Assembly (NCBI RefSeq): GCF_006345805.1
Contig: NC_043000.1
Coordinates: 33,294,001 to 33,358,000, forward strand
Direction: 5' to 3'
Length of the DNA stretch: 64,000 nucleotides
From: Octopus sinensis
Taxonomy: Eukaryota
In this document: in pieces, positions 1 to 64,000 of the stretch
Numbering within the stretch: the stretch's first letter is position 1
Layout: every line of letters begins with the position of its first letter
Made by a program: the position numbers and the translations under genes
The notes under the pieces: model-generated
What the model saw: only the letters and a program-made list of their open reading frames with translations
What the model was told of the DNA's origin: nothing
The model's database searches: none

Positions 1-1137
1 CCACTCTTCCATCTTCCCCTCCCCCCCCCCTCCGCTGCAGTTTTTTTCCTTAAACCCCCCCTCTTTGTACACACACGCACACACATACACACACCTACTC
101 ACACACACACACATTTGCATATATATATACATTACACTTACACACACTTCAAATTTACTTGCCATACACCCAACTACGCACACTGGACACACTACCACTC
201 AACACACACACTGGCACGTTACATACGCCCCCACCCTTTCCCTCCTTCCCTTCCTCCCATTTTTTACCACTGACCACTCACTCGAGACTTGCTTGTCATC
301 TGTTCGCCCTGCACGCACTAACATATACATATTTTTTGTTTTTTTATCTCGCCTCACACACACATACACACACGCACACGCACACACTCACACATACATG
401 CACACGCGCACACACATACCTCCCTGTTTCTGACCTGCCTTTCTCACTTGCTTTCACACTCCTTTAACTCTACTACTGCCTGCTACTAGCCACTGTCCAC
501 CATACACACACATACACACACACGCACACACACATACACACACCCTCGTTTTCTCGCACACCTTTTTTACCATTCCCTCTTTGATTCAGCTCTCCTGTTT
601 TTAAAAAACATTTTCCTCCTTTTTTACAACTTCCGTCTTTTCAGTATGTGACCTCGTGAAGACTACCTGCAATTTTTTTCCTCTGTCCTCCCGTCTCGGG
701 ATCTTTCTTTCTCCTATGTTTCCGACGAAGAGCTCCGCTCGAAACGTCGTACCCTCCTTCTTCCATTTTCCTGAGCGCCTAATAATAATAATACTGTAAT
801 TGTTCCACGTGTTGTTGTTTTTTCTGTTTTCCCGTTTGGATTAACCCTATATATATATATATATAATATATATATATAGCAATAATAAACATCTGAACGA
901 GGTATAAACAGTAACTGCACGATAATGTGAGGTATACTTGCCATCTCAATATGGCTAACCACTTAGGTTGACGAGGGAGGGATGACCTCCCTTTGCAAAT
1001 ACCATAAGAGCACAGAAAGTGTGCCTAAAGCCAGCTGGAGACGATGTTCTCCTGGGGCTACAAGCTACAGTAACACCCACCCTTAGTGGTTAGCCATATT
1101 GAGATGGCAAGTATACCTCACATATATATATATATAT

Positions 1138-1168
<31 letters not shown>

Positions 1169-1449
1169 GTGTGTGTGTGTGTATGTATGTATATATACAC
1201 ACACAGACGCATGTGTATGTATGTAAAAATATACGTATGTGTATGTGAATGTCTCTCTAAGTGTGTGTGTGTGTGTGTGGTGTGTGTGTGTGTGTGTGAG
1301 GTACCCAAAAGTAACCGGAAACGTTCTCTGTGGGACGAGCCGCTTGTAGCTCAGGCCGTTAGAAACCACTTGATGCGACCCTCAGAAACCACTTGATGCC
1401 GACCGGCGTCATCCACTGGGGTCGTACTGCCACATGGTGCTTCTTTGCT

Positions 1450-1925
1450 TTGCAGTGCTTCTCCCCTGTTTGTCGATTTTTGCGATGGCTGAAACGAAGG
1501 AACAGCATCCGAAAAAATTGTCATGCTTTAAACAGCTTACAAGGACGCTGCCATGAGCAAAACACAAATTTATGAGGGGTTTCCAAGCTTTAGGCATGGT
1601 CACTTATCGCTTGAAGACTAACCTCGTTAAGGATGGCCATCGACCTTTCGGACGAAAGAAAACGTCATAAAAGTTCATTGAGGATCGTCACCAAATAACT
1701 GACGAACTTGTTGAGATGAGCGATGTGCCCTGGTGCTTTTGTCAACGAATTTTGAGTGAGGAATTGCGAATGGAAAAAGTTGCAGCAAAATGTGTGCCTT
1801 GCTCGCACACGGAAGATCAAAAGTGGTCATGGCTGAATGCGTGTCGTGGACTAAAGGAACAGTTGGAAGCTGATCTGGACGTTTCTGGAAGATCATCACT
1901 GGTGACGGAAGCTGGTGCTACGGAA
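1450..1925 (+). mobile_element. Degenerate Tc1/mariner transposase fragment
   Basis: Frameshifted RILSEELRMEKVAAKCVP (WVP-like motif) and IITGDxSWCY (first catalytic Asp). Confidence 0.75.
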
Positions 1926-2788
1926 TTTGCAGATGTGGAAGAAGTAAGAAAAAAAACCGATAGGGGTGTTAAAAGGCATCACTTTGCAAGAATTCCAACA
2001 CTGCTTCCAACTGTGGTAAACGTGCCTGGACCAATGGAGTGCGTGAAATGGAGAATACTTTGAAGGCGATAAAAGTGTAAACATGTAAATCTAAGAGGAT
2101 TAGATAATATTGCAAAATTCCGGTTTCCTCGGGGTACCCCCTCGTATATATATATATATATATACTTTATTTAAAAGCAGCAGAAATGTAACAAAAGCTG
2201 TTACCGGGTGCAATCACAACAGACTTGATATAGTTTTATCGGGCAGGAAACAAATGCCATGCATTGTAGAGATCATCTGTCCCATCCGATGTGAATATTT
2301 CTCCGAAAGCTTTAGAGAAAAAAGTAAAGAACAATTGTGATGGATTAAGGAAGAATGGCGGTGAGCAGGCAGAAACGTTAAACACCAGACAAAATGCTTA
2401 GCGGTATTTCGTCTGCCGCTACGTTCACCACCCCATATGAAACGTATACTGGAAGGTGTAAGTTATGTACAAAGGAAGCAATCAGTATACTTCGTTTACA
2501 GAAAAGAAAATTTTAATTAATAAAATCTCGGACATTATAATTGTATCTAGCAATAAGTATTTAACTACGTTTAAGTTTTTTGAAAAGTAAATAGGTTAGA
2601 ATCTGATCTTGTAAATATCGACTTGCCTTAATAAAATAATAAAAATTTTTTTCACTTTGGTTAGATTTGATCAACTTAAAGTTTAAGCATAAAATTCTTT
2701 ATACACTGGCATCTTAGTGATTCACGGGCTTAGCGTCGCATTCGAACCTATTAACTTCCTGCTATAACATTAAAAAATATATATAACA

Positions 2789-3301
2789 CTAGCAGTATCG
2801 CCAGGCGTTGCTCGGGTTTGTAAGGGAAATAACTATATAAGCATTTTTAGAGAGTTACTTCCCTTATAGATGCCAATTCGGGCTTTCTTAGCCATTTCTG
2901 TTTTGGTGTCTTCAAGCCATGAAGTCGTTGTTCTAAAAGAACGCTGGTCTCCTTGACAACGCTTTACGACGTTGATTTCCTTACACTCCCTTCCCCACAG
3001 CTTCACGAGGGAGGGAAGAAGGGGAGAAGCAACACAGGTGCAGGTGTGACCATGGACGCCAACTCCGCCGCCATCGACACACGAAAAAATATGCATTAAA
3101 ATGGAATAAAAACTGATGTTAAATTATTTTTTAAATCGTAGACTCATCGTAGACGCGCGCTAATACCCAGACGGGCTCGATATGAATCACGACTATAAGA
3201 TACCCGAATTTGGTTAAACTGCATCGCAAAATGTGGGAGTAGTTAGGAATCTAAATCGAAGGGGACAGACACTCACACAACTACAGTTTTATATATATAG
3301 A
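2789..3301 (-). mobile_element. Non-autonomous Helitron (HINE/DINE-like)
   Basis: Minus strand reads A|TCTATATATATAAAACTG...CCCGAGCAACGCCTGG...CTAG|T: 5' TC, subterminal hairpin, 3' CTAG, A|T target. Confidence 0.75.
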
Positions 3302-3811
3302 TTACTCGATATGACCTCAAGTTCTGTAGGTAGGAGATATTTTAATCGATTTATTTGTACCTCTGATGAGGGAAATGCGACGATTTGTATTGGCTGGAAA
3401 ATTCGCCCATACAAACGCATTTCTTTTATTTAAGCCAAGGGGTATAAATAAAAGGATAATCAGTTGTGATTATTCTACTTCTTTTCTTACATAGTGTATC
3501 TAGGAGTACAGTATCCAACATGTTCCACTCTTTTTTTATGAAGGTAAGGTATAGTTTGAGGAAGGTTTTAGCTACAGATTCTAGCAGATCGAGCGACCAT
3601 GTCTAGACACATTCCCTCTTCGGCATACACTGGTTTGTTGCTGTAAAACGTAGTCAAGTGCGTGGCACCCTGCAAGAAGCGACCAGCTGTTACCAATGAT
3701 TTCGACAACGACGTCAGAATATCTTATGTGGCAGTTTGATGTCGCAATTGATCTGGCCTGCGAAAATATCGATTCTCTATTGACAAACACAAAATACAAA
3801 AATAATATTTA

Positions 3812-3865
<54 letters not shown>

Positions 3866-3997
3866 AAGAAAAGGGAGACTATAAAATATTTTAGAATATT
3901 AGTTTGGAAGTTTTATATCCTCGTGTTGGATAAATAATTTAACGAATCAGGGGCAAAAGACAGAATTCACACGACGCAATACGATTACTATTACACG

Positions 3998-4340
3998 GTG
4001 GAGGTTCAATGGCCCAGGACTCGCGGTAGTGAGATCGCAGTTTCGATCCCCAGACCGGGCGTCGCGAGTGTTTACTGAGCGAAAACACCTACAGCTCCGC
4101 GAGGCTCCAGCGAGGGGTGGCGAACCCTGCTGTACTCTTTCACCACAACTTTCTCTCACTCTTTCTTCCTGTTTCTGTTGTACCCATATTTCAAAAGGCC
4201 AGCCTTGTCACACTCCGTATCACGCAGAATCTCCCCGAGAACTACGTTAAGGATACACGTGTCTATGGAGTGCACGTCCATTTACACCTTAATTTCACGG
4301 ATCAACTGGAAACCTCGAAGTGCCACGGCTATTACACGAA
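3998..4340 (+). mobile_element. tRNA-derived SINE (octopus OR-like family)
   Basis: GGAGG..CAATGGCCCAG head, B-box-like GTTTCGATCC and a body shared with the copies at 7629-8013, 11380-11770 and 63640-63905. Confidence 0.7.
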
Positions 4341-4959
4341 TCTCAACGATCTCAATCAACGGCTCACAGTGAACTGCTTACGAATTACTCACAGTTCTTT
4401 ATTTTGTAGCAATGTCTCAGTCCACTTTTAGTCACATGGGGATGGTCGAAATCCTTCCACAACATCACCCCTTTTCAGAAGTAGTCTCCTCTTTTGAGAA
4501 TTAAACTCCGCTCGGAGTTTTAATATCTCTTACGCATAGGGTTCAATTCCAGTGTTTCCGTTTTCTGGTGCTAGGACGTGTACTTTCGAATTGTTTGGGT
4601 GTCGGTACCTCAAACGTGTCATACAATACTTCAATAGGGTTTACATTTCTCGTGACTATTTTTGCCGTGAATCTTTTTTTAAGTTGGTTAATATGTCTTT
4701 TATGTTCGATATTTTTTCCCTTTTACGAGGAATAACATTCTTCCAATTTGTTAGTTAACTATACCATCCTCCCAGCTTTCTTTGCCATATCTTTAGATTA
4801 AAAAAAAAATTTCCCTTTAACTTGAAGAATTTTGAAGTATTTTTGTTGTTCGCTTCATTTAATTTTCACTCGGTATCAACTTATCAAAGGCAGATCTGAT
4901 CTTCTTAGAAACCATCGAATCTGCGGGTGACATTCCAAACGGAATAATCGGATTAGGTG

Positions 4960-5403
4960 TTACTCGTTACAATCTTAGAAATTGTTGATGTACAAGGTCG
5001 TCCATTACTTCATTCTTCGCCTTAATCAACGCCCAACGAGCTTTAGCTTCCAGTCGTCAGATGTTTCAAAATATTTTGCCAGTCCATTTGTGGTGTCTTT
5101 GTAGGAGATTTCAAATTGGATCAAGCCTAACCTCCTTGAGCCCTGTGAAGATAAAGACGATCTGCGGCTGCCTTTGGGTGGTGCATCTTATTGCAAGTCA
5201 GTAGCTTACGGGTTTTCCTGTCAATCTTTCTTATTTCGCTCATATTCCAGTTCAACACATTGAAACTGTAAATAACAACAGGAACTGCTTAGGAATTTAT
5301 GGCTAACACCCTGTTGCGTGCATTTAACTCGGATTTCAGGACTGCTCGAACTCTCCTGTAACACTCCTTCCTGATCTTCTCTTTCATACTTGCATGCTGA
5401 ATG
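4960..5403 (-). mobile_element. R4/Dong-clade non-LTR retrotransposon fragment
   Basis: Translates MKEKIRKECYRRVRAVLKSELNARNRVLAINS*AVPVVIYSF...IDRKTRKLL...MHHPKAAADRLYLHRAQGG*, the post-RT region of the R4 clade, with in-frame stops. Confidence 0.75.
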
Positions 5404-5454
5404 CTAGAGCCCTCATTTATTCCACGGTATTTGTAAGTTTGTTCCTGCTCCAGT

Positions 5455-5479
5455 TCTTCTCTTCTTCTTCTTCTTCTTC

Positions 5480-5526
<47 letters not shown>

Positions 5527-5563
5527 GTTGTTGTTGTTGTTATTATTATTATTATTATTATTG

Positions 5564-5597
<34 letters not shown>
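5455..5597. repeat. Compound (TTC)n/(TAT)n/(TGT)n microsatellite
   Basis: Seen directly in the sequence. Confidence 0.95.
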
Positions 5598-6046
5598 GGA
5601 ATTAGTTGTGTCTTATCTGTTATTGTGTGCCACTTTGTTTGCCTTGCTGTTCTTCCTGCATAAAAGGTGAATTATTCAAATATAAAATATTTCTCTAAGT
5701 TTGAAATTTCCTCAATGAGAAAGACAGAGAGGGGGTGGTGGGAGATAGAGAGACAGCGAGAGAGGGAGGTGAGTGAAAGATAGAGATAGAGGGAGGAGGC
5801 TCAAGGTTAACTTATTGATACTGTCGGTCACTGACACAACACAATGAGGTTATTGTAGTGTAACGGCAAAGGGAGGTCACCCATCATCATCAGCTCGGCA
5901 GCCTTATCAGGGAAATATTTTGTCAAGATAACGAGCGCAAAGTAATTTCCTTCACTTTGGAATATGTTGAATCTATAAATCTATAATGGCCAAGAACTGT
6001 GCCTTTCCTGACCGAGAATCAACAGTTTATTGAAAGATGTGGTGTT

Positions 6047-6198
6047 CATATACATATACATACATACATACATACATACATACATACATACATACATACA
6101 TACATACATACATACATACATACGTACGTACGTACATACATACATACATGCATACATACAGTCACACAGATGTACATGTATGCATGTATATATATATA

Positions 6199-6234
<36 letters not shown>

Positions 6235-6238
6235 TATT

Positions 6239-6281
<43 letters not shown>

Positions 6282-6284
6282 ATA

Positions 6285-6366
<82 letters not shown>

Positions 6367-6650
6367 GGTGAAATTAATTAATTTGGAATAATCATTAATT
6401 TCACCAAGTAGATTTCGGCATGTAAAAGCCCCATTCAAGGAAAGTTTAAGTAATAATAAGTAATTAAGGGTTTAGCATGTATGTATGTGTGGATGTATGA
6501 AGTATGTATGTATGTATATGTATGTAGTATGCATGTATGTATGTATGTATGTATGTATGTATGTATGTATGTATGTATGTATGTATGTATGTATGTATGT
6601 ATGTATGTACGTATGTATGTATGTATATATGTGTGTATGTAGTATGCATG

Positions 6651-6681
<31 letters not shown>

Positions 6682-6730
6682 GTATGTATGTATGTATGTA
6701 TGTATGCATGTATGTATGTATGTATGTAAC
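6047..6730. repeat. (CATA)n, (TA)n and (TATG)n microsatellite blocks
   Basis: Seen directly; these produce the spurious HTYI/MYVC ORFs. Similar tracts at 60-560, 1120-1300, 7280-7455, 8995-9215 and 41820-41885. Confidence 0.95.
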
Positions 6731-6865
6731 AGTTAAGCTTCGTGCAATGGCCATACTCGATAACGAGGGGGCATCCATAATATATATTCAAAATGTGACC
6801 GCGTGTGTATCGTTGGCGATTTTATTTCCTCCGTCTTCCTTTCCTTGGATCTTTCCTTTTTCTAT

Positions 6866-6900
6866 GTTTCTGACGAAGAGCTCCGCTCGAAACGTTAAAT
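6866..6900 (+). ncRNA. Minimal type I hammerhead-like motif in a Penelope-like terminal repeat
   Basis: GTTT-CTGACGA-A-GAGC(TCC)GCTC-GAAA-CGTT-AAAT. A second, core-mutated copy of the same ~160-nt repeat lies at about 690-850. Confidence 0.45.
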
Positions 6901-7046
6901 CCTCCTTCTTTCTTTCCTTTCCTGAGCGTCCAATAACACTATACTTGTTCCACGTCCTCGCGTTGTTGTGTTTTCTCTTTGTGTTTTCATGTTTGGATTA
7001 ACTTTATATATATATATATATATGTGTCTGTGTGTGTGTGTGTGTG

Positions 7047-7275
7047 TTTCTTTATTACCCACAAGGGGCTAAATATAGAAGGGACAAACAAGGACAGACA
7101 AACGAATTAAGTCGATTACATCGACCCCAATGCGTAACTGGTACTTAATTTATCGGCCCCGAAAGGATGAAAGGCAAAGTCGACCTCGGCGGAATTTGAA
7201 CTCAGAACGTAACGGTAGACGAAATACCGCTAAGCATTTCGCCCGGCGTGCTAACGTTTCTGCCAGCTCGCCGCC
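7047..7275 (-). mobile_element. tRNA-derived SINE (second abundant family, OK-like)
   Basis: GGCGGCGAGCTGGCAGAAACGTTAGC head and GAGTTCAAATTCC B box. Other copies at about 9320-9640, 10810-11000, 15960-16180, 22640-22830, 33120-33235, 42693-42900 and 46400-46540. Confidence 0.75.
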
Positions 7276-7279
7276 TATA

Positions 7280-7312
<33 letters not shown>

Positions 7313-7628
7313 TGTACGTATGTACGTATGTATGTATGTATGTATGTATGTATGTATGTATGTACGTATGTAATGTATGTATGTATGTATGTATGTATGT
7401 ATGTATGTATGCATGCATGTATGTATGTATGTATGTATGTATGTATGTATGTATGCAAGCATGCAATGCATTTTTCAAAAACGATAAGAAAGTGAGTAGG
7501 AATACTTTCTTGGTTGTCTTACAGTCCGCTGCCTCATATGAAAGTCAAAGAATTTACTTTGAAATGAAAGAGAAAATAGTTTTTACTTCGAAAAAAAAAA
7601 AAAGGGTAAAACCGTTTCCGTAGAAGAT

Positions 7629-8013
7629 GGAAGCACTCCGTCGGTTACGACGACGAGGGTTCCGGTTGATCCGAATCAACGGAACAGCCTGCTCGTAAAA
7701 TTAACGTGTAAGTGGCTGAGCACTCCACAGACACGTGTACCCTTAACGTAGTTCTCGGAGATATTCAGCGTGACACAGAGAGTGACAAGGCCGGCCCTTT
7801 GAAATACAGGTACAACAGAAACAGGAAGTAAAGGTGAGAGAAAGTTGTGGTGAAAGAGTACAGCAGGGATCACCACCACTCCCTGCCGGAGCCTCGTGGA
7901 GCTTTAGGTGTTTTCGCTCAATAAACACTCACAACGCCCGGTCCGGGAATCGAAACCGCGATCCTATGACCGCGAGTCCGCTGCCCTAACACATGGGCCA
8001 TTGCGCCTCCACT
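7629..8013 (-). mobile_element. Full-length OR-like SINE with 11-bp TSD
   Basis: CCGTAGAAGAT is duplicated at 7618-7628 and 8014-8024. Confidence 0.8.
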
Positions 8014-8677
8014 CCGTAGAAGATATAATTATGATGAAACGAAAATAGTTGATAAAGACAGTAAAATTTCAAGAGCAGGGCTAGGGAGTCTCTAAGACAT
8101 TTGGTGAACTAGAACTTGCTGAGTCATAGCGGAATTGTGTAAAAAGAAGAAATGAGACCTCGGTGCATATCACATACAATCAGAATTTTAATTAACAAAG
8201 ATCATATGGCATAGTCTTCTTAAATGATGGTTTAAACAATTATGTAAATGTATTAGATTTATTTATCATTTGTATTTAAATAAATGAATACAATTTCCAA
8301 TTTTCACCAAGGAGAACACGTTCCCTTTTTGATTATCTTTGCAGCGTCACATACAACACATACCTTGACAAGCAGAATAAGATTGTAAATGGTTTCAGTT
8401 TGACCATCCGATGACCTGCATTTGTTGCGGTGTAACTAATGGAATTATTATTATTAAAGGAGACAAACTGGAAACAAGAAAGTGGCAAGCATTGATCAGA
8501 GTATCAGCGTTGTTTCTTACAGACTTGATATCAACATATGTAAACATAAACGACGACGACGACGACGATGATGATGATGATGATGAGGAGGAGGAGGAGG
8601 ATGATACTGATATTATTGCGTACTACAACCCATCAAAGGTGCATGTACAGTACATAGAACTACGCTATATGCCCGTG

Positions 8678-8870
8678 GGCATATGGTGTAGTGGTTACAT
8701 CGAAAAATACCTTAGGAATGAGAACCCAGGTTCGAAATTTCCCCCAAGACACCTGATGAAGGCTGGAGAGTATATCAGCAGAAACGTTGTGTCAACAACA
8801 AACAAGAAGAGGACAAATATCCGTCAAATGTAAATAATGTAAATAATTCCTCATTTCTTAAATATAGAAC
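8678..8870 (+). mobile_element. tRNA-head repeat carrying a minimal hammerhead motif (8748-8793)
   Basis: GGCATATGGTGTAGTGGTTA A-box head, then GACAC-CTGATGA-A-GGCTG..CAGC(A)-GAAA-CGTT-GTGTC. Confidence 0.6.
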
Positions 8871-8992
8871 TGTAGCATGAACAGGATAAACTATCCATAG
8901 GCCGACAAATTTTTCTGCAAAATATGGATAGTTTATCCTGTTCGTGCTATAATATTAGCATTACCCTGCGTTTGAGAATAAAATTATTTCTT

Positions 8993-9071
<79 letters not shown>

Positions 9072-9152
9072 AGTATGTCTGTGTGTGTGCGTGTAGTATG
9101 TCTGTGTGTGTGCGTGTGTGTGTAGTATGTCTGTGTGTGTGTGTGCGTGCGT

Positions 9153-9202
<50 letters not shown>

Positions 9203-12200
9203 TATGTCTGTCTGTCACTCTCTCTGTCTATCAACACACACTTTTTTCTTCTAATTTTCACATATTAATTTCTACTCTAAGCACAAGGTCCGAAATTGTG
9301 TGAGGGGGAGACCAATCGATTAGATCGACCCCAGTACACAACTGGTACTTAAATTATCGACCCCGAAAGGATGAAAGGGTAAAGTCAACCTCGGCAGAAT
9401 TTGAACTCAGAACGAAATACCTATTTCTTTACTACCCACAAGGGGCTAAACACAGAGAGGACAAACAAAGACAGACAAACGGATTAAGTCGATTATATCC
9501 ACCCCAGTGCGTAACTGGTACTTATTAAATTGACCCCGAAAGGATGAAAGGCAAAGTCGACCTCGGCGGAATTTGAACTCAGAACGTAACGGCAGACGAA
9601 ATACGGCTCCGCATTTCGCCCGGCGTGCGAACATTTCTGCCCACACGTCACAATTGTTGGTAGCAGACAAACATTCTTAAACATAGGCGTCCCTGAAACG
9701 TTAAAATATGAATGAACAAAGTAGCATTAATGGATTCTGGTGATCAATATTTTACTGAAGAGCAAGACGAAATAAATGTTCCCCTCTCAGCCATATTGAA
9801 GTCCTTTCCTATTTTAAGTAAATTAGGAAGAGATCATCTCTCAGGAGTCTGGAGGTTTCAGCGAAAGGTATTGGTTTAACAATGGTCTTTTAGAATCGCT
9901 CCAGCATTGGCAAAAACGCGCTTGTACTAGTTCCCGCAACCACCACCACTTACATATATTTCCATAATGGTCAATTCCTCAACCATTGGCATTGGTAAAA
10001 AATGAAACAGCTTCATAACAAAAACCTACATCAACAGGTGGCGCTTCTTGTAGAAAGCCACACTTGATTCTATGAAGAGAAGTGTCTTGTTCCAAGGAAT
10101 TTGCCATCTTCTGCATATACTCTTTACTCCCATTAATAGCTACTTTACAGATTAGAAAATGACAGATGAAGGTCACATCATCACATTCCCACCGGGCAAT
10201 GGGAAATATTTGGGTGGATAACACTTGATAAAGCTTAAATTTTCTCTAAAATGTGAATAAATCTGGAATAAAAATAAATCAAATAGATTTGAACCTGTAA
10301 AAGTTGTGAGCAGTAAAATAAAGCTCCAATGTTTTTGCATGAAATTATGTAACTCTTAGTCTCAAGCTCTTCATCACTCATCAACAGCGAATAAAGACTT
10401 GTGTTCATTCACATACACATCGCAAATATCTAGTGATTACGATGCATACACACACTGATTTATTCCTGTGAGCAGCTGTTTAAACAGTAATTCTGAACAC
10501 TGCTGGCATTCAACTTAAGAGTCAAACTTCAAATATGGTTTAGAGACAATATCAGAAGTGAGTGTGTGCAGAACTGATTGCAGATAACAAAAGGGAATTG
10601 GTGACAGAGGAATTTTACTGCACACTTTGCTTGAAATGGTGTCACCTCAACACCATGTGCATGTGGGTATATATATGTTTGTGTGTGTGTGTGTGTTAAA
10701 TAGAATGAGACAACAAAGCCAAATCTGTGTGGAATTTTCAGGACATCTATAAAGAGAAAGTTTAGTCTTCAGCATACTCACTCACACACTTACACACTGC
10801 ATATGAGGTGATGAACTGGAAGAATCATTAGAATGCCGAGTAGATGCTTAGCGACATTTCGTTCGTCCCTTACATTCTAAGTTCAAATTCCACCGAGGTC
10901 GATTTTGCTTTTCATCCTCTCGGGGGTCGATAAAATAAGCAAAAGTTGAGCACTGAGATGGATGCAGTCGAACTTACTCTTCTCCGAAATTGTTGGCATT
11001 GTGCCAAAATGTAAAACGTATATAAAATTGTAGGGTGGGGGCGAGAGAGAGAGAGAGAGAGAGAATTCCATACCAAGTTTTTATGGACAACTAAAAAAAA
11101 TCACGACGTAAAGTTGGTAGACCATTCCTACAGCTTAATGACAAATTTAGGGATTAATTAAAACGCCTCAAAAGGTAATGATTGGGAGGTTATTGCAAAG
11201 AGCGAAAATGACAGGGGAAGACGGTTCCATATGGGATTAGTAAACTTTGAAGCACAAAGAATCCTTCGCCATAACCAGACGCATGAAGACAGAAAGTGAA
11301 ATTATCAAAAATACGAATAATCTGGCAAACTTTCACTGACCAATTGTAATTTTGCTATTAGATCAAATATTGGCTGGACTGGTCATCCCTGTTGCTCGTT
11401 CTGCTGTTGTTGTTGAGTGAAGCGGTCTTCGTCCCAGTGGGAGAAGTGCGAAACGTGGTCCTTTGCTATTCGTAAGACCCGCAAAAGAGAAAGCAGGTCA
11501 ACCCCCGACACCGAGAGCATCGTCGGATGGATGAATGCGCATCCAGACTCAGCGGTTGCGTAGGAGGTCGGGGACAAGAAACAGGAAGAAAGAGAGTGAG
11601 AAAGTTGGGGCGAAAGAGTACTACAGGGGTCTCCACCAACCCCTGTCGGAGCCTCGTGGAGCTTTAGGTGTTTTCGCTCAATAAACATACACAACGCCCA
11701 GTCTGGGAATCGAAACCGCGATCCTCCGACCGCGAGTTCGCTACCCTAACCATCGGGCCATTGCGCCTCCACTGCTCGTGCTGCTGAAAGCAACGTAATT
11801 CTGATATGTGCAACATGAAATCGATTGCGCAAAGCTCCTTCAATACAAATGCGTAGTCAGCAAATTGAATAAGATCCTCTATCTCCATCATCGTCGTCGT
11901 TTAACGTCCGCTTTCTATGATAGTATGGGTTGGACGGTTTGACTGAGGACTGGTGAGCCAGATGGCTGCACCAGGCTTCAATCTGATCTGCATATACTCT
12001 TTACTCCCATTAACAGCTCGATGCACTTCCTAACACCAGCCACTCCGAGAGTAAGTGGGTGTTTTTACGTGCCACCGGCACGAAGGCCAGTCAGGCGGTT
12101 CTGGCAACGACCACGCTCAAAAGGTATTTTTTACGTGCCATCTGCACGGAAGTCAGTCCAGCGACCCTGGCAACGGTCACACTCGGATGGTGCTTTTAAT

Positions 12201-13289
12201 GTTCCACTGGCACGAGTGCCAATCAGGTGGTACTGTCATCGGCCACGTCAGCAATTTTGATTTTGATTTCACTTGCCTCAATAGGTCTTTGCAAGCGTAG
12301 TTTATTGACCAATGAATGAAGGGAACTCCTAGGTGGGCTGGTTATACACCACTGGCATAAGCCACGGCTTGTTGGGTCTTCTCAAGCACAGCATATCTCC
12401 AAAGGTCTCGGCCACTAGTCATTGCCTCAATGAGGTCCAATGTTCGAAGGTCAAGCTTCACCATCTCATCCCAGGTTTTCCTGGGTCTACCTCTTCCACA
12501 GGTTCCTTCATACATATTAAAATTGCAAATAATGAAAACAAATTAACTAGCTAAAGTCTTCGGCCAACTATTGAAAATTTCTACTAATCGCCAAATTATA
12601 AGTGGATGTTTCGCATTGCATCTTTTACAGACGAATGGCCCTGTTGGAGTCATTTCCATACCTAATCCTTATATTTTGTAGTAGGGGCTCTGAATGAGAG
12701 GGGAGGATGAAAGACGACCACCAAAAATGGCTATGCAAAAGTTTTCGGTCACCTCACATAAACCAATCAAGAGTGTTTTAAAACAGAAAAATATCTATAA
12801 CGAAAATTTATTACATAAGGTTCATTTCATGAAGTTTACTGTACGTTGTTAATATTTCGTATGGCTTCCCATAGCTTGAATAATTGCTGGCATGGATTGG
12901 ACGGTTTGACTGAAAACTGGTAAGCTGTATCAGGCTCCAATCTGATCTGGCAATGTTTCTACGGCTGGATGCCATTCCTAACGCCAACCACTCCAACAGT
13001 GTAATGGGTACCAGTTACGAAGCACCGGTATCGGCCACGACAAAGATCTCACTTAGATTAACAGGTCTTCTCAAGCACAGTATATTGCCAAAGGTCTCGA
13101 TCACTTGTCACTGCATCCATGGGGCTCAACGTTCGGGGCTTTTTACGTGTCACTGTGCCAGTTACGCGACACTGGCGTCGGTCACGGCTACTATTTCAAT
13201 TGACTCGACTGGTCTTCTCAAGCACGACACATATCGCCAAAGGTCTCGGCCACTAGTCATTGCCTCCTAAATCATGCCTCACCACCTCA

Positions 13290-15045
13290 TCCCATGTCTT
13301 CCTGGATCTACCTCTTACACAGCTGTCCTCGTCCATATGCACCACATGACCATACCAGCGCAGTCGTCTCTCTTGCGCACCACTTGATTCCTCTCATACC
13401 CAACTTTTCTATCAAGACGCTTACATCTTGTTGTGCATGCACACTAACATTGCCACATCTAGCGAACAATATTAGCTTCATTTCTTTCAAGCTTACTCGT
13501 GTCCTCGGTGGTCACAGCCCATGTTTCACTACCGTGTAGCATGGCTGTTCGCACATGCATCATACAATCTTTCATTCTGAGAGATGCCTTTTGTTACCAA
13601 CAGAGATAGTTCTCTGAACTCTGCTCAGCCTATTCTTTTTCTAACAGCTACACTCTCGGAGCATCCACCCCCATTGCTGACTTGGTCACCTAGGTAACAG
13701 AAGCTATTAACTACTTCTAGTTTCCCCACCTGACATTTGATGGAGTCTGTTACCTCTACGTTTTTCGTGTTAATTGAATTTGTGCGTCACCCACAAGCAA
13801 AAACTATTTTCCCTGTCAACCTTCCTCTGATATAGCTGCATCTCTTAAGTGTCCATACTTACACCGGCCACATCTAATTCAGTTTCTACCTACGCCTTTT
13901 CTACAGATCGAGCAAAGCCATCTACTTGAAGGGATTAATCATGTTTTTTTTTTCTAGATTATCTCTAAGGCCTTTTGATTCTTTACCTTGCTTCCACGTC
14001 TGAAATTTCTTCTCTAGTTCTGGTAGTGATTCGGATATCAGCAGAGGAGATCCCAGGAGTAACCTGTCTTAAATTATTTTTATTGCCTGGAGGACTATGA
14101 TGAACAAGATGGGCTGAAGACTGATCCTTGGTGAACCCCTACTTGTACCCTAAATTCATCGCTATACTTATTGTTAACCTTCATCTTACTGACAGTATCC
14201 CTAGCTTCTGCATTGACCACCAGATATGGGAGCGGGGGTTCCCTGTGAAAGACTTTCACCATGTCGACAAATGCTATTTACAGGGGTTTATTTTTGGTTG
14301 GATATTTCTCCCGTAGTTACCTAACCAGGAATATAGCATCAGTCGTGCTCCTGCCTGGCACAGATCCGAACTGCATTTTATATAGTTATGACTTTCATCA
14401 CCTTGTCAAACAATTTGATACCTCTGTAATTACTCCAAAGGCGTCACCTTTGCCTTTGTAGCAGTTGACTATAATGCTGTAGACAAGGCCATTAGAGCAA
14501 CAAAACAGGCCTGGAAAGACCGGAAGTGTGGCGGTAGTAGTAAACCGTATAAGATAGCCAGAAAGGAAGCTAGGAGACGGGTATATCTAGGTAGGGATGA
14601 AGTAGAAAAGAAGTTTGCTTGTTTTGTAACATGAGGACCAGGGTTTGTGTGAGAGAAATGTGTCCACATGGATGATGGTGCACTTGCATTTAATGATTCT
14701 GCAAAGAAAGAGGCTTGGAAATGCTATTATGAAAGGCTGCTAAATGTGAATCTGCCAAATGTTGACCCAACTGTCTGAATCGACAGTAACTTGATAAAGC
14801 AATTAAGGACATGAAGACAGATAAAACCACTGGCCCATCAGGAAGCAAAACTGAGATGCTTAAAATATCCGGCGATACAGAGTGTGACCTGGTCACTCGT
14901 ATAGTTAATCAGGTTGTCCAAGAGAAAGTCATACCCGACGACTGATGTAGCGACATTAAAGTCAACTGCTACAAAGGTAAAGGTGATGTCTTTGACAGGA
15001 ATAATTACAGATATCGAAATGCTGGACCAGGTGATGAAAGTCATA
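13290..15045. mobile_element. Degenerate RTE-clade LINE, RT region, in two opposed segments
   Basis: Minus segment 13290-14465 encodes VGVHQGSVFSPILFIIVL (RT) and the RTE C-terminal region. Plus segment 14470-15045 encodes GPSG...VNCYKGKGD...NNYR...DQVMKV. Confidence 0.75.
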
Positions 15046-16787
15046 AACCGATTTTTACTAAAGCAATAAATTTGTTACTTTTCTGTTTATCAGTTCAATG
15101 GCCAAATATTTGCTTCGTTTCAAGCAAGACTTTTTACTTTTGATGTTACATGAATAACCAACAAGTCCTCGAAATAGTCTGGATGTTACCAAGTCTCTAA
15201 TCACACAGCTATCTTCTTGGTTTACCTCTCTGGGTTTATACAGACTAACGAGTTCCACATTTATAGGCATACTACTTTGAAATCCAGAACCTCACACATC
15301 TTATCTATTTTCTCATCTTTTTTGCTGTCTAACATTTTTTTTCTTCTCACAAATTATCTTTCTCCCCACGGATCTGGTCAGTAGTTTACAGCTGGTCTCA
15401 TAGAAGTCCTCTGTTAATCAGGTGGTCAGCACAAAGTCCTTTTATTCATCGACCAATCCTGATTGTGGTAAAATACAGCATTGTATCTAACAAGTCGAAG
15501 TCTTATGTAGTTTGCCATGGACACAGGCGTGGCAATAGGTTTGCTTACCAACCACGATTCTGGGTTCAGTCCCACTGCATGGCACTTTGGGCAAGTGTCT
15601 TCTACAACAGCATCGGGCCAACCAAAGGTTTGTGTGTCTACTTGGAAGACAGTACTCGAAAACCTGTCGTATAGGAACACCACTGTCGTCTTTTTCCAAT
15701 ATTGAGAACATCCAGCCGAAGAAAATCTGCATCAATAAATTGTCTGATCCATGTAAGCATGGAAAAGTGAACCCACACACACACTACCTCAATCACTTCA
15801 GCCAGCATCATCTGCTCCCAACATGGACACACAATAAAGATTGGTTGGAGATAGATGACACCTCATTTAAAAATTGTTGGAGGCAATTATCTCAACTGTA
15901 TGACCCAACCCGATTTACAGTCAGCTGATATTGCTTGCTGGCTTCTCACCACTGCATACTTATTTCTTTATTACCCACAAGGGGCTAAACACAGAGGGGA
16001 CAAACATAGGTATTAAATCGATTACATCGACCCCAGTGCGTAGCTGGTACTTAATTTATCGACCCCGAAAGGATGAACGGCAAAGTCGACCTCGGCGGAA
16101 TTTGAACTCACAACGTAACGCAGACAAAATACCGCTATGCATTTCGCATGGCGCGCTAACGTGTCTGCCAGCTCGCCGCCTCTGCATACCAATCATATGA
16201 TTACTCTGCAAGTATTCTTTCATCAACATGGGTTAATTTCAAGAAATATAGCATACCTATTTTAACTTTTAGTAAATTTCTTGGTGAATACCAATTTCTT
16301 AGTATTACCTTAATAAAGTTGAATGAAATAGCCAGACCATCATCATCAACTTTCCATGCTGGCATTGGTAGGATGCCAATCTGATCTGGCAAAGTTTCTA
16401 TAGCTGGATGCCCTTTCTAATGCCAACCACTCCAAGAGTGTAGTGGATACTTTTACGTGCCACCTGCATGAGGGCCAGTCTGGCAGCACTGTTGTTGTTT
16501 TTCACATGCCAGTAAGGCAACGCTGAGTTTTAAAAAAACAAAACAAAAAAAACACATTAACTTTATATTATGGAAGTTCACAAACACACACTATGTACAT
16601 GTAACATTCCTTTATTCATTTCCAGGCACAAAGCCTAGTATATGTACTCATTCTGTACCTTAACTTGGTGTTTTTCTTTTCTCTCTTCTGACCAAAGGAA
16701 TCAATCAACCAACATTCATTCTATAGACAGAAATCTTTACTATAAGCAAGTAATAAAGAACAAAGAATCGTCGAGATTTTCCAGTGT

Positions 16788-16793
16788 TTTATT
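16788..16793 (-). terminator. Polyadenylation signal AATAAA of RPL29
   Basis: AATAAA on the minus strand about 28 nt after the stop codon; short 3'UTRs are typical of ribosomal protein mRNAs. Confidence 0.65.
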
Positions 16794-16820
16794 TCCTACA
16801 ACACCTCAAAACATTCCTTC

Positions 16821-17000
16821 CTAAGAAGTAGTAGTAGTAGAAGTGGCCTTTACTGCAGTTTTGGCTTCAGCTTTGGCAGCAGCTCGTTTGGCCATTTTAA
16901 TTCTGTGTCTCTCCTCACGCATCTCTCTCCTCTCTTCTTTTGGAATTAATCTGTTGTGTTTTCGAGCAAACCGAAGATTTCTCAGATACTTCCTGTCAAC
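16821..17000 (-). CDS. RPL29: 60S ribosomal protein L29 (eL29), last coding exon
   Basis: Translates VDRKYLRNLRFARKHNRLIPKEERR...TTTTS*, matching the eL29 motif VDPKFLRNMRFAKKHN. Acceptor tttgcag at 17001-17007, stop TAG at 16821-16823. Confidence 0.95.
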   Translation of the reverse strand, partial: VDRKYLRNLRFARKHNRLIPKEERREMREERHRIKMAKRAAAKAEAKTAVKATSTTTTS

Positions 17001-17760
17001 CTGCAAACGATACAATTACACTTTTAACAATCAAAACAACACATTTCATAAACTGCACCCAAACTGACAAGTCCCACTCAACCAACACACATTTCATCAC
17101 AGTAAAATATCGGCATTATTCCTTAAAAAGATAACCACTTACTCCTAATAAATAAATGGATAAAACAATGCATAACAGTTGCAGGAGAATTCAATAGACA
17201 AGTGCCATCCCAAATATGTGGAAAGTTCCATGGAGCAATCATCCACCCATTCTAAACAGGTTCCACAAGATTTACTATTGTATTCTTCCTTCTGAGATAC
17301 AGTCTAGAATGAAGACTTAATAAATTATGTAAATATTTTTAAAGACTGCAAAATCTTGAGACTTTCACAGCTACTTCTTATTGGTGAATCATGAGGTTGT
17401 GAGTTCAATTCCTGTCTGTGTGTTGTGTCCTTCAACAAGACAATTTATTTCACTTTATTGCTCCAGTCCACTCAGCTGGCATAAATGAGTTGTACCAGTA
17501 ATTCAAAGAGGGCCAGTCTTGTCCCATTCTGTGTCATGCTGGGTCTACCTAAGAACTATATCATGGGTTATGCATGTCTGTGGAGTGCTCAGCCAGTTGC
17601 ACATCCATTCCTCAAGCGAGTTACTCTGTTGATCAGATCAACCAGATCACATACAGGTGGCACAACCAAAGGAATACCAGTTGTAATCTTTCCTTATTCA
17701 TTCAGAAACGCTATCAAAAAAAAAAAAAAAATTTTTTAATGACAACATAAGTTTACTTAC

Positions 17761-17825
17761 ACCTTTCATTGAAGGACATCTGAATCTTTTCGGTCTATAA
17801 ATACCATTACGGTGAGCTTTGCTGT
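17761..17825 (-). CDS. RPL29: RPL29 middle coding exon (65 nt)
   Basis: Encodes (N)SKAHRNGIYRPKRFRCPSMKG. Acceptor ctttcag and donor GGT|gtaagt. Phases join both neighbouring exons in frame. Confidence 0.95.
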
Positions 17826-17906
17826 CTGAAAGAATGTAATGTGGACATAGAATAAATAATAATAATAACAACAGAAGTCCAGTTGCTAATGTAAATACTT
17901 CACAAG

Positions 17907-18045
17907 ACATGTCCCTGGGGTTAAACGGCACACCACAGTCAATGTATGACTGAAATGCTTCCTATCCAGGATTTGATGTCATCTCCGATAAATGTTACTG
18001 GCAGAGATGTAGTCATTAGAGAGGCTACCCTCCGTGGCTGGAGAT
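17907..18045 (-). ncRNA. SNORA65: H/ACA snoRNA SNORA65/U65/snR34-like, copy 1 (nearest the RPL29 3' splice site)
   Basis: Hairpin-hinge-hairpin-ACA layout: ATCTCC/GGAGAT and GTAGCC/GGCTAC stems, ANANNA box (AGATGA or ACATCA), CCTGG/CCAGG and CAGTCA/TGACTG stems, terminal ACA plus 3 nt. Pockets GCCAC+GCCAGT and GATAGGAA+GCCG are complementary to LSU rRNA ACUGGC-U-U-GUGGC and CGGC-U-C-UUCCUAUC. This copy has one upper-stem mismatch. Confidence 0.88.
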
Positions 18046-18380
18046 GTTGCAATAAAACAAATGAAAATAATAATGGTGTGTTAAATTCTGTAAGAAGGGC
18101 AGCAGTTTTGGAGGAGGTGAATCAATTACATTGACCCCAGTATTCAACTGGTACTTTCTAAAGATGAAATCTTGTAAACCAAATAACCATTCACTAATAC
18201 TGAATCAGACCAACATGCTAGAGATAACAGCCAAAACTCATTCAAATCATACTAAACTGAAGGATAGTGTATCTAGAACTACATTATCTTGTCTGAATTA
18301 TAAGAGATGACCATAGCTGCAATGGTTTTGGTTGTAAGTCTTAAGTTTAAACGAAGGATACTGAATTGAAAATCCAGGAA

Positions 18381-18517
18381 TCATCATCGTTTAACGTCCG
18401 TTCTCCATGCTAGCATGGGTTGGACGGTTCGACCGGGGATCTGGGAAGCCAGAAGGCTGCACCAGGCTCCAGTCTTATCTGGCAATGTTTCTACAGCTGG
18501 ATGCCCTTCCTAACGCC
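18381..18517 (-). mobile_element. RTE-tail short retroposon inserted in an array spacer
   Basis: GGCGTTAGGAAGGGCATCCAGC...CATGCTAGCATGG...TAAACGATGATGA tail. Family also at about 11890, 12880, 16340, 23895-24077, 26690, 28560, 36545, 38470, 41190, 48950, 52480 and 55770. Confidence 0.75.
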
Positions 18518-18734
18518 AATTATTTATAAAACAACCCAAGTATTGTAATATTTGTTTTAAAAAGTGGTGCATGTATAAATAGGGGGGAAAGGCAAACGGT
18601 TCTCTGGAATGTACGTACCCCTAACGCCCTGCTCAAATCTGTTGATCCCTAAAAAGGTTTTTTTAAAACTTATTAAGATCAAATCTCAATTTATTACACA
18701 AATTGAATAATAAAATTTAGCTGAAAGTCAACGC

Positions 18735-18873
18735 TAGTGTCCCTGGGGTTAAACGGCACACCACAGTCAATGTATGACTGAAATGCTTCCTATCCAGGAT
18801 TTGATGTCATCTCCTGTAAATGTTACTGGCAGAGATGTAGCCATTAGAGAGGCTACCCTCCGTGGCTGGAGAT
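18735..18873 (-). ncRNA. SNORA65: SNORA65-like H/ACA snoRNA, copy 2
   Basis: 139-nt near-identical unit; boxes and both pockets intact. Confidence 0.88.
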
Positions 18874-19482
18874 CTTTCAGTAAACTAGATGGGAATAGAC
18901 ATGGAACACAAGACAAAGAAGTTACTATTGGACATTTGACAAACAGAGGAATTTGTAATCTAATTGTGATCATCAAGTACCTCATTCTAATTAAAGATTT
19001 CAATATTTAAGTAGATAATAAACTAAGCAACATTTTTACTGAATAAGGCCAGTAGTTGTTCACTCACACTAAATTGATGTTGGTATCTAGAATTACTTTA
19101 ATCTGGTCTGGAATAAAGAAAATGGCCACAGCCACAAATAGTATTGAATTGGAAAACACTGGGAAACTCATAAATGCAATTATCTAAATGACTAATTATT
19201 TTAAGTTTTTGCTCTTCTTTTTATCTTCCTGAGCAGTTTTTAATATTTAATACACTACCTTGCTTCTGCTTAATTTGGAAAATAACTCATTAAGGCAATA
19301 TTTGAAACAAATTAACAAGGGTTTTTTTTAATGAAGACGTTAATTTATGTAAAAGTTTCTAACATAGAACCAGGTGTGATCTCAGACAGGTAGCTCAATT
19401 TGAAGGAACAGGACTGAAATCAAGTGATCTACTTCAATTTATTACACAAACTGGATTATAGGATTTAGCTGAAAGTCAGTGC

Positions 19483-19621
19483 TAGTGTCCCTGGGGTTAA
19501 ACGGCACACCACAGTCAATGTGTGACTGAAATGCTTCCTATCCAGGATTTAATGTCATCTCCGGTAAATGTTACTGGCAGAGATGTAGCCATTAGAGAGG
19601 CTACCCTCCGTGGCTGGAGAT
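19483..19621 (-). ncRNA. SNORA65: SNORA65-like H/ACA snoRNA, copy 3
   Basis: 139-nt unit; hinge variant ACATTA is still ANANNA. Confidence 0.88.
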
Positions 19622-20250
19622 CTTTCAGTAAATCAGATGAGAATAGACATGGAACACAAGACAAAGAAGTTACTATTGGACATTTGACAAACAAAGGAAT
19701 TTGTAATCTAATTGTGGTCATCAAGTACCTCATTCTAATTAAAGATTTCAATATTTAACTAAGCAACATTTTTACTGAATAAGGCTAGTAGTTGTTCATT
19801 CACACTAAATTGAAGGTGGTCTCTAGAATTACTTTAATCTGGTCTGGAATAAAAAAAAATGGTCACAGCCACAAATGCAACAAATAGTATTCAATTGAAA
19901 AACTGGGAAACTCATAAATACAATTATCTTAATGACTAACTATTCTAAGTTTTTGCTTTTCTTTTTATCTCCATGACCAGGTTTTAATACTTTTTTTTTA
20001 ACCATCTTTCAGAGGAAATACACTACCTTGCTTCTGCTTAATTTGGAAAATAACTCATTAAGGCAATATTTGAAACAAATTAACAAGGGTTTTTTTTAAT
20101 GAAGACGTTAATTTATGTAAAAGTTTCTAACATAGAACCAGGTGTGATCTCAGACAGGTAGCTCAATTTGAAGGAACAGGACTGAAATCAAGTGATCTAC
20201 TTCAATTTATTACACAAACTGGATTATAGGATTTAGCTGAAAGTCAGTGC

Positions 20251-20389
20251 TAGTGTCCCTGGGGTTAAACGGCACGCCACAGTCAATGTGTGACTGAAAT
20301 GCTTCCTATCCAGGATTTGATGTCATCTCCGGTAAATGTTTCTGGCAGAGGTGTAGCCATTAGAGGGGCTACCCTCCGTGGCTGGAGAT
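20251..20389 (-). ncRNA. SNORA65: SNORA65-like H/ACA snoRNA, copy 4
   Basis: 139-nt unit; one G-U to G-C stem change, a pocket variant GCCAGA and one stem mismatch. Confidence 0.85.
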
Positions 20390-21187
20390 AAAACATTTGA
20401 TAAAAACCTGAAATGCACAGAAAGTTGACAGCTACCTGTGTCCGGAACTAAAGAAGAGCTAAAAGAAAATCAGAATTTACAAATATAAATTTTTTAGTCT
20501 GGAAAAAAGTTTTCATTTTATGTCTGTTTTCCCATACTGGTATGGGTTAGGTGAGTACACATCAAGAATGCATTGTGTTACATTCAGATGTTTTTGCTTG
20601 GCACTAAGCTTTATCTGGTTCACCAAACAAAGGATCTTTCTTTCCACACACATTAAGTGTACAGCCTAAATGTTGTTTATTATGTTCATGATGATGATGA
20701 TGATGATGCATTTAAATCCAAGGTGGATGAAGCCAACAGACATGTTGCTACAAAATAGTATCAAGTTAGAAGCTACAATGCTTCACTGACTTTCATAGCA
20801 TTACATCTTCCAACACAGATCTGTCAATACGCATCCAATATTACTCTCTGGTTAAGCATCCAAGCTTCTATCTACAGCCAAGCTGGGATTATCAACTGAA
20901 ATAATTCTTTTATTTCTTTGATCCATTCCACTCATTTAGACAGTGGCCAAGCTCCACCATAAAGGTCTTAGACAATTATGTCAACCTCACAACATTGGTT
21001 TCTTTTATTATCCATCAAATTCCAATGTTAACCTCCAAAGTCTCTATACTAGAAGATAGCTGCCCTTAACATTGTCTAGTAAGAATGGACTTCATCAGCA
21101 TGGAACCATTTCTGCAGCAAGTCCTTTAACAGAAAACTAAATCACTTCAAATTTCGTGAGACATTAGCATCTGAAGATAAAATGATA

Positions 21188-21326
21188 AACTGTCCCTGGG
21201 GTTAAACGGCACACCACAGTCAATGTGTGACTGAAATGCTTCCTATCCAGGATTTGATGTCATCTCCGGTAAATGTTACTGGCAGAGACGTAGCCATAAG
21301 AGAGGCTACCCTCCGTGGCTGGAGAT
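21188..21326 (-). ncRNA. SNORA65: SNORA65-like H/ACA snoRNA, copy 5
   Basis: 139-nt unit; boxes and pockets intact. Confidence 0.88.
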
Positions 21327-22461
21327 GTTGCCATAATACAGACTTACTTCATACAATGTACAATGCTTGTTTGTTGTGTATCCATCTTAGACAAGTCAAA
21401 GACCTATGGAGTTGTTGCCCCCCCACCCCCACCCCACCCCAGACACACACACTTTGCTGTACACCAGAAACTGACACTTCACAAGCACATCAAGTTGAAT
21501 CACATCTGAACTGACAATGCTGGCTGCTGTACTTGAAGTTGATACGACAAAACCCAAAAACATTGAGCCCATTCCTGTTGCCCACCTCAATGACACTTGT
21601 CAGGTCACATTTGCCAGAATGATTGAGAAAATAACGTTTGGTGGTGTGGATGTCGCAGCACAAATTCTACAAGACTGCAAGAAAAGATTTTAGCATTAAT
21701 CCAGTTATGGGTTTTGCTCTTGAGGGATCAACCAGCTGCAGTCTTTATCAAGAAAGTTGCACTTGAGCAGGTCATGAGCAGACGAGCCAGTCGAATGAAG
21801 CCGAAAGCCAGTAGGGGAAGCTGCCAACCATTAGTCACATCATCATCAGTATCACCAACATGGATGTAAACACACATTTTGTGATGATTTAATGGTGAGG
21901 GTATCTGACTCCTGACTGTAAGGTCAGGAGTTCAATTCCCAACAGCCCTCTATATCCTTGAGCAAGACACTTCATTTCACATTGCTCCAGGCCACTCAGG
22001 TGGCAAAAATGAGTTGTACAAGTAGCTCAAAGGGCCAGCCTTTTCATACTCTGTGTCATGCTGAATCTCCGTTAAGGGTACTTGTGTCTGTGGAGTGGTC
22101 AGTCACAAGCAGGCTGTACAGTTGATCAAATCAACTGGAACATTCGTCATCACAACCGATGGAGTGCCACTGATGTGTGTGTGTGTGTGTGTAAATCAGA
22201 CAGCAGAGCCTGATACAATCTACTGACTTGCCAGGTTCTGTCAAACTGTCAGACCCAGTGATATCAATTTAGGAGACTAGTGCACATACATAATGGCAAA
22301 AGTACCATGCTGCGGGATTGAACCAGAAACCATGCAGTTGTGAAGGAAACCTAAATACCACACAGCCACAAGTGTACCTAAGGATAAATATACCTTGGAA
22401 TCTTCTGTAAAAAAAATTGTAATTGAATCAAACTGCTGTACTTATCACTGCTCGAACTAAA

Positions 22462-22599
22462 CTATGTCCCTGGGGTTAAACGGCACACCACAGTCAATGT
22501 ATGACTGAATGCTTCCTATCCAGGATTTGATGTCATCTCCGGTAAATGTTACTGGCAGAGATGTAGCCATTAGAGGGGCTACTCTCCGTGGCTGGAGAT
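22462..22599 (-). ncRNA. SNORA65: SNORA65-like H/ACA snoRNA, copy 6
   Basis: 138-nt unit with a 1-nt deletion in the 3' upper stem and a G-U to A-U change in the 5' stem. Confidence 0.87.
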
Positions 22600-23374
22600 G
22601 TTGCAATAAAAACGAATCAAAATAATAATGGTTTCAAATTTGTCCACAACGGCAACAATTTTGGAGGAGCAGATGAGTCAATTACATCAACCCCAGTAGT
22701 CAACTGGTACTTATTTTATCAACAACGAAAGGATGAAAGGTGAAGTCGACTTCGGTGGAATTTGAACTCAGAACAAATGAAAATACTGCTAAGCATTTCA
22801 TCCGGCACGCTAACAATTCTGCCAGTTAGCCACCTTAAAATTAATAATAATGATGATAATATGTAAAAGGAAGAAGTTGATAAAACTTAAATATTCTAAA
22901 GATGAAATCTTGTAAACCAAATAACCATTCACTAATACTGAATCAGACCAACATGCTAGAAATAACACCAAAACTCGTTCAAATCATACTTAACTGAAGG
23001 ATAGTGTATCTAGAACTACATTATCTTGTCTGAATTATGAGAGCTGCAATGGTTTTGGTTGTAAGTCTTAAGTTTAAACAAAGGATACTGAATTGAAAAA
23101 CTTGAGGAAACTCATAAATACAATTATTTAATGATTGATTATTGTTGAAAATACAGGAATCAATTATTTACAAAACAACCCAAGCATTGTAATATTTGCT
23201 TTAAAAAAAGTGGTGTAAACTAAGTATAAATAGAGGGAAAGGGGAAACAGTTCCCTGGAATAAAGCCCTGCTCAAATCTGTTGATCCCTAAAAAAGTCTT
23301 TTTAAAGCCTATTAAAATCAAATCTAGATTTATTGCACTAACTAAAATTATAGGATTTAGCTGAAAGTCAGCGT

Positions 23375-23513
23375 TAGTGTCCCTGGGGTTAAACGGCACA
23401 CCACAGTCAATGTGTGACTGAAATGCTTCCTATCCAGGATTTGATGTCATCTCCGGTAAATGTTACTGGCAGAGGTGTAGCCATTAGAGGGGCTACCCTC
23501 CGTGGCTGGAGAT
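23375..23513 (-). ncRNA. SNORA65: SNORA65-like H/ACA snoRNA, copy 7
   Basis: 139-nt unit; G-U to G-C stem change. Confidence 0.88.
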
Positions 23514-24405
23514 GCTGCAACAAAACAAGACAGCAGAATAGAAGTTACTATACAGGACACCTAACAAAGCTTCACTCTTAAGCATTCAGATTATTCAAGT
23601 CCAATGTAATGTCAATCTATTCGTATAGTTTGGAATTAACCATGCAATATCTCGTAGCTTTAAGATGTGAATATGATTGAGGATTTTAGAATGACATTGC
23701 AAGGTAGGTGTGAGAGGCCAGATATTACCGAACTCTCACTTCTACCCCGACAATGTTATTCTGAAACTGGCAGGCGGTTTTGGCCAGGTCAAATGCTAAA
23801 AGGATTAAACAGACAAAAATTGACATCTCTTTGCAAATCACATCCTTATCAAGACTGAAACAAGTTAACGTTAGTATAATAATAATAATTCTTTTGGCAC
23901 GTAAAAAGCACCCACTACACTCACGGAGTGGTTGGCGTTAGGAAGGGCATCCAGCTGTAGAAACACTGCCAGATAAGACTGGAGCCTGGTGCAGCCTTCT
24001 GGCTTCCCAGATCCCCGGTCGAACCGTCCAACCCATGCTAGCATGGAGAACGGACGTTAAACGATGATGATGATGATTAGCCACAAGGGCTAATCAGCAG
24101 CAGCCTACAAGAGTTGTAGAATTTCTTTTGATTCAATTCATAGAAGAACACATTAATGGCTAAAATCAAGAGAAAAGTTATTTCGGACCTAGACTATTAT
24201 TTGTAGATCTATGAAATTAGCAAGAGTTATGATAAACAGTTCAAAGTAACTGGATTGAAAAGCCAACAATACATTCCTATGAAGGACACCAGCACCTGAA
24301 ACACACATTAACAATACTTAACAGTCATTAGGAAAAGTGAATATTTTAAAATAATTTATTCACTACTTCTGAAATGATTCAAAGAAAAGTTAGAGAATCT
24401 ACAAG

Positions 24406-24544
24406 CTATGTCCCTGGGGTTAAACGGCACACCACAGTCAATGTATGACTGAAATGCTTCCTATCCAGGATTTGATGTCATCTCCTGTAAATGTTACTGG
24501 CAGAGATGTAGCCATTAGAGAGGCTACCCTCCGTGGCTGGAGAT
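24406..24544 (-). ncRNA. SNORA65: SNORA65-like H/ACA snoRNA, copy 8
   Basis: 139-nt unit; boxes and pockets intact. Confidence 0.88.
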
Positions 24545-25111
24545 CTTTCAGTAAATCAGATGGGAATAGACATGGAACACAAGACAAAGAAGTTACTATT
24601 GGACATTTGACAAACAGAGGAATTTGTAATCTAATTGTGATCATTCTAATTAAAGATTTCCATAAACTAAACATTTTTACTGATTAAGGCCAGTAGTTGT
24701 TCATTCACACTAAATTGAAGTTGGTATCTAAAATTACATTAATCTGGTCTGGAATAAAAAATGGTCACAGCCACAATGGAAAACACTGGGAAACTCATAA
24801 ATACAATTATCTTAATGACTAATTATTCTAAGTTTTTTTCTTCTTTTTATTTCCCTGACCAGTTTTTAATACTTTTTTTTTAACTATCTTTCAGAGGAAA
24901 TACACTACCTAACTCATTAAGGCAATATTTGAAACAAATTAACAAGGCTTTTTTTTTTATGAAGACGTTAATTTATGCAAAAGTTTCCAACATAGAACCA
25001 GGTGTGATCTCAGACAGGTAGCTTAATTCGAAAGGAACAGGACTGAAATCAAATCATCTACTTCAATTTATTACACAAACTGAATTATAAAATTTAGCTG
25101 AAAGTCAGCGC

Positions 25112-25250
25112 TAGTGTCCCTGGGGTTAAACGGCACACCACAGTCAATGTATGACTGAAATGCTTCCTATCCAGGATTTGATGTAATCTCCGGTAAATGT
25201 TACTGGCAGAGATGTAGCCATTAGAGAGGCTACCCTCCGTGGCTGGAGAT
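25112..25250 (-). ncRNA. SNORA65: SNORA65-like H/ACA snoRNA, copy 9
   Basis: 139-nt unit; hinge variant AGATTA is still ANANNA. Confidence 0.88.
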
Positions 25251-25568
25251 GTTGCAATAAAAATGAAAAAAAATAATAATGGTTTCAAATTCTGTAAGAA
25301 GGGCAGCAGTCTTGGAGGAGGTGAATCAATTACATCGACCCTAGTATTCAACTGGTACTTTCTAAAGATGAAATCTTGTAAACCAAATAACCACTCACTA
25401 ATACTGAATCAGACCAACATACTAGAAATAACAGCCAAAACTCAAGGATAGTGTATCTAGAACTACATAATCTTGTCTGAATTATAAGAGATGACCATAG
25501 CTGCAATGGTTTTGGTTGTAAGTCTTAATTTTAAACAAAGGATACTGAATTGAAAATTCAGGAATTAA

Positions 25569-25956
25569 TCTCTCTCTATATAAACGGCAGTTTGTCTGTG
25601 CGTGCCTCTGTGTGTCTGTTTGCTTGTACCCTCACTCCGACCACGGCTTTCAACCGATTCTGATGAAACTTGACACACACATAGCCCAATGTCATAATTC
25701 AAAACTAACGCAGCGAAAGTTTTGAAAAGTTCCCCCAGTTCTGAAAAAAAATCGATAAATTCGACATGGGGTCGAGAATCAGAAACCCAAACCACAGACC
25801 GTCTAGGGGACGCAACTCCACCTTTTTTAACTCTCAAAAAAAAAAATTACCATCATTTTTTCCCCATTTTTTTGCTATTTTTTGGCTATAACTCTCTAAA
25901 AATGCTTTATAGTTATTTCCCTTACAAACCTGAGCAACGCCGGGCGATACTGCTAG
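25569..25956 (+). mobile_element. Non-autonomous Helitron inserted in an array spacer
   Basis: A|TC...hairpin...CTAG|T. Paralogous spacers (27820-27840, 29690-29710) show the empty site GGAATCAA|TTATTTATA with no TSD. Confidence 0.85.
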
Positions 25957-26142
25957 TTATTTATAAAACAACCCAAGTATTGTAATATTTGCTTTAAAAA
26001 GTGGTGTGTGTATAAATAGGGGGAAAAGGGAAACAGTTCACTGGAATATTGCTACTAAAGGTTTTTTTAAAGCCTTATTAAAATCAAATCTCAAAATTTA
26101 CTGCACTAATTAAAATTATAGGATTTAGCTGAAAGTCAGCAC

Positions 26143-26282
26143 TAGTGTCCCTGGGGGTTAAACGGCACACCACAGTCAATGTGTGACTGAAATGCTTCCT
26201 ATCCAGGATTTGATGTCATCTCCGACATATGTTACTGGCAGAGATGTAGCCATTAGAGGGGCTACCCTCCGTAGCTGGAGAT
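26143..26282 (-). ncRNA. SNORA65: SNORA65-like H/ACA snoRNA, copy 10
   Basis: 140-nt unit; pocket GCTAC (U-G wobble with the target) and one extra C before the 3' stem. Confidence 0.85.
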
Positions 26283-27356
26283 GTTGCAATAAAATAGACG
26301 GGAATAGACATGGGATGGACAAGTGCAAGTTACTATAAGAGATTTGACCAACTTTAACCCATTAGCATTTAATCCAGCCAAATTATTCTCTGTTTTAAGT
26401 TCAACCTGGCCAGATCCTACGTCTCCCACCTACCCTACAATGCTATTTTGAGAGTATACAATCACATCACCGAAATATCAATGCTACAAGGTATGATCAG
26501 TGGAAAATAAGATGAATAAATAAGCATTACATTTGACAGAGTAATTCGAGATGCTAAAGGATTAAACACAAGCATTTGACATCTCTACGCAGCCCAGCTA
26601 ACGTACCCCATTCTAAGTAAAAATTAATTTAAAATGTGAATTTTATAAATGTAATTACACAATGGTCATTGCTGTTAATATAAACATCTATCGATGCCAG
26701 TACCGCCTGACTGGTCCTCATGCCAATGGCACGTAAAAAGTACCCACTGCACTTTTAGGATGGTTGGTGTTAGGAAGGGCATCCAGCTGTAGAAACACTG
26801 CCAGATCAGATTGGAGCCTGGTGCAGCCTTCTGGCTTGCCAGCCCTCGGTCAAGCCATCCAACCATTGCCAACACGGAAAGCGGATGTTAAATGACGATG
26901 ACCTACATCAATTTGTTGTTTAACTAAATATTGTAATCCCGTGAAAAGCAACCAAACCTCACTACCCTCCACCTGCCAACCCACACTAGATATTACATAC
27001 AACCAGGCTCAAATGAAGCTGTTGACACACAAGACCACAACACATCCTAAAAGGACAAAATGAATGAGATCTGTGATCATGCAAGGAGTCTATCTTTGAG
27101 GGATTTCATCAATAATACTGCTTTGAGGACTTATTTTACTGATCTATTTATTTAACTGCAAAAATTATGAGTTACCAAGGATACCAGAGTTAAAACACAC
27201 ACAGATGAACCTCCACAACAGTTGCATTTCCACTTACAAGCCATTCGTCAACACAAGTCTATACAAGAGTTACCTCATCTAAAAACTATCTCGAAGGAAT
27301 AGACTTCTTCAGCACGGAACCATTTCCATGAAACAATCTCCAAAGACAAAATGATA

Positions 27357-27495
27357 AACTGTCCCTGGGGTTAAACGGCACACCACAGTCAATGTATGAC
27401 TGAAATGCTTCCTATCCAGGATTTGATGTAATCTCCGATAAATGTTACTGGCAGAGATGTAGCCATTGGAGAGGCTACCCTCCGTGGCTGGAGAT
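27357..27495 (-). ncRNA. SNORA65: SNORA65-like H/ACA snoRNA, copy 11
   Basis: 139-nt unit; loop and hinge variants. Confidence 0.88.
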
Positions 27496-28013
27496 GTTGC
27501 AATAAAAATGAATCAAAATAATAATGGTTTCAAATTCTGTAAGAAGGGCAGCAGACTTGGAGGAGGTGAATCAATTATATCAACCCCAGTACTCAACTGG
27601 TACTTTTCAAAGATGAAATCTTGTAAACCAAATAACCATTCACTGAATCAGACCAACATGCTAGAAATAAAAGCCAAAACTCATTCAAATCATACTAAAC
27701 TGAAGGATAGCATATCTAGAACTACATTATCTTGTCTGAATTATAAGAGATGACCATAGCAGCAATGGTTTTGGTTGTAAGTCTTAATTTTAAACAAAGG
27801 ATACTGAATTGAAAATACAGGAATCAATTATTTATAAAACAACCCAAGTATTGTAATATTTGCTTTAAAAAGTGGTGTGTGTATAAATAGGGGGAAAAGG
27901 GAAACAGTTCACTGGAATATTGCTACTAAAGGTTTTTTTAAAGCCTTATTAAAATCAAATCTCAAAATTTACTGCACTAATTAAAATTATAGGATTTAGC
28001 TGAAAGTCAGCAC

Positions 28014-28153
28014 TAGTGTCCCTGGGGGTTAAACGGCACACCACAGTCAATGTGTGACTGAAATGCTTCCTATCCAGGATTTGATGTCATCTCCGACATA
28101 TGTTACTGGCAGAGATGTAGCCATTAGAGGGGCTACCCTCCGTAGCTGGAGAT
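28014..28153 (-). ncRNA. SNORA65: SNORA65-like H/ACA snoRNA, copy 12 (duplicate of copy 10)
   Basis: Same variants as copy 10; lies within the 1.87 kb duplication. Confidence 0.85.
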
Positions 28154-29226
28154 GTTGCAATAAATTAGACGGGAATAGACATGGGATGGACAAGTGCAAG
28201 TTACTATAAGAGATTTGACCAACTTTAACCCATTAGCATTTAATCCAGCCAAATTATTCTCTGTTTTAAGTTCAACCTGGCCAGATCCTACGTCTCCCAC
28301 CTACCCTACAATGCTATTTTGAGAGTATACAATCACATCACCGAAATATCAATGCTACAAGGTATGATCAGTGGAAAATAAGATGAATAAATAAGCATTA
28401 CATTTGACAGAGTAATTCGAGATGCTAAAGGATTAACACAAGCATTTGACATCTCTACGCAGCCCAGCTAACGTACCCCATTCTAAGTAAAAATTAATTT
28501 AAAATGTGAATTTTATAAATGTAATTACACAATGGTCATTGCTGTTAATATAAACATCTATCGATGCCAGTACCGCCTGACTGGTCCTCATGCCAATGGC
28601 ACGTAAAAAGTACCCACTGCACTTTTAGGATGGTTGGTGTTAGGAAGGGCATCCAGCTGTAGAAACACTGCCAGATCAGATTGGAGCCTGGTGCAGCCTT
28701 CTGGCTTGCCAGCCCTCGGTCAAGCCATCCAACCATTGCCAACACGGAAAGCGGATGTTAAATGACGATGACCTACATCAATTTGTTGTTTAACTAAATA
28801 TTGTAATCCCGTGAAAAGCAACCAAACCTCACTACCCTCCACCTGCCAACCCACACTAGATATTACATACAACCAGGCTCAAATGAAGCTGTTGACACAC
28901 AAGACCACAACACATCCTAAAAGGACAAAATGAATGAGATCTGTGATCATGCAAGGAGTCTATCTTTGAGGGATTTCATCAATAATACTGCTTTGAGGAC
29001 TTATTTTACTGATCTATTTATTTAACTGCAAAAATTATGAGTTACCAAGGATACCAGAGTTAAAACACACACAGATGAACCTCCACAACAGTTGCATTTC
29101 CACTTACAAGCCATTCGTCAACACAAGTCTATACAAGAGTTACCTCATCTAAAAACTATCTCGAAGGAATAGACTTCTTCAGCACGGAACCATTTCCATG
29201 AAACAATCTCCAAAGACAAAATGATA

Positions 29227-29365
29227 AACTGTCCCTGGGGTTAAACGGCACACCACAGTCAATGTATGACTGAAATGCTTCCTATCCAGGATTTGATGTA
29301 ATCTCCGATAAATGTTACTGGCAGAGATGTAGCCATTGGAGAGGCTACCCTCCGTGGCTGGAGAT
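29227..29365 (-). ncRNA. SNORA65: SNORA65-like H/ACA snoRNA, copy 13 (duplicate of copy 11)
   Basis: Same variants as copy 11; lies within the 1.87 kb duplication. Confidence 0.87.
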
Positions 29366-29913
29366 GTCGCAATAAAAATGAATCAAAATAATAATGGTTT
29401 CAAATTCTGTAAGAAGGGCAGCAGACTTGGAGGAGGTGAATCATTATATCAACCCCAGTACTCAACTGGTACTTTTCAAAGATGAAATCTTGTAAACCAA
29501 ATAACCATTCACTGAATCAGACCAACATGCTAGAAATAAAAGCCAAAACTCATTCAAATCATACTAAACTGAAGGATAGCATATCTAGAACTACATTATC
29601 TTGTCTGAATTATAAGAGATGACCATAGCAGCAATGGTTTTGGTTGTAAGTCTTAATTTTAAACGAAGGATACTGAATTGAAAATACAGGAATCAATTAT
29701 TTATAAAACAACCCAAGCATTGTAATATTTGCTTTAAAAAGTGGTGTAAACTAAGTATAAATAGAGGGAAAGGGGAAACAGTTCCCTGGAATGTACCCCT
29801 AAAGCCCTGCTCAAATCTGTTGATCCCTAAAAAAGTCTTTTTAAAGCCTATTAAAATCAAATCTAAATTTATTGCACTAACTAAAATTATAGGATTTAGC
29901 TGAAATTCATCGC

Positions 29914-30052
29914 TAGTGTCCCTGGGGTTAAACGGCACACCACAGTCAATGTATGACTGAAATGCTTCCTATCCAGGATTTGATGTCATCTCCGGTAAAT
30001 GTTACTGGCAGAGATGTAGCCATTAGAGAGGCTACCCTCCGTGGCTGGAGAT
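29914..30052 (-). ncRNA. SNORA65: SNORA65-like H/ACA snoRNA, copy 14
   Basis: 139-nt consensus-like unit about 580 nt downstream of the RPL29 donor at 30629. Confidence 0.88.
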
Positions 30053-30629
30053 AGGCAAAAGTGGGAAATTTAGAGCAAACCAAATGTTTAAACAACTAAA
30101 GATGAAGGTATGGTTGAGAAACTTGTACCCAAACTGTATATCCATGTGGGTTTGGGACCTTGTCCCTCAGCATGGCACTTGGGCAAGCATCTGCTACCAA
30201 AGTCTTGTGAGAGGATTTGGTGGATGGAAACTGAAAGAAGCCCATCTGTGCATATGTGTGTATGTGTACCATAGTCTAGACATCACATGATGGTTGTAAA
30301 TGCTCATCATCATCACACAAGCTGTGTTTTTTGTTTCCAGAGTTCCGTGAAAAACATGCCTGAGCCATGAGGAATGTTACCATACTTGGGGAACTGGTGA
30401 GAATTGGTGACCAGAAGGGCAACTGGCTGCACAAAATCTGCTCCAAGAAATTCTATCTGACCCCTATTTGCGTGGGTCAGACGAAATGAACTCATCCAGA
30501 CCCAACATTGGGGGAGACAGACACAGAGAAAATACATCCAAGTCAAATTCTAAACAACAGTAGAAAAAATAAAACAACGATTAACATAGAAAGAAAATAG
30601 TAAAAAGAAATAAATAAAACGAAACTCAC

Positions 30630-30666
30630 TTTGATTATGATTTGTATGATTCTTTGACTTGGCCAT
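30630..30666 (-). CDS. RPL29: RPL29 first coding exon (37 coding nt; exon spans 30683-30630)
   Basis: ATGGCCAAGTCAAAGAATCATACAAATCATAATCAAA = MAKSKNHTNHNQ, the canonical eL29 N-terminus. Donor gtgagt at 30629, acceptor tttccag at 30684-30690. Confidence 0.95.
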
Positions 30667-31163
30667 GTTGTGGAACTAGAAGTCTGGAAATAAAAAGATA
30701 TGAAAACAGCCTGAATAAACACCATAAATACATAGTTTATTAAACATATATTTCGAATATGTGTGAGCCATAGGGCAAACGATAGAACCCTGCTGCTGCT
30801 AGCTAGCTAAGTTCCCTCCTTTATACACAAAGTTAAATACACTTTTTGGCTCGGTTGAGGAAACTGAAAACAAGCACCAGTAGAGGTTCAAGTAGTCACA
30901 ATAAATATAGATTTGGATTACTACTAATCCAAATCTGGGGAGAGAGGCAGGAGGGAACCAACTCCACTTCAACCTACACACGAAAAATCAGAAGCCCAAA
31001 AGAAAACCATTTCTAGTTATAACTAATTCATTAACTCTTCATTATCATCATCATTATTATTATTACTATTATTAATTTCAACAGGAGTTTATTTAAATAT
31101 TTCTCTTCAAATACTATCCAAGATAAAAATGGTTTTTTAAAATTGCTATCATTGTTATTTTAA

Positions 31164-31379
31164 CCCTTTCGTTACCAACCCGGCTGAAACCGGCTCAAGC
31201 TCCGAGTACAAATGTTTTGTTTTCATAAGTTTTGAATTAAAATCTTCAGCCAAACCTTAGTTATAATTTATGTTCCAATCACTAGCTTAATGATAAGTTA
31301 TTTTGCTAAATTCTTTGTTATATTTAAAGTAACTGAAAGAAACACAGAGCATCTCAAAATAAATACAGTAACGAAAGGG
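31164..31379. mobile_element. piggyBac-like MITE
   Basis: TTAA|CCCTTTCGTTAC...GTAACGAAAGGG|TTAA. Relatives at 52781-53003, about 32475-32697 and partials near 43805 and 47810. Confidence 0.8.
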
Positions 31380-31989
31380 TTAAAATGTGTGGAACCTGTT
31401 CTGGTGAAATATTTCATTACTTTTGAGAGAAAAAGCAACTGCCATCAGCCCACCCCACCCCAACTGATGAAAGATAGCAATGAAATAGGTTCTCACCAAT
31501 GCTGCTATATGTAGCAGACAAATAATGCGAGAATGTTAATAGAAGCCTAATGAGAAAGATACAATAATATTAATGAGGTTTTCAATAATTAGGTGCCCAG
31601 TATAATAATAATGTAGTTTTTTTGTTTTTTTTTGTATTCTAAGATTATGGTTGAAAATCAGCCTCACCAGTTTTATTTCTTTAAAATATTTTACCAGCCT
31701 CAAAATCCAAACAGAAGCATCTAATTTACCACCTTGTAGAGAAGCAGCAGTTCTTCTAAGAGAGAAAAACCAAAAAGGAAGAAAGGAACCATAATGGAAT
31801 AGGCTGGTCTATCAGTTTTGTCAGCAGCCAAGTGCGTGGGATAACTCCTACCACCCCCTACAGCAACCAAATGGAATAATCTGCTAAGTCTACAAGAAGA
31901 AGCAACAACGGTGGGTGTGCTTCAGATACAAGGAAGTCATTGATTGTAAAAGACTAGAACAATGTTACTGTGCCAAAGTGAAGACTAAC

Positions 31990-32155
31990 ATGGCACGAGA
32001 TGATCCACTCACACACATTCAGCCGGACACGAAAGACATTGAGAAACAGAATCTGTCCAGTGCTACCAGTTCCTTGCTTCCCAGTGAAACAGAATTGGTT
32101 CTTACTTATATCTCAGTTACTCTTATAGGAATTATCATCATTGCAGGCACCACAG
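31990..32155 (+). CDS. Class A GPCR (melatonin-receptor/moody/Tre1-like), exon 1
   Basis: MARDDPLTHIQ...NLSS...LVLTYISVTLIGIIIIAGTT: N-terminus with an N-glycosylation sequon plus TM1. Donor ACAG|gtaag, phase 1. The start codon is inferred. Confidence 0.8.
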
Positions 32156-35100
32156 GTAAGTCTTCAGTTTTTAATATTCTTTAACAAAACTTGGTCACAA
32201 TAAATTTTATTTTACAGTGCTCAAACATACAGAAGCCTAACTTTTTAACAATGCTACAAAAGCCAGTCCCAGCAATTTCTATTTCGTTGTGCTTCATTAA
32301 AACCAGACTTTGTACTTAGTATTCTACTCCAAACTTCTAGATTCGACTCCTCTGCAGATCTCAATGTTTCACTCAACTTTTACCGAAACTCTTTTGATAG
32401 CATTTTTCTGTTGAAAAGCATTGCTTTTGCCTCAATTCATTTGGGAAAATAAAGAATTTAAACTGGAGTTACATTAACCTTTTAGTGTTTAAACCGACTG
32501 GACCCAAATATTCTACACATTTTATGCTCAAACTGGCCAGAACCAGCATCTCACACCTACCCTGCAATGTCATTCTAAAAATAAGCAAATTACATCTTTC
32601 CTATTTTGAAGCTACAAAATCATATCAGATAAATTTTTTTAAATGTGAATAAATAAGGATTACTTTTGACAAATTATTCTGAACGCTAAAGGGTTAATAG
32701 CTTTGATAGGCTATTAAATTATTAATGACTATTCTTGTTCACAAATTGTTACCAAATCTAAGTGTGTATGTGCGTGCGCTTGTGCACATGTATGTATGTG
32801 TGTATCAACTTACTGAAAACAATGAAGCACTTAGCGATGGTGGAAGCATGACAGTTAGAGGAATAAAACTCATCAATATTTATTTGACTGGGATTTTAAG
32901 TTTAGTCTTTCATTGCTGCTGAAGGTAAAACATGCAGTCCCAACTTGTCTATCCCAACAGAGAGAAAGACATATACTTAAATACACACACACACAACAGT
33001 GATCCTAAATTACTTGCATGTTCCTCACAAACGAATGAGACAGTAAAATAATAAGCAGGCCAAAACTGATGCTTCCCAAATCAATCCATTATTATTATTA
33101 TCATCATCATTGAAGTAGCAAGTGGGCAGAATTGTTAGAATTCCAGGCAAAATGCTTGGCAGCACTTTAATCCATCTTTACGTTCTGAGTTCAAATTCCA
33201 CTGAAGTCAACTTTGCCTTTCGTCTTTCACAGTTGATTTGTTTCTCATTATTTAAAAACATATTCTAAAATTTATGCAAAAATTTAACCACGATCAATGC
33301 AAACGGTTTCAAATTTTGGCACAAGGCCAGCAATTTAGGAGGAGGAAGGGCAAGTTGATTACATCGACCTGAAAAGATTTAAGGGCAAAGTGGACCTTGG
33401 TGGCATTTTGCATCGAACTCAGAGATGTAAACAACATGAAATTACCCAGCTTGCTGCCTTAGCCAAGATTAATAATAATAATAATATAATAATAATAATA
33501 ATAAGAGCAAGTGAAAACGTACACTCAACTCTGGTTTACTAACATCTAAGCCTTGACAATGACACTTTTTATATTACTAAGAACCAAAACTTAATGTGGG
33601 GGGGGGGGTAAATTTTGATGCTTGAAATTGTTTTTTATTAAAATGCAATGATTGATTCCGTCTCTTTGCTGACTTTATTGATGAACAGATGGAATTATAA
33701 ACAGTCATCATTAATTGTTGGTAATAACTGGTAATTAAAAGGTGTTAACCAACATTCGTATTTAGAAGAATATTGCAGACATTATTTAATATTGGGTTGA
33801 TGGCAGCAAAAAATAATATTAATAGATCAAACAGTGGAATATAGTTTATTTTTGTAAGGAAGAAGAAATCTGGTCTTCAGAGAGAAAAATGTGTGTAAAA
33901 GGGCATAAAAATGTAAATTTAAAGAGAGAGAAGACGCATAGAAGAAGCAAACTGATACAAGAATTAAAGCAATGCCAGAAGCAATACTAGAATATTTGGT
34001 ATTTATGGTGGCAATCACAGGTGTTGGTATTATTAAGTCGGGCCCCAAAGCAATATGTAAAACTTTTACTGTAATCAAATGACACAAAACTGAATTTATA
34101 GAAAGCTATCTTCATTACACTTATGATGGTGAAATAAAATTAAACTTTATTGAAAGGTAGAATTGTAAGGAGAAAGTGGTAGTAGAGAGGAAGGAATTAG
34201 AGAGCCAGAAGGGCACAAAAGTAGGGAATATGTGTATATACAGGAAAGGAGGCATATAAACACAGGTGTTACTTAAACCAGAGAATAATATTGGAGTATC
34301 AACACACACACATGTATATAACACATTTCCAGCTGTCAATCATATAAAAAGATAAAGTCAGATTTGTGATTTAAAAGCAATATTTTTTTTAGGCTTGCAT
34401 GCCACTGAAATTTTTTGTGTGTATGAATGAGAGAGAAAGAGAATGAATGTGAATACATGTGAATGTTTAACACACCCATCATGGACAATCTGTGGGGCTT
34501 GCTTAATGGCAGACCCAAATGTAAAAATTACTCCAATATTTTTATAAATGCAGCCTGTCTGATAGTGAGCCATGTCTCATGTGGCTTGCTTCTTGAGAAA
34601 GGCTGGCCATGCCAGATTTACACCATCAACCCCTGATGTAGGAATTATAGAAGATGCCATTGTAATATGTTTAGCAGAGGCCCTCATTTTCCTGGTCTGA
34701 TTAATGATTTCTGACACTTTAGTTTACTAACTAAAATGGTGAAAGGTAGAATTGGTCTCAGCAAGATTTCGACCAAGAGCATGGAGCATTGAAACAAATA
34801 ACACAGCATTTTCTATGCAATGCTTTAACTGTATGCGTGTGAGCTTTTCATCCTTCAGGGGTTGTTAAATTACATCTTAAGTTTTTCACTGCATCTTCTC
34901 TATGTCTCTCTCACCCACAATGGTGAAAGGATGAGCGACTGAATTAAAATGGCTAACTGCTGTTTTAAAAAAAAAAAAAATCGTGGAGGTGGTGGTTGCA
35001 CAAACACTTATCTAAATAACAGGTTCTCACACACAAACAAGAGAATTCTTATACAGAAATATAATCCAAATGTTCAGTGGGATGGAATTCAGCTTTGGGA

Positions 35101-37228
35101 CCAAATGTGCTGTTGCAGATGAGGGCATGAGTCTAATGAGAACACTTAAAAAGGGTTGGGTTGTAATAATATAAAGATTTCAAGACTAGAAAGGGATAAA
35201 TAAGGAATAGAAGCTGCAAGACAAAAGGGAAAAGAATGGCAGTTCTCTGCGATAACTGCAGGAATTCACTGGAGTGTGGAGTTGGCTAATTTCTATTTAG
35301 CCAACATGGTTATGTGGTTGGAAAGTTAACTTCTGAACCTTGTGATATCAAGGTTCAGTTCCACTGCATGGAACTTTGGGCAAATATCTTCTACTGTAGA
35401 CATGAGCCAGTTAGAATCCTCTGAGTTGATTTGATAGATGGAAACAGAAGCAGCTTTTCATATATAATGTATGTGCATGTTTGTGTTTCTCTCATGTTCA
35501 CCAGTTTGAAAACAGCTTTCTGTCAATGTCACCATAAAACAATATCTAAGCTTACCGACATGTCTTGGCCCAATTGTATGATCTTTATTTAAACCCCCTA
35601 AAATAGTATTGTTTATAGTTCTGCCATATAAAGCAAGTCTAGGATGTTAGTTATTCAATAGACTGAGAGATTACTACCTCAAATGGAAGCAAGTGGCCAG
35701 AGAAAAACTCTGCCCAACATACTCTCACGGAACCCATTCAAGCATGGAAAAGTTGAACAATGATAAAGAAACAATCAAAACTTTTGAAGAAAATTCAAAC
35801 TAAATCTGCCAACTAAAACCCTTCTCATACAATAATTATATAAACCCTCTATTAATTACATTTACTAAATATAGATGATGGTAATGATGAGGAGAAACTC
35901 CAGTTGTATGACTGATCATAGAAATATTTACTTCTATCAATGCTAGGTGTATGAGAAACCTTTGAAGTGATAATCCCCACTAATCTGAAAGGAGAAAAAA
36001 AAAACAAAAAAAAAACCCCAATTCCTATCTTGACTGACTCATATCAACAGCAACCACAGCTTCTAAATTGAAAGCTAAAGAGATAAGTAAATACTTACTA
36101 AGATAACCATGGATGCTGACTCTGAAATCACCAGAAAAACCCTAACATCTAAAGAAAAGTTGGTTTTAATGTTGAGCCTTAACAACAGCTGGCACCACCT
36201 AAGTCTTAAGAGCAGGAATAACTAAAGAGTGCGGAAATTGTTTGAAACAGGCCCAAGAATATTGCCGTATTGATTAAATGTTATTAATGGGGATGGGGGC
36301 AGGGGATTAGTTTTCATTGGTTTTAAATAGATAAGACAGAAATTATCTAGCGTAAGTTTATAATGCTCAAGAAAGATTTGAAATTAGCAGATTAGTTGAT
36401 AAATTTATTTTAAGTAATATTAACATTATTGATGTGTGATTATACGTTGAAACACAATTTAATTGAAAATGAAGCTACCTGAGATAACAAGATAGATCAA
36501 AGAGATTCCAATGAAATTACTCAAGAACAACAAAATAACTACAGCATCATCATCATTTAACGTCCGCTTTCCATGCTAGCATGGGTTGGACGTATGACTG
36601 CACCAGGCTTCTGCCAGATCAAGATTGAAGCCTGGTGCAGCCATCTGGTTTGCCAGCCCTCAGTCATATGTCCAACCCATGCTAGCATGGAAAGCTGGCG
36701 TTGTAATAATGGCGGTGATGATGCCATAGAAAGACCTATTTGGCATTTTCTATGGAAAACACAGTCTTTACACACACAGAAAGATGTTGGACGGTGACTA
36801 GCATTGATTCCTACATCTCGTCATTAGTTTTGATCAGGTGTCACAATGAAAACATGCCCTGTACAGTCTGTGAGGTAGTTGATAAATAAACAAAGGAGAA
36901 GGGCAAGAGGAACATTTAGTCTCGTCTTATCAAGGACTTGACATCCTCTCTGGTGTTGCTGCCACGGGAAATATAATATAGTGAAAACTGGTAGGGGTTA
37001 GGGTACTGAATCAAAGAAACTAAACCAAAAATATAACAGGATACGATTGTTCCAGTGGGGGTACAAAAACAGTGAGTCCCCAAAAGACTTACTCAAGACT
37101 GTCATGATCTGCTTCACACAAGGCAGAATGGAAAACACACATAAATTGAAGTTCTTTACTTTCCAAAATCAAATAGAAGTTGAATATCAACATGGCTATT
37201 ATCATTGTTTTTTTTTTTATTTTCACAG

Positions 37229-37432
37229 GAAACATACTGGTTATTCTGGCTGTGAAAACCTCCAAGAAATTACAGACTCCTTCCAATATTTTTATTGTCA
37301 ATCTCAGTGTGGTGAACCTAGTGTTTGACTTGGGTGTGTTACCATTCCATGCTTACACCAATATTCACCATGCAGCCGGAATAAGCCCGTTACTATGCAG
37401 ACTTGTTGCACTTGTTGACTATGCATTAACAG
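37229..37432 (+). CDS. Class A GPCR, exon 2
   Basis: (G)NILVILAVKTSKKLQTPSNIFIVNLSVVNLVFDLGVLPF...LCRLVALVDYALT: TM1 GN motif, TM2 and the conserved Cys at the start of TM3. tttcacag|...|gtaagg, 204 nt, phase preserved. Confidence 0.88.
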
Positions 37433-39638
37433 GTAAGGAATTAGAAATTTAACAATACTTATTTCAATTTCTCAACAAGGAAAAACAAATTTAATGAGAT
37501 TCAGTTTACTACCACAAGGGCCAACTTTTCTTTTAATCCTTTTGAAAATAGGACTGAAACTGAACTAAACTATTCCCTAAATGTCAATTAGAAACCATTA
37601 CAATCCAAATTACCGACTGAATCAGTCGAAAATGTTTCTGTCTTATCGAGACGTAGTTTATGAAAGAAAGGAAAGAATAATCTTTATTTCCACTAGGTTA
37701 TTGAAAACAGATGCTAGAACATGCAGGACAATAGGAAAATGCGGCAGCAATAAGGAGAGATGTTAATTAATGAAGTGAAATGTACCCACCACTGTGGAGG
37801 GTGTGGGGGGACACCAGATATTTTTCACTGTTCAATTTCACTAAATTACAGGGGTAGGTAGGATTGTGTGGTTTGCTTCTTAACCCCAGGGGCTTTGGGT
37901 GTGGCCCTACAGTAGAATGACATCCACCAAAGCCTCAGGAGTGATAATGACAGATGGAAACTATATGGAAGCCCATTGCAAGTGTGTGCATTGTGTGAAA
38001 GTCAACTCAGTGTTAACATGAGCACTGCTTAAGTGGAAAACAGAGACACTGGCTCTCCAGTAAACAAAAGATCCTTAAGTAAAGCAGGAGAACAAGACAA
38101 CCAGTGAAATGAAATAATGTCTTATTTCAAAAACAAGGAGTGGTGACTGGAAGGGCATCCAGCCATAAAAAACCTTGTCTGGTTAAAGTTTCATCTAACC
38201 CATAGCAACATAGAATAAGACATTTAAAAAAATCATGTTAATAGCCAATCAGTTTTTAATTAGATCTATCATTGGCTCCCAGCAACATTAACACTAGACA
38301 AATCAGTGAAAAGACAATCGCTTGATTGGACATCAAAATCTGACCAACTATGTTGAATCTGAACCCTTGTATACCTTGACATCTCTTATTGAAAATGAAT
38401 GAATCTCATGTCTTAATCTTGATTTTAATCCTTATGGAACGAATATAGTTGTTAGCCAGTCATTTATAGAATCATCATCGTTTAACGTCCGTTTTCCATG
38501 CTGACATGGGTTGGACGGCTCGACTGGGCTCCAGCTGGATGCTCTTCTTAACGCCAACCACTCTGAAAGTGTAGTGGGTGTTTTTTACATGCCACCAGCA
38601 CAGGGGCCAGAGGGGGCTGGCAACGACCACGATCAGTTGGCGCTTTTTACATGCCACCAACACAGAAGCCAGTCAAGGCAGCGCTGGCATCGACCACGTT
38701 CGTACAGTGTTTTTTTACGTGCCATCAGCATGGGGATCACAACTACAATTTCCATTTGATTTTGATGTACTTGACTCAATAGGTCTCCTCAAGCATGGCA
38801 CGTCGCCCTAAGAATACAGTCACTATAAAAATATATTTGATAATTAGTTATAAAACACATAAGTACTTTAATACTTTCATTTATTAAATTGAAATAAAAA
38901 TTAATTTACTTGGGTTAAAAATCCATGTAAACTATTGCTATAACCTTCAGAATATTGATAGCACTAAAGAAGTTGGTACCTGAAAGTATATCTGCTAATA
39001 TTATATTATATATATATCTGCTAATATCTGGAAAAAACTATACAATTACTTCAGAAATGTAACCCCTGACTTCTTTCAGTTTTCCATTTTTGTCTCTGTC
39101 TTAATCTCTGCCAAAACAACCCCCACCTGACTTCAATTTTAATTTGTATCATCTTGGATTCATATACCGGATCTGATTTTGCAGGGGGAAATTACTAAAT
39201 ATAATTTTTCATACTAATTACAAAAATAACCAGTTTCTTTCGAAATAATGAATATCATCATAATCAAAAATAAATACTGCAAGGGAAACTTGTCTCCAAA
39301 AACAAACGACAAGTGTGAGAACTGTGACTTACAGGATCAGAAACTGCTATATCTGATTGGATGAATTTCAAAAATTGTTCCATTTTTATACGTCTGTAAT
39401 GTCTTTATCGTTAATTTCTCCAATAAATGGATATGATTTTCGTAATTAACAAATGAAAAATTTCACGGGTAAAAATTTCCAAAAATTGAAATTAGTAAAC
39501 GAAACTGAAAAGGTCCATTATGAAAGTTGTTGGGGCTCAGTCTATAAATTAAGGTTTATAAAATGATAAATTCAAAATAAAACTTGATGTCCTAATTTTT
39601 ACAAGAGATGACTAACTGTCAATTTCATTTCTTTGCAG

Positions 39639-40402
39639 GTACAACCATTATGACAATCATTTTAATTGCTTATAACCGTTACAAACTTGTGGGCAACTAC
39701 CACAAATACATGGACCATTTCAACCAAATCAACATTGCAGCCATGTTAAGTATTGCATGGCTGTTACCATTGCTGTGTCTGCTGCCGCCATTATTACAAG
39801 TTTGGGGAAAATTTGGTTACGTGGAGAGACTAGCAACATGCAATCTATTTGAGGACAAACAATATTTCAAAGACATTTTATTGTTACTACGCACCCTCAT
39901 GCCAAGCATAATAATCATCTACTTTTACATAGGGATCTACCAGGCATCCAAAGCTCGCCACCTAAGACTGCCTTCTTTAAAGGATTCCATTACTTCACAA
40001 CAGCGAGAACGAAATGAGAAACGCATGACCAAGATGATGTTAACCATCATCTCCCTTTTTATTTTGTTTTATTTCCCCTGTACAATTACTGCTATAATAG
40101 ATCTCTATTATATCCTTTCAAAACCTCACCACCTATTTTGTAGGTTGTGTATTTATTTCGGAAGTGCTGTAAACCCTGTCATCTATGGCTTGACGAATTC
40201 ACAATTCAGTCATGCATACAAAAAGCTCATCAGCTGCAGACTTAAGATCAACCATAACATTCCACCCATCACTGTAATCCACCTGAGCACCCTCATCACA
40301 AAACCCTCCACACAACAACCACAAGTCACTTTGCTGTCCACTCTGCCAAAAAAAACAGACACAAACCTATCAAATAACGAATTACATCAAACGTTATGCT
40401 AA
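39639..40402 (+). CDS. Class A GPCR, exon 3 (TM3-TM7 and C-tail)
   Basis: IAYNRY (NRY variant of DRY), TM4 W-x-x-P, ECL2 Cys, TM6 FYFP and TM7 NPVIY. The spliced CDS is 1134 nt (377 aa) with no internal stop. Confidence 0.9.
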
Positions 40403-41822
40403 TACAACCAAATTAGGTGAACAGACTTTAATCAAAATATCAGCAGATGTATGTTATTTTAATAAATTAATCTAATTAAATCATTAGTCTTGGCTTTCAC
40501 TCCTTCATACCAATGATTTCGTTCATTTTTGGCAGATTTGTTTCCATTTTAAAACCTACATACAATGTATGTAACTGCACTATAAATATATTTATCACCC
40601 AGTGGGAGAGAGAGAAATCAGTTTTTTAAACCAATATACATTCCCATACACCCTCCAAAAGACATATAAAAAAAAGGGGGGGGGGGCTGCAGTTTCAGGC
40701 CATCTGACCATTACCACCACAAAACCTAAGGAAATTTCCAGAATGGATTGTTTGTAAACCAGTGTTAATAAGCTAAAAGTCACCACTACGCAAAATAATT
40801 ACTGCTACCAGGAAATTATCAAAATGACATTGCATCAAAGAGTAAAAATAGAATTCAAGGCCCAGTGTCCAGCTTTTACTCAAACTCCACAAATGACCAA
40901 CACTCACAATCTATATTACTTACATCTAAGTCATTGATTAATTTCCATATTTTCAAGCCAAAACTGTGGCCTCCTGTTGCATCTATGTCACCAGCACACC
41001 TCCTAACCTTCATATACACATGTCTATGCAAGATTTTTGTTGTTGCTGTTCACTTACAGAACTTCTGTTTATCATTATACTGCAATTTATTGCCCCTTTT
41101 TTTTTAATTGTTATTATTTCATTAGTAATTAAAGCGTCTAAATCACTGATTAAAAAATGTTCTTACTACACCTTCACTCCTACCATCATCAGTTAACATC
41201 CATTTTCCATGCTGGCATGGGTTGGACGGTTTGATAGGAGTTGGCCAGGCATGTCTGTTTTGGCATGGTGTCTATGGCTGGATGCCCTTCCTAATGCCAA
41301 CCACTTTACAGAGAGTAAAAAGGGTGCTTTTACACAGCATCAGCACCCACGAGTCTGCAAGACTAGAAATGCTCAGCTGGAGAGGGATGCAGGGGACACC
41401 ACCAGAAGCCTCACTCTACTGTCATCCCCTCTGCCCACACCCCAATGTCTGAAGATCCTTTTTCACCACTTTGTCCCACATCTTGATCTTCAAGTAAAGT
41501 TCTAAATCCTACATCTTCACACACCAAACAGCTGGTCATTTTGCAAAAAGGAGACATCACCACCCAACCAGTGTTAATATGAAAATGCAACATACACCCA
41601 TTGCACAACGACATCAGAATGATGGCCTTGGGTGTGCATACTGTGTATAGAAAAGAGACACTTAAAATGCAATCAGTTCCTGAATCAAGAAATGGGTTAC
41701 CAAACACTGATTTGTCACAGTTGAGGGAACAGGAAGATGATGAAAATGAGAAGTTTAGTAGTGTATGATACAGACATATACAGGGACAGATGTTTATAGA
41801 GATACAGAAATGTATATGTATG

Positions 41823-41889
<67 letters not shown>

Positions 41890-42118
41890 AGAGAGGCAGG
41901 CAGTTAAGGATAAATTCAACTGTGTTTAATTCCATTGCTAATTCAGGAACCAAATAATGAAAAGTTACACTTATAGTTAGTGTAATATGTAGTAATTGGT
42001 ACAGATGAAGGTGTGTGGTAAAAAAGTTTACTTTAGAACATGGTTGGGGGTTCTAACACACTGCAGGAATCCCATCAACCAAGTATTCCAAGTGAAACTT
42101 GGTAGACTTTAACCGATA

Positions 42119-42565
42119 TACGAGGGTGAGTCAAAAAGTAATGCTATTCTGTTTAGGACAGGTATAATTACCAACACAGGGAAATGTATCATACATCAAA
42201 ATGAAGTTGGTCCTGTGGTGGATCATATCCCTACTTCTCAACATAGTCACTGTTTCTCACAATAGCAATGTTCCACCTTTGAATGAGAGCATGTATCCCT
42301 GCCCTGTAATATTCTGTTGACAGTTCTTTGAGCCACTTCTTCACTACAGTTTTCATTTCTTCGTCACTGGAATTAATGTTTGCCTCTCAAACCTTCTTCC
42401 GTGGTACCGAAGAGATGATAGTCTGAAGGCACTAAATATGGTGGAGGTAGTGAAGAAGTGGCTCAAAGAACAGTTAGCAGAATATTACAGGGCAGGGATA
42501 CATGCTTTCATTCAAAGGTAGAACATTGCTATTGAGAGAAACGGTGACCATGTTGAGAAGTAGGA
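42119..42565. mobile_element. mariner-derived foldback element
   Basis: TACGAGGGTGAGTCAAAAAG TIR-like start. Inverted arms of about 119 bp (42229-42347, 42447-42565) encode the mariner C-terminus WLKEQ..YYRAGIH..GDHVEK*. Confidence 0.7.
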
Positions 42566-43410
42566 TTTTGTTGACCCAAGGATATAGCAGAAGACACCTG
42601 CCCGAGGTGCCACACATTAGGACTGAACCCAGAACCATGGGGTTGGGAAGCAAGCTCCTTACCACACAGCCACGCCTGCACAGATATAAATAGGCGGCAA
42701 GCTGGCAGAAATGTCAGCATGCCGGGCAAAATGCTTAGCAGTATTTTGTCTGTTTTCACATTCGGAGCTCAAATTCCACCAAGGTCGAATTTGCCTTTCA
42801 TCCTTTCAAGGTCAATAAATTAAGTACCAGTTGCGTACTGGAATCAATCTAATCGATGCTCCCCCTCCCCAAAAACTTCAGAACTTGTGCCTAGAGCAGA
42901 AAAGTGTGTATATATATATCATTTCACATTTGTTTTCCATACTGGCATGGGTTGGGTGATTTGATAGGGGTTAATAAGCCAGAGAGCTGCGTCAGGACCC
43001 AATTGTTTGTTTGGCATGGTTTCTACAGCTGTATACCCTTCCTAAAACCAACTTTAGAAAGTGTGTAGGGTGTTTTTTACGTGGCACCCTGGGCAAGCGT
43101 CTTCTACTATAGCCCCAGGCTGACCAAAACCGTATGAGTGGAACTGAAAAGACAGAAAGTGAAAAAGGCCTTCATACAGGTGCGTATCTCCTTTTCTTTG
43201 ACACCATGATCACCTTCATGCAGGGAATGTCCATTCCTAATCTTACATGAAAACATATTTGGTCATGGGGAAATATTACATTCCTTGGAAAAAGGTGAGG
43301 GTTAACAACAGGTTTTCTGGCCAGAGAAAATCTCCCTTGACAAATTCCATCCGACCCATGCAAGCAAGGGAAAAGTGGACATTAAAACGACACACAAGCA
43401 GAGATCTTTA

Positions 43411-43510
43411 ACAGTGAATCAGTGCGCAGTTGACTTCAGATGAATCCCCCAGCACCATAAGGCGTAAGGGGCCATCAGAATCGATCGTCATTTCTCATCA
43501 TATTCACTGT
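43411..43510 (-). ncRNA. Box C/D snoRNA, copy B (family unassigned)
   Basis: Minus strand: ACAGTGAA-T-ATGATGA (box C)...CTGA (D')...CTGA (D)-TTCACTGT, with an 8-bp terminal stem and an internal CCCC/GGGG hairpin. The D' guide is GACGATCGATT. Confidence 0.85.
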
Positions 43511-43557
43511 AAAACATTCAGAAAACCATTCCAATATAGTTTATCTAAAGACCTTAC

Positions 43558-43607
43558 AGACAGTTCCACCAGGTACCGTCGACTCTAGATAACAGGAAGA
43601 TAAGAAT
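43558..43607 (-). other. Putative 50-nt non-coding exon between the two C/D snoRNA copies
   Basis: Acceptor ctgatttctttag| and donor TCT|gtaaggt, lying about 47 nt upstream of the C/D snoRNA at 43510. Confidence 0.35.
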
Positions 43608-43749
43608 CTAAAGAAATCAGATTCAGAAAGGCAAATGGCTAATTGATAAAAACAGTTCTTTAATTAAAAATCAACATATTTAAGATTTTTTTTAATTATT
43701 CACATGAAAGGAGATCATCTTCCCCAATGTGTCTGTACTTAATTGTTGA

Positions 43750-43785
<36 letters not shown>

Positions 43786-45367
43786 AGACACATCTGTGGT
43801 GTCTGTTAACCCTTTTGTTATTATATTTCTGTTGAAATACACTGACTTGGTTTCGATTTTGGAAATAAAGATTTTACTAGGTTGAGGAAAAAGTTTGAGT
43901 GAACTGAATGAATACACACCACAAAATATATATATATAAAGCATTATTTTAACAAGGCACAAAAAAATTTTCCCCCAAACTAATAGTAAAATAACTGTCT
44001 TTAAGCTGTTTGGAACTTTTCTGAAAGTTGTTATTTAGATATTTTTTAAAGCAGAAAGTTTGTGCCACAGAACAAGCAACAACTTCAAGCAAGTTGATTT
44101 TTTAAGAGGGGTGATAAAAGAGATACTCTACGATTTATGTTGTGTGGTAAGAAGTTTGCTACTCAACTACATTGTTCTGGGTTCGGTCCCACTGTGCAGC
44201 ACCTTGGGGAAGTACCTTTCTTACAGCCTAGGCCAACCAAGCCTTCAGAGTGGATTTGACTGAGGGAAACTGAAATAAGTTTGTCATTTATACATGGCTG
44301 TCTTTGTCCCCCACCAACACTTGACAGTGTTGGTTTGTTTACGTCCTTGTAAATTAACAGCAAGAGAGACTGACAGGAATAAGTACAAAGCTTTAAAAAA
44401 GTTGAGTTCCGAGGTCGATTTGTCTAAACCCTTCAAGGCAGAACCCCGGGATGGCTACTGTCCAATGACTGAGACAAGATAAAAGCATACACCAGTCGTG
44501 TTTTCAAATAAACACGCGCACACAGTATGTTGTGAGGGAATAACCTCCTTCATGATGGAAGCAAGAAATTTCTCAAATTTCCTGTTCAATTGCAGAACGA
44601 GAAAAGAAAGCCCTTCTAAGGGATAATGGTCAGAGGCCCTCACAGGGAAAGGGGAGATAATTCATTGAATTTATCGACAAATTTGGATTGATCAGAGTTT
44701 GAAAGGAAAGGGAGATAACTAGACAGGTCTTGGTCTAATTAGACAACATAACCAGGCCAGCGATGAATGTATTTATTGGTCCACCAATATTATTTCTCAA
44801 GAGTTCGTTTATTAATTGTGCTGAGAGAGACAGAGAATAGCAATGACTTTAGCCCTCGCAAGGTACCAGACAAACCCAAAGTGCTGGCGCCACTATAAAA
44901 CTCACCCAGGACACCTTGTAAGGAAAAATAACCAGCCATAGAAATCATGCCAAAAATAAAACGGAGTGAGGCCCTGCTCATGCCATGATGGAAAGTGGAC
45001 ACGAACTGAGGTCTTCTCCATTCTATATAAATAAATGCAGCAACATGACTTTTGGAATAAAAAAAAGAAAGACGAACACCGAGACTAGAATAATTGATAT
45101 CAAGGGCATCTGAGCATAAAATGAAAGGTGGGGTGGATGCACAATCAGTGTGTTTAAACAGATACACACTAAGGTAGGCATTGTGTCCAAATACACAAGT
45201 CTATGCAGTGGCGCATGGCTTGGTGTTCGACTCGTCATAAGATTGTGGTTTCAATTCCCGGATCAGACGATGCAGTTTTCCTGAGTTTCGTTTTATGCTG
45301 CCCCACTCGACTTCGCTGGTGAAAATGAGTAACCCCACAACGAAACGGTGTCCCACCCAAGAAGGAG

Positions 45368-45401
<34 letters not shown>

Positions 45402-45623
45402 ATATACATATATATATTCAGATGAATATGGTACTTAAGTCAAAGGCACCAGAATTTTGTATGGTATTATCCATATAAATCAAATGGGGTGATTATAATC
45501 AAAATAAGCAACAAGTATATCCGAGGTAGAGTAGTACAATTGTTTCAGGCTAGTGTTTAATAAAATGAAGTAGCATGAAACAATTGTACTACTCTACCCT
45601 GGATATACTTGTTGCTTATTTTG

Positions 45624-45656
<33 letters not shown>

Positions 45657-46820
45657 GATGTTCCTTATGGAGTAATGCGGACAAATCATACAAGTAGATG
45701 CACACTTGTATACTTGCTTGTGTTCAGGTATATAGTATATACACACATGCACTTGTATTTAAATACATACACACACACACACTTGTGTTAAGCAGAAGTG
45801 CACTTGCAGTTTTTAAATATAATCCCAGCACTGAATGATGACTAAGAGAGGCCACAATCAGAGATAAGCAATCACAAAATAAATAGCTGCAGCAGCTTGA
45901 GGCTTAATGTATTTCGGTGAAATTACAGGAGTTAAAAATAAAACCGTATCAGAATATAGAAAGGAAGATGTGCATGGGTGTGTATGTGTGGCTGAAGATA
46001 AAATGTTGGTATAGCTGAGCGGTACCTGGTGCAGCCCTCAGGCTTGCCAGCCTCCCGTCAAACCATGCCAACATGGAGAATGTATGATGGTGATGATTTA
46101 GATATGCTACATTAATTCTGTATCTACATCCCGGCTAAACTATTAAAGAAAGCTAACGAAAAGAGCAGAAAGATTAATTGTAAACAAGCAACACCTGAGA
46201 CAGATGCTGCAAATAATACCATCAAACCCTGCTCTGGGGACCTGAATATAATTTCCATACCAGTAATTTGGATCAGTGGTTCTCAACCAATTTTTTTCTT
46301 TTAATCTATGGACCCCTCTGATTTCCATTCTACTCCAATATACCCCCATAGCCATTCGATTTTTTAAAAAATCCTATTATATTCTTAGAATATTATTAGG
46401 CGGTGAGCTGGCAGAATCGTTAACATGCTTGACGAAATGCTTAGCAGCATCTCACCAACTGCTACGTTCTGAGTTCAAATTCCACCTCGGTCAACTTTGC
46501 CTTTGATCCTTTCATGGTCGATAAAGTACCAGTTACACACTAGTCCCTTCCCTCAAAATTTCACGCCTTGTGCCTTTAATAGAGAAAATTATTAGGAATT
46601 GTAGAAAATAAAATTAAAATATTTTGTATATTGTAAAAGTTATAAGCAATTCATTGCAAATAAATTTTAACAAAATCTTACATGAGCCCCCACCACCACC
46701 ACCACTTAGAGCCATATGGACCCTGGTGGAGACCCAGTTTTAGATGGTTGAATAGGACCCAATGGGTCAAAAGATCACATATTGCTCCAGTTTCAGTTTT
46801 GGCAAGAATTCTTAACCACA

Positions 46821-47015
46821 GGCATATGGCGTAGTTGTTAAGAGCGCAGGCCACTAACCCCAAGATTACAAGTTTGATTTTCGGCAGTGAACTGAATAAC
46901 ACCGAAAAATACCTTAGAAATGAGAACCCGGGTTCGAAATTTCGCCAAGACACCTGATGGAGGCTGGAGGGTATATCAGCCAAAACGTGTTAATAACAAA
47001 CAAGCTGAGGACAAA
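46821..47015 (+). mobile_element. Second copy of the tRNA-head/hammerhead repeat, core mutated
   Basis: Complete tRNA-like head GGCATATGGCGTAGTTGTTAAGAGCGC; GGCTG/CAGCC stem intact but the core reads CTGATGG and AAAA. Confidence 0.6.
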
Positions 47016-47507
47016 TGAAAATACTCTGAGATTTCTGTTGTTGCCTTTCCTAATGCCAACCATTCTACAGACTACTGGGTACTTTTTAACAGGCACCAAC
47101 ATTAGAAAAGTCACTTTGTAGCTGCAAAGACTGAAGAGCCCAATATAAAATATGAGGAACGGCTTTTGTTACAAGGGTGTTAATGGAGGGACCGAAAGAC
47201 GTCCAAAGAAAAGAGTAATAGAAGGGTAAAGTTTAGAGAGATTTAGTGATAGGGGTAGTGGGGTGGGTTTAGTAGAAACTTAAGCACAACCTCACATTAC
47301 ATATGGAAGGAGATAAAAATGATGATAACAAGGAACAAGAGTGTGTCAAGATAAGGTGAAGAACAGAGAGCAGCAACAGGGGGTGGATGTAGATGCTAGG
47401 AATGATGAAAAGAGGTCTATAGCAAGTGGAGCATGATGTGGGCCATACATGTAATTACACCAGAGTCCATCACAACCACTTTGCTTGCACAAGGGGACAG
47501 ATCCTCA

Positions 47508-47605
47508 ACAGTGAATCAGTGCGCAGTTGACTACAAATGAATCCCCCTCCACCAAAGTGTAAGGGGCCATCAGAATCGATCGTCATTTCTCATCATATTC
47601 ACTGT
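47508..47605 (-). ncRNA. Box C/D snoRNA, copy A (paralog of 43411-43510)
   Basis: Identical terminal stem, C, D' and D boxes and both guide segments. Differences are confined to the internal hairpin and linker; more distant flanks are unrelated. Confidence 0.85.
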
Positions 47606-48134
47606 CAAGAATTCCAAAGAGACAGTGAAATTCTATCTGCAACCAGTCACTGATGTACAAGCCGTCACAAAAGAAACTAAATCTATCGAGGTGTATTTAA
47701 TGCAGTTGCATCGGTGTCCACACACAAACTCCAATCAAGTCAAAGCTAAATAATATTAAAATACTGTCACAAGATCACAACAAAGGTTAGTCTTTTACAG
47801 GATTTAAGCCTTTTGTTACCATATTCCTGTTGAGATGCTCTGTGTTTCTTTCAATTAATTTTAAATATAACAAAGAATTTAGTATAAAAACTTGGTTATT
47901 ATTCAGCTAGTGTTAGGAACATAAATTGTGACTAAGGTTTGGTGGAAGATTTTAATTCAAAACTTATTGTAAAGAAGACATTTGTACTCGGAACTAGAGC
48001 CGGGTTGGTATGGCCAAGATTGAGTATTACCCTCAATATACACCTCAGGACATATTTTAGTTGCAGTCATATCAACCTCTATTTCAAATCAAGATACTAC
48101 ATATGTGTATGTGCGTGTGTACCAGAAGATTAGA

Positions 48135-48780
48135 GCTACATCATGGGTTAGCAACCATTACATCAGCCTATGCCCCTCAGCCGGGGCTACCTGATGGACA
48201 GAATGACCGATTTTATGACACCCTCTTGCAGACTACCTCATTGACGATTTGGCTAGTGACGTCAATGAACATGTTGGACAACATGCAGGGGCCTTCCATG
48301 GCATACATGGAGGCTACGGTTTTGGTTCTTGCAATGAGGAGGGAACCAGGCTGCTTGAGTTCTGCAATGCAAATGATCTTATGGTTTGCAATATTAACTT
48401 CAGGAAACCTGCCAGTCACCTACCATTCTGGCAGACACACTAGCCAAATTGACTACATCCTCGCTGGAAAAAGGGAAAGATGGCTGCTAATAAATGCCAA
48501 AACCTTCTCAGGCGAAGAATGTATCCCACAACATAGACTAGTAGATAGCGACTTCAGGATCAGGGCTAAATGGATGCCCAGAAGACGACCAGCACGGAGA
48601 AGGGTCTGGAAACGTAAGGATCCTGTGAATGGACAGAAATTTAGAGACATATTAATCGAAGCCTTTGACGAAATAGAAGGGAATATAGCATCACATGATG
48701 TGGAAGACAACTGGAGGTTTCTACAGGACAACCTGCTGAGGGCCAATGACCAGATCTGTGGATGGTGCAAAGTCCCCTCT
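48135..48780 (+). mobile_element. RTE-clade LINE AP-endonuclease fragment
   Basis: SAYAPQ, NEEGTRLLEF, SQIDYIL and PQHRLV motifs, split across frames. Confidence 0.85.
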
Positions 48781-50751
48781 TGACCCAGTGACACAACATA
48801 AACTTGAGATCAGTTCAAATATGCAGCAGATACATATTTGAACCTGTAAAGGCTCTTTCGTTTTAGACAAAATGTTAGAACACCATAGCCCAGAAAGCCT
48901 AGCTTTTCTATATAAGAACTCAGTAAATATTTACCGTGGTCATTACCAGTGCCACCAGACTGGTCCTGTGCCGGTGGCACATAAAAAGCACCCACTACAC
49001 TCTCGGAGTGGTTGGCATTAGGAAGGGCATCCAGCTGTAGAAACTTTACCAGATCAGATTGGAGTCTGGTGCAGCTTCCTGGCTTATCAGTCCTCATTCA
49101 AACCGTCCAACCCATGCCAGCATGGAAAGTGGATGTTAAACGATGAAGATTGCATGCTTAGGCTGCTAGACTGGAACAAACAGGTGTCTGAGTGCATAGT
49201 GCAGAGACTGAACTCCTTTATTTGTCAAAAATTGAGATTGGAGATTTAATGTAGAGTTTTTCTCACCACATCAAAGGAGCTTTCAACATATACTACATGA
49301 TCTTTATGTATCCATGTGGTAGGAAGTCTTTGCCTCCAAACCCCATGGTTTCAAGATCAGGGCAAGTGTCTTCTACTTTGGCCCTGAGTTAACTACAGCC
49401 TTGAGTGGATTTGAAAGGTAGAAACCGAAAGAAGTCTATCATATATGCATGTGTGTGCGTTACTCTTTGTCTTGACATTTTGCAATGGCTGTAAACGAGT
49501 GTCACCGTCCTGCAAATGGTGGGTTTCCAATCTCCTGTGAAAAACATGTCTGATTATGGGGAAGTATCAGGTAAGGGTTGGCTACAGGAAGGACATCCAG
49601 CCATACAGAATCTATCTCAACAAATTTCATTCAGCCCATGCACTTCAATTAAGCATCAATTTTACAGGTTCTTTAATCTTGTTTTTTTTTTAAATCCTCA
49701 CAAATTTACCCCCATCATCCTCTGAAGACACAATTTCATGATTGCATCAGTCATAGGGAATTTGAGGGATCAATAACTGACTGCCTTTCCTGCCACCAAC
49801 CCTTAGTTTCCAAGCAAGGTAATATTACACCCATGATCAGGTATGTTTTTCACATAAAGCTGGAAATGGACAACCTCACTTGTATGACGGTGACGCTCGT
49901 TTACAACCATTGCTCGCGTGACTTTTAGACAAGGGTACACAAACACAAATGGCAAGCTTGTTTCCGTCAACCAAATCCACTCCCAATTCGTTGGTCAGCC
50001 AAGGTCTATAGAAGACCATTTGCCTAAGGGGCCATGCGGTGTGTTTACCAAACAGCTATGCCTGCGTCTGCTTGTGTGTGTATATTCCACACACACACAA
50101 GATTGTCTGTGCCATTCTCTCTCTTTGATCTGAATCTCTACAAAAGAAATAATGGTGCTCCTTTGACTGAAACACAAACGTAGAAACAGAGTTTCGAGAC
50201 AAGATTTGATTTCAAATAATCTTAAGCCTACCACTAACGAAAGATAAAAGATAGTTAAAAGAGAATACAATTGCATTAATGTTTAAAGTTTAAAATAATA
50301 CCAGAAGTGAACACCCTTATAAATCATGAGCAGTTCCTGATGGGGGATGTATCCCCACGCTGGATTTGATTGTTTGCAACTTCAAAACTGAGGGGAATAT
50401 TTCTTTCAAGTGCATCCCACCACGCCGCGTGGGGGGCTGCACTTGTAAAAATTTACCAATATAATACTGTCCCTGGACAATTATAATTTCACGGCAGATT
50501 GGAAACTGTTTGTAAACAGTAACGCAAAAATACAACGGTCTTCCTTCAGTTTCCGTCCACCAAATTCACTTACAAACCAGGTCTCTATAGACACTCGCTT
50601 AAGGTGCCACAAAGAGGGACTGAACGTGTAACCATGTGGTTGAGAAACCAGCTTCTCAACTACGGAGCCACGTATTAATAACTACCACACTACCAGGTGG
50701 ATATAAACAGGATACTAATCGTAATTACAATCTCTCATTTATTAACTAATG

Positions 50752-50951
50752 GTACTACTTGAGAACAGTGGTCCCGGTGCGCGCACTCGCGTATCCGCGC
50801 TAGCTAGTCATGACTAATCGGATCCTTACTTTGTGCAAAAAGTTATTTATTTTGTGTTTTATTTACTTTGCTAAGTAGTCGTTGTAGGATCGACTAGTCA
50901 CGAGTAGCTAGCGCGGATGCGAGCGCCGGGACCACTGTTCTCAAGTAGTAC
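50752..50951. mobile_element. 200-bp foldback/MITE with ~70-bp imperfect TIRs
   Basis: GTACTACTTGAGAACAGTGGTCCCGG...CCGGGACCACTGTTCTCAAGTAGTAC. Confidence 0.7.
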
Positions 50952-51579
50952 ACGGGATATTATTCGTAATTACAATCTGTCATTTATTAACTAATTGCAT
51001 TAATTTTAATTCCGAACTTTCGTCGTTAATCATACAGATTTACGATTAACATCTATAAAATTAAATGTTAATTAAACTTAGCTAATTAAATAACTACACA
51101 AGTAAACATACAAAATAAAAAATTTGAATCATAAGTATCATTTCTAAAGTCAAAAATATTTAATAAGGAATAACTTAAAATTAAGGAACAACTTTCAAGC
51201 AAACTGGGACACGACACGATTGCGAAATGAAATATTTATGGTTTTAATAAATAATCGCCTAGATTTAAACTATCGTTCGGTTAAAATAAAAACTGCTTTG
51301 TAAGAGGCTCTCTAATCTCAAATTTACAACTTTATGAGAGAAATAATTAAACAAAAATTCAACGTGGGACGAAGTAACACGTGAAACATTTGGAGAAATA
51401 CTTATCACAATATGCTCGGATTTAAATATCAATTTTCGAAAGAAATAAACGATTGAAAATGTTCGAAACTGAAGGTATACTTAGACTGAAGAATACGTTG
51501 ACTAACTGAAACGTTTTTACTACATGGAATAACAGAATAACATCGATGGAGATGGATTTTCAGAAACATGTCAGCTTAC

Positions 51580-51616
51580 CTTCTTCACAATTCTACAGCG
51601 ATGGCGGAAAAGGGGG
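51580..51616 (-). promoter_or_regulatory. Probable TSS and non-coding first exon with 5'TOP tract (likely RPL29)
   Basis: The minus strand reads CCCCCTTTTCCGCCATCGCTGTAGAATTGTGAAGAAG|GTAAGC: a polypyrimidine start, no ATG and a strong donor. The surrounding sequence is locally CpG-rich. Linkage to the RPL29 acceptor at 30684 is inferred. Confidence 0.6.
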
Positions 51617-53634
51617 AAATAAACAGAGTGACAGGAAGAAGAGAAAGAGTTACCTCAAGGGAGGTAATAGATAATTCTAGGTGTCTACACACGCACACAC
51701 ACTCTATCTATCTATCTATCTATCTATCTATATATATATATATATATATAAAATATTAGAAAAAAACATCTTTTATCAATTCAAAATGAATAATTAAATT
51801 ACAACATCTAGAAAATATATATTATAATGTGTGGAATTTGATTTAGTATTTCTAAATTGAATTCTTTTTCCTTATAAGTCTGGATTTTATTTCCTCAAAT
51901 AATAATTTTATATATATATGTATATTCTTTTATTCTTTTACTTGTTTCAGTCATTTGACTGCAGCCATGCTGGAGCACCGCCAAGAAGGGTTTTTAATCA
52001 ATCAAATCAATCCTAGGACTTATTTTTTAAGCCCAGTAGTTATTCTATCGGTTGCTTTTGCTGAACTGCTAGATTACGGGGACATAAACACATTAATATT
52101 GGTTGTCAAGTGATGGGAACACATACACACACACACACACAAATCTTTGAGCGCAGATCCAGGGCCTCCCGAGACCGACAAATTCCTACTATTATATATA
52201 TGTACGGCGGGCTTCTTTCAGTTTCCGCCTGCTAAATCTACTCCTAAGGCTTTTGTCGGCCCGGGGCTATAGTAGAAGACACTTGCCCAATGTGGGACAG
52301 AATCCGGAACCTTGTGGGTCGGAAGCAAGTTCCTTATCATACAGCCATATTATAAAGATGTGCTTTGATTGCAGCTGTTTTGATCTGAGAATGAATTATG
52401 AAACAAAAACGGTTGCAGCATGGAATACATCCGTTAGCCACTCAAAATCACACAAAGACTGTTAACTTCACTTATATAAATCAACATCCATTTTCCATGC
52501 TGGTATGGGTTGGTCAGTTTGACCAGAGCTGACAAGCAGGAGAGCTGCCCCAGGTTCCAGTCTGATTTGGCTTGACCTCTGTGGCTGGATGCCCTTCCAA
52601 ATGCCAACCACCTTACAGAGTGTGATGGGTGTTTTTTATGTGGCACCGGCATAGGACTCTTACAGGTAGAACCCCTTCATCTAGGCATTAGCACTTTTGC
52701 TGTGGTGGACAGGTCTTCTTGTATACTGCAAAGCACCAGATAACCTTTATAACGCCCAGTGTCCTGAGATTAGCTTTTAACCCTTTTGTTACTGTATTTA
52801 TTTCGAGATGCTTTGTGTTTCTTTCAATTACTTTAAATGTAACAAAGAATTTAGTTAAAAGAAACTTAGTTATCTTTAAGGTAGTGTTAGGAACATAAAT
52901 TGTACTAAAGTTTGGTGGAAGATTTTAATTCAAAACTTATGAAAACAAGACATTTGTACTGCAGAGCCAGAGGCGGTTTCAGTCGGGTTGGCATCAAAAG
53001 GGGTTAATGCTTTGTCCTATGTCTTGGGTTTCCCACTTCCACTAGTTCAGTCCACTTTAAGTCACTGGCACTTCTTTATGCAGCTTTTTATGTGCCACTG
53101 GTGCGGGAACCAGTCAGGCGGCACTGGCATCGGTCATGTTCGGATGGTGCTTTTTACGTGCTATCAGCACAGGAGCCAGTCAGGGCAGGGATGGGGTTAG
53201 GGGTGGCATCGACCAATTTCAGATGCTGTTTTTTATGTGCCACCAGCATAGGGAGCCAGTCAAGTGGCACTGGCAAAGATCCACGTATGAATGGTGCTTA
53301 TTGCATGACAGCCAGTCAGGCAGCACTGGCAACGTCCACAACTACGATTTCCATTTTTTATTTTTGAATTAGAAAGGAAATTCCAAACATGGAAACTTAA
53401 CCTAGAACAGAGAGGTCTTAAATTAAACTTAGCAAAGACAAAGGTTTTTAGTAATTGAGGTATCTTCAGGGAAATGGCCTTGCTCAATATACAGAAAAGA
53501 GGTGGGTATAAACTCTATACATAATAACTCACTGTAAGTTATGGACACACAAGAGATGTTGTGGAATCACAGGCAGGGTATCCAAAAATATAATCTCCAT
53601 ATGTACAGCAAAAGTATATCAGAGCGCACTGAAA

Positions 53635-54201
53635 TATTGTGTTGTCCAGAAGTTTTGTGCGATTTATAGTGGCTTACCTTTCGACTTATTTTAGAACATG
53701 GTTGAGTCCATAAAATAGATTTGACTACACCTCCATTTAGAGAGCCAGTTTAAGCTATCTTTTCATGGAAGAAGTTTATGTTCCTATAACCTGTGTTAAT
53801 TCTGTAACCCTTTAAAATGGAAGATAAGAAAGTTCATTTTCGGACATTGATGCTTTGGGAACCAGACAAAAATTGCTGCAGCTCGGCTGGGATGGTTACC
53901 CAACCCTCCATATTCCCCAGATATTGCTCCTTCGGATTTCTGCTTATTCAGGTCTCTGCAGAATAGTCTTAATGGTAAAAATTTCAATTCCTTGGATGAT
54001 GTAAAAAGATACCTTGATGAATTCTTTGCCATGAAACCACTTCAATTCTGGGAAGTGGGTATTTTCAAGTTTAAGGAAAGATGGAGATGCATTCTGCAAC
54101 CAAATGGTTCACATTTGGTTGATTAAAAATGTAATGGCAAGTATTTATTGACCTTTTTCTTTCCTTTAAAAATCGGCAAGAACTTTCTGGACAGCCCAAT
54201 A
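53635..54201 (+). mobile_element. Internally deleted mariner element with both TIRs
   Basis: TATTGTGTTGTCCAGAA and TTCTGGACAGCCCAATA ends. Encodes PPYSPDIAPSDF...KERWRCILQPNGSHLVD*. Confidence 0.85.
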
Positions 54202-57200
54202 GTTTCTTTTAAATGCACTGATGGCTTAGTAGAAGTAGTTGATTACTTTAGGAGATGTAATCAGCAAAGTAAGTGGTTATTCTGAAAGCCTGGAGTGAGA
54301 AAAGGCTGGAGGAAGTTCAGGGAGCTGCTACCACTACTGACAATCAAGATCTTTTCCCTTAGAGCAGAGGTTCTCAAACTTTTTGGGCCACTCTCCCCAC
54401 TCATGGCCACATAATACCCTCAGCACCCCCACCCCTATTTTTATGTATATATATTTTATATTTTACTAATTTATATTTACTATGAATCATTTTGATATTT
54501 AATATAATATTATATAATTTGTATACAATACTATAATAATATTATTATAAATTTATAGCATCCCCTAATTCACTGTCTTCCCAACGCCTCCTTTTTCTCT
54601 ACTGTACACCCCCACCAGCGCCCACCTGGACCAAGGGGTGGTAGTGCCCACTTTGAGAACCTATGCCTTAGAGTAAGGGCAGATTGCTTGGTGCATGTGT
54701 TAGAACTGCAGTGCTGTACAGTGGTGGATGCAGAGGCTTTGAGAAGATGAAGCAAGCATGCTCTGTTGGATGTGCAATGTAAATGCACACGAAAGAGGCA
54801 GCATAAATGTGGTGTGAGAAAATTGGACAAAAGTGGAATCAGATGTAGTGTGCAAAAATGAAGATTGCACTGGTGGGTATACGTGAAGGCTGTGGATGAG
54901 GACGACTGTCTAAAGAAGGGGCAATCATTAAAAGTGGATGAGACTTAACAAAGAGGAAGGCTCAGGTGGACATGGGCCATGGGATGTGGCAGTGAAGACT
55001 GGTCGCAAGTCCTTGAATCTCACAGAGGAGATGACAAAGGACTGAGATGGCTAACAATATGCTGTTCTTGAAAAGACCTGCCAACATTAGCATTACTGAG
55101 CTCAAACAGAGCTGTGTGTGTGTTTGCACATTTGGGTCCTCTATCCAGTTCCCTACCTCCTTAAAACACACATTACCCATCACCTTCCTAACTGTACTTC
55201 CTTCTTGATACCCCTTTTCTTACTCCCCAGAACCACTTTCATCCACTTTCATCCATCATTCATCTTTTACTTCTGATCTCCACCAATACTTTCTTCAATC
55301 ATCCTCTCCCCCACCTACTGTGCACCATATTATGTACCCTCACTTCCTTACAACACTCCTCTTCATATCTCTGCCTGCCCATCTCTCTCTCTCTTAACCT
55401 ACCCAACTGCATGTCAGCTCTCTCTCTTTCTTTCATCCCCCTATTTACACTGTCATCATCTTTATTTTACTGCTTGCACCAGACATCCCTTACACCCCTC
55501 CCACTCATCCCTAGACCCCCACCACTCATTCCTACCCTCCTTGTACCTTGACAGTCCACTTTGACACCACATCCCCAATTTACAGCTTGCCCCTCTCCTC
55601 TAAAATGTGTGAGCTTTTGTAGCTTTTCTTCTGCAAGAAACCTACTTTGTTTCAGCCCCTTTTTCCTCATGCTTGACCCCTCTCTATTCCTTATTTTCCT
55701 AGCAAAAAGTTCCTCACCCCTCTCTAGTTTCTTAGTCATGCAAGCTGCATGCTGACCTCACTAATGCTGGTGGCATAAGAAAAGTGCACCCAATTCACAC
55801 TCTAAAATGGTTGGCGTTAGGAAGGGCACCCAACCATAGAAACCAAGCCAAGCAGTCCCATGAGGCCATCATGTCCCATCAAACTGTTTGGCCTATGCCA
55901 GCATAAAACATGGACATTAAGTGATGATGATGATGATCTGCCTTAGGGTCCAGCCCTTTGAATATTCTGTATGAGTTTACTCAAAAAAATAACTCACAAG
56001 ATGGCAGAGTTTTATTATTATGGTGGACATGGTTTGGGTAGATCTAGTCTTGTTCTTCAAACTTGCAGTGGTCTGGTAGAGTATGAGGGGCCATAAGCCC
56101 AGTAGATATCAACATGCAGGATTTCTATGGAGTGACCTTCCCTTTGATAAGCAACTATAGAGCTGAAGGGTCACATCTGTCTTGGGGCCTGTTGAGGGAG
56201 GGGGGGTCTCTGAGTGACCTTCTTCCAGAGCTAATTCTATGAGATGCTAATTAACCCATAGCTGAGATTCTGACAGGTGCTACTGCTCCAGGTGAAAGTA
56301 GACCTGGGAGCAATAGGAACTCCAAAACAGGGCCCCACACAACTGGATGCAGTTTAAAGGATACATGTATGTATCATCATCATCATCATCATCATTTAGC
56401 TTTCCATGCTAGCATGGGTTGGACGATTTAAGTGAGGTCTGGCGATGTAAGTAATATATGTATGTATTATGAATGTGTGGATCATGTGAGCAGAGTGGAG
56501 AGAGTCTGTGGGGTGCTGTGCCAGCTGTATTGGACCTAAAATTTTTGGTTGTGCAATTACCAGTGAGGCACCCATCCAATGCCTGGTCAAGAAGTAGGAG
56601 GCTTCCACAGGAAGCAGGGAGGCTATGGACGCTAACCCAGATGAAGCCAAATGCTGGTGCACAAGCATTGCTGGCATTTTGCACAGGCAATGGTCAGTGA
56701 TGGTCTTCTTTGGCCACAAGTGGACAGATATCATCATCATGTATAATACAATTCTATATTCAAGAGATGAGGAATTATGCACATTATTTACATTTGATGG
56801 ATATTTGTCCTCATCTTGTTTGTATCACATCTATGCCAAGAGAACTTACATAGGTACTTTATTCATTTTGCTTTTTTATGGAAGGGTAGTGCCTCTGACC
56901 CTTTTCCAGGAATTGGGCCAGAAGCAGCACCCTGTTGACTTGGCACAAATGGGTACAACAGGGTGGATCCTTCTAAAGTCACTCAGTAACTAAATTGTAA
57001 TGCTGTATTAAGCAACAGATTAAGAAACCTAAGAACAGGTGTGGTTCTTGGTGGTTACTAAACCATTCACAAGATTTTGATCCATCAGCAACTATGGTAG
57101 AAGACACCTGCCCAAAGTTCCACACAGAAGAATTGAACCCGAAACCATGTAGCCATGAAGCAAACTTCTTACTCCCACCACCACCACCAACCATGCAAGC

Positions 57201-58384
57201 ATGGTAGGTGGAGGGATGAAACAATAATAAACTTCTCTGCATTATTAATTGTTCACACAGCCACTTTGATTGTTTCAATTTCAAAGGTCACTCACTTTTG
57301 AACTCTGGTACTAAAAGTGAGGAAGACACAGCAACAGCACATCACTACATCCACTGTTTGTTGGTGAATCCCTTCTATATTTGGCAGATGGCACCTTTGC
57401 CCCACTCAGGTGGCAACCCTCCAACCCATGGGTCTCTTTGAGTAGTCATTTCTGGTGAAGCTTTTATGAGTTAGGAGTTTAAATCCTGCCTCAACCTCTT
57501 TTATGTAAATATTTTATCAAACCTGAGACAAAAATTTCTTGGATAAGTTAGCAGATAACTGCTATGAACTTAATTTATGCAATGGTTATAATGGTTAAAA
57601 CATCAGACAATGAAGTAGTTTGATCACAATGCGATGCTGTGACTCTCTACTTCTGAATTTGGTAGCGTATGAAGGAACTCTCAACAAAAGGAGGAATGAG
57701 AAGTCAATAAAGGATGGTGTTTGTGAACATCAAAGACTAGTGAAATCTAAAAGATGAGGTAGGTAAATGACCATAAAATATGAAGAGAAAGTTGTGTCAT
57801 ACTGTGGACATATGACCCTGTAGCGAGGCACAAGAAGCCAGCGCCATTTTGTATGGGAACTTGCCTGTAGCCATTACCATGTCCGAGACTGGAGCGAGAT
57901 CTCTCCTGCAACCATTTGCCATGCACAAGACGACAGCGAGACTCACATCGGCAACGACTATTTAAGCAGGAGAATTAAGACATTTTTTTCTCTTTCTTCC
58001 TTCTCACTTATGCTGAGATACACTGCAAAATTGGCAGCTCACAGCAGACTCTTATCCCACTCTAACTTCACTGATTATCTCCAGAGGTAATGAACCTCAT
58101 GTATGCAGAGCTATAACGAACCATGCAGTGCCATAAAGATGGTCACTGAGAGCAAACAACATGAATGAGAACTAATAATAAATGACTATTGAATTGTACT
58201 CTGCTTGTAAACTTCTTAAGACTATAGAAATAATTACAATGGGAGAAGGAGATAATCCACAAGTATCATAAACCTTTAAATCCATTATAACCCTCTTTGG
58301 ATATTGGATTTCATTGGTTGATATTTCCAATTTCAGTCAATAGTTTGGAAAGATGTATTTAAGACTTGGTCATATTATTCAAAA

Positions 58385-58746
58385 CTAGCACTATGACCCG
58401 GCAATGCCAGGTCATAGTGCTAGTGCATGCATTTACAGCTGCATGCGCACATACACGCGAGTACTGTCCAAATCACTGACCAATCACATACAGCTAGCTG
58501 GCATTCCAATGGCGTATCAAGTTTCGGGCATTTTGATTGGGTTTTGGGTAGAAAATTCACAAAAAAGTCACTTCTATTGATTTTTTGATGGCTTTGCGGG
58601 GTGACTGGGGGAAATGTAAAGATGTGCATGACCACCCTTGGACAGTTTTCAATGACCATAGAAAATGCGAGCCCTCTAACTGAAAAAATTGTGGATTTGT
58701 ATAAAGGATACACACAGACAGACATTTTGCCGTTTATATATATAGA
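58385..58746 (-). mobile_element. Non-autonomous Helitron
   Basis: 5' TCTATATATATAAACGGC (same start family as 25569) and a 3' hairpin CTAGCACTATGACC..GGTCATAGTGCTAG ending in CTAG. Confidence 0.7.
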
Positions 58747-59709
58747 CATAAAAAGAAAAACATTCAGTGAAGGACAAGTAACTTATTCAGAGTTAAAACA
58801 TTTGTATTTCATTTAATTATTTCTTATCCAAATACTGCATCTGATCTCTTTTCTCTGCTCCTCTGGAGAGTCTTAAACACATGTCCCCTTCCCCTATCTT
58901 GATTCAGATTCTATTCTCTTCCAATCACTGCCATTGTCTGCTTAAAGAGTGAACTTCTACAGGAAACCACATACATCTGCAGAGGATGGCAACAGGTTCT
59001 CATTAAAATCTCTTCCTATTGTTTTTAAAACCATGAAAAATGTATTAGCTACCAATCTAGATACATTGTTTACGACCATCTCCTGTTTTCAGACATAGAG
59101 CATCGAACACTACATTATTCCATGCATCTTTTTTTTAAAGGGAGATGGTGCTGTTATTTCTAGCGCATGAAGCGCCCTCCACGAAGTTTCCTCGGTGAAA
59201 TAGTGAACGAGAAGAACCTTGCATAATTGTGATAACACACTCGACATTTTCTTTATAAGAAATTTATTCATTCTTTGTCCAGTCGATTCCACGAAATGTT
59301 CATCGTCCCTCATTCCAGATCTCGGGAATGACGCCATCAAGAGTATAACTTCTAGTACGGTCATCCATAGAAGGCGAAGGCATACCATTACTTCTCTGCT
59401 GTGACGCAGGTCAAATAAATTCTATAGTAATGACAAAAAGTGTATTTAAAGGATAAACCTCAAAAAGATCATGTTCACATTTGAATTGTTACTAGTTCCA
59501 AATTATTTATTTTTTTGTGCAAATGATTAATATATCTTATCATCATTTAATTTCTTCAGAAAATGACATTTTTTTCTTTTGCTTCAACATAAAATAGAAA
59601 AAATTATAAATTTTATAATTTAACGCGAATTTCGTTTTTGTATTTGGTTTGCAAGATTCTTTATATGAGTTCGTGTGTTGAAGCATATTCTGTTGTGTCT
59701 GGGGAGAGT

Positions 59710-60305
59710 CATTTTCTTTTTGTGCCTTATGTAACACACTCACCGGTAAAATTTCCACTTTTTTCTTATTTTGTCAAAACTATTGAAAAGGTTGCAAGAC
59801 GCAACGAAATTTTTGGACAATAAAAATAAGAAAAAAGTGGAAATTTTACCGGTGAGTGTGTTAAATAATAAGGCACAAACAGAAAATGGGGCGATCTTTC
59901 GTCTCTAGTAGACCTTTCCGTCGATTTCCGTAAAATTTTTTTCTTTTTTTACATATGGGCTTGCGGGAACTTTTGAAGTAATATACATACATATACACAT
60001 ACACCGAGTAAAAAATTTCAGTTATCTCTTTCTTTCACACATTACTCTGTCTCTTCACACACACTAACAGAAGCACTTCACTTACACAACATACTGTCTG
60101 TCTCCCACACCCCATCAAACACACACATATACATCAATGCTCCCATGCACGGTAACTTCAAAAGAACTTCCCTCGTCATACAATCGCTTTCTCTTAGTCT
60201 CTTTTGCTCTCATTACTTCAAAAGTTCCCGCAAGCCCATATGTAAAAAAAAATGAATTTTTTTACGGAAATCGACGGAAAGGTCTACTAGAAACGAAAGA
60301 TCGCC
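59710..60305. mobile_element. Two adjacent foldback MITEs (59710-59888 and 59890-60305)
   Basis: Inverted arms of about 75 bp and 95 bp. The second is flanked by a GAAAATGG/GAAAAATGG TSD-like repeat. Confidence 0.7.
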
Positions 60306-60609
60306 GAAAATGGATCTTTTCGCTTTGACCGGCAGATTTAAAAAATAATTTCTTTGTAACTAAACACTTTTAAACTTCGTATACTGGTAGAATGTGTTTA
60401 TAAAACATCTTTTTCTCTTGGCTTTCTTGAGAAAATTCTATAGTTTGTAAACTATTTGTTGTTTAATTTCTTGCATTTCGGCAATTTCAACCAATCAATG
60501 ACGTCTATTGAGGTGAATACAATATCTCCAGATCGTTGTCAACAACAGAATAATTTAGCAAAATCATTCAAGAAAATACTATTTATTACTCAAATTGGTT
60601 TCCATACAT

Positions 60610-60969
60610 AATGTCACGTGATAGCTGTCTGTGTAACACGAAGAGTTCTGTTTCGTCACTTCCTGTTTATGGAAAATAAATAAATCCGAAAGCGGAAGTG
60701 ACACTCAGGCGTCATTGTTGTTGACTTTGAGGAACAAAGTTATTAATTTCCATTATTTAGAGAAAGAGAGAGCGAAGACAGCACCAACCCAGAGGATTTA
60801 CCAAATTCTATACACCCACATATATACAGCAGAAACACCAACTGGTATTCTATGGGGATCAGCACTGAACAGTTGTCGGAAATGGCATAAATTGAATTGA
60901 TGAATCGATTGAAAGTAAGGAAGTGGTGTCTCCCGAAAACACCGTCTTGCTGAAGCAACATCCGTCTAG
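60610..60969 (+). promoter_or_regulatory. Probable UBE2A promoter and 5'UTR exon
   Basis: E-box TCACGTGA (60614), two ETS-like sites (CACTTCCTG at 60657, CGGAAGTG at 60693) and local CpG enrichment. Candidate donor TAG|gtatac at 60970 and acceptor ttttattttgcag at 61343. Confidence 0.5.
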
Positions 60970-61570
60970 GTATACAACATCATTTATTATATTATATTAC
61001 TTTCGGGGTCGATAAATTAAGTACCAGTTATGCACTGGAGTCGATGTAATCGACTTAATCTCTTTGCCTGTCCTTGTTTCTCCTCTCTGTGTTTAGCCCC
61101 TTGTGGGCAAGAAAGAAATATATATTATTATATTACACATCGTATTTTCCATATTATCTGCTGGCTATATAGGTATGTGTGTATATGTATGTATATGAAG
61201 CTATTTACATGTCTCTCTTTCTCTCTATCTCTGCTCTCTTATTGAGAGGACAAATTAGAAATCTTCCTCATAAAAGGAAGTATTTTTTTTTTCTTTAAAA
61301 AGAGATATATAAATCTGATTTATATTCTGTTTTTATTTTGCAGTTTTCTTCCGAGTGTGGAGAATAGAACTGAAAAACTTCCGCTCGTCCGGAAACTTGG
61401 AATTTACTGGAAAGGATATTTTTTATCGTTTACCGACGGCCTTTATTTTTCTGTTTCCCCCCTCGAAAAAAAACAAACAAAACAAAATAAAATATATATA
61501 TATATATATATATTCGCAACACCAAAAACTATTTAACTTTCTGTAATTGGTTACCTGATATTGCGAGAAA

Positions 61571-62053
61571 ATGTCTACACCTGCTCGTCGTCGTTTAATG
61601 AGAGATTTTATGAGACTGCAAGACGACCCACCCGCCGGAGTGAGCGGAGCACCGACCGATAACAACATCATGTTGTGGAATGCAGTGATTTTCGGCCCGA
61701 CAGACACACCCTTCGAGGACGGTACCTTCAAACTGACCATCAAATTCACAGAGGAATACCCGAATAAACCCCCGGCCGTACGTTTCTCTTCTAAAATGTT
61801 CCACCCTAATATATATGCTGACGGTAGCATCTGCTTGGACATTCTCCAGAACCGATGGAGTCCTACATACGATGTGTCTTCTATACTGACTTCTATCCAG
61901 TCGTTGTTAGACGAACCCAACCCAAACAGTCCTGCCAATAACCTGGCCGCCCAACTCTATCAGGAAAATCGACGAGAGTACGAGAAACGAGTAAAGGCCA
62001 TAGTGGAAGAGAGCTGGATTTACCAAGGCAACGGAGCTACTTCATCGGAATAA
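61571..62053 (+). CDS. UBE2A: Ubiquitin-conjugating enzyme E2 A/B (Rad6), intronless CDS
   Basis: [13 protein letters not shown]...[36 protein letters not shown]...PNSPAN, near-identical to Rad6/UBE2A. Catalytic Cys present; 160 aa with a short C-terminal extension. Confidence 0.97.
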
Positions 62054-63333
62054 TAATAATAATAATATTAATAATGAACACTTGTGTGTCTTGGTTGCAT
62101 TCTTGTCCAACATTGAATGTTAGATAAATTCATTCTCTCTCTACTGACTTTTGGGTTCGTTCTCTCTGAATCCTGCCACGTAACAAAAAAAAAAAAAACA
62201 TAAAAAAAAGCACAAATACAAAAAGAAAACAGAAAAATCCGAAGAAAACAATTCTTAAAAAAAATAAAAGAAGACTTCATCTCTTATCATTTATTTTTGA
62301 ATTTTCAAGTTCCAAAAAATCTGGTTGTTACAAAATGAAAAAACTTGCCAACATACAAACTTAGTCAACACTATCACACACACACACACATACATACACA
62401 CAGCATTTATTTCAGAAACATATCTATTACACTTCTAAATTGCATCATCAATATGTTGGTTTTATGTCAAATGACTGGGTGTGTGTGGGATGTGGGAGTG
62501 GTGAGTAAGTAAATGTATTTGATTAGATTCTTCACTCTTTTATTGTTGTTATTGTCACTAACACTTGGTTATCTCCAACATTTATATAGCCCGCAACCTG
62601 CTCAATTAGTCAGCCCTCATACCATAGATGACGAACTAAGAACATAAGCCTTTAAATGGTCACTCCATTCTCTTGCCACAAGTAGAGGAGTTAAGCCCAG
62701 ATCTGATCGGTTCAGTACGTTCTCTAACAGGAGTTTTAGACTCACAGACAGTACTTACCAAAGACAGAGGAGTTAAGCGTAGTCATCCACATTTAGTCAA
62801 TACTCTCACTATTGATTCAGTTAATATAGACCCTGATATTTTTAGACAATATTCTAGGCACAAATTGAAGGGTAAGGGTCAGCTTGGACGTACTCAGACA
62901 AGAATGCTCCTAGCAGACTGTAGAGTTTATGTCAGCCGTGTTTAATTAGACGATAGTCTCATCTGAAAGCAAAGGGTTAGATAAACTCTGATTTGCTCAT
63001 TTAGACAATACTCTCACTAAAACCCGAGGAGTTAGATGAAACTCTGACCTAGGTATTACTCTCACCACAGACTGCAAAACCTCAAAGAAAAACTTTATAT
63101 CAAGAAAGAATCTTTTTCTGTATTTGTTTCATTGGAAAGTAATTACAGTTTTTCATTCCAGTAATGCAACTCAGCTGTTTTTTTTTATTTCTTGTTTTAT
63201 TTTCTTCACCATCTCTTCCTCATGTCTAAATATCTACACACACGTGTGTGTGTGTGTAGTTTACTGTTCTGTTAAGGTAAAATCACCAAAAAAAAAAATG
63301 TATTCCATTCAGTGAGAGAGAAATGTCATTTAA

Positions 63334-63968
63334 GGCATTCCTTCGTTTTAACTCGACAAAACCATAACAAGACCTCGGTTGTTTCCATGACAACTGGACA
63401 ATTCACTTTGGATAACGTTGTGACCTCCGAAAATTTGTGGATTTTACATAACCCACATGAAGCAGGTAAGAACAAATATGCAAAGCTTTTTGCTGGCATA
63501 ATTTCGTTATATCTAAATTCCACAACACATGAATACATAAAGACGGAACACGCATTACGGAGGTCACGAAGATATCCAAAGGGAATTGTCAAGTTGACAT
63601 TGTTTGTTCCTTCTCGAGCCATCCCTGGCTCATAAGGGCCAGTTTCCCAGTTTCCTTGGCGTATAGGTTCCCCACCTGGACGGGACGCTGCTCCGTCGCA
63701 GGTGGGCTGCAAGATGCAGTAGGAAAGGGTGAGAGAAAGTTGTGGCGAAAGAGTCAGCAGAAGTTCGCCATTACCTTCTGCCGGAGCCACATGGAGCTTA
63801 GGTGTTTCGATCATAAACACACACATCGCCCGGTCTGAGATTCGAACCCGCGATCCCTCGACCGTGAGTCCGCTGCTCTAACCGCTAGTCCATGTGCCTC
63901 CACTCAAGTTGACATGGAAACAACTGAGGTCTTGTTATGGTTTTGTCGAGTTAAAACGAAGGAATGCC
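63334..63968. mobile_element. MITE with ~65-bp TIRs containing a SINE insertion (about 63600-63905)
   Basis: GGCATTCCTTCGTTTTAACTCGACAAAACCATAACAAGACCTC and its reverse complement; internal OR-like SINE on the minus strand. Confidence 0.7.
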
Positions 63969-64000
63969 GTCATTTAATGTACACGGTATAATGATGTGAG

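What the first reader, a model, noticed from the sequence alone, without database searches (positions are those of the whole stretch)
17907..30052. 14 tandem copies of a SNORA65/snR34-type H/ACA snoRNA inside one RPL29 intron
Seen in sequence: 14 units of 138-140 nt, all on the RPL29 sense strand, spaced about 0.65-1.27 kb apart within the intron 30629-17826. Each folds into hairpin-ANANNA-hairpin-ACA+3 nt. Established knowledge: the two pockets pair with conserved LSU rRNA ACUGGC[U]UGUGGC and CGGC[U]CUUCCUAUC. These are the peptidyl-transferase-centre uridines equivalent to E. coli 23S 2457 and 2511 (yeast 2826 and 2880), the dual targets of yeast snR34 and vertebrate U65. Metazoan intronic snoRNAs normally occur one per intron. 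Inference: this is a large dosage amplification of a single PTC pseudouridylation guide. Caveat: pocket-to-box distances of 17-18 nt are slightly above the canonical 14-16.
Basis: partly seen in the sequence, partly recalled or inferred. Interest (0 to 1): 0.92.

Follow-up and report, generated by a model that had tools for sequence, protein, structure and literature searches.

The report
Tandem PTC pseudouridine-guide snoRNAs in octopus RPL29
One intron of the octopus ribosomal-protein gene RPL29 carries 14 near-identical copies of a small guide RNA predicted to direct two pseudouridines in the ribosome's catalytic centre; other octopods share the array, an unusually large case of a gene layout already known in flies and rice.

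Summary
The window is Octopus sinensis. Fourteen units of 138-140 nt lie at exactly the stated coordinates, all on the RPL29 sense strand, inside intron 30629-17826.

Each unit folds as hairpin, ACAUCA hinge, hairpin, ACA. Its two pockets pick out the LSU rRNA uridines equivalent to E. coli U2457 and U2511 (yeast 2826 and 2880). These are the snR34/SNORA65 sites, found as the unique best targets in eight eukaryotic rDNA contigs.

The array is not an assembly artefact. O. vulgaris has 15 copies, O. bimaculoides at least 9, and Argonauta hians 13 plus 2 decayed relics, all in the same intron. Between Octopus and Argonauta, only the snoRNA bodies and a dispersed SINE remain alignable. Substitutions avoid the guides, boxes and basal stems.

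Caveats:
- Rfam SNORA65 is the best-scoring family, but at about 20 bits against a gathering score of 70.
- Pocket-to-box distances are non-canonical: 17 nt for the 3' hairpin and 23 nt for the 5' hairpin (18 nt only with an H box buried in the stem).
- Expression, processing and the pseudouridines themselves are untested.
- Intronic H/ACA clusters are already known in Drosophila and rice.

Verdict: a real, previously unannotated array and a new variant of a known organisation. Interest is moderate.

The parts
17826..30629 (-). RPL29 intron after the ATG exon (12,804 nt; GT at 30629, AG at 17827-17826). It holds the whole array.
   Evidence: Sequence reading, tblastn of exons, and protein identity to O. 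sinensis RPL29.
30630..30666 (-). RPL29 ATG exon (MAKSKNHTNHNQ plus 1 nt).
17758..17825 (-). Next RPL29 coding exon (..NSKAHRNGIYRPKRFRCPSMKG).
16821..17000 (-). Last RPL29 coding exon, including the stop codon.
29914..30052 (-). Unit 14, the 5'-most in the transcript, 139 nt, identical to the consensus. It serves as the exemplar. Sub-features: basal stem 30052-30047 / 29993-29988; 5' pocket guide strands AGCCAC 30046-30041 and GCCAGU 30009-30004; unpaired spacer AACAUUUACC 30003-29994; H box ACAUCA 29986-29981; 3' pocket guide strands GAUAGGAA 29973-29966 and GCCG 29936-29933; ACA 29919-29917.
   Evidence: 172.2 bits
29227..29365 (-). Unit 13 (hinge GGAGAUUACAUCA). It lies in the second copy of the 1.87-kb block.
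28014..28153 (-). Unit 12 (140 nt). The 5' guide reads AGCUAC, which is G-U compatible. An extra C in the 3' basal region makes the distance 18 nt. It lies in the second copy of the 1.87-kb block.
27357..27495 (-). Unit 11, identical to unit 13.
26143..26282 (-). Unit 10, identical to unit 12.
25112..25250 (-). Unit 9.
24406..24544 (-). Unit 8.
23375..23513 (-). Unit 7.
22462..22599 (-). Unit 6 (138 nt), with a 1-nt deletion in the 3' upper stem.
21188..21326 (-). Unit 5.
20251..20389 (-). Unit 4. The 3' strand of the 5' pocket reads GCCAGA, so one terminal pair is lost.
19483..19621 (-). Unit 3 (H box ACAUUA).
18735..18873 (-). Unit 2.
17907..18045 (-). Unit 1, the 3'-most in the transcript. 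Its 3' end lies 81 nt upstream of the 3' splice site. This position is conserved in all four octopod species.
25957..29771 (-). A 1.87-kb two-unit block present twice (25957-27897 and 27828-29771, overlapping in register) at 99.3% identity. It is a recent tandem duplication specific to this assembly or species.
   Evidence: (D8, D9)

Best explanation
The 14 units are genuine box H/ACA snoRNA genes. They are the octopod functional counterpart of yeast snR34 and vertebrate SNORA65 (U65).

Proposed mechanism, all inferred:
- RNA polymerase II transcribes them as part of the RPL29 pre-mRNA.
- Each unit is bound by the dyskerin/NOP10/NHP2 core co-transcriptionally.
- After splicing, the spacers are removed. 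The inner copies need endonucleolytic cuts in the spacers as well as exonucleolytic trimming.
- One RPL29 transcript can therefore yield up to 14 copies of one about 139-nt guide.
- In the nucleolus, the 5' pocket (AGCCAC / GCCAGU) pairs with LSU rRNA ACUGGC-UU-GUGGC. The 3' pocket (GAUAGGAA / GCCG) pairs with CGGC-UC-UUCCUAUC.
- This presents the uridines equivalent to E. coli U2457 and U2511 (yeast 2826 and 2880) to dyskerin for pseudouridylation in the peptidyl-transferase centre.

Evolution, partly shown:
- The array grows and shrinks by tandem block duplication and decay (birth and death).
- The bodies are kept alike within a species by turnover and/or short-tract gene conversion.
- Purifying selection acts on guides, boxes and basal stems.

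Shown here: the copies, the fold, the predicted targets, the constraint pattern, and recurrence in four species. Inferred: expression, the processing route, actual pseudouridine formation, and any benefit from high copy number.
For: Copies and host.

Fold: the minimum-free-energy and consensus structures give hairpin-hinge-hairpin-tail. On 41 distinct copies from four species, 94% of cells are paired, against 41-52% when partners are slid. One compensatory pair (C-G to U-A) is seen.

Boxes: ACAUCA or ACAUUA in the hinge, and ACA at the edge of conservation, in all 14 units.

Targets: the rRNA segment carrying both sites occurs verbatim in more than 120 metagenome contigs, and one of them is LSU_rRNA_eukarya at 2672 bits. 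A bipartite H/ACA target scan of eight 10-14-kb rDNA contigs puts GGC[U]UGUGGC (6+5 bp) top for pocket 1 and CGGC[U]CUUCCUAUC (4+8 bp) top for pocket 2. The two sites are 54 nt apart. E. coli positions 2457 and 2511 were verified. snR34 guides Psi2826 (= E. coli 2457) and Psi2880 (PMC11121408). The GC content of the snR34 5' and 3' duplexes (67% and 43%, PMC5778458) fits the same pocket order.

Rfam: SNORA65 is the best of 4227 families and shares the guide strings GCCAC, UAGGAA and UGUGCCG. The 5' hairpin of C. elegans ceN39 shares GGAUAGGAA...GCCG.

Selection:
- Between the O. sinensis and Argonauta introns, 99.5% of snoRNA-body bases are alignable, against 6% of the rest. That 6% is a dispersed SINE.
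- Consensus differences between Octopus and Argonauta are 3 of 56 in guides, boxes and basal stems, against 23 of 84 elsewhere (Fisher p = 0.0008).
- Those three changes are a peripheral guide base, an N position of ANANNA, and U-G to C-G.
- Guide variants within copies are mostly G-U compatible.
- Argonauta has two decayed relics and one damaged copy, which shows that unconstrained copies rot.

Recurrence: 14, 15, at least 9, and 13 copies in four assemblies. The 3'-most copy lies about 80 nt from the 3' splice site in all four.

Dynamics: there are lineage-specific block duplications in O. sinensis and O. vulgaris. Identity is about 96% within a species and about 82% between Octopus and Argonauta.
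Against: - No Rfam family reaches its gathering score. SNORA65 scores 19.8-21.6 bits against 70.
- Covariation support is thin, with one compensatory pair, because the sequences are close.
- The distance from target uridine to box breaks the 14-16 nt rule (PMC6800473). It is 17 nt in the 3' hairpin (18 nt in units 10 and 12). In the 5' hairpin it is 23 nt to the hinge ACAUCA, or 18 nt only if the stem-embedded AGAUGA is the H box.
- An 18-nt distance is functional for human SNORA22 (PMC6984369), and the rule is 'neither absolutely essential nor sufficient' (PMC5733568). I found no precedent for 23 nt.
- The octopus 28S sequence itself was not available, so complementarity was tested on other eukaryotes' rDNA.
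- There are no RNA data. Standard exonucleolytic maturation would not separate the inner copies, and two snoRNAs in one intron can give sno-lncRNAs instead (PMC11028025).
- The Lymnaea RPL29 locus has no such snoRNA, so the host association is not ancient in molluscs.
Confidence: 0.8

Rival explanations
1. Only one or a few units are productively matured, most plausibly the 3'-most one about 80 nt from the 3' splice site. The rest are neutral passengers of a locally unstable tandem repeat, kept similar by gene conversion from the functional copy.
For: - The 3'-most copy has a conserved position in all four species.
- The canonical exonucleolytic pathway releases one snoRNA per intron (PMC11028025).
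- Copy number and block structure differ even between sibling species.
- Species-specific substitutions are shared by all copies, which implies conversion or turnover.
Against: - Every one of the 14 units keeps intact boxes, stems and guides, while the flanks are at the random baseline.
- Decayed relics in Argonauta show that unprotected copies degrade.
- A high copy number (13-15) is kept in lineages whose split has a fossil lower bound of about 29 Ma (PMC12682272).
- Gene conversion confined exactly to the 139-nt body, without selection, is an ad hoc assumption.
Confidence: 0.15
2. The main stable products are intron fragments capped at both ends by H/ACA snoRNPs (sno-lncRNA or SLERT-like molecules), or the array acts in cis on RPL29 splicing or expression. 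Free guide snoRNAs would then be a minor product.
For: Two snoRNAs in one intron generate sno-lncRNAs in mammals, and SLERT is H/ACA-ended (PMC11028025). The spacers of 0.5-1.1 kb lie between protected ends.
Against: Spacer sequence and length are not conserved between species or between units, so no conserved lncRNA body exists. Selection is visible on the rRNA guide nucleotides themselves, which only matters if the RNA acts as a guide.
Confidence: 0.1
3. The RNA is a single-site guide. Only the 3' pocket (17 nt from ACA) is active. The 5' pocket (23 nt from the hinge H box) is a non-functional remnant, and the first PTC site is served by another guide or left unmodified.
For: The 5' hairpin has a 7-11-nt unpaired spacer of variable sequence between the guide strand and the basal stem. 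The 14-16 nt rule comes from PMC6800473. No 23-nt precedent was found.
Against: Both strands of the 5' pocket (AGCCAC, GCCAGU) are invariant between the Octopus and Argonauta consensus, although overall divergence is 18%. The 11-bp match is the unique top hit in rDNA. A bulged spacer would leave a helical path of about 13 nt, though this is inference.
Confidence: 0.25
4. The array is an assembly artefact, or the units are copies of a dispersed snoRNA-derived retroposon or SINE.
For: [quoted passage not shown]
Against: - Four independent assemblies of four species have 9-15 copies in the same intron.
- All copies share one orientation.
- There are none elsewhere in the 64-kb window or in the 5-10 kb flanks of the other loci.
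- I saw no poly(A) tails flanking the units in the sequence read.
Confidence: 0.02

Closest known systems
Yeast snR34 and vertebrate SNORA65 (U65; Rfam RF00302, clan CL00042)
   Same: Both are two-hairpin H/ACA guides. The 5' pocket targets the LSU uridine equivalent to E. coli 2457 (yeast Psi2826), and the 3' pocket targets the uridine 54 nt downstream (yeast Psi2880). The guide strings GCCAC, UAGGAA and UGUGCCG are shared with the SNORA65 consensus (PMC11121408; PMC5778458).
   Different: - The covariance-model score is only about 20 bits against a gathering score of 70.
- The 3' pocket is 17 nt from ACA, against 15 nt in the SNORA65 consensus.
- The 5' hairpin carries an extra spacer of about 8-10 nt.
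- The octopod RNA is multi-copy in one intron.
- From memory and unchecked: snR34 is an independently transcribed yeast gene, and human SNORA65 sits in an RPL12 intron. Here the host is RPL29.
Intronic snoRNA gene clusters of Drosophila melanogaster (H/ACA; Huang et al. 2004 JMB, 2005 RNA) and rice (Liang et al. 2002)
   Same: Several snoRNA genes, often tandem isoforms, lie in the sense orientation within a single intron of a host gene (PMC2780460; titles as cited in PMC2246290).
   Different: Those papers could not be read here. From memory, fly clusters hold a handful of isoforms, often mixed guides. Here 13-15 copies of one guide sit in a ribosomal-protein gene, in a mollusc, and are conserved across two octopod superfamilies.
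Mammalian SNORD115 / SNORD116 / SNORD113-114 tandem arrays
   Same: Both are tens of near-identical snoRNA copies in a tandem array that evolves by birth and death and by conversion (PMC8789076, PMC12429941).
   Different: Those are box C/D orphans. Each copy sits in its own intron of a repeated non-coding host, and the loci are imprinted. Here the copies are a canonical H/ACA rRNA guide, all in one intron of a protein-coding housekeeping gene.
sno-lncRNAs / SLERT
   Same: The shared precondition is two or more snoRNAs within one excised intron (PMC11028025).
   Different: There is no evidence here for a stable inter-snoRNA RNA. The spacers are unconserved.
C. elegans ceN39 (RF01629), 5' hairpin
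   Same: It has the same pocket strings, GGAUAGGAA...GCCG, and hence the same predicted target CGGC-U-CUUCCUAUC.
   Different: The match is only 13.7 bits and covers a single hairpin, which sits in the 5' rather than the 3' half of the RNA.

Membership tests
Box H/ACA snoRNA (class) | Hairpin-hinge-hairpin-tail secondary structure | tested here: met
   The single-sequence and consensus folds give this structure. On 41 copies from four species, 94% of cells are paired against 41-52% for slid controls. The folding z-score is only -2.7, and there is one compensatory pair.
Box H/ACA snoRNA (class) | H box ANANNA in the single-stranded hinge | tested here: met
   All 14 units have ACAUCA (ACAUUA in unit 3) at unit nt 67-72. 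The box is conserved in the other three species, apart from Ah04.
Box H/ACA snoRNA (class) | ACA box 3 nt from the mature 3' end | tested here: inconclusive
   ACA is invariant, and sequence conservation stops directly after it. This fits the feature, but the mature 3' end was not measured.
Box H/ACA snoRNA (class) | An internal-loop pocket with bipartite complementarity to a substrate, flanking an unpaired U-N | tested here: met
   The 5' pocket forms 6+5 bp and the 3' pocket 4+8 bp. Each site is the unique top hit in 8 rDNA contigs. The test used non-octopus rDNA.
Box H/ACA snoRNA (class) | Target uridine 14-16 nt upstream of the H or ACA box | tested here: not met
   Counting on the sequence gives 17 nt for the 3' hairpin (18 nt in units 10 and 12). 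The 5' hairpin gives 23 nt to ACAUCA, or 18 nt to the stem-embedded AGAUGA. The rule is from PMC6800473, and a functional 18-nt exception is in PMC6984369.
Box H/ACA snoRNA (class) | A stable RNA bound by dyskerin, NOP10, NHP2 and GAR1 | not testable with these tools
   No RNA or protein data are available.
Rfam SNORA65 (RF00302) | Covariance-model score at or above the gathering threshold (70 bits) | tested here: not met
   The score is 19.8-21.6 bits. E is 3.5-9.4 on 14.5 kb and 0.1 on a single unit. It is still the best of 4227 families.
snR34 / SNORA65 functional family | One RNA guides both PTC uridines (yeast 2826 with the 5' pocket, 2880 with the 3' pocket) | tested here: met
   This is met by prediction only. 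Numbering is and PMC11121408. Pocket order agrees with the duplex GC contents in PMC5778458.
snR34 / SNORA65 functional family | Pseudouridine actually present at the two sites in the host 28S and dependent on this RNA | not testable with these tools
   This needs pseudouridine mapping and the octopus 28S sequence.
Intronic snoRNA gene cluster (rice / Drosophila type) | Two or more snoRNA genes in the sense orientation within one host-gene intron | tested here: met
   Fourteen units lie within intron 30629-17826. The same holds in three more species.
Intronic snoRNA gene cluster (rice / Drosophila type) | Units expressed from the host pre-mRNA rather than from their own promoters | tested here: inconclusive
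   No upstream element is conserved between Octopus and Argonauta units. This is consistent with host-dependent expression, but there are no transcription data.
SNORD115/116-type tandem array | Each snoRNA copy in its own intron, separated by repeated host exons | tested here: not met
   All copies lie between two consecutive RPL29 coding exons. The spacers hold only SINE and unique sequence.

The most novel reading that the evidence does not exclude
Octopods have kept a 13-15-copy, single-intron array of one PTC pseudouridylation guide since at least the Octopus-Argonauta split. The proposed reason is that they need, and can process, many snoRNAs from one intron.

This would imply one of two things. 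Either an endonucleolytic snoRNA-release pathway operates in an animal, as in plants and yeast polycistrons. Or the intron yields a ladder of H/ACA-capped intron RNAs.

It would also imply that high dosage compensates for a pocket geometry (17 and 23 nt) outside the accepted 14-16 nt ruler. If the 5' pocket works, it would extend the known limits of H/ACA guide architecture.
Probability: 0.2. Interest if true: 0.7.

Novelty: new variant of a known kind. Interest (0 to 1): 0.5.

Why it matters
Four points make this worth noting.

1. It identifies the octopod guide for two conserved pseudouridines of the peptidyl-transferase centre. Current Rfam-based annotation cannot see this gene family, which scores about 20 bits against a threshold of 70.

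2. It is an extreme, evolutionarily maintained exception to the one-snoRNA-per-intron rule of animals, and it sits in a highly expressed ribosomal-protein gene. That makes it a natural system for asking how several snoRNPs are released from one intron, and whether sno-lncRNA-like by-products form.

3. The conserved non-canonical pocket-to-box distances give a natural test of how strict the H/ACA '15 +/- 1 nt ruler' is.

4. The array shows birth and death together with concerted evolution, with selection confined to a 139-nt body. This is useful for models of multigene ncRNA families.

It does not change what H/ACA snoRNAs are understood to do.

Tried and rejected
- Rfam at gathering thresholds over the whole window gave nothing. 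Whole-window E-value hits were only (TG)n-driven miRNA noise.
- A weak SNORD74-like hit in the next intron (17066-17111) was rejected. That intron shares nothing with Argonauta, and O. bimaculoides has a 29-nt deletion through the site.
- Four extra blocks conserved between Octopus and Argonauta in the intron were suspected to be a second snoRNA. They are copies of a dispersed SINE, present in both orientations and outside the gene.
- I looked for the snoRNA in gastropod RPL29 loci. Babylonia P0010 is an intronless retrocopy. Lymnaea L004 has introns but no hit by blastn, by model R1 or by guide-motif regular expressions.
- I looked for squid or Nautilus RPL29 loci. No annotated decapodiform RPL29 appears among the 120 listed hits of 640. 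The cephalopod-like unnamed proteins P0018 and P0005 sit on chimeric RNA-seq contigs without introns.
I used P0001 instead.
- Huang 2005 (PMC1370813) and Xiao 2009 (PMC2612771) are not held.
- snR34 substrate sequences are not printed in PMC5778458 or PMC6800473. I therefore verified the rRNA segment in metagenome rDNA.
- Two literature searches for octopus or cephalopod snoRNA arrays found nothing relevant.

Full report
OBSERVATION

The window comes from Octopus sinensis chromosome CM016862.1 (GCA_006345805.1). The spliced RPL29 product read from the minus strand is 100% identical to XP_029635444.1, and the gene range matches. The ATG exon is 30666-30630. The intron runs from 30629 (GT) to 17826 (AG). 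The next exons are 17825-17758 and 17000-16821.

Inside that intron, the repeat finder reports a 14-member direct-repeat family. A covariance model built from the copies (R1) finds exactly 14 full-length minus-strand hits in the whole 64-kb window, none of them outside the intron.

The alignment of the 14 copies is invariant from AUCUCC to ACA and breaks down immediately outside. Bodies are 95.5% identical pairwise. The adjacent 139-nt flanks are 58% identical, against a shuffled baseline of 52%.

One qualification applies. Units 10/11 and 12/13 are a 1.87-kb block repeated at 99.3% identity, and that block is single in O. vulgaris. The robust count is therefore 12-14.

WHAT EACH UNIT IS

A unit folds into two hairpins separated by a hinge and followed by a short tail. 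On unit numbering the features are:
- basal stem AUCUCC/GGAGAU, nt 1-6 and 60-65
- pocket strands AGCCAC (7-12) and GCCAGU (44-49)
- upper hairpin, nt 13-43
- unpaired spacer AACAUUUACC, nt 50-59
- hinge with ACAUCA (ANANNA), nt 67-72
- second basal stem UCCUGG/CCAGGG
- pocket strands GAUAGGAA (80-87) and GCCG (117-120)
- upper hairpin, nt 88-116
- ACA at nt 134-136, plus 3 variable nt

On 41 distinct copies from four species, 94% of cells in this structure are standard pairs, against 41-52% when the partners are slid. Only one pair shows a compensatory change (C-G in Octopus, U-A in Argonauta). Covariation support is therefore thin.

TARGETS

I checked that the LSU rRNA segment recalled from knowledge is real. 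The 74-nt pattern carrying both proposed sites occurs verbatim in more than 120 metagenome contigs. One of these is eukaryotic LSU rRNA at 2672 bits.

I then ran a bipartite H/ACA target scan along eight rDNA contigs of 10-14 kb. At each position the target U and the next base were left unpaired, and contiguous Watson-Crick or G-U pairs were counted on both sides. In every contig, pocket 1 ranks GGC[U]UGUGGC first (6+5 bp) and pocket 2 ranks CGGC[U]CUUCCUAUC first (4+8 bp). The two sites are 54 nt apart.

On an annotated E. coli 23S gene, the homologous uridines are positions 2457 and 2511. Yeast snR34 guides Psi2826, stated to equal E. coli Psi2457, and also Psi2880 (PMC11121408). The GC contents reported for the snR34 5' and 3' guide-substrate duplexes (67% and 43%, PMC5778458) fit the same pocket order.

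The caveat is that the octopus 28S itself was not available.

RFAM

No family reaches its gathering score. With permissive thresholds, SNORA65 (RF00302) is the best family for 9 of the units, but at 19.8-21.6 bits against a gathering score of 70. E is 0.1 even for a single unit searched alone.

The alignment shows why there is any match at all. The guide strings GCCAC, UAGGAA and UGUGCCG are shared, while the stems and the 5' hairpin are not. The 5' hairpin of C. elegans ceN39 shares GGAUAGGAA...GCCG.

Membership of the Rfam family is thus not met. Functional equivalence, meaning the same two targets in the same pocket order, is supported.

GEOMETRY

The accepted distance from the target uridine to the H or ACA box is 14-16 nt (PMC6800473). 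Here the 3' hairpin has 17 nt (GCCGUUUAACCCCAGGG), or 18 nt in units 10 and 12. The SNORA65 consensus has 15 nt.

The 5' hairpin has 23 nt to the hinge ACAUCA.

The excess is the spacer after GCCAGU. Its length is 10 nt in O. sinensis and O. vulgaris, 10-11 nt in O. bimaculoides, and 9 nt in Argonauta (7 nt in one copy). Apart from AACA, its sequence varies. This fits a looped-out linker, which would leave a helical path of about 13 nt. That last point is inference.

An 18-nt distance is functional in human SNORA22 (PMC6984369). The ruler is 'neither absolutely essential nor sufficient' (PMC5733568). I found no precedent for 23 nt.

COMPARATIVE EVIDENCE

The RPL29 loci of three other octopods were fetched. 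All of the following copies are in the sense orientation, between the same two exons.

| Species | Assembly | Copies |
|---|---|---|
| O. sinensis | GCA_006345805.1 (window) | 14 |
| O. vulgaris | GCA_951406725.2 | 15 |
| O. bimaculoides | GCA_001194135.2, with 1,765 N in the locus | at least 9 |
| Argonauta hians | GCA_054771915.1 | 13, plus two decayed relics in which a (TA)n tract replaces the 5' hairpin |

This excludes an assembly artefact. It also dates the multi-copy state, or a shared tendency towards it, to at least the Octopus-Argonauta split. The fossil lower bound used for that split in PMC12682272 is about 29 Ma.

Three further observations bear on selection and dynamics.
- The 3'-most copy ends about 80 nt before the 3' splice site in all four species.
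- Between the O. sinensis and Argonauta introns, 99.5% of snoRNA-body bases are alignable, against 6% of the remainder. That remainder is a dispersed SINE found in both orientations and outside the gene.
- The Octopus and Argonauta consensus sequences differ at 26 of 140 positions. Only 3 of 56 positions differ in guides, boxes and basal stems, against 23 of 84 elsewhere (Fisher p = 0.0008). The three changes are benign: a peripheral guide base, an N of ANANNA, and U-G to C-G.

Copies are about 96% identical within a species but about 82% identical between Octopus and Argonauta. No trans-species pairs stand out. The array therefore evolves in concert, or turns over.

O. sinensis and O. vulgaris are colinear in the 3' two-thirds of the array. 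In the 5' part each has its own fresh block duplication: a 1.87-kb block repeated twice in O. sinensis, and a run of 642-bp units in O. vulgaris.

The Lymnaea RPL29 gene has introns but no such snoRNA. The host association is therefore not general in molluscs.

MECHANISM (INFERRED)

The units lack any upstream element conserved between species. They lie in the sense orientation in a highly expressed ribosomal-protein gene. They are therefore most likely made from the RPL29 pre-mRNA.

Exonucleolytic trimming of a debranched intron can free only what lies between protected ends, and two snoRNAs per intron give sno-lncRNAs in mammals (PMC11028025). Release of 14 individual snoRNAs would therefore need endonucleolytic cuts in the spacers. 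This is unproven.

The guide function follows from the pockets. Whether 14 copies are needed for dosage is open. Three possibilities remain: they compensate for inefficient release or for a sub-optimal pocket geometry, they serve some other dosage need, or they are simply tolerated. The persistence of 13-15 intact copies alongside decayed relics argues for selection on most copies.

COMPARISON WITH KNOWN SYSTEMS

[quoted passage not shown] For H/ACA snoRNAs specifically, the reference is Huang et al. [quoted passage not shown]

The mammalian SNORD115/116 arrays are tandem, but they are C/D orphans with one copy per intron of a non-coding host (PMC12429941, PMC8789076). Two literature searches found no description of snoRNA arrays in cephalopods. 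The giant-squid genome paper only counts Rfam-type snoRNA loci.

The finding is therefore a new, unusually large and phylogenetically maintained variant of a known organisation. It is also a new, Rfam-invisible member of the snR34/SNORA65 functional family.

VERDICT

Interest is 0.5.

Noticed in passing
window 18380-18519, 23924-24078, 26746-26892, 28616-28762: Copies of a dispersed SINE of about 140-155 nt (core GGCAGTGTTTCTACAGCTGGATGCCCTTCCTAAC) lie in both orientations between the snoRNA units. Related copies are scattered through the Argonauta locus, inside and outside RPL29. Apart from the snoRNA bodies, they are the only sequence in the intron alignable between Octopus and Argonauta.
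   Followed up: partly
L001 11789-11911 and 15451-15565 (Argonauta hians): These are two decayed relics of the snoRNA unit. The 5' hairpin is replaced by a (TA)n microsatellite, the 3' hairpin is recognisable, and the ACA and basal stem are lost. Copy Ah07 (L001 14026-14163) has GCCG changed to GCCA and a broken basal stem. Ah04 has a broken H box. Together these are evidence for birth and death within the array.
   Followed up: partly
window 17066-17111 (next RPL29 intron): There is a weak SNORD74-like Rfam hit here (19.3 bits against a gathering score of 41). It is not conserved: the intron shares nothing with Argonauta, and O. bimaculoides has a 29-nt deletion through the site. I treated it as noise.
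   Followed up: yes
window 1111-1240, 6072-6732, 7271-7474, 41812-41882: Simple-sequence tracts produce many sub-threshold hits to the mir-297, mir-466, mir-3149 and mir-1277 models (up to 55 bits against gathering scores of 81-100). They are likely microsatellite artefacts. I did not read the sequence.
   Followed up: no
L002 265-8677 (- strand; about window 31990-40400, + strand); also L001 537-7113 and L005 1-3943: A 7tm_1 GPCR gene (377-379 aa) lies upstream of RPL29 and is divergently oriented. This synteny is kept in O. sinensis, O. bimaculoides and Argonauta.
   Followed up: no
L006 5001-32768 (O. vulgaris): The deposited O. vulgaris annotation calls a 220-aa 'ribosomal L29' product spanning 27.8 kb. 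The real RPL29 exons lie at 12734-26013. This is probably a gene-model fusion.
   Followed up: no
window 16090-16210 and 16380-16460 (minus strand, downstream of RPL29): There is a tRNA-like, SINE-looking element (..GGCGAGCTGGCAGACACGTTAGCGCG..GAGTTCAAATTCCGCCGAGGTCGAC..) and another copy of the CATCCAGCTATAGAAAC SINE core. I did not analyse them.
   Followed up: no
L006 15889-17955 (O. vulgaris): This is a run of near-identical 642-bp units, each with one snoRNA. O. sinensis has no counterpart run: its single spacer 03 matches three successive O. vulgaris spacers about equally. It is a lineage-specific expansion mirroring the 1.87-kb block duplication in O. sinensis.
   Followed up: partly
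window 30690-30700 (minus strand, just upstream of the ATG): The sequence tttccag|ACTTCTAGTTCCACAACATGG looks like a 3' splice acceptor. RPL29 probably has an upstream non-coding exon, in which case the array intron would be intron 2 rather than intron 1. I did not verify this.
   Followed up: no
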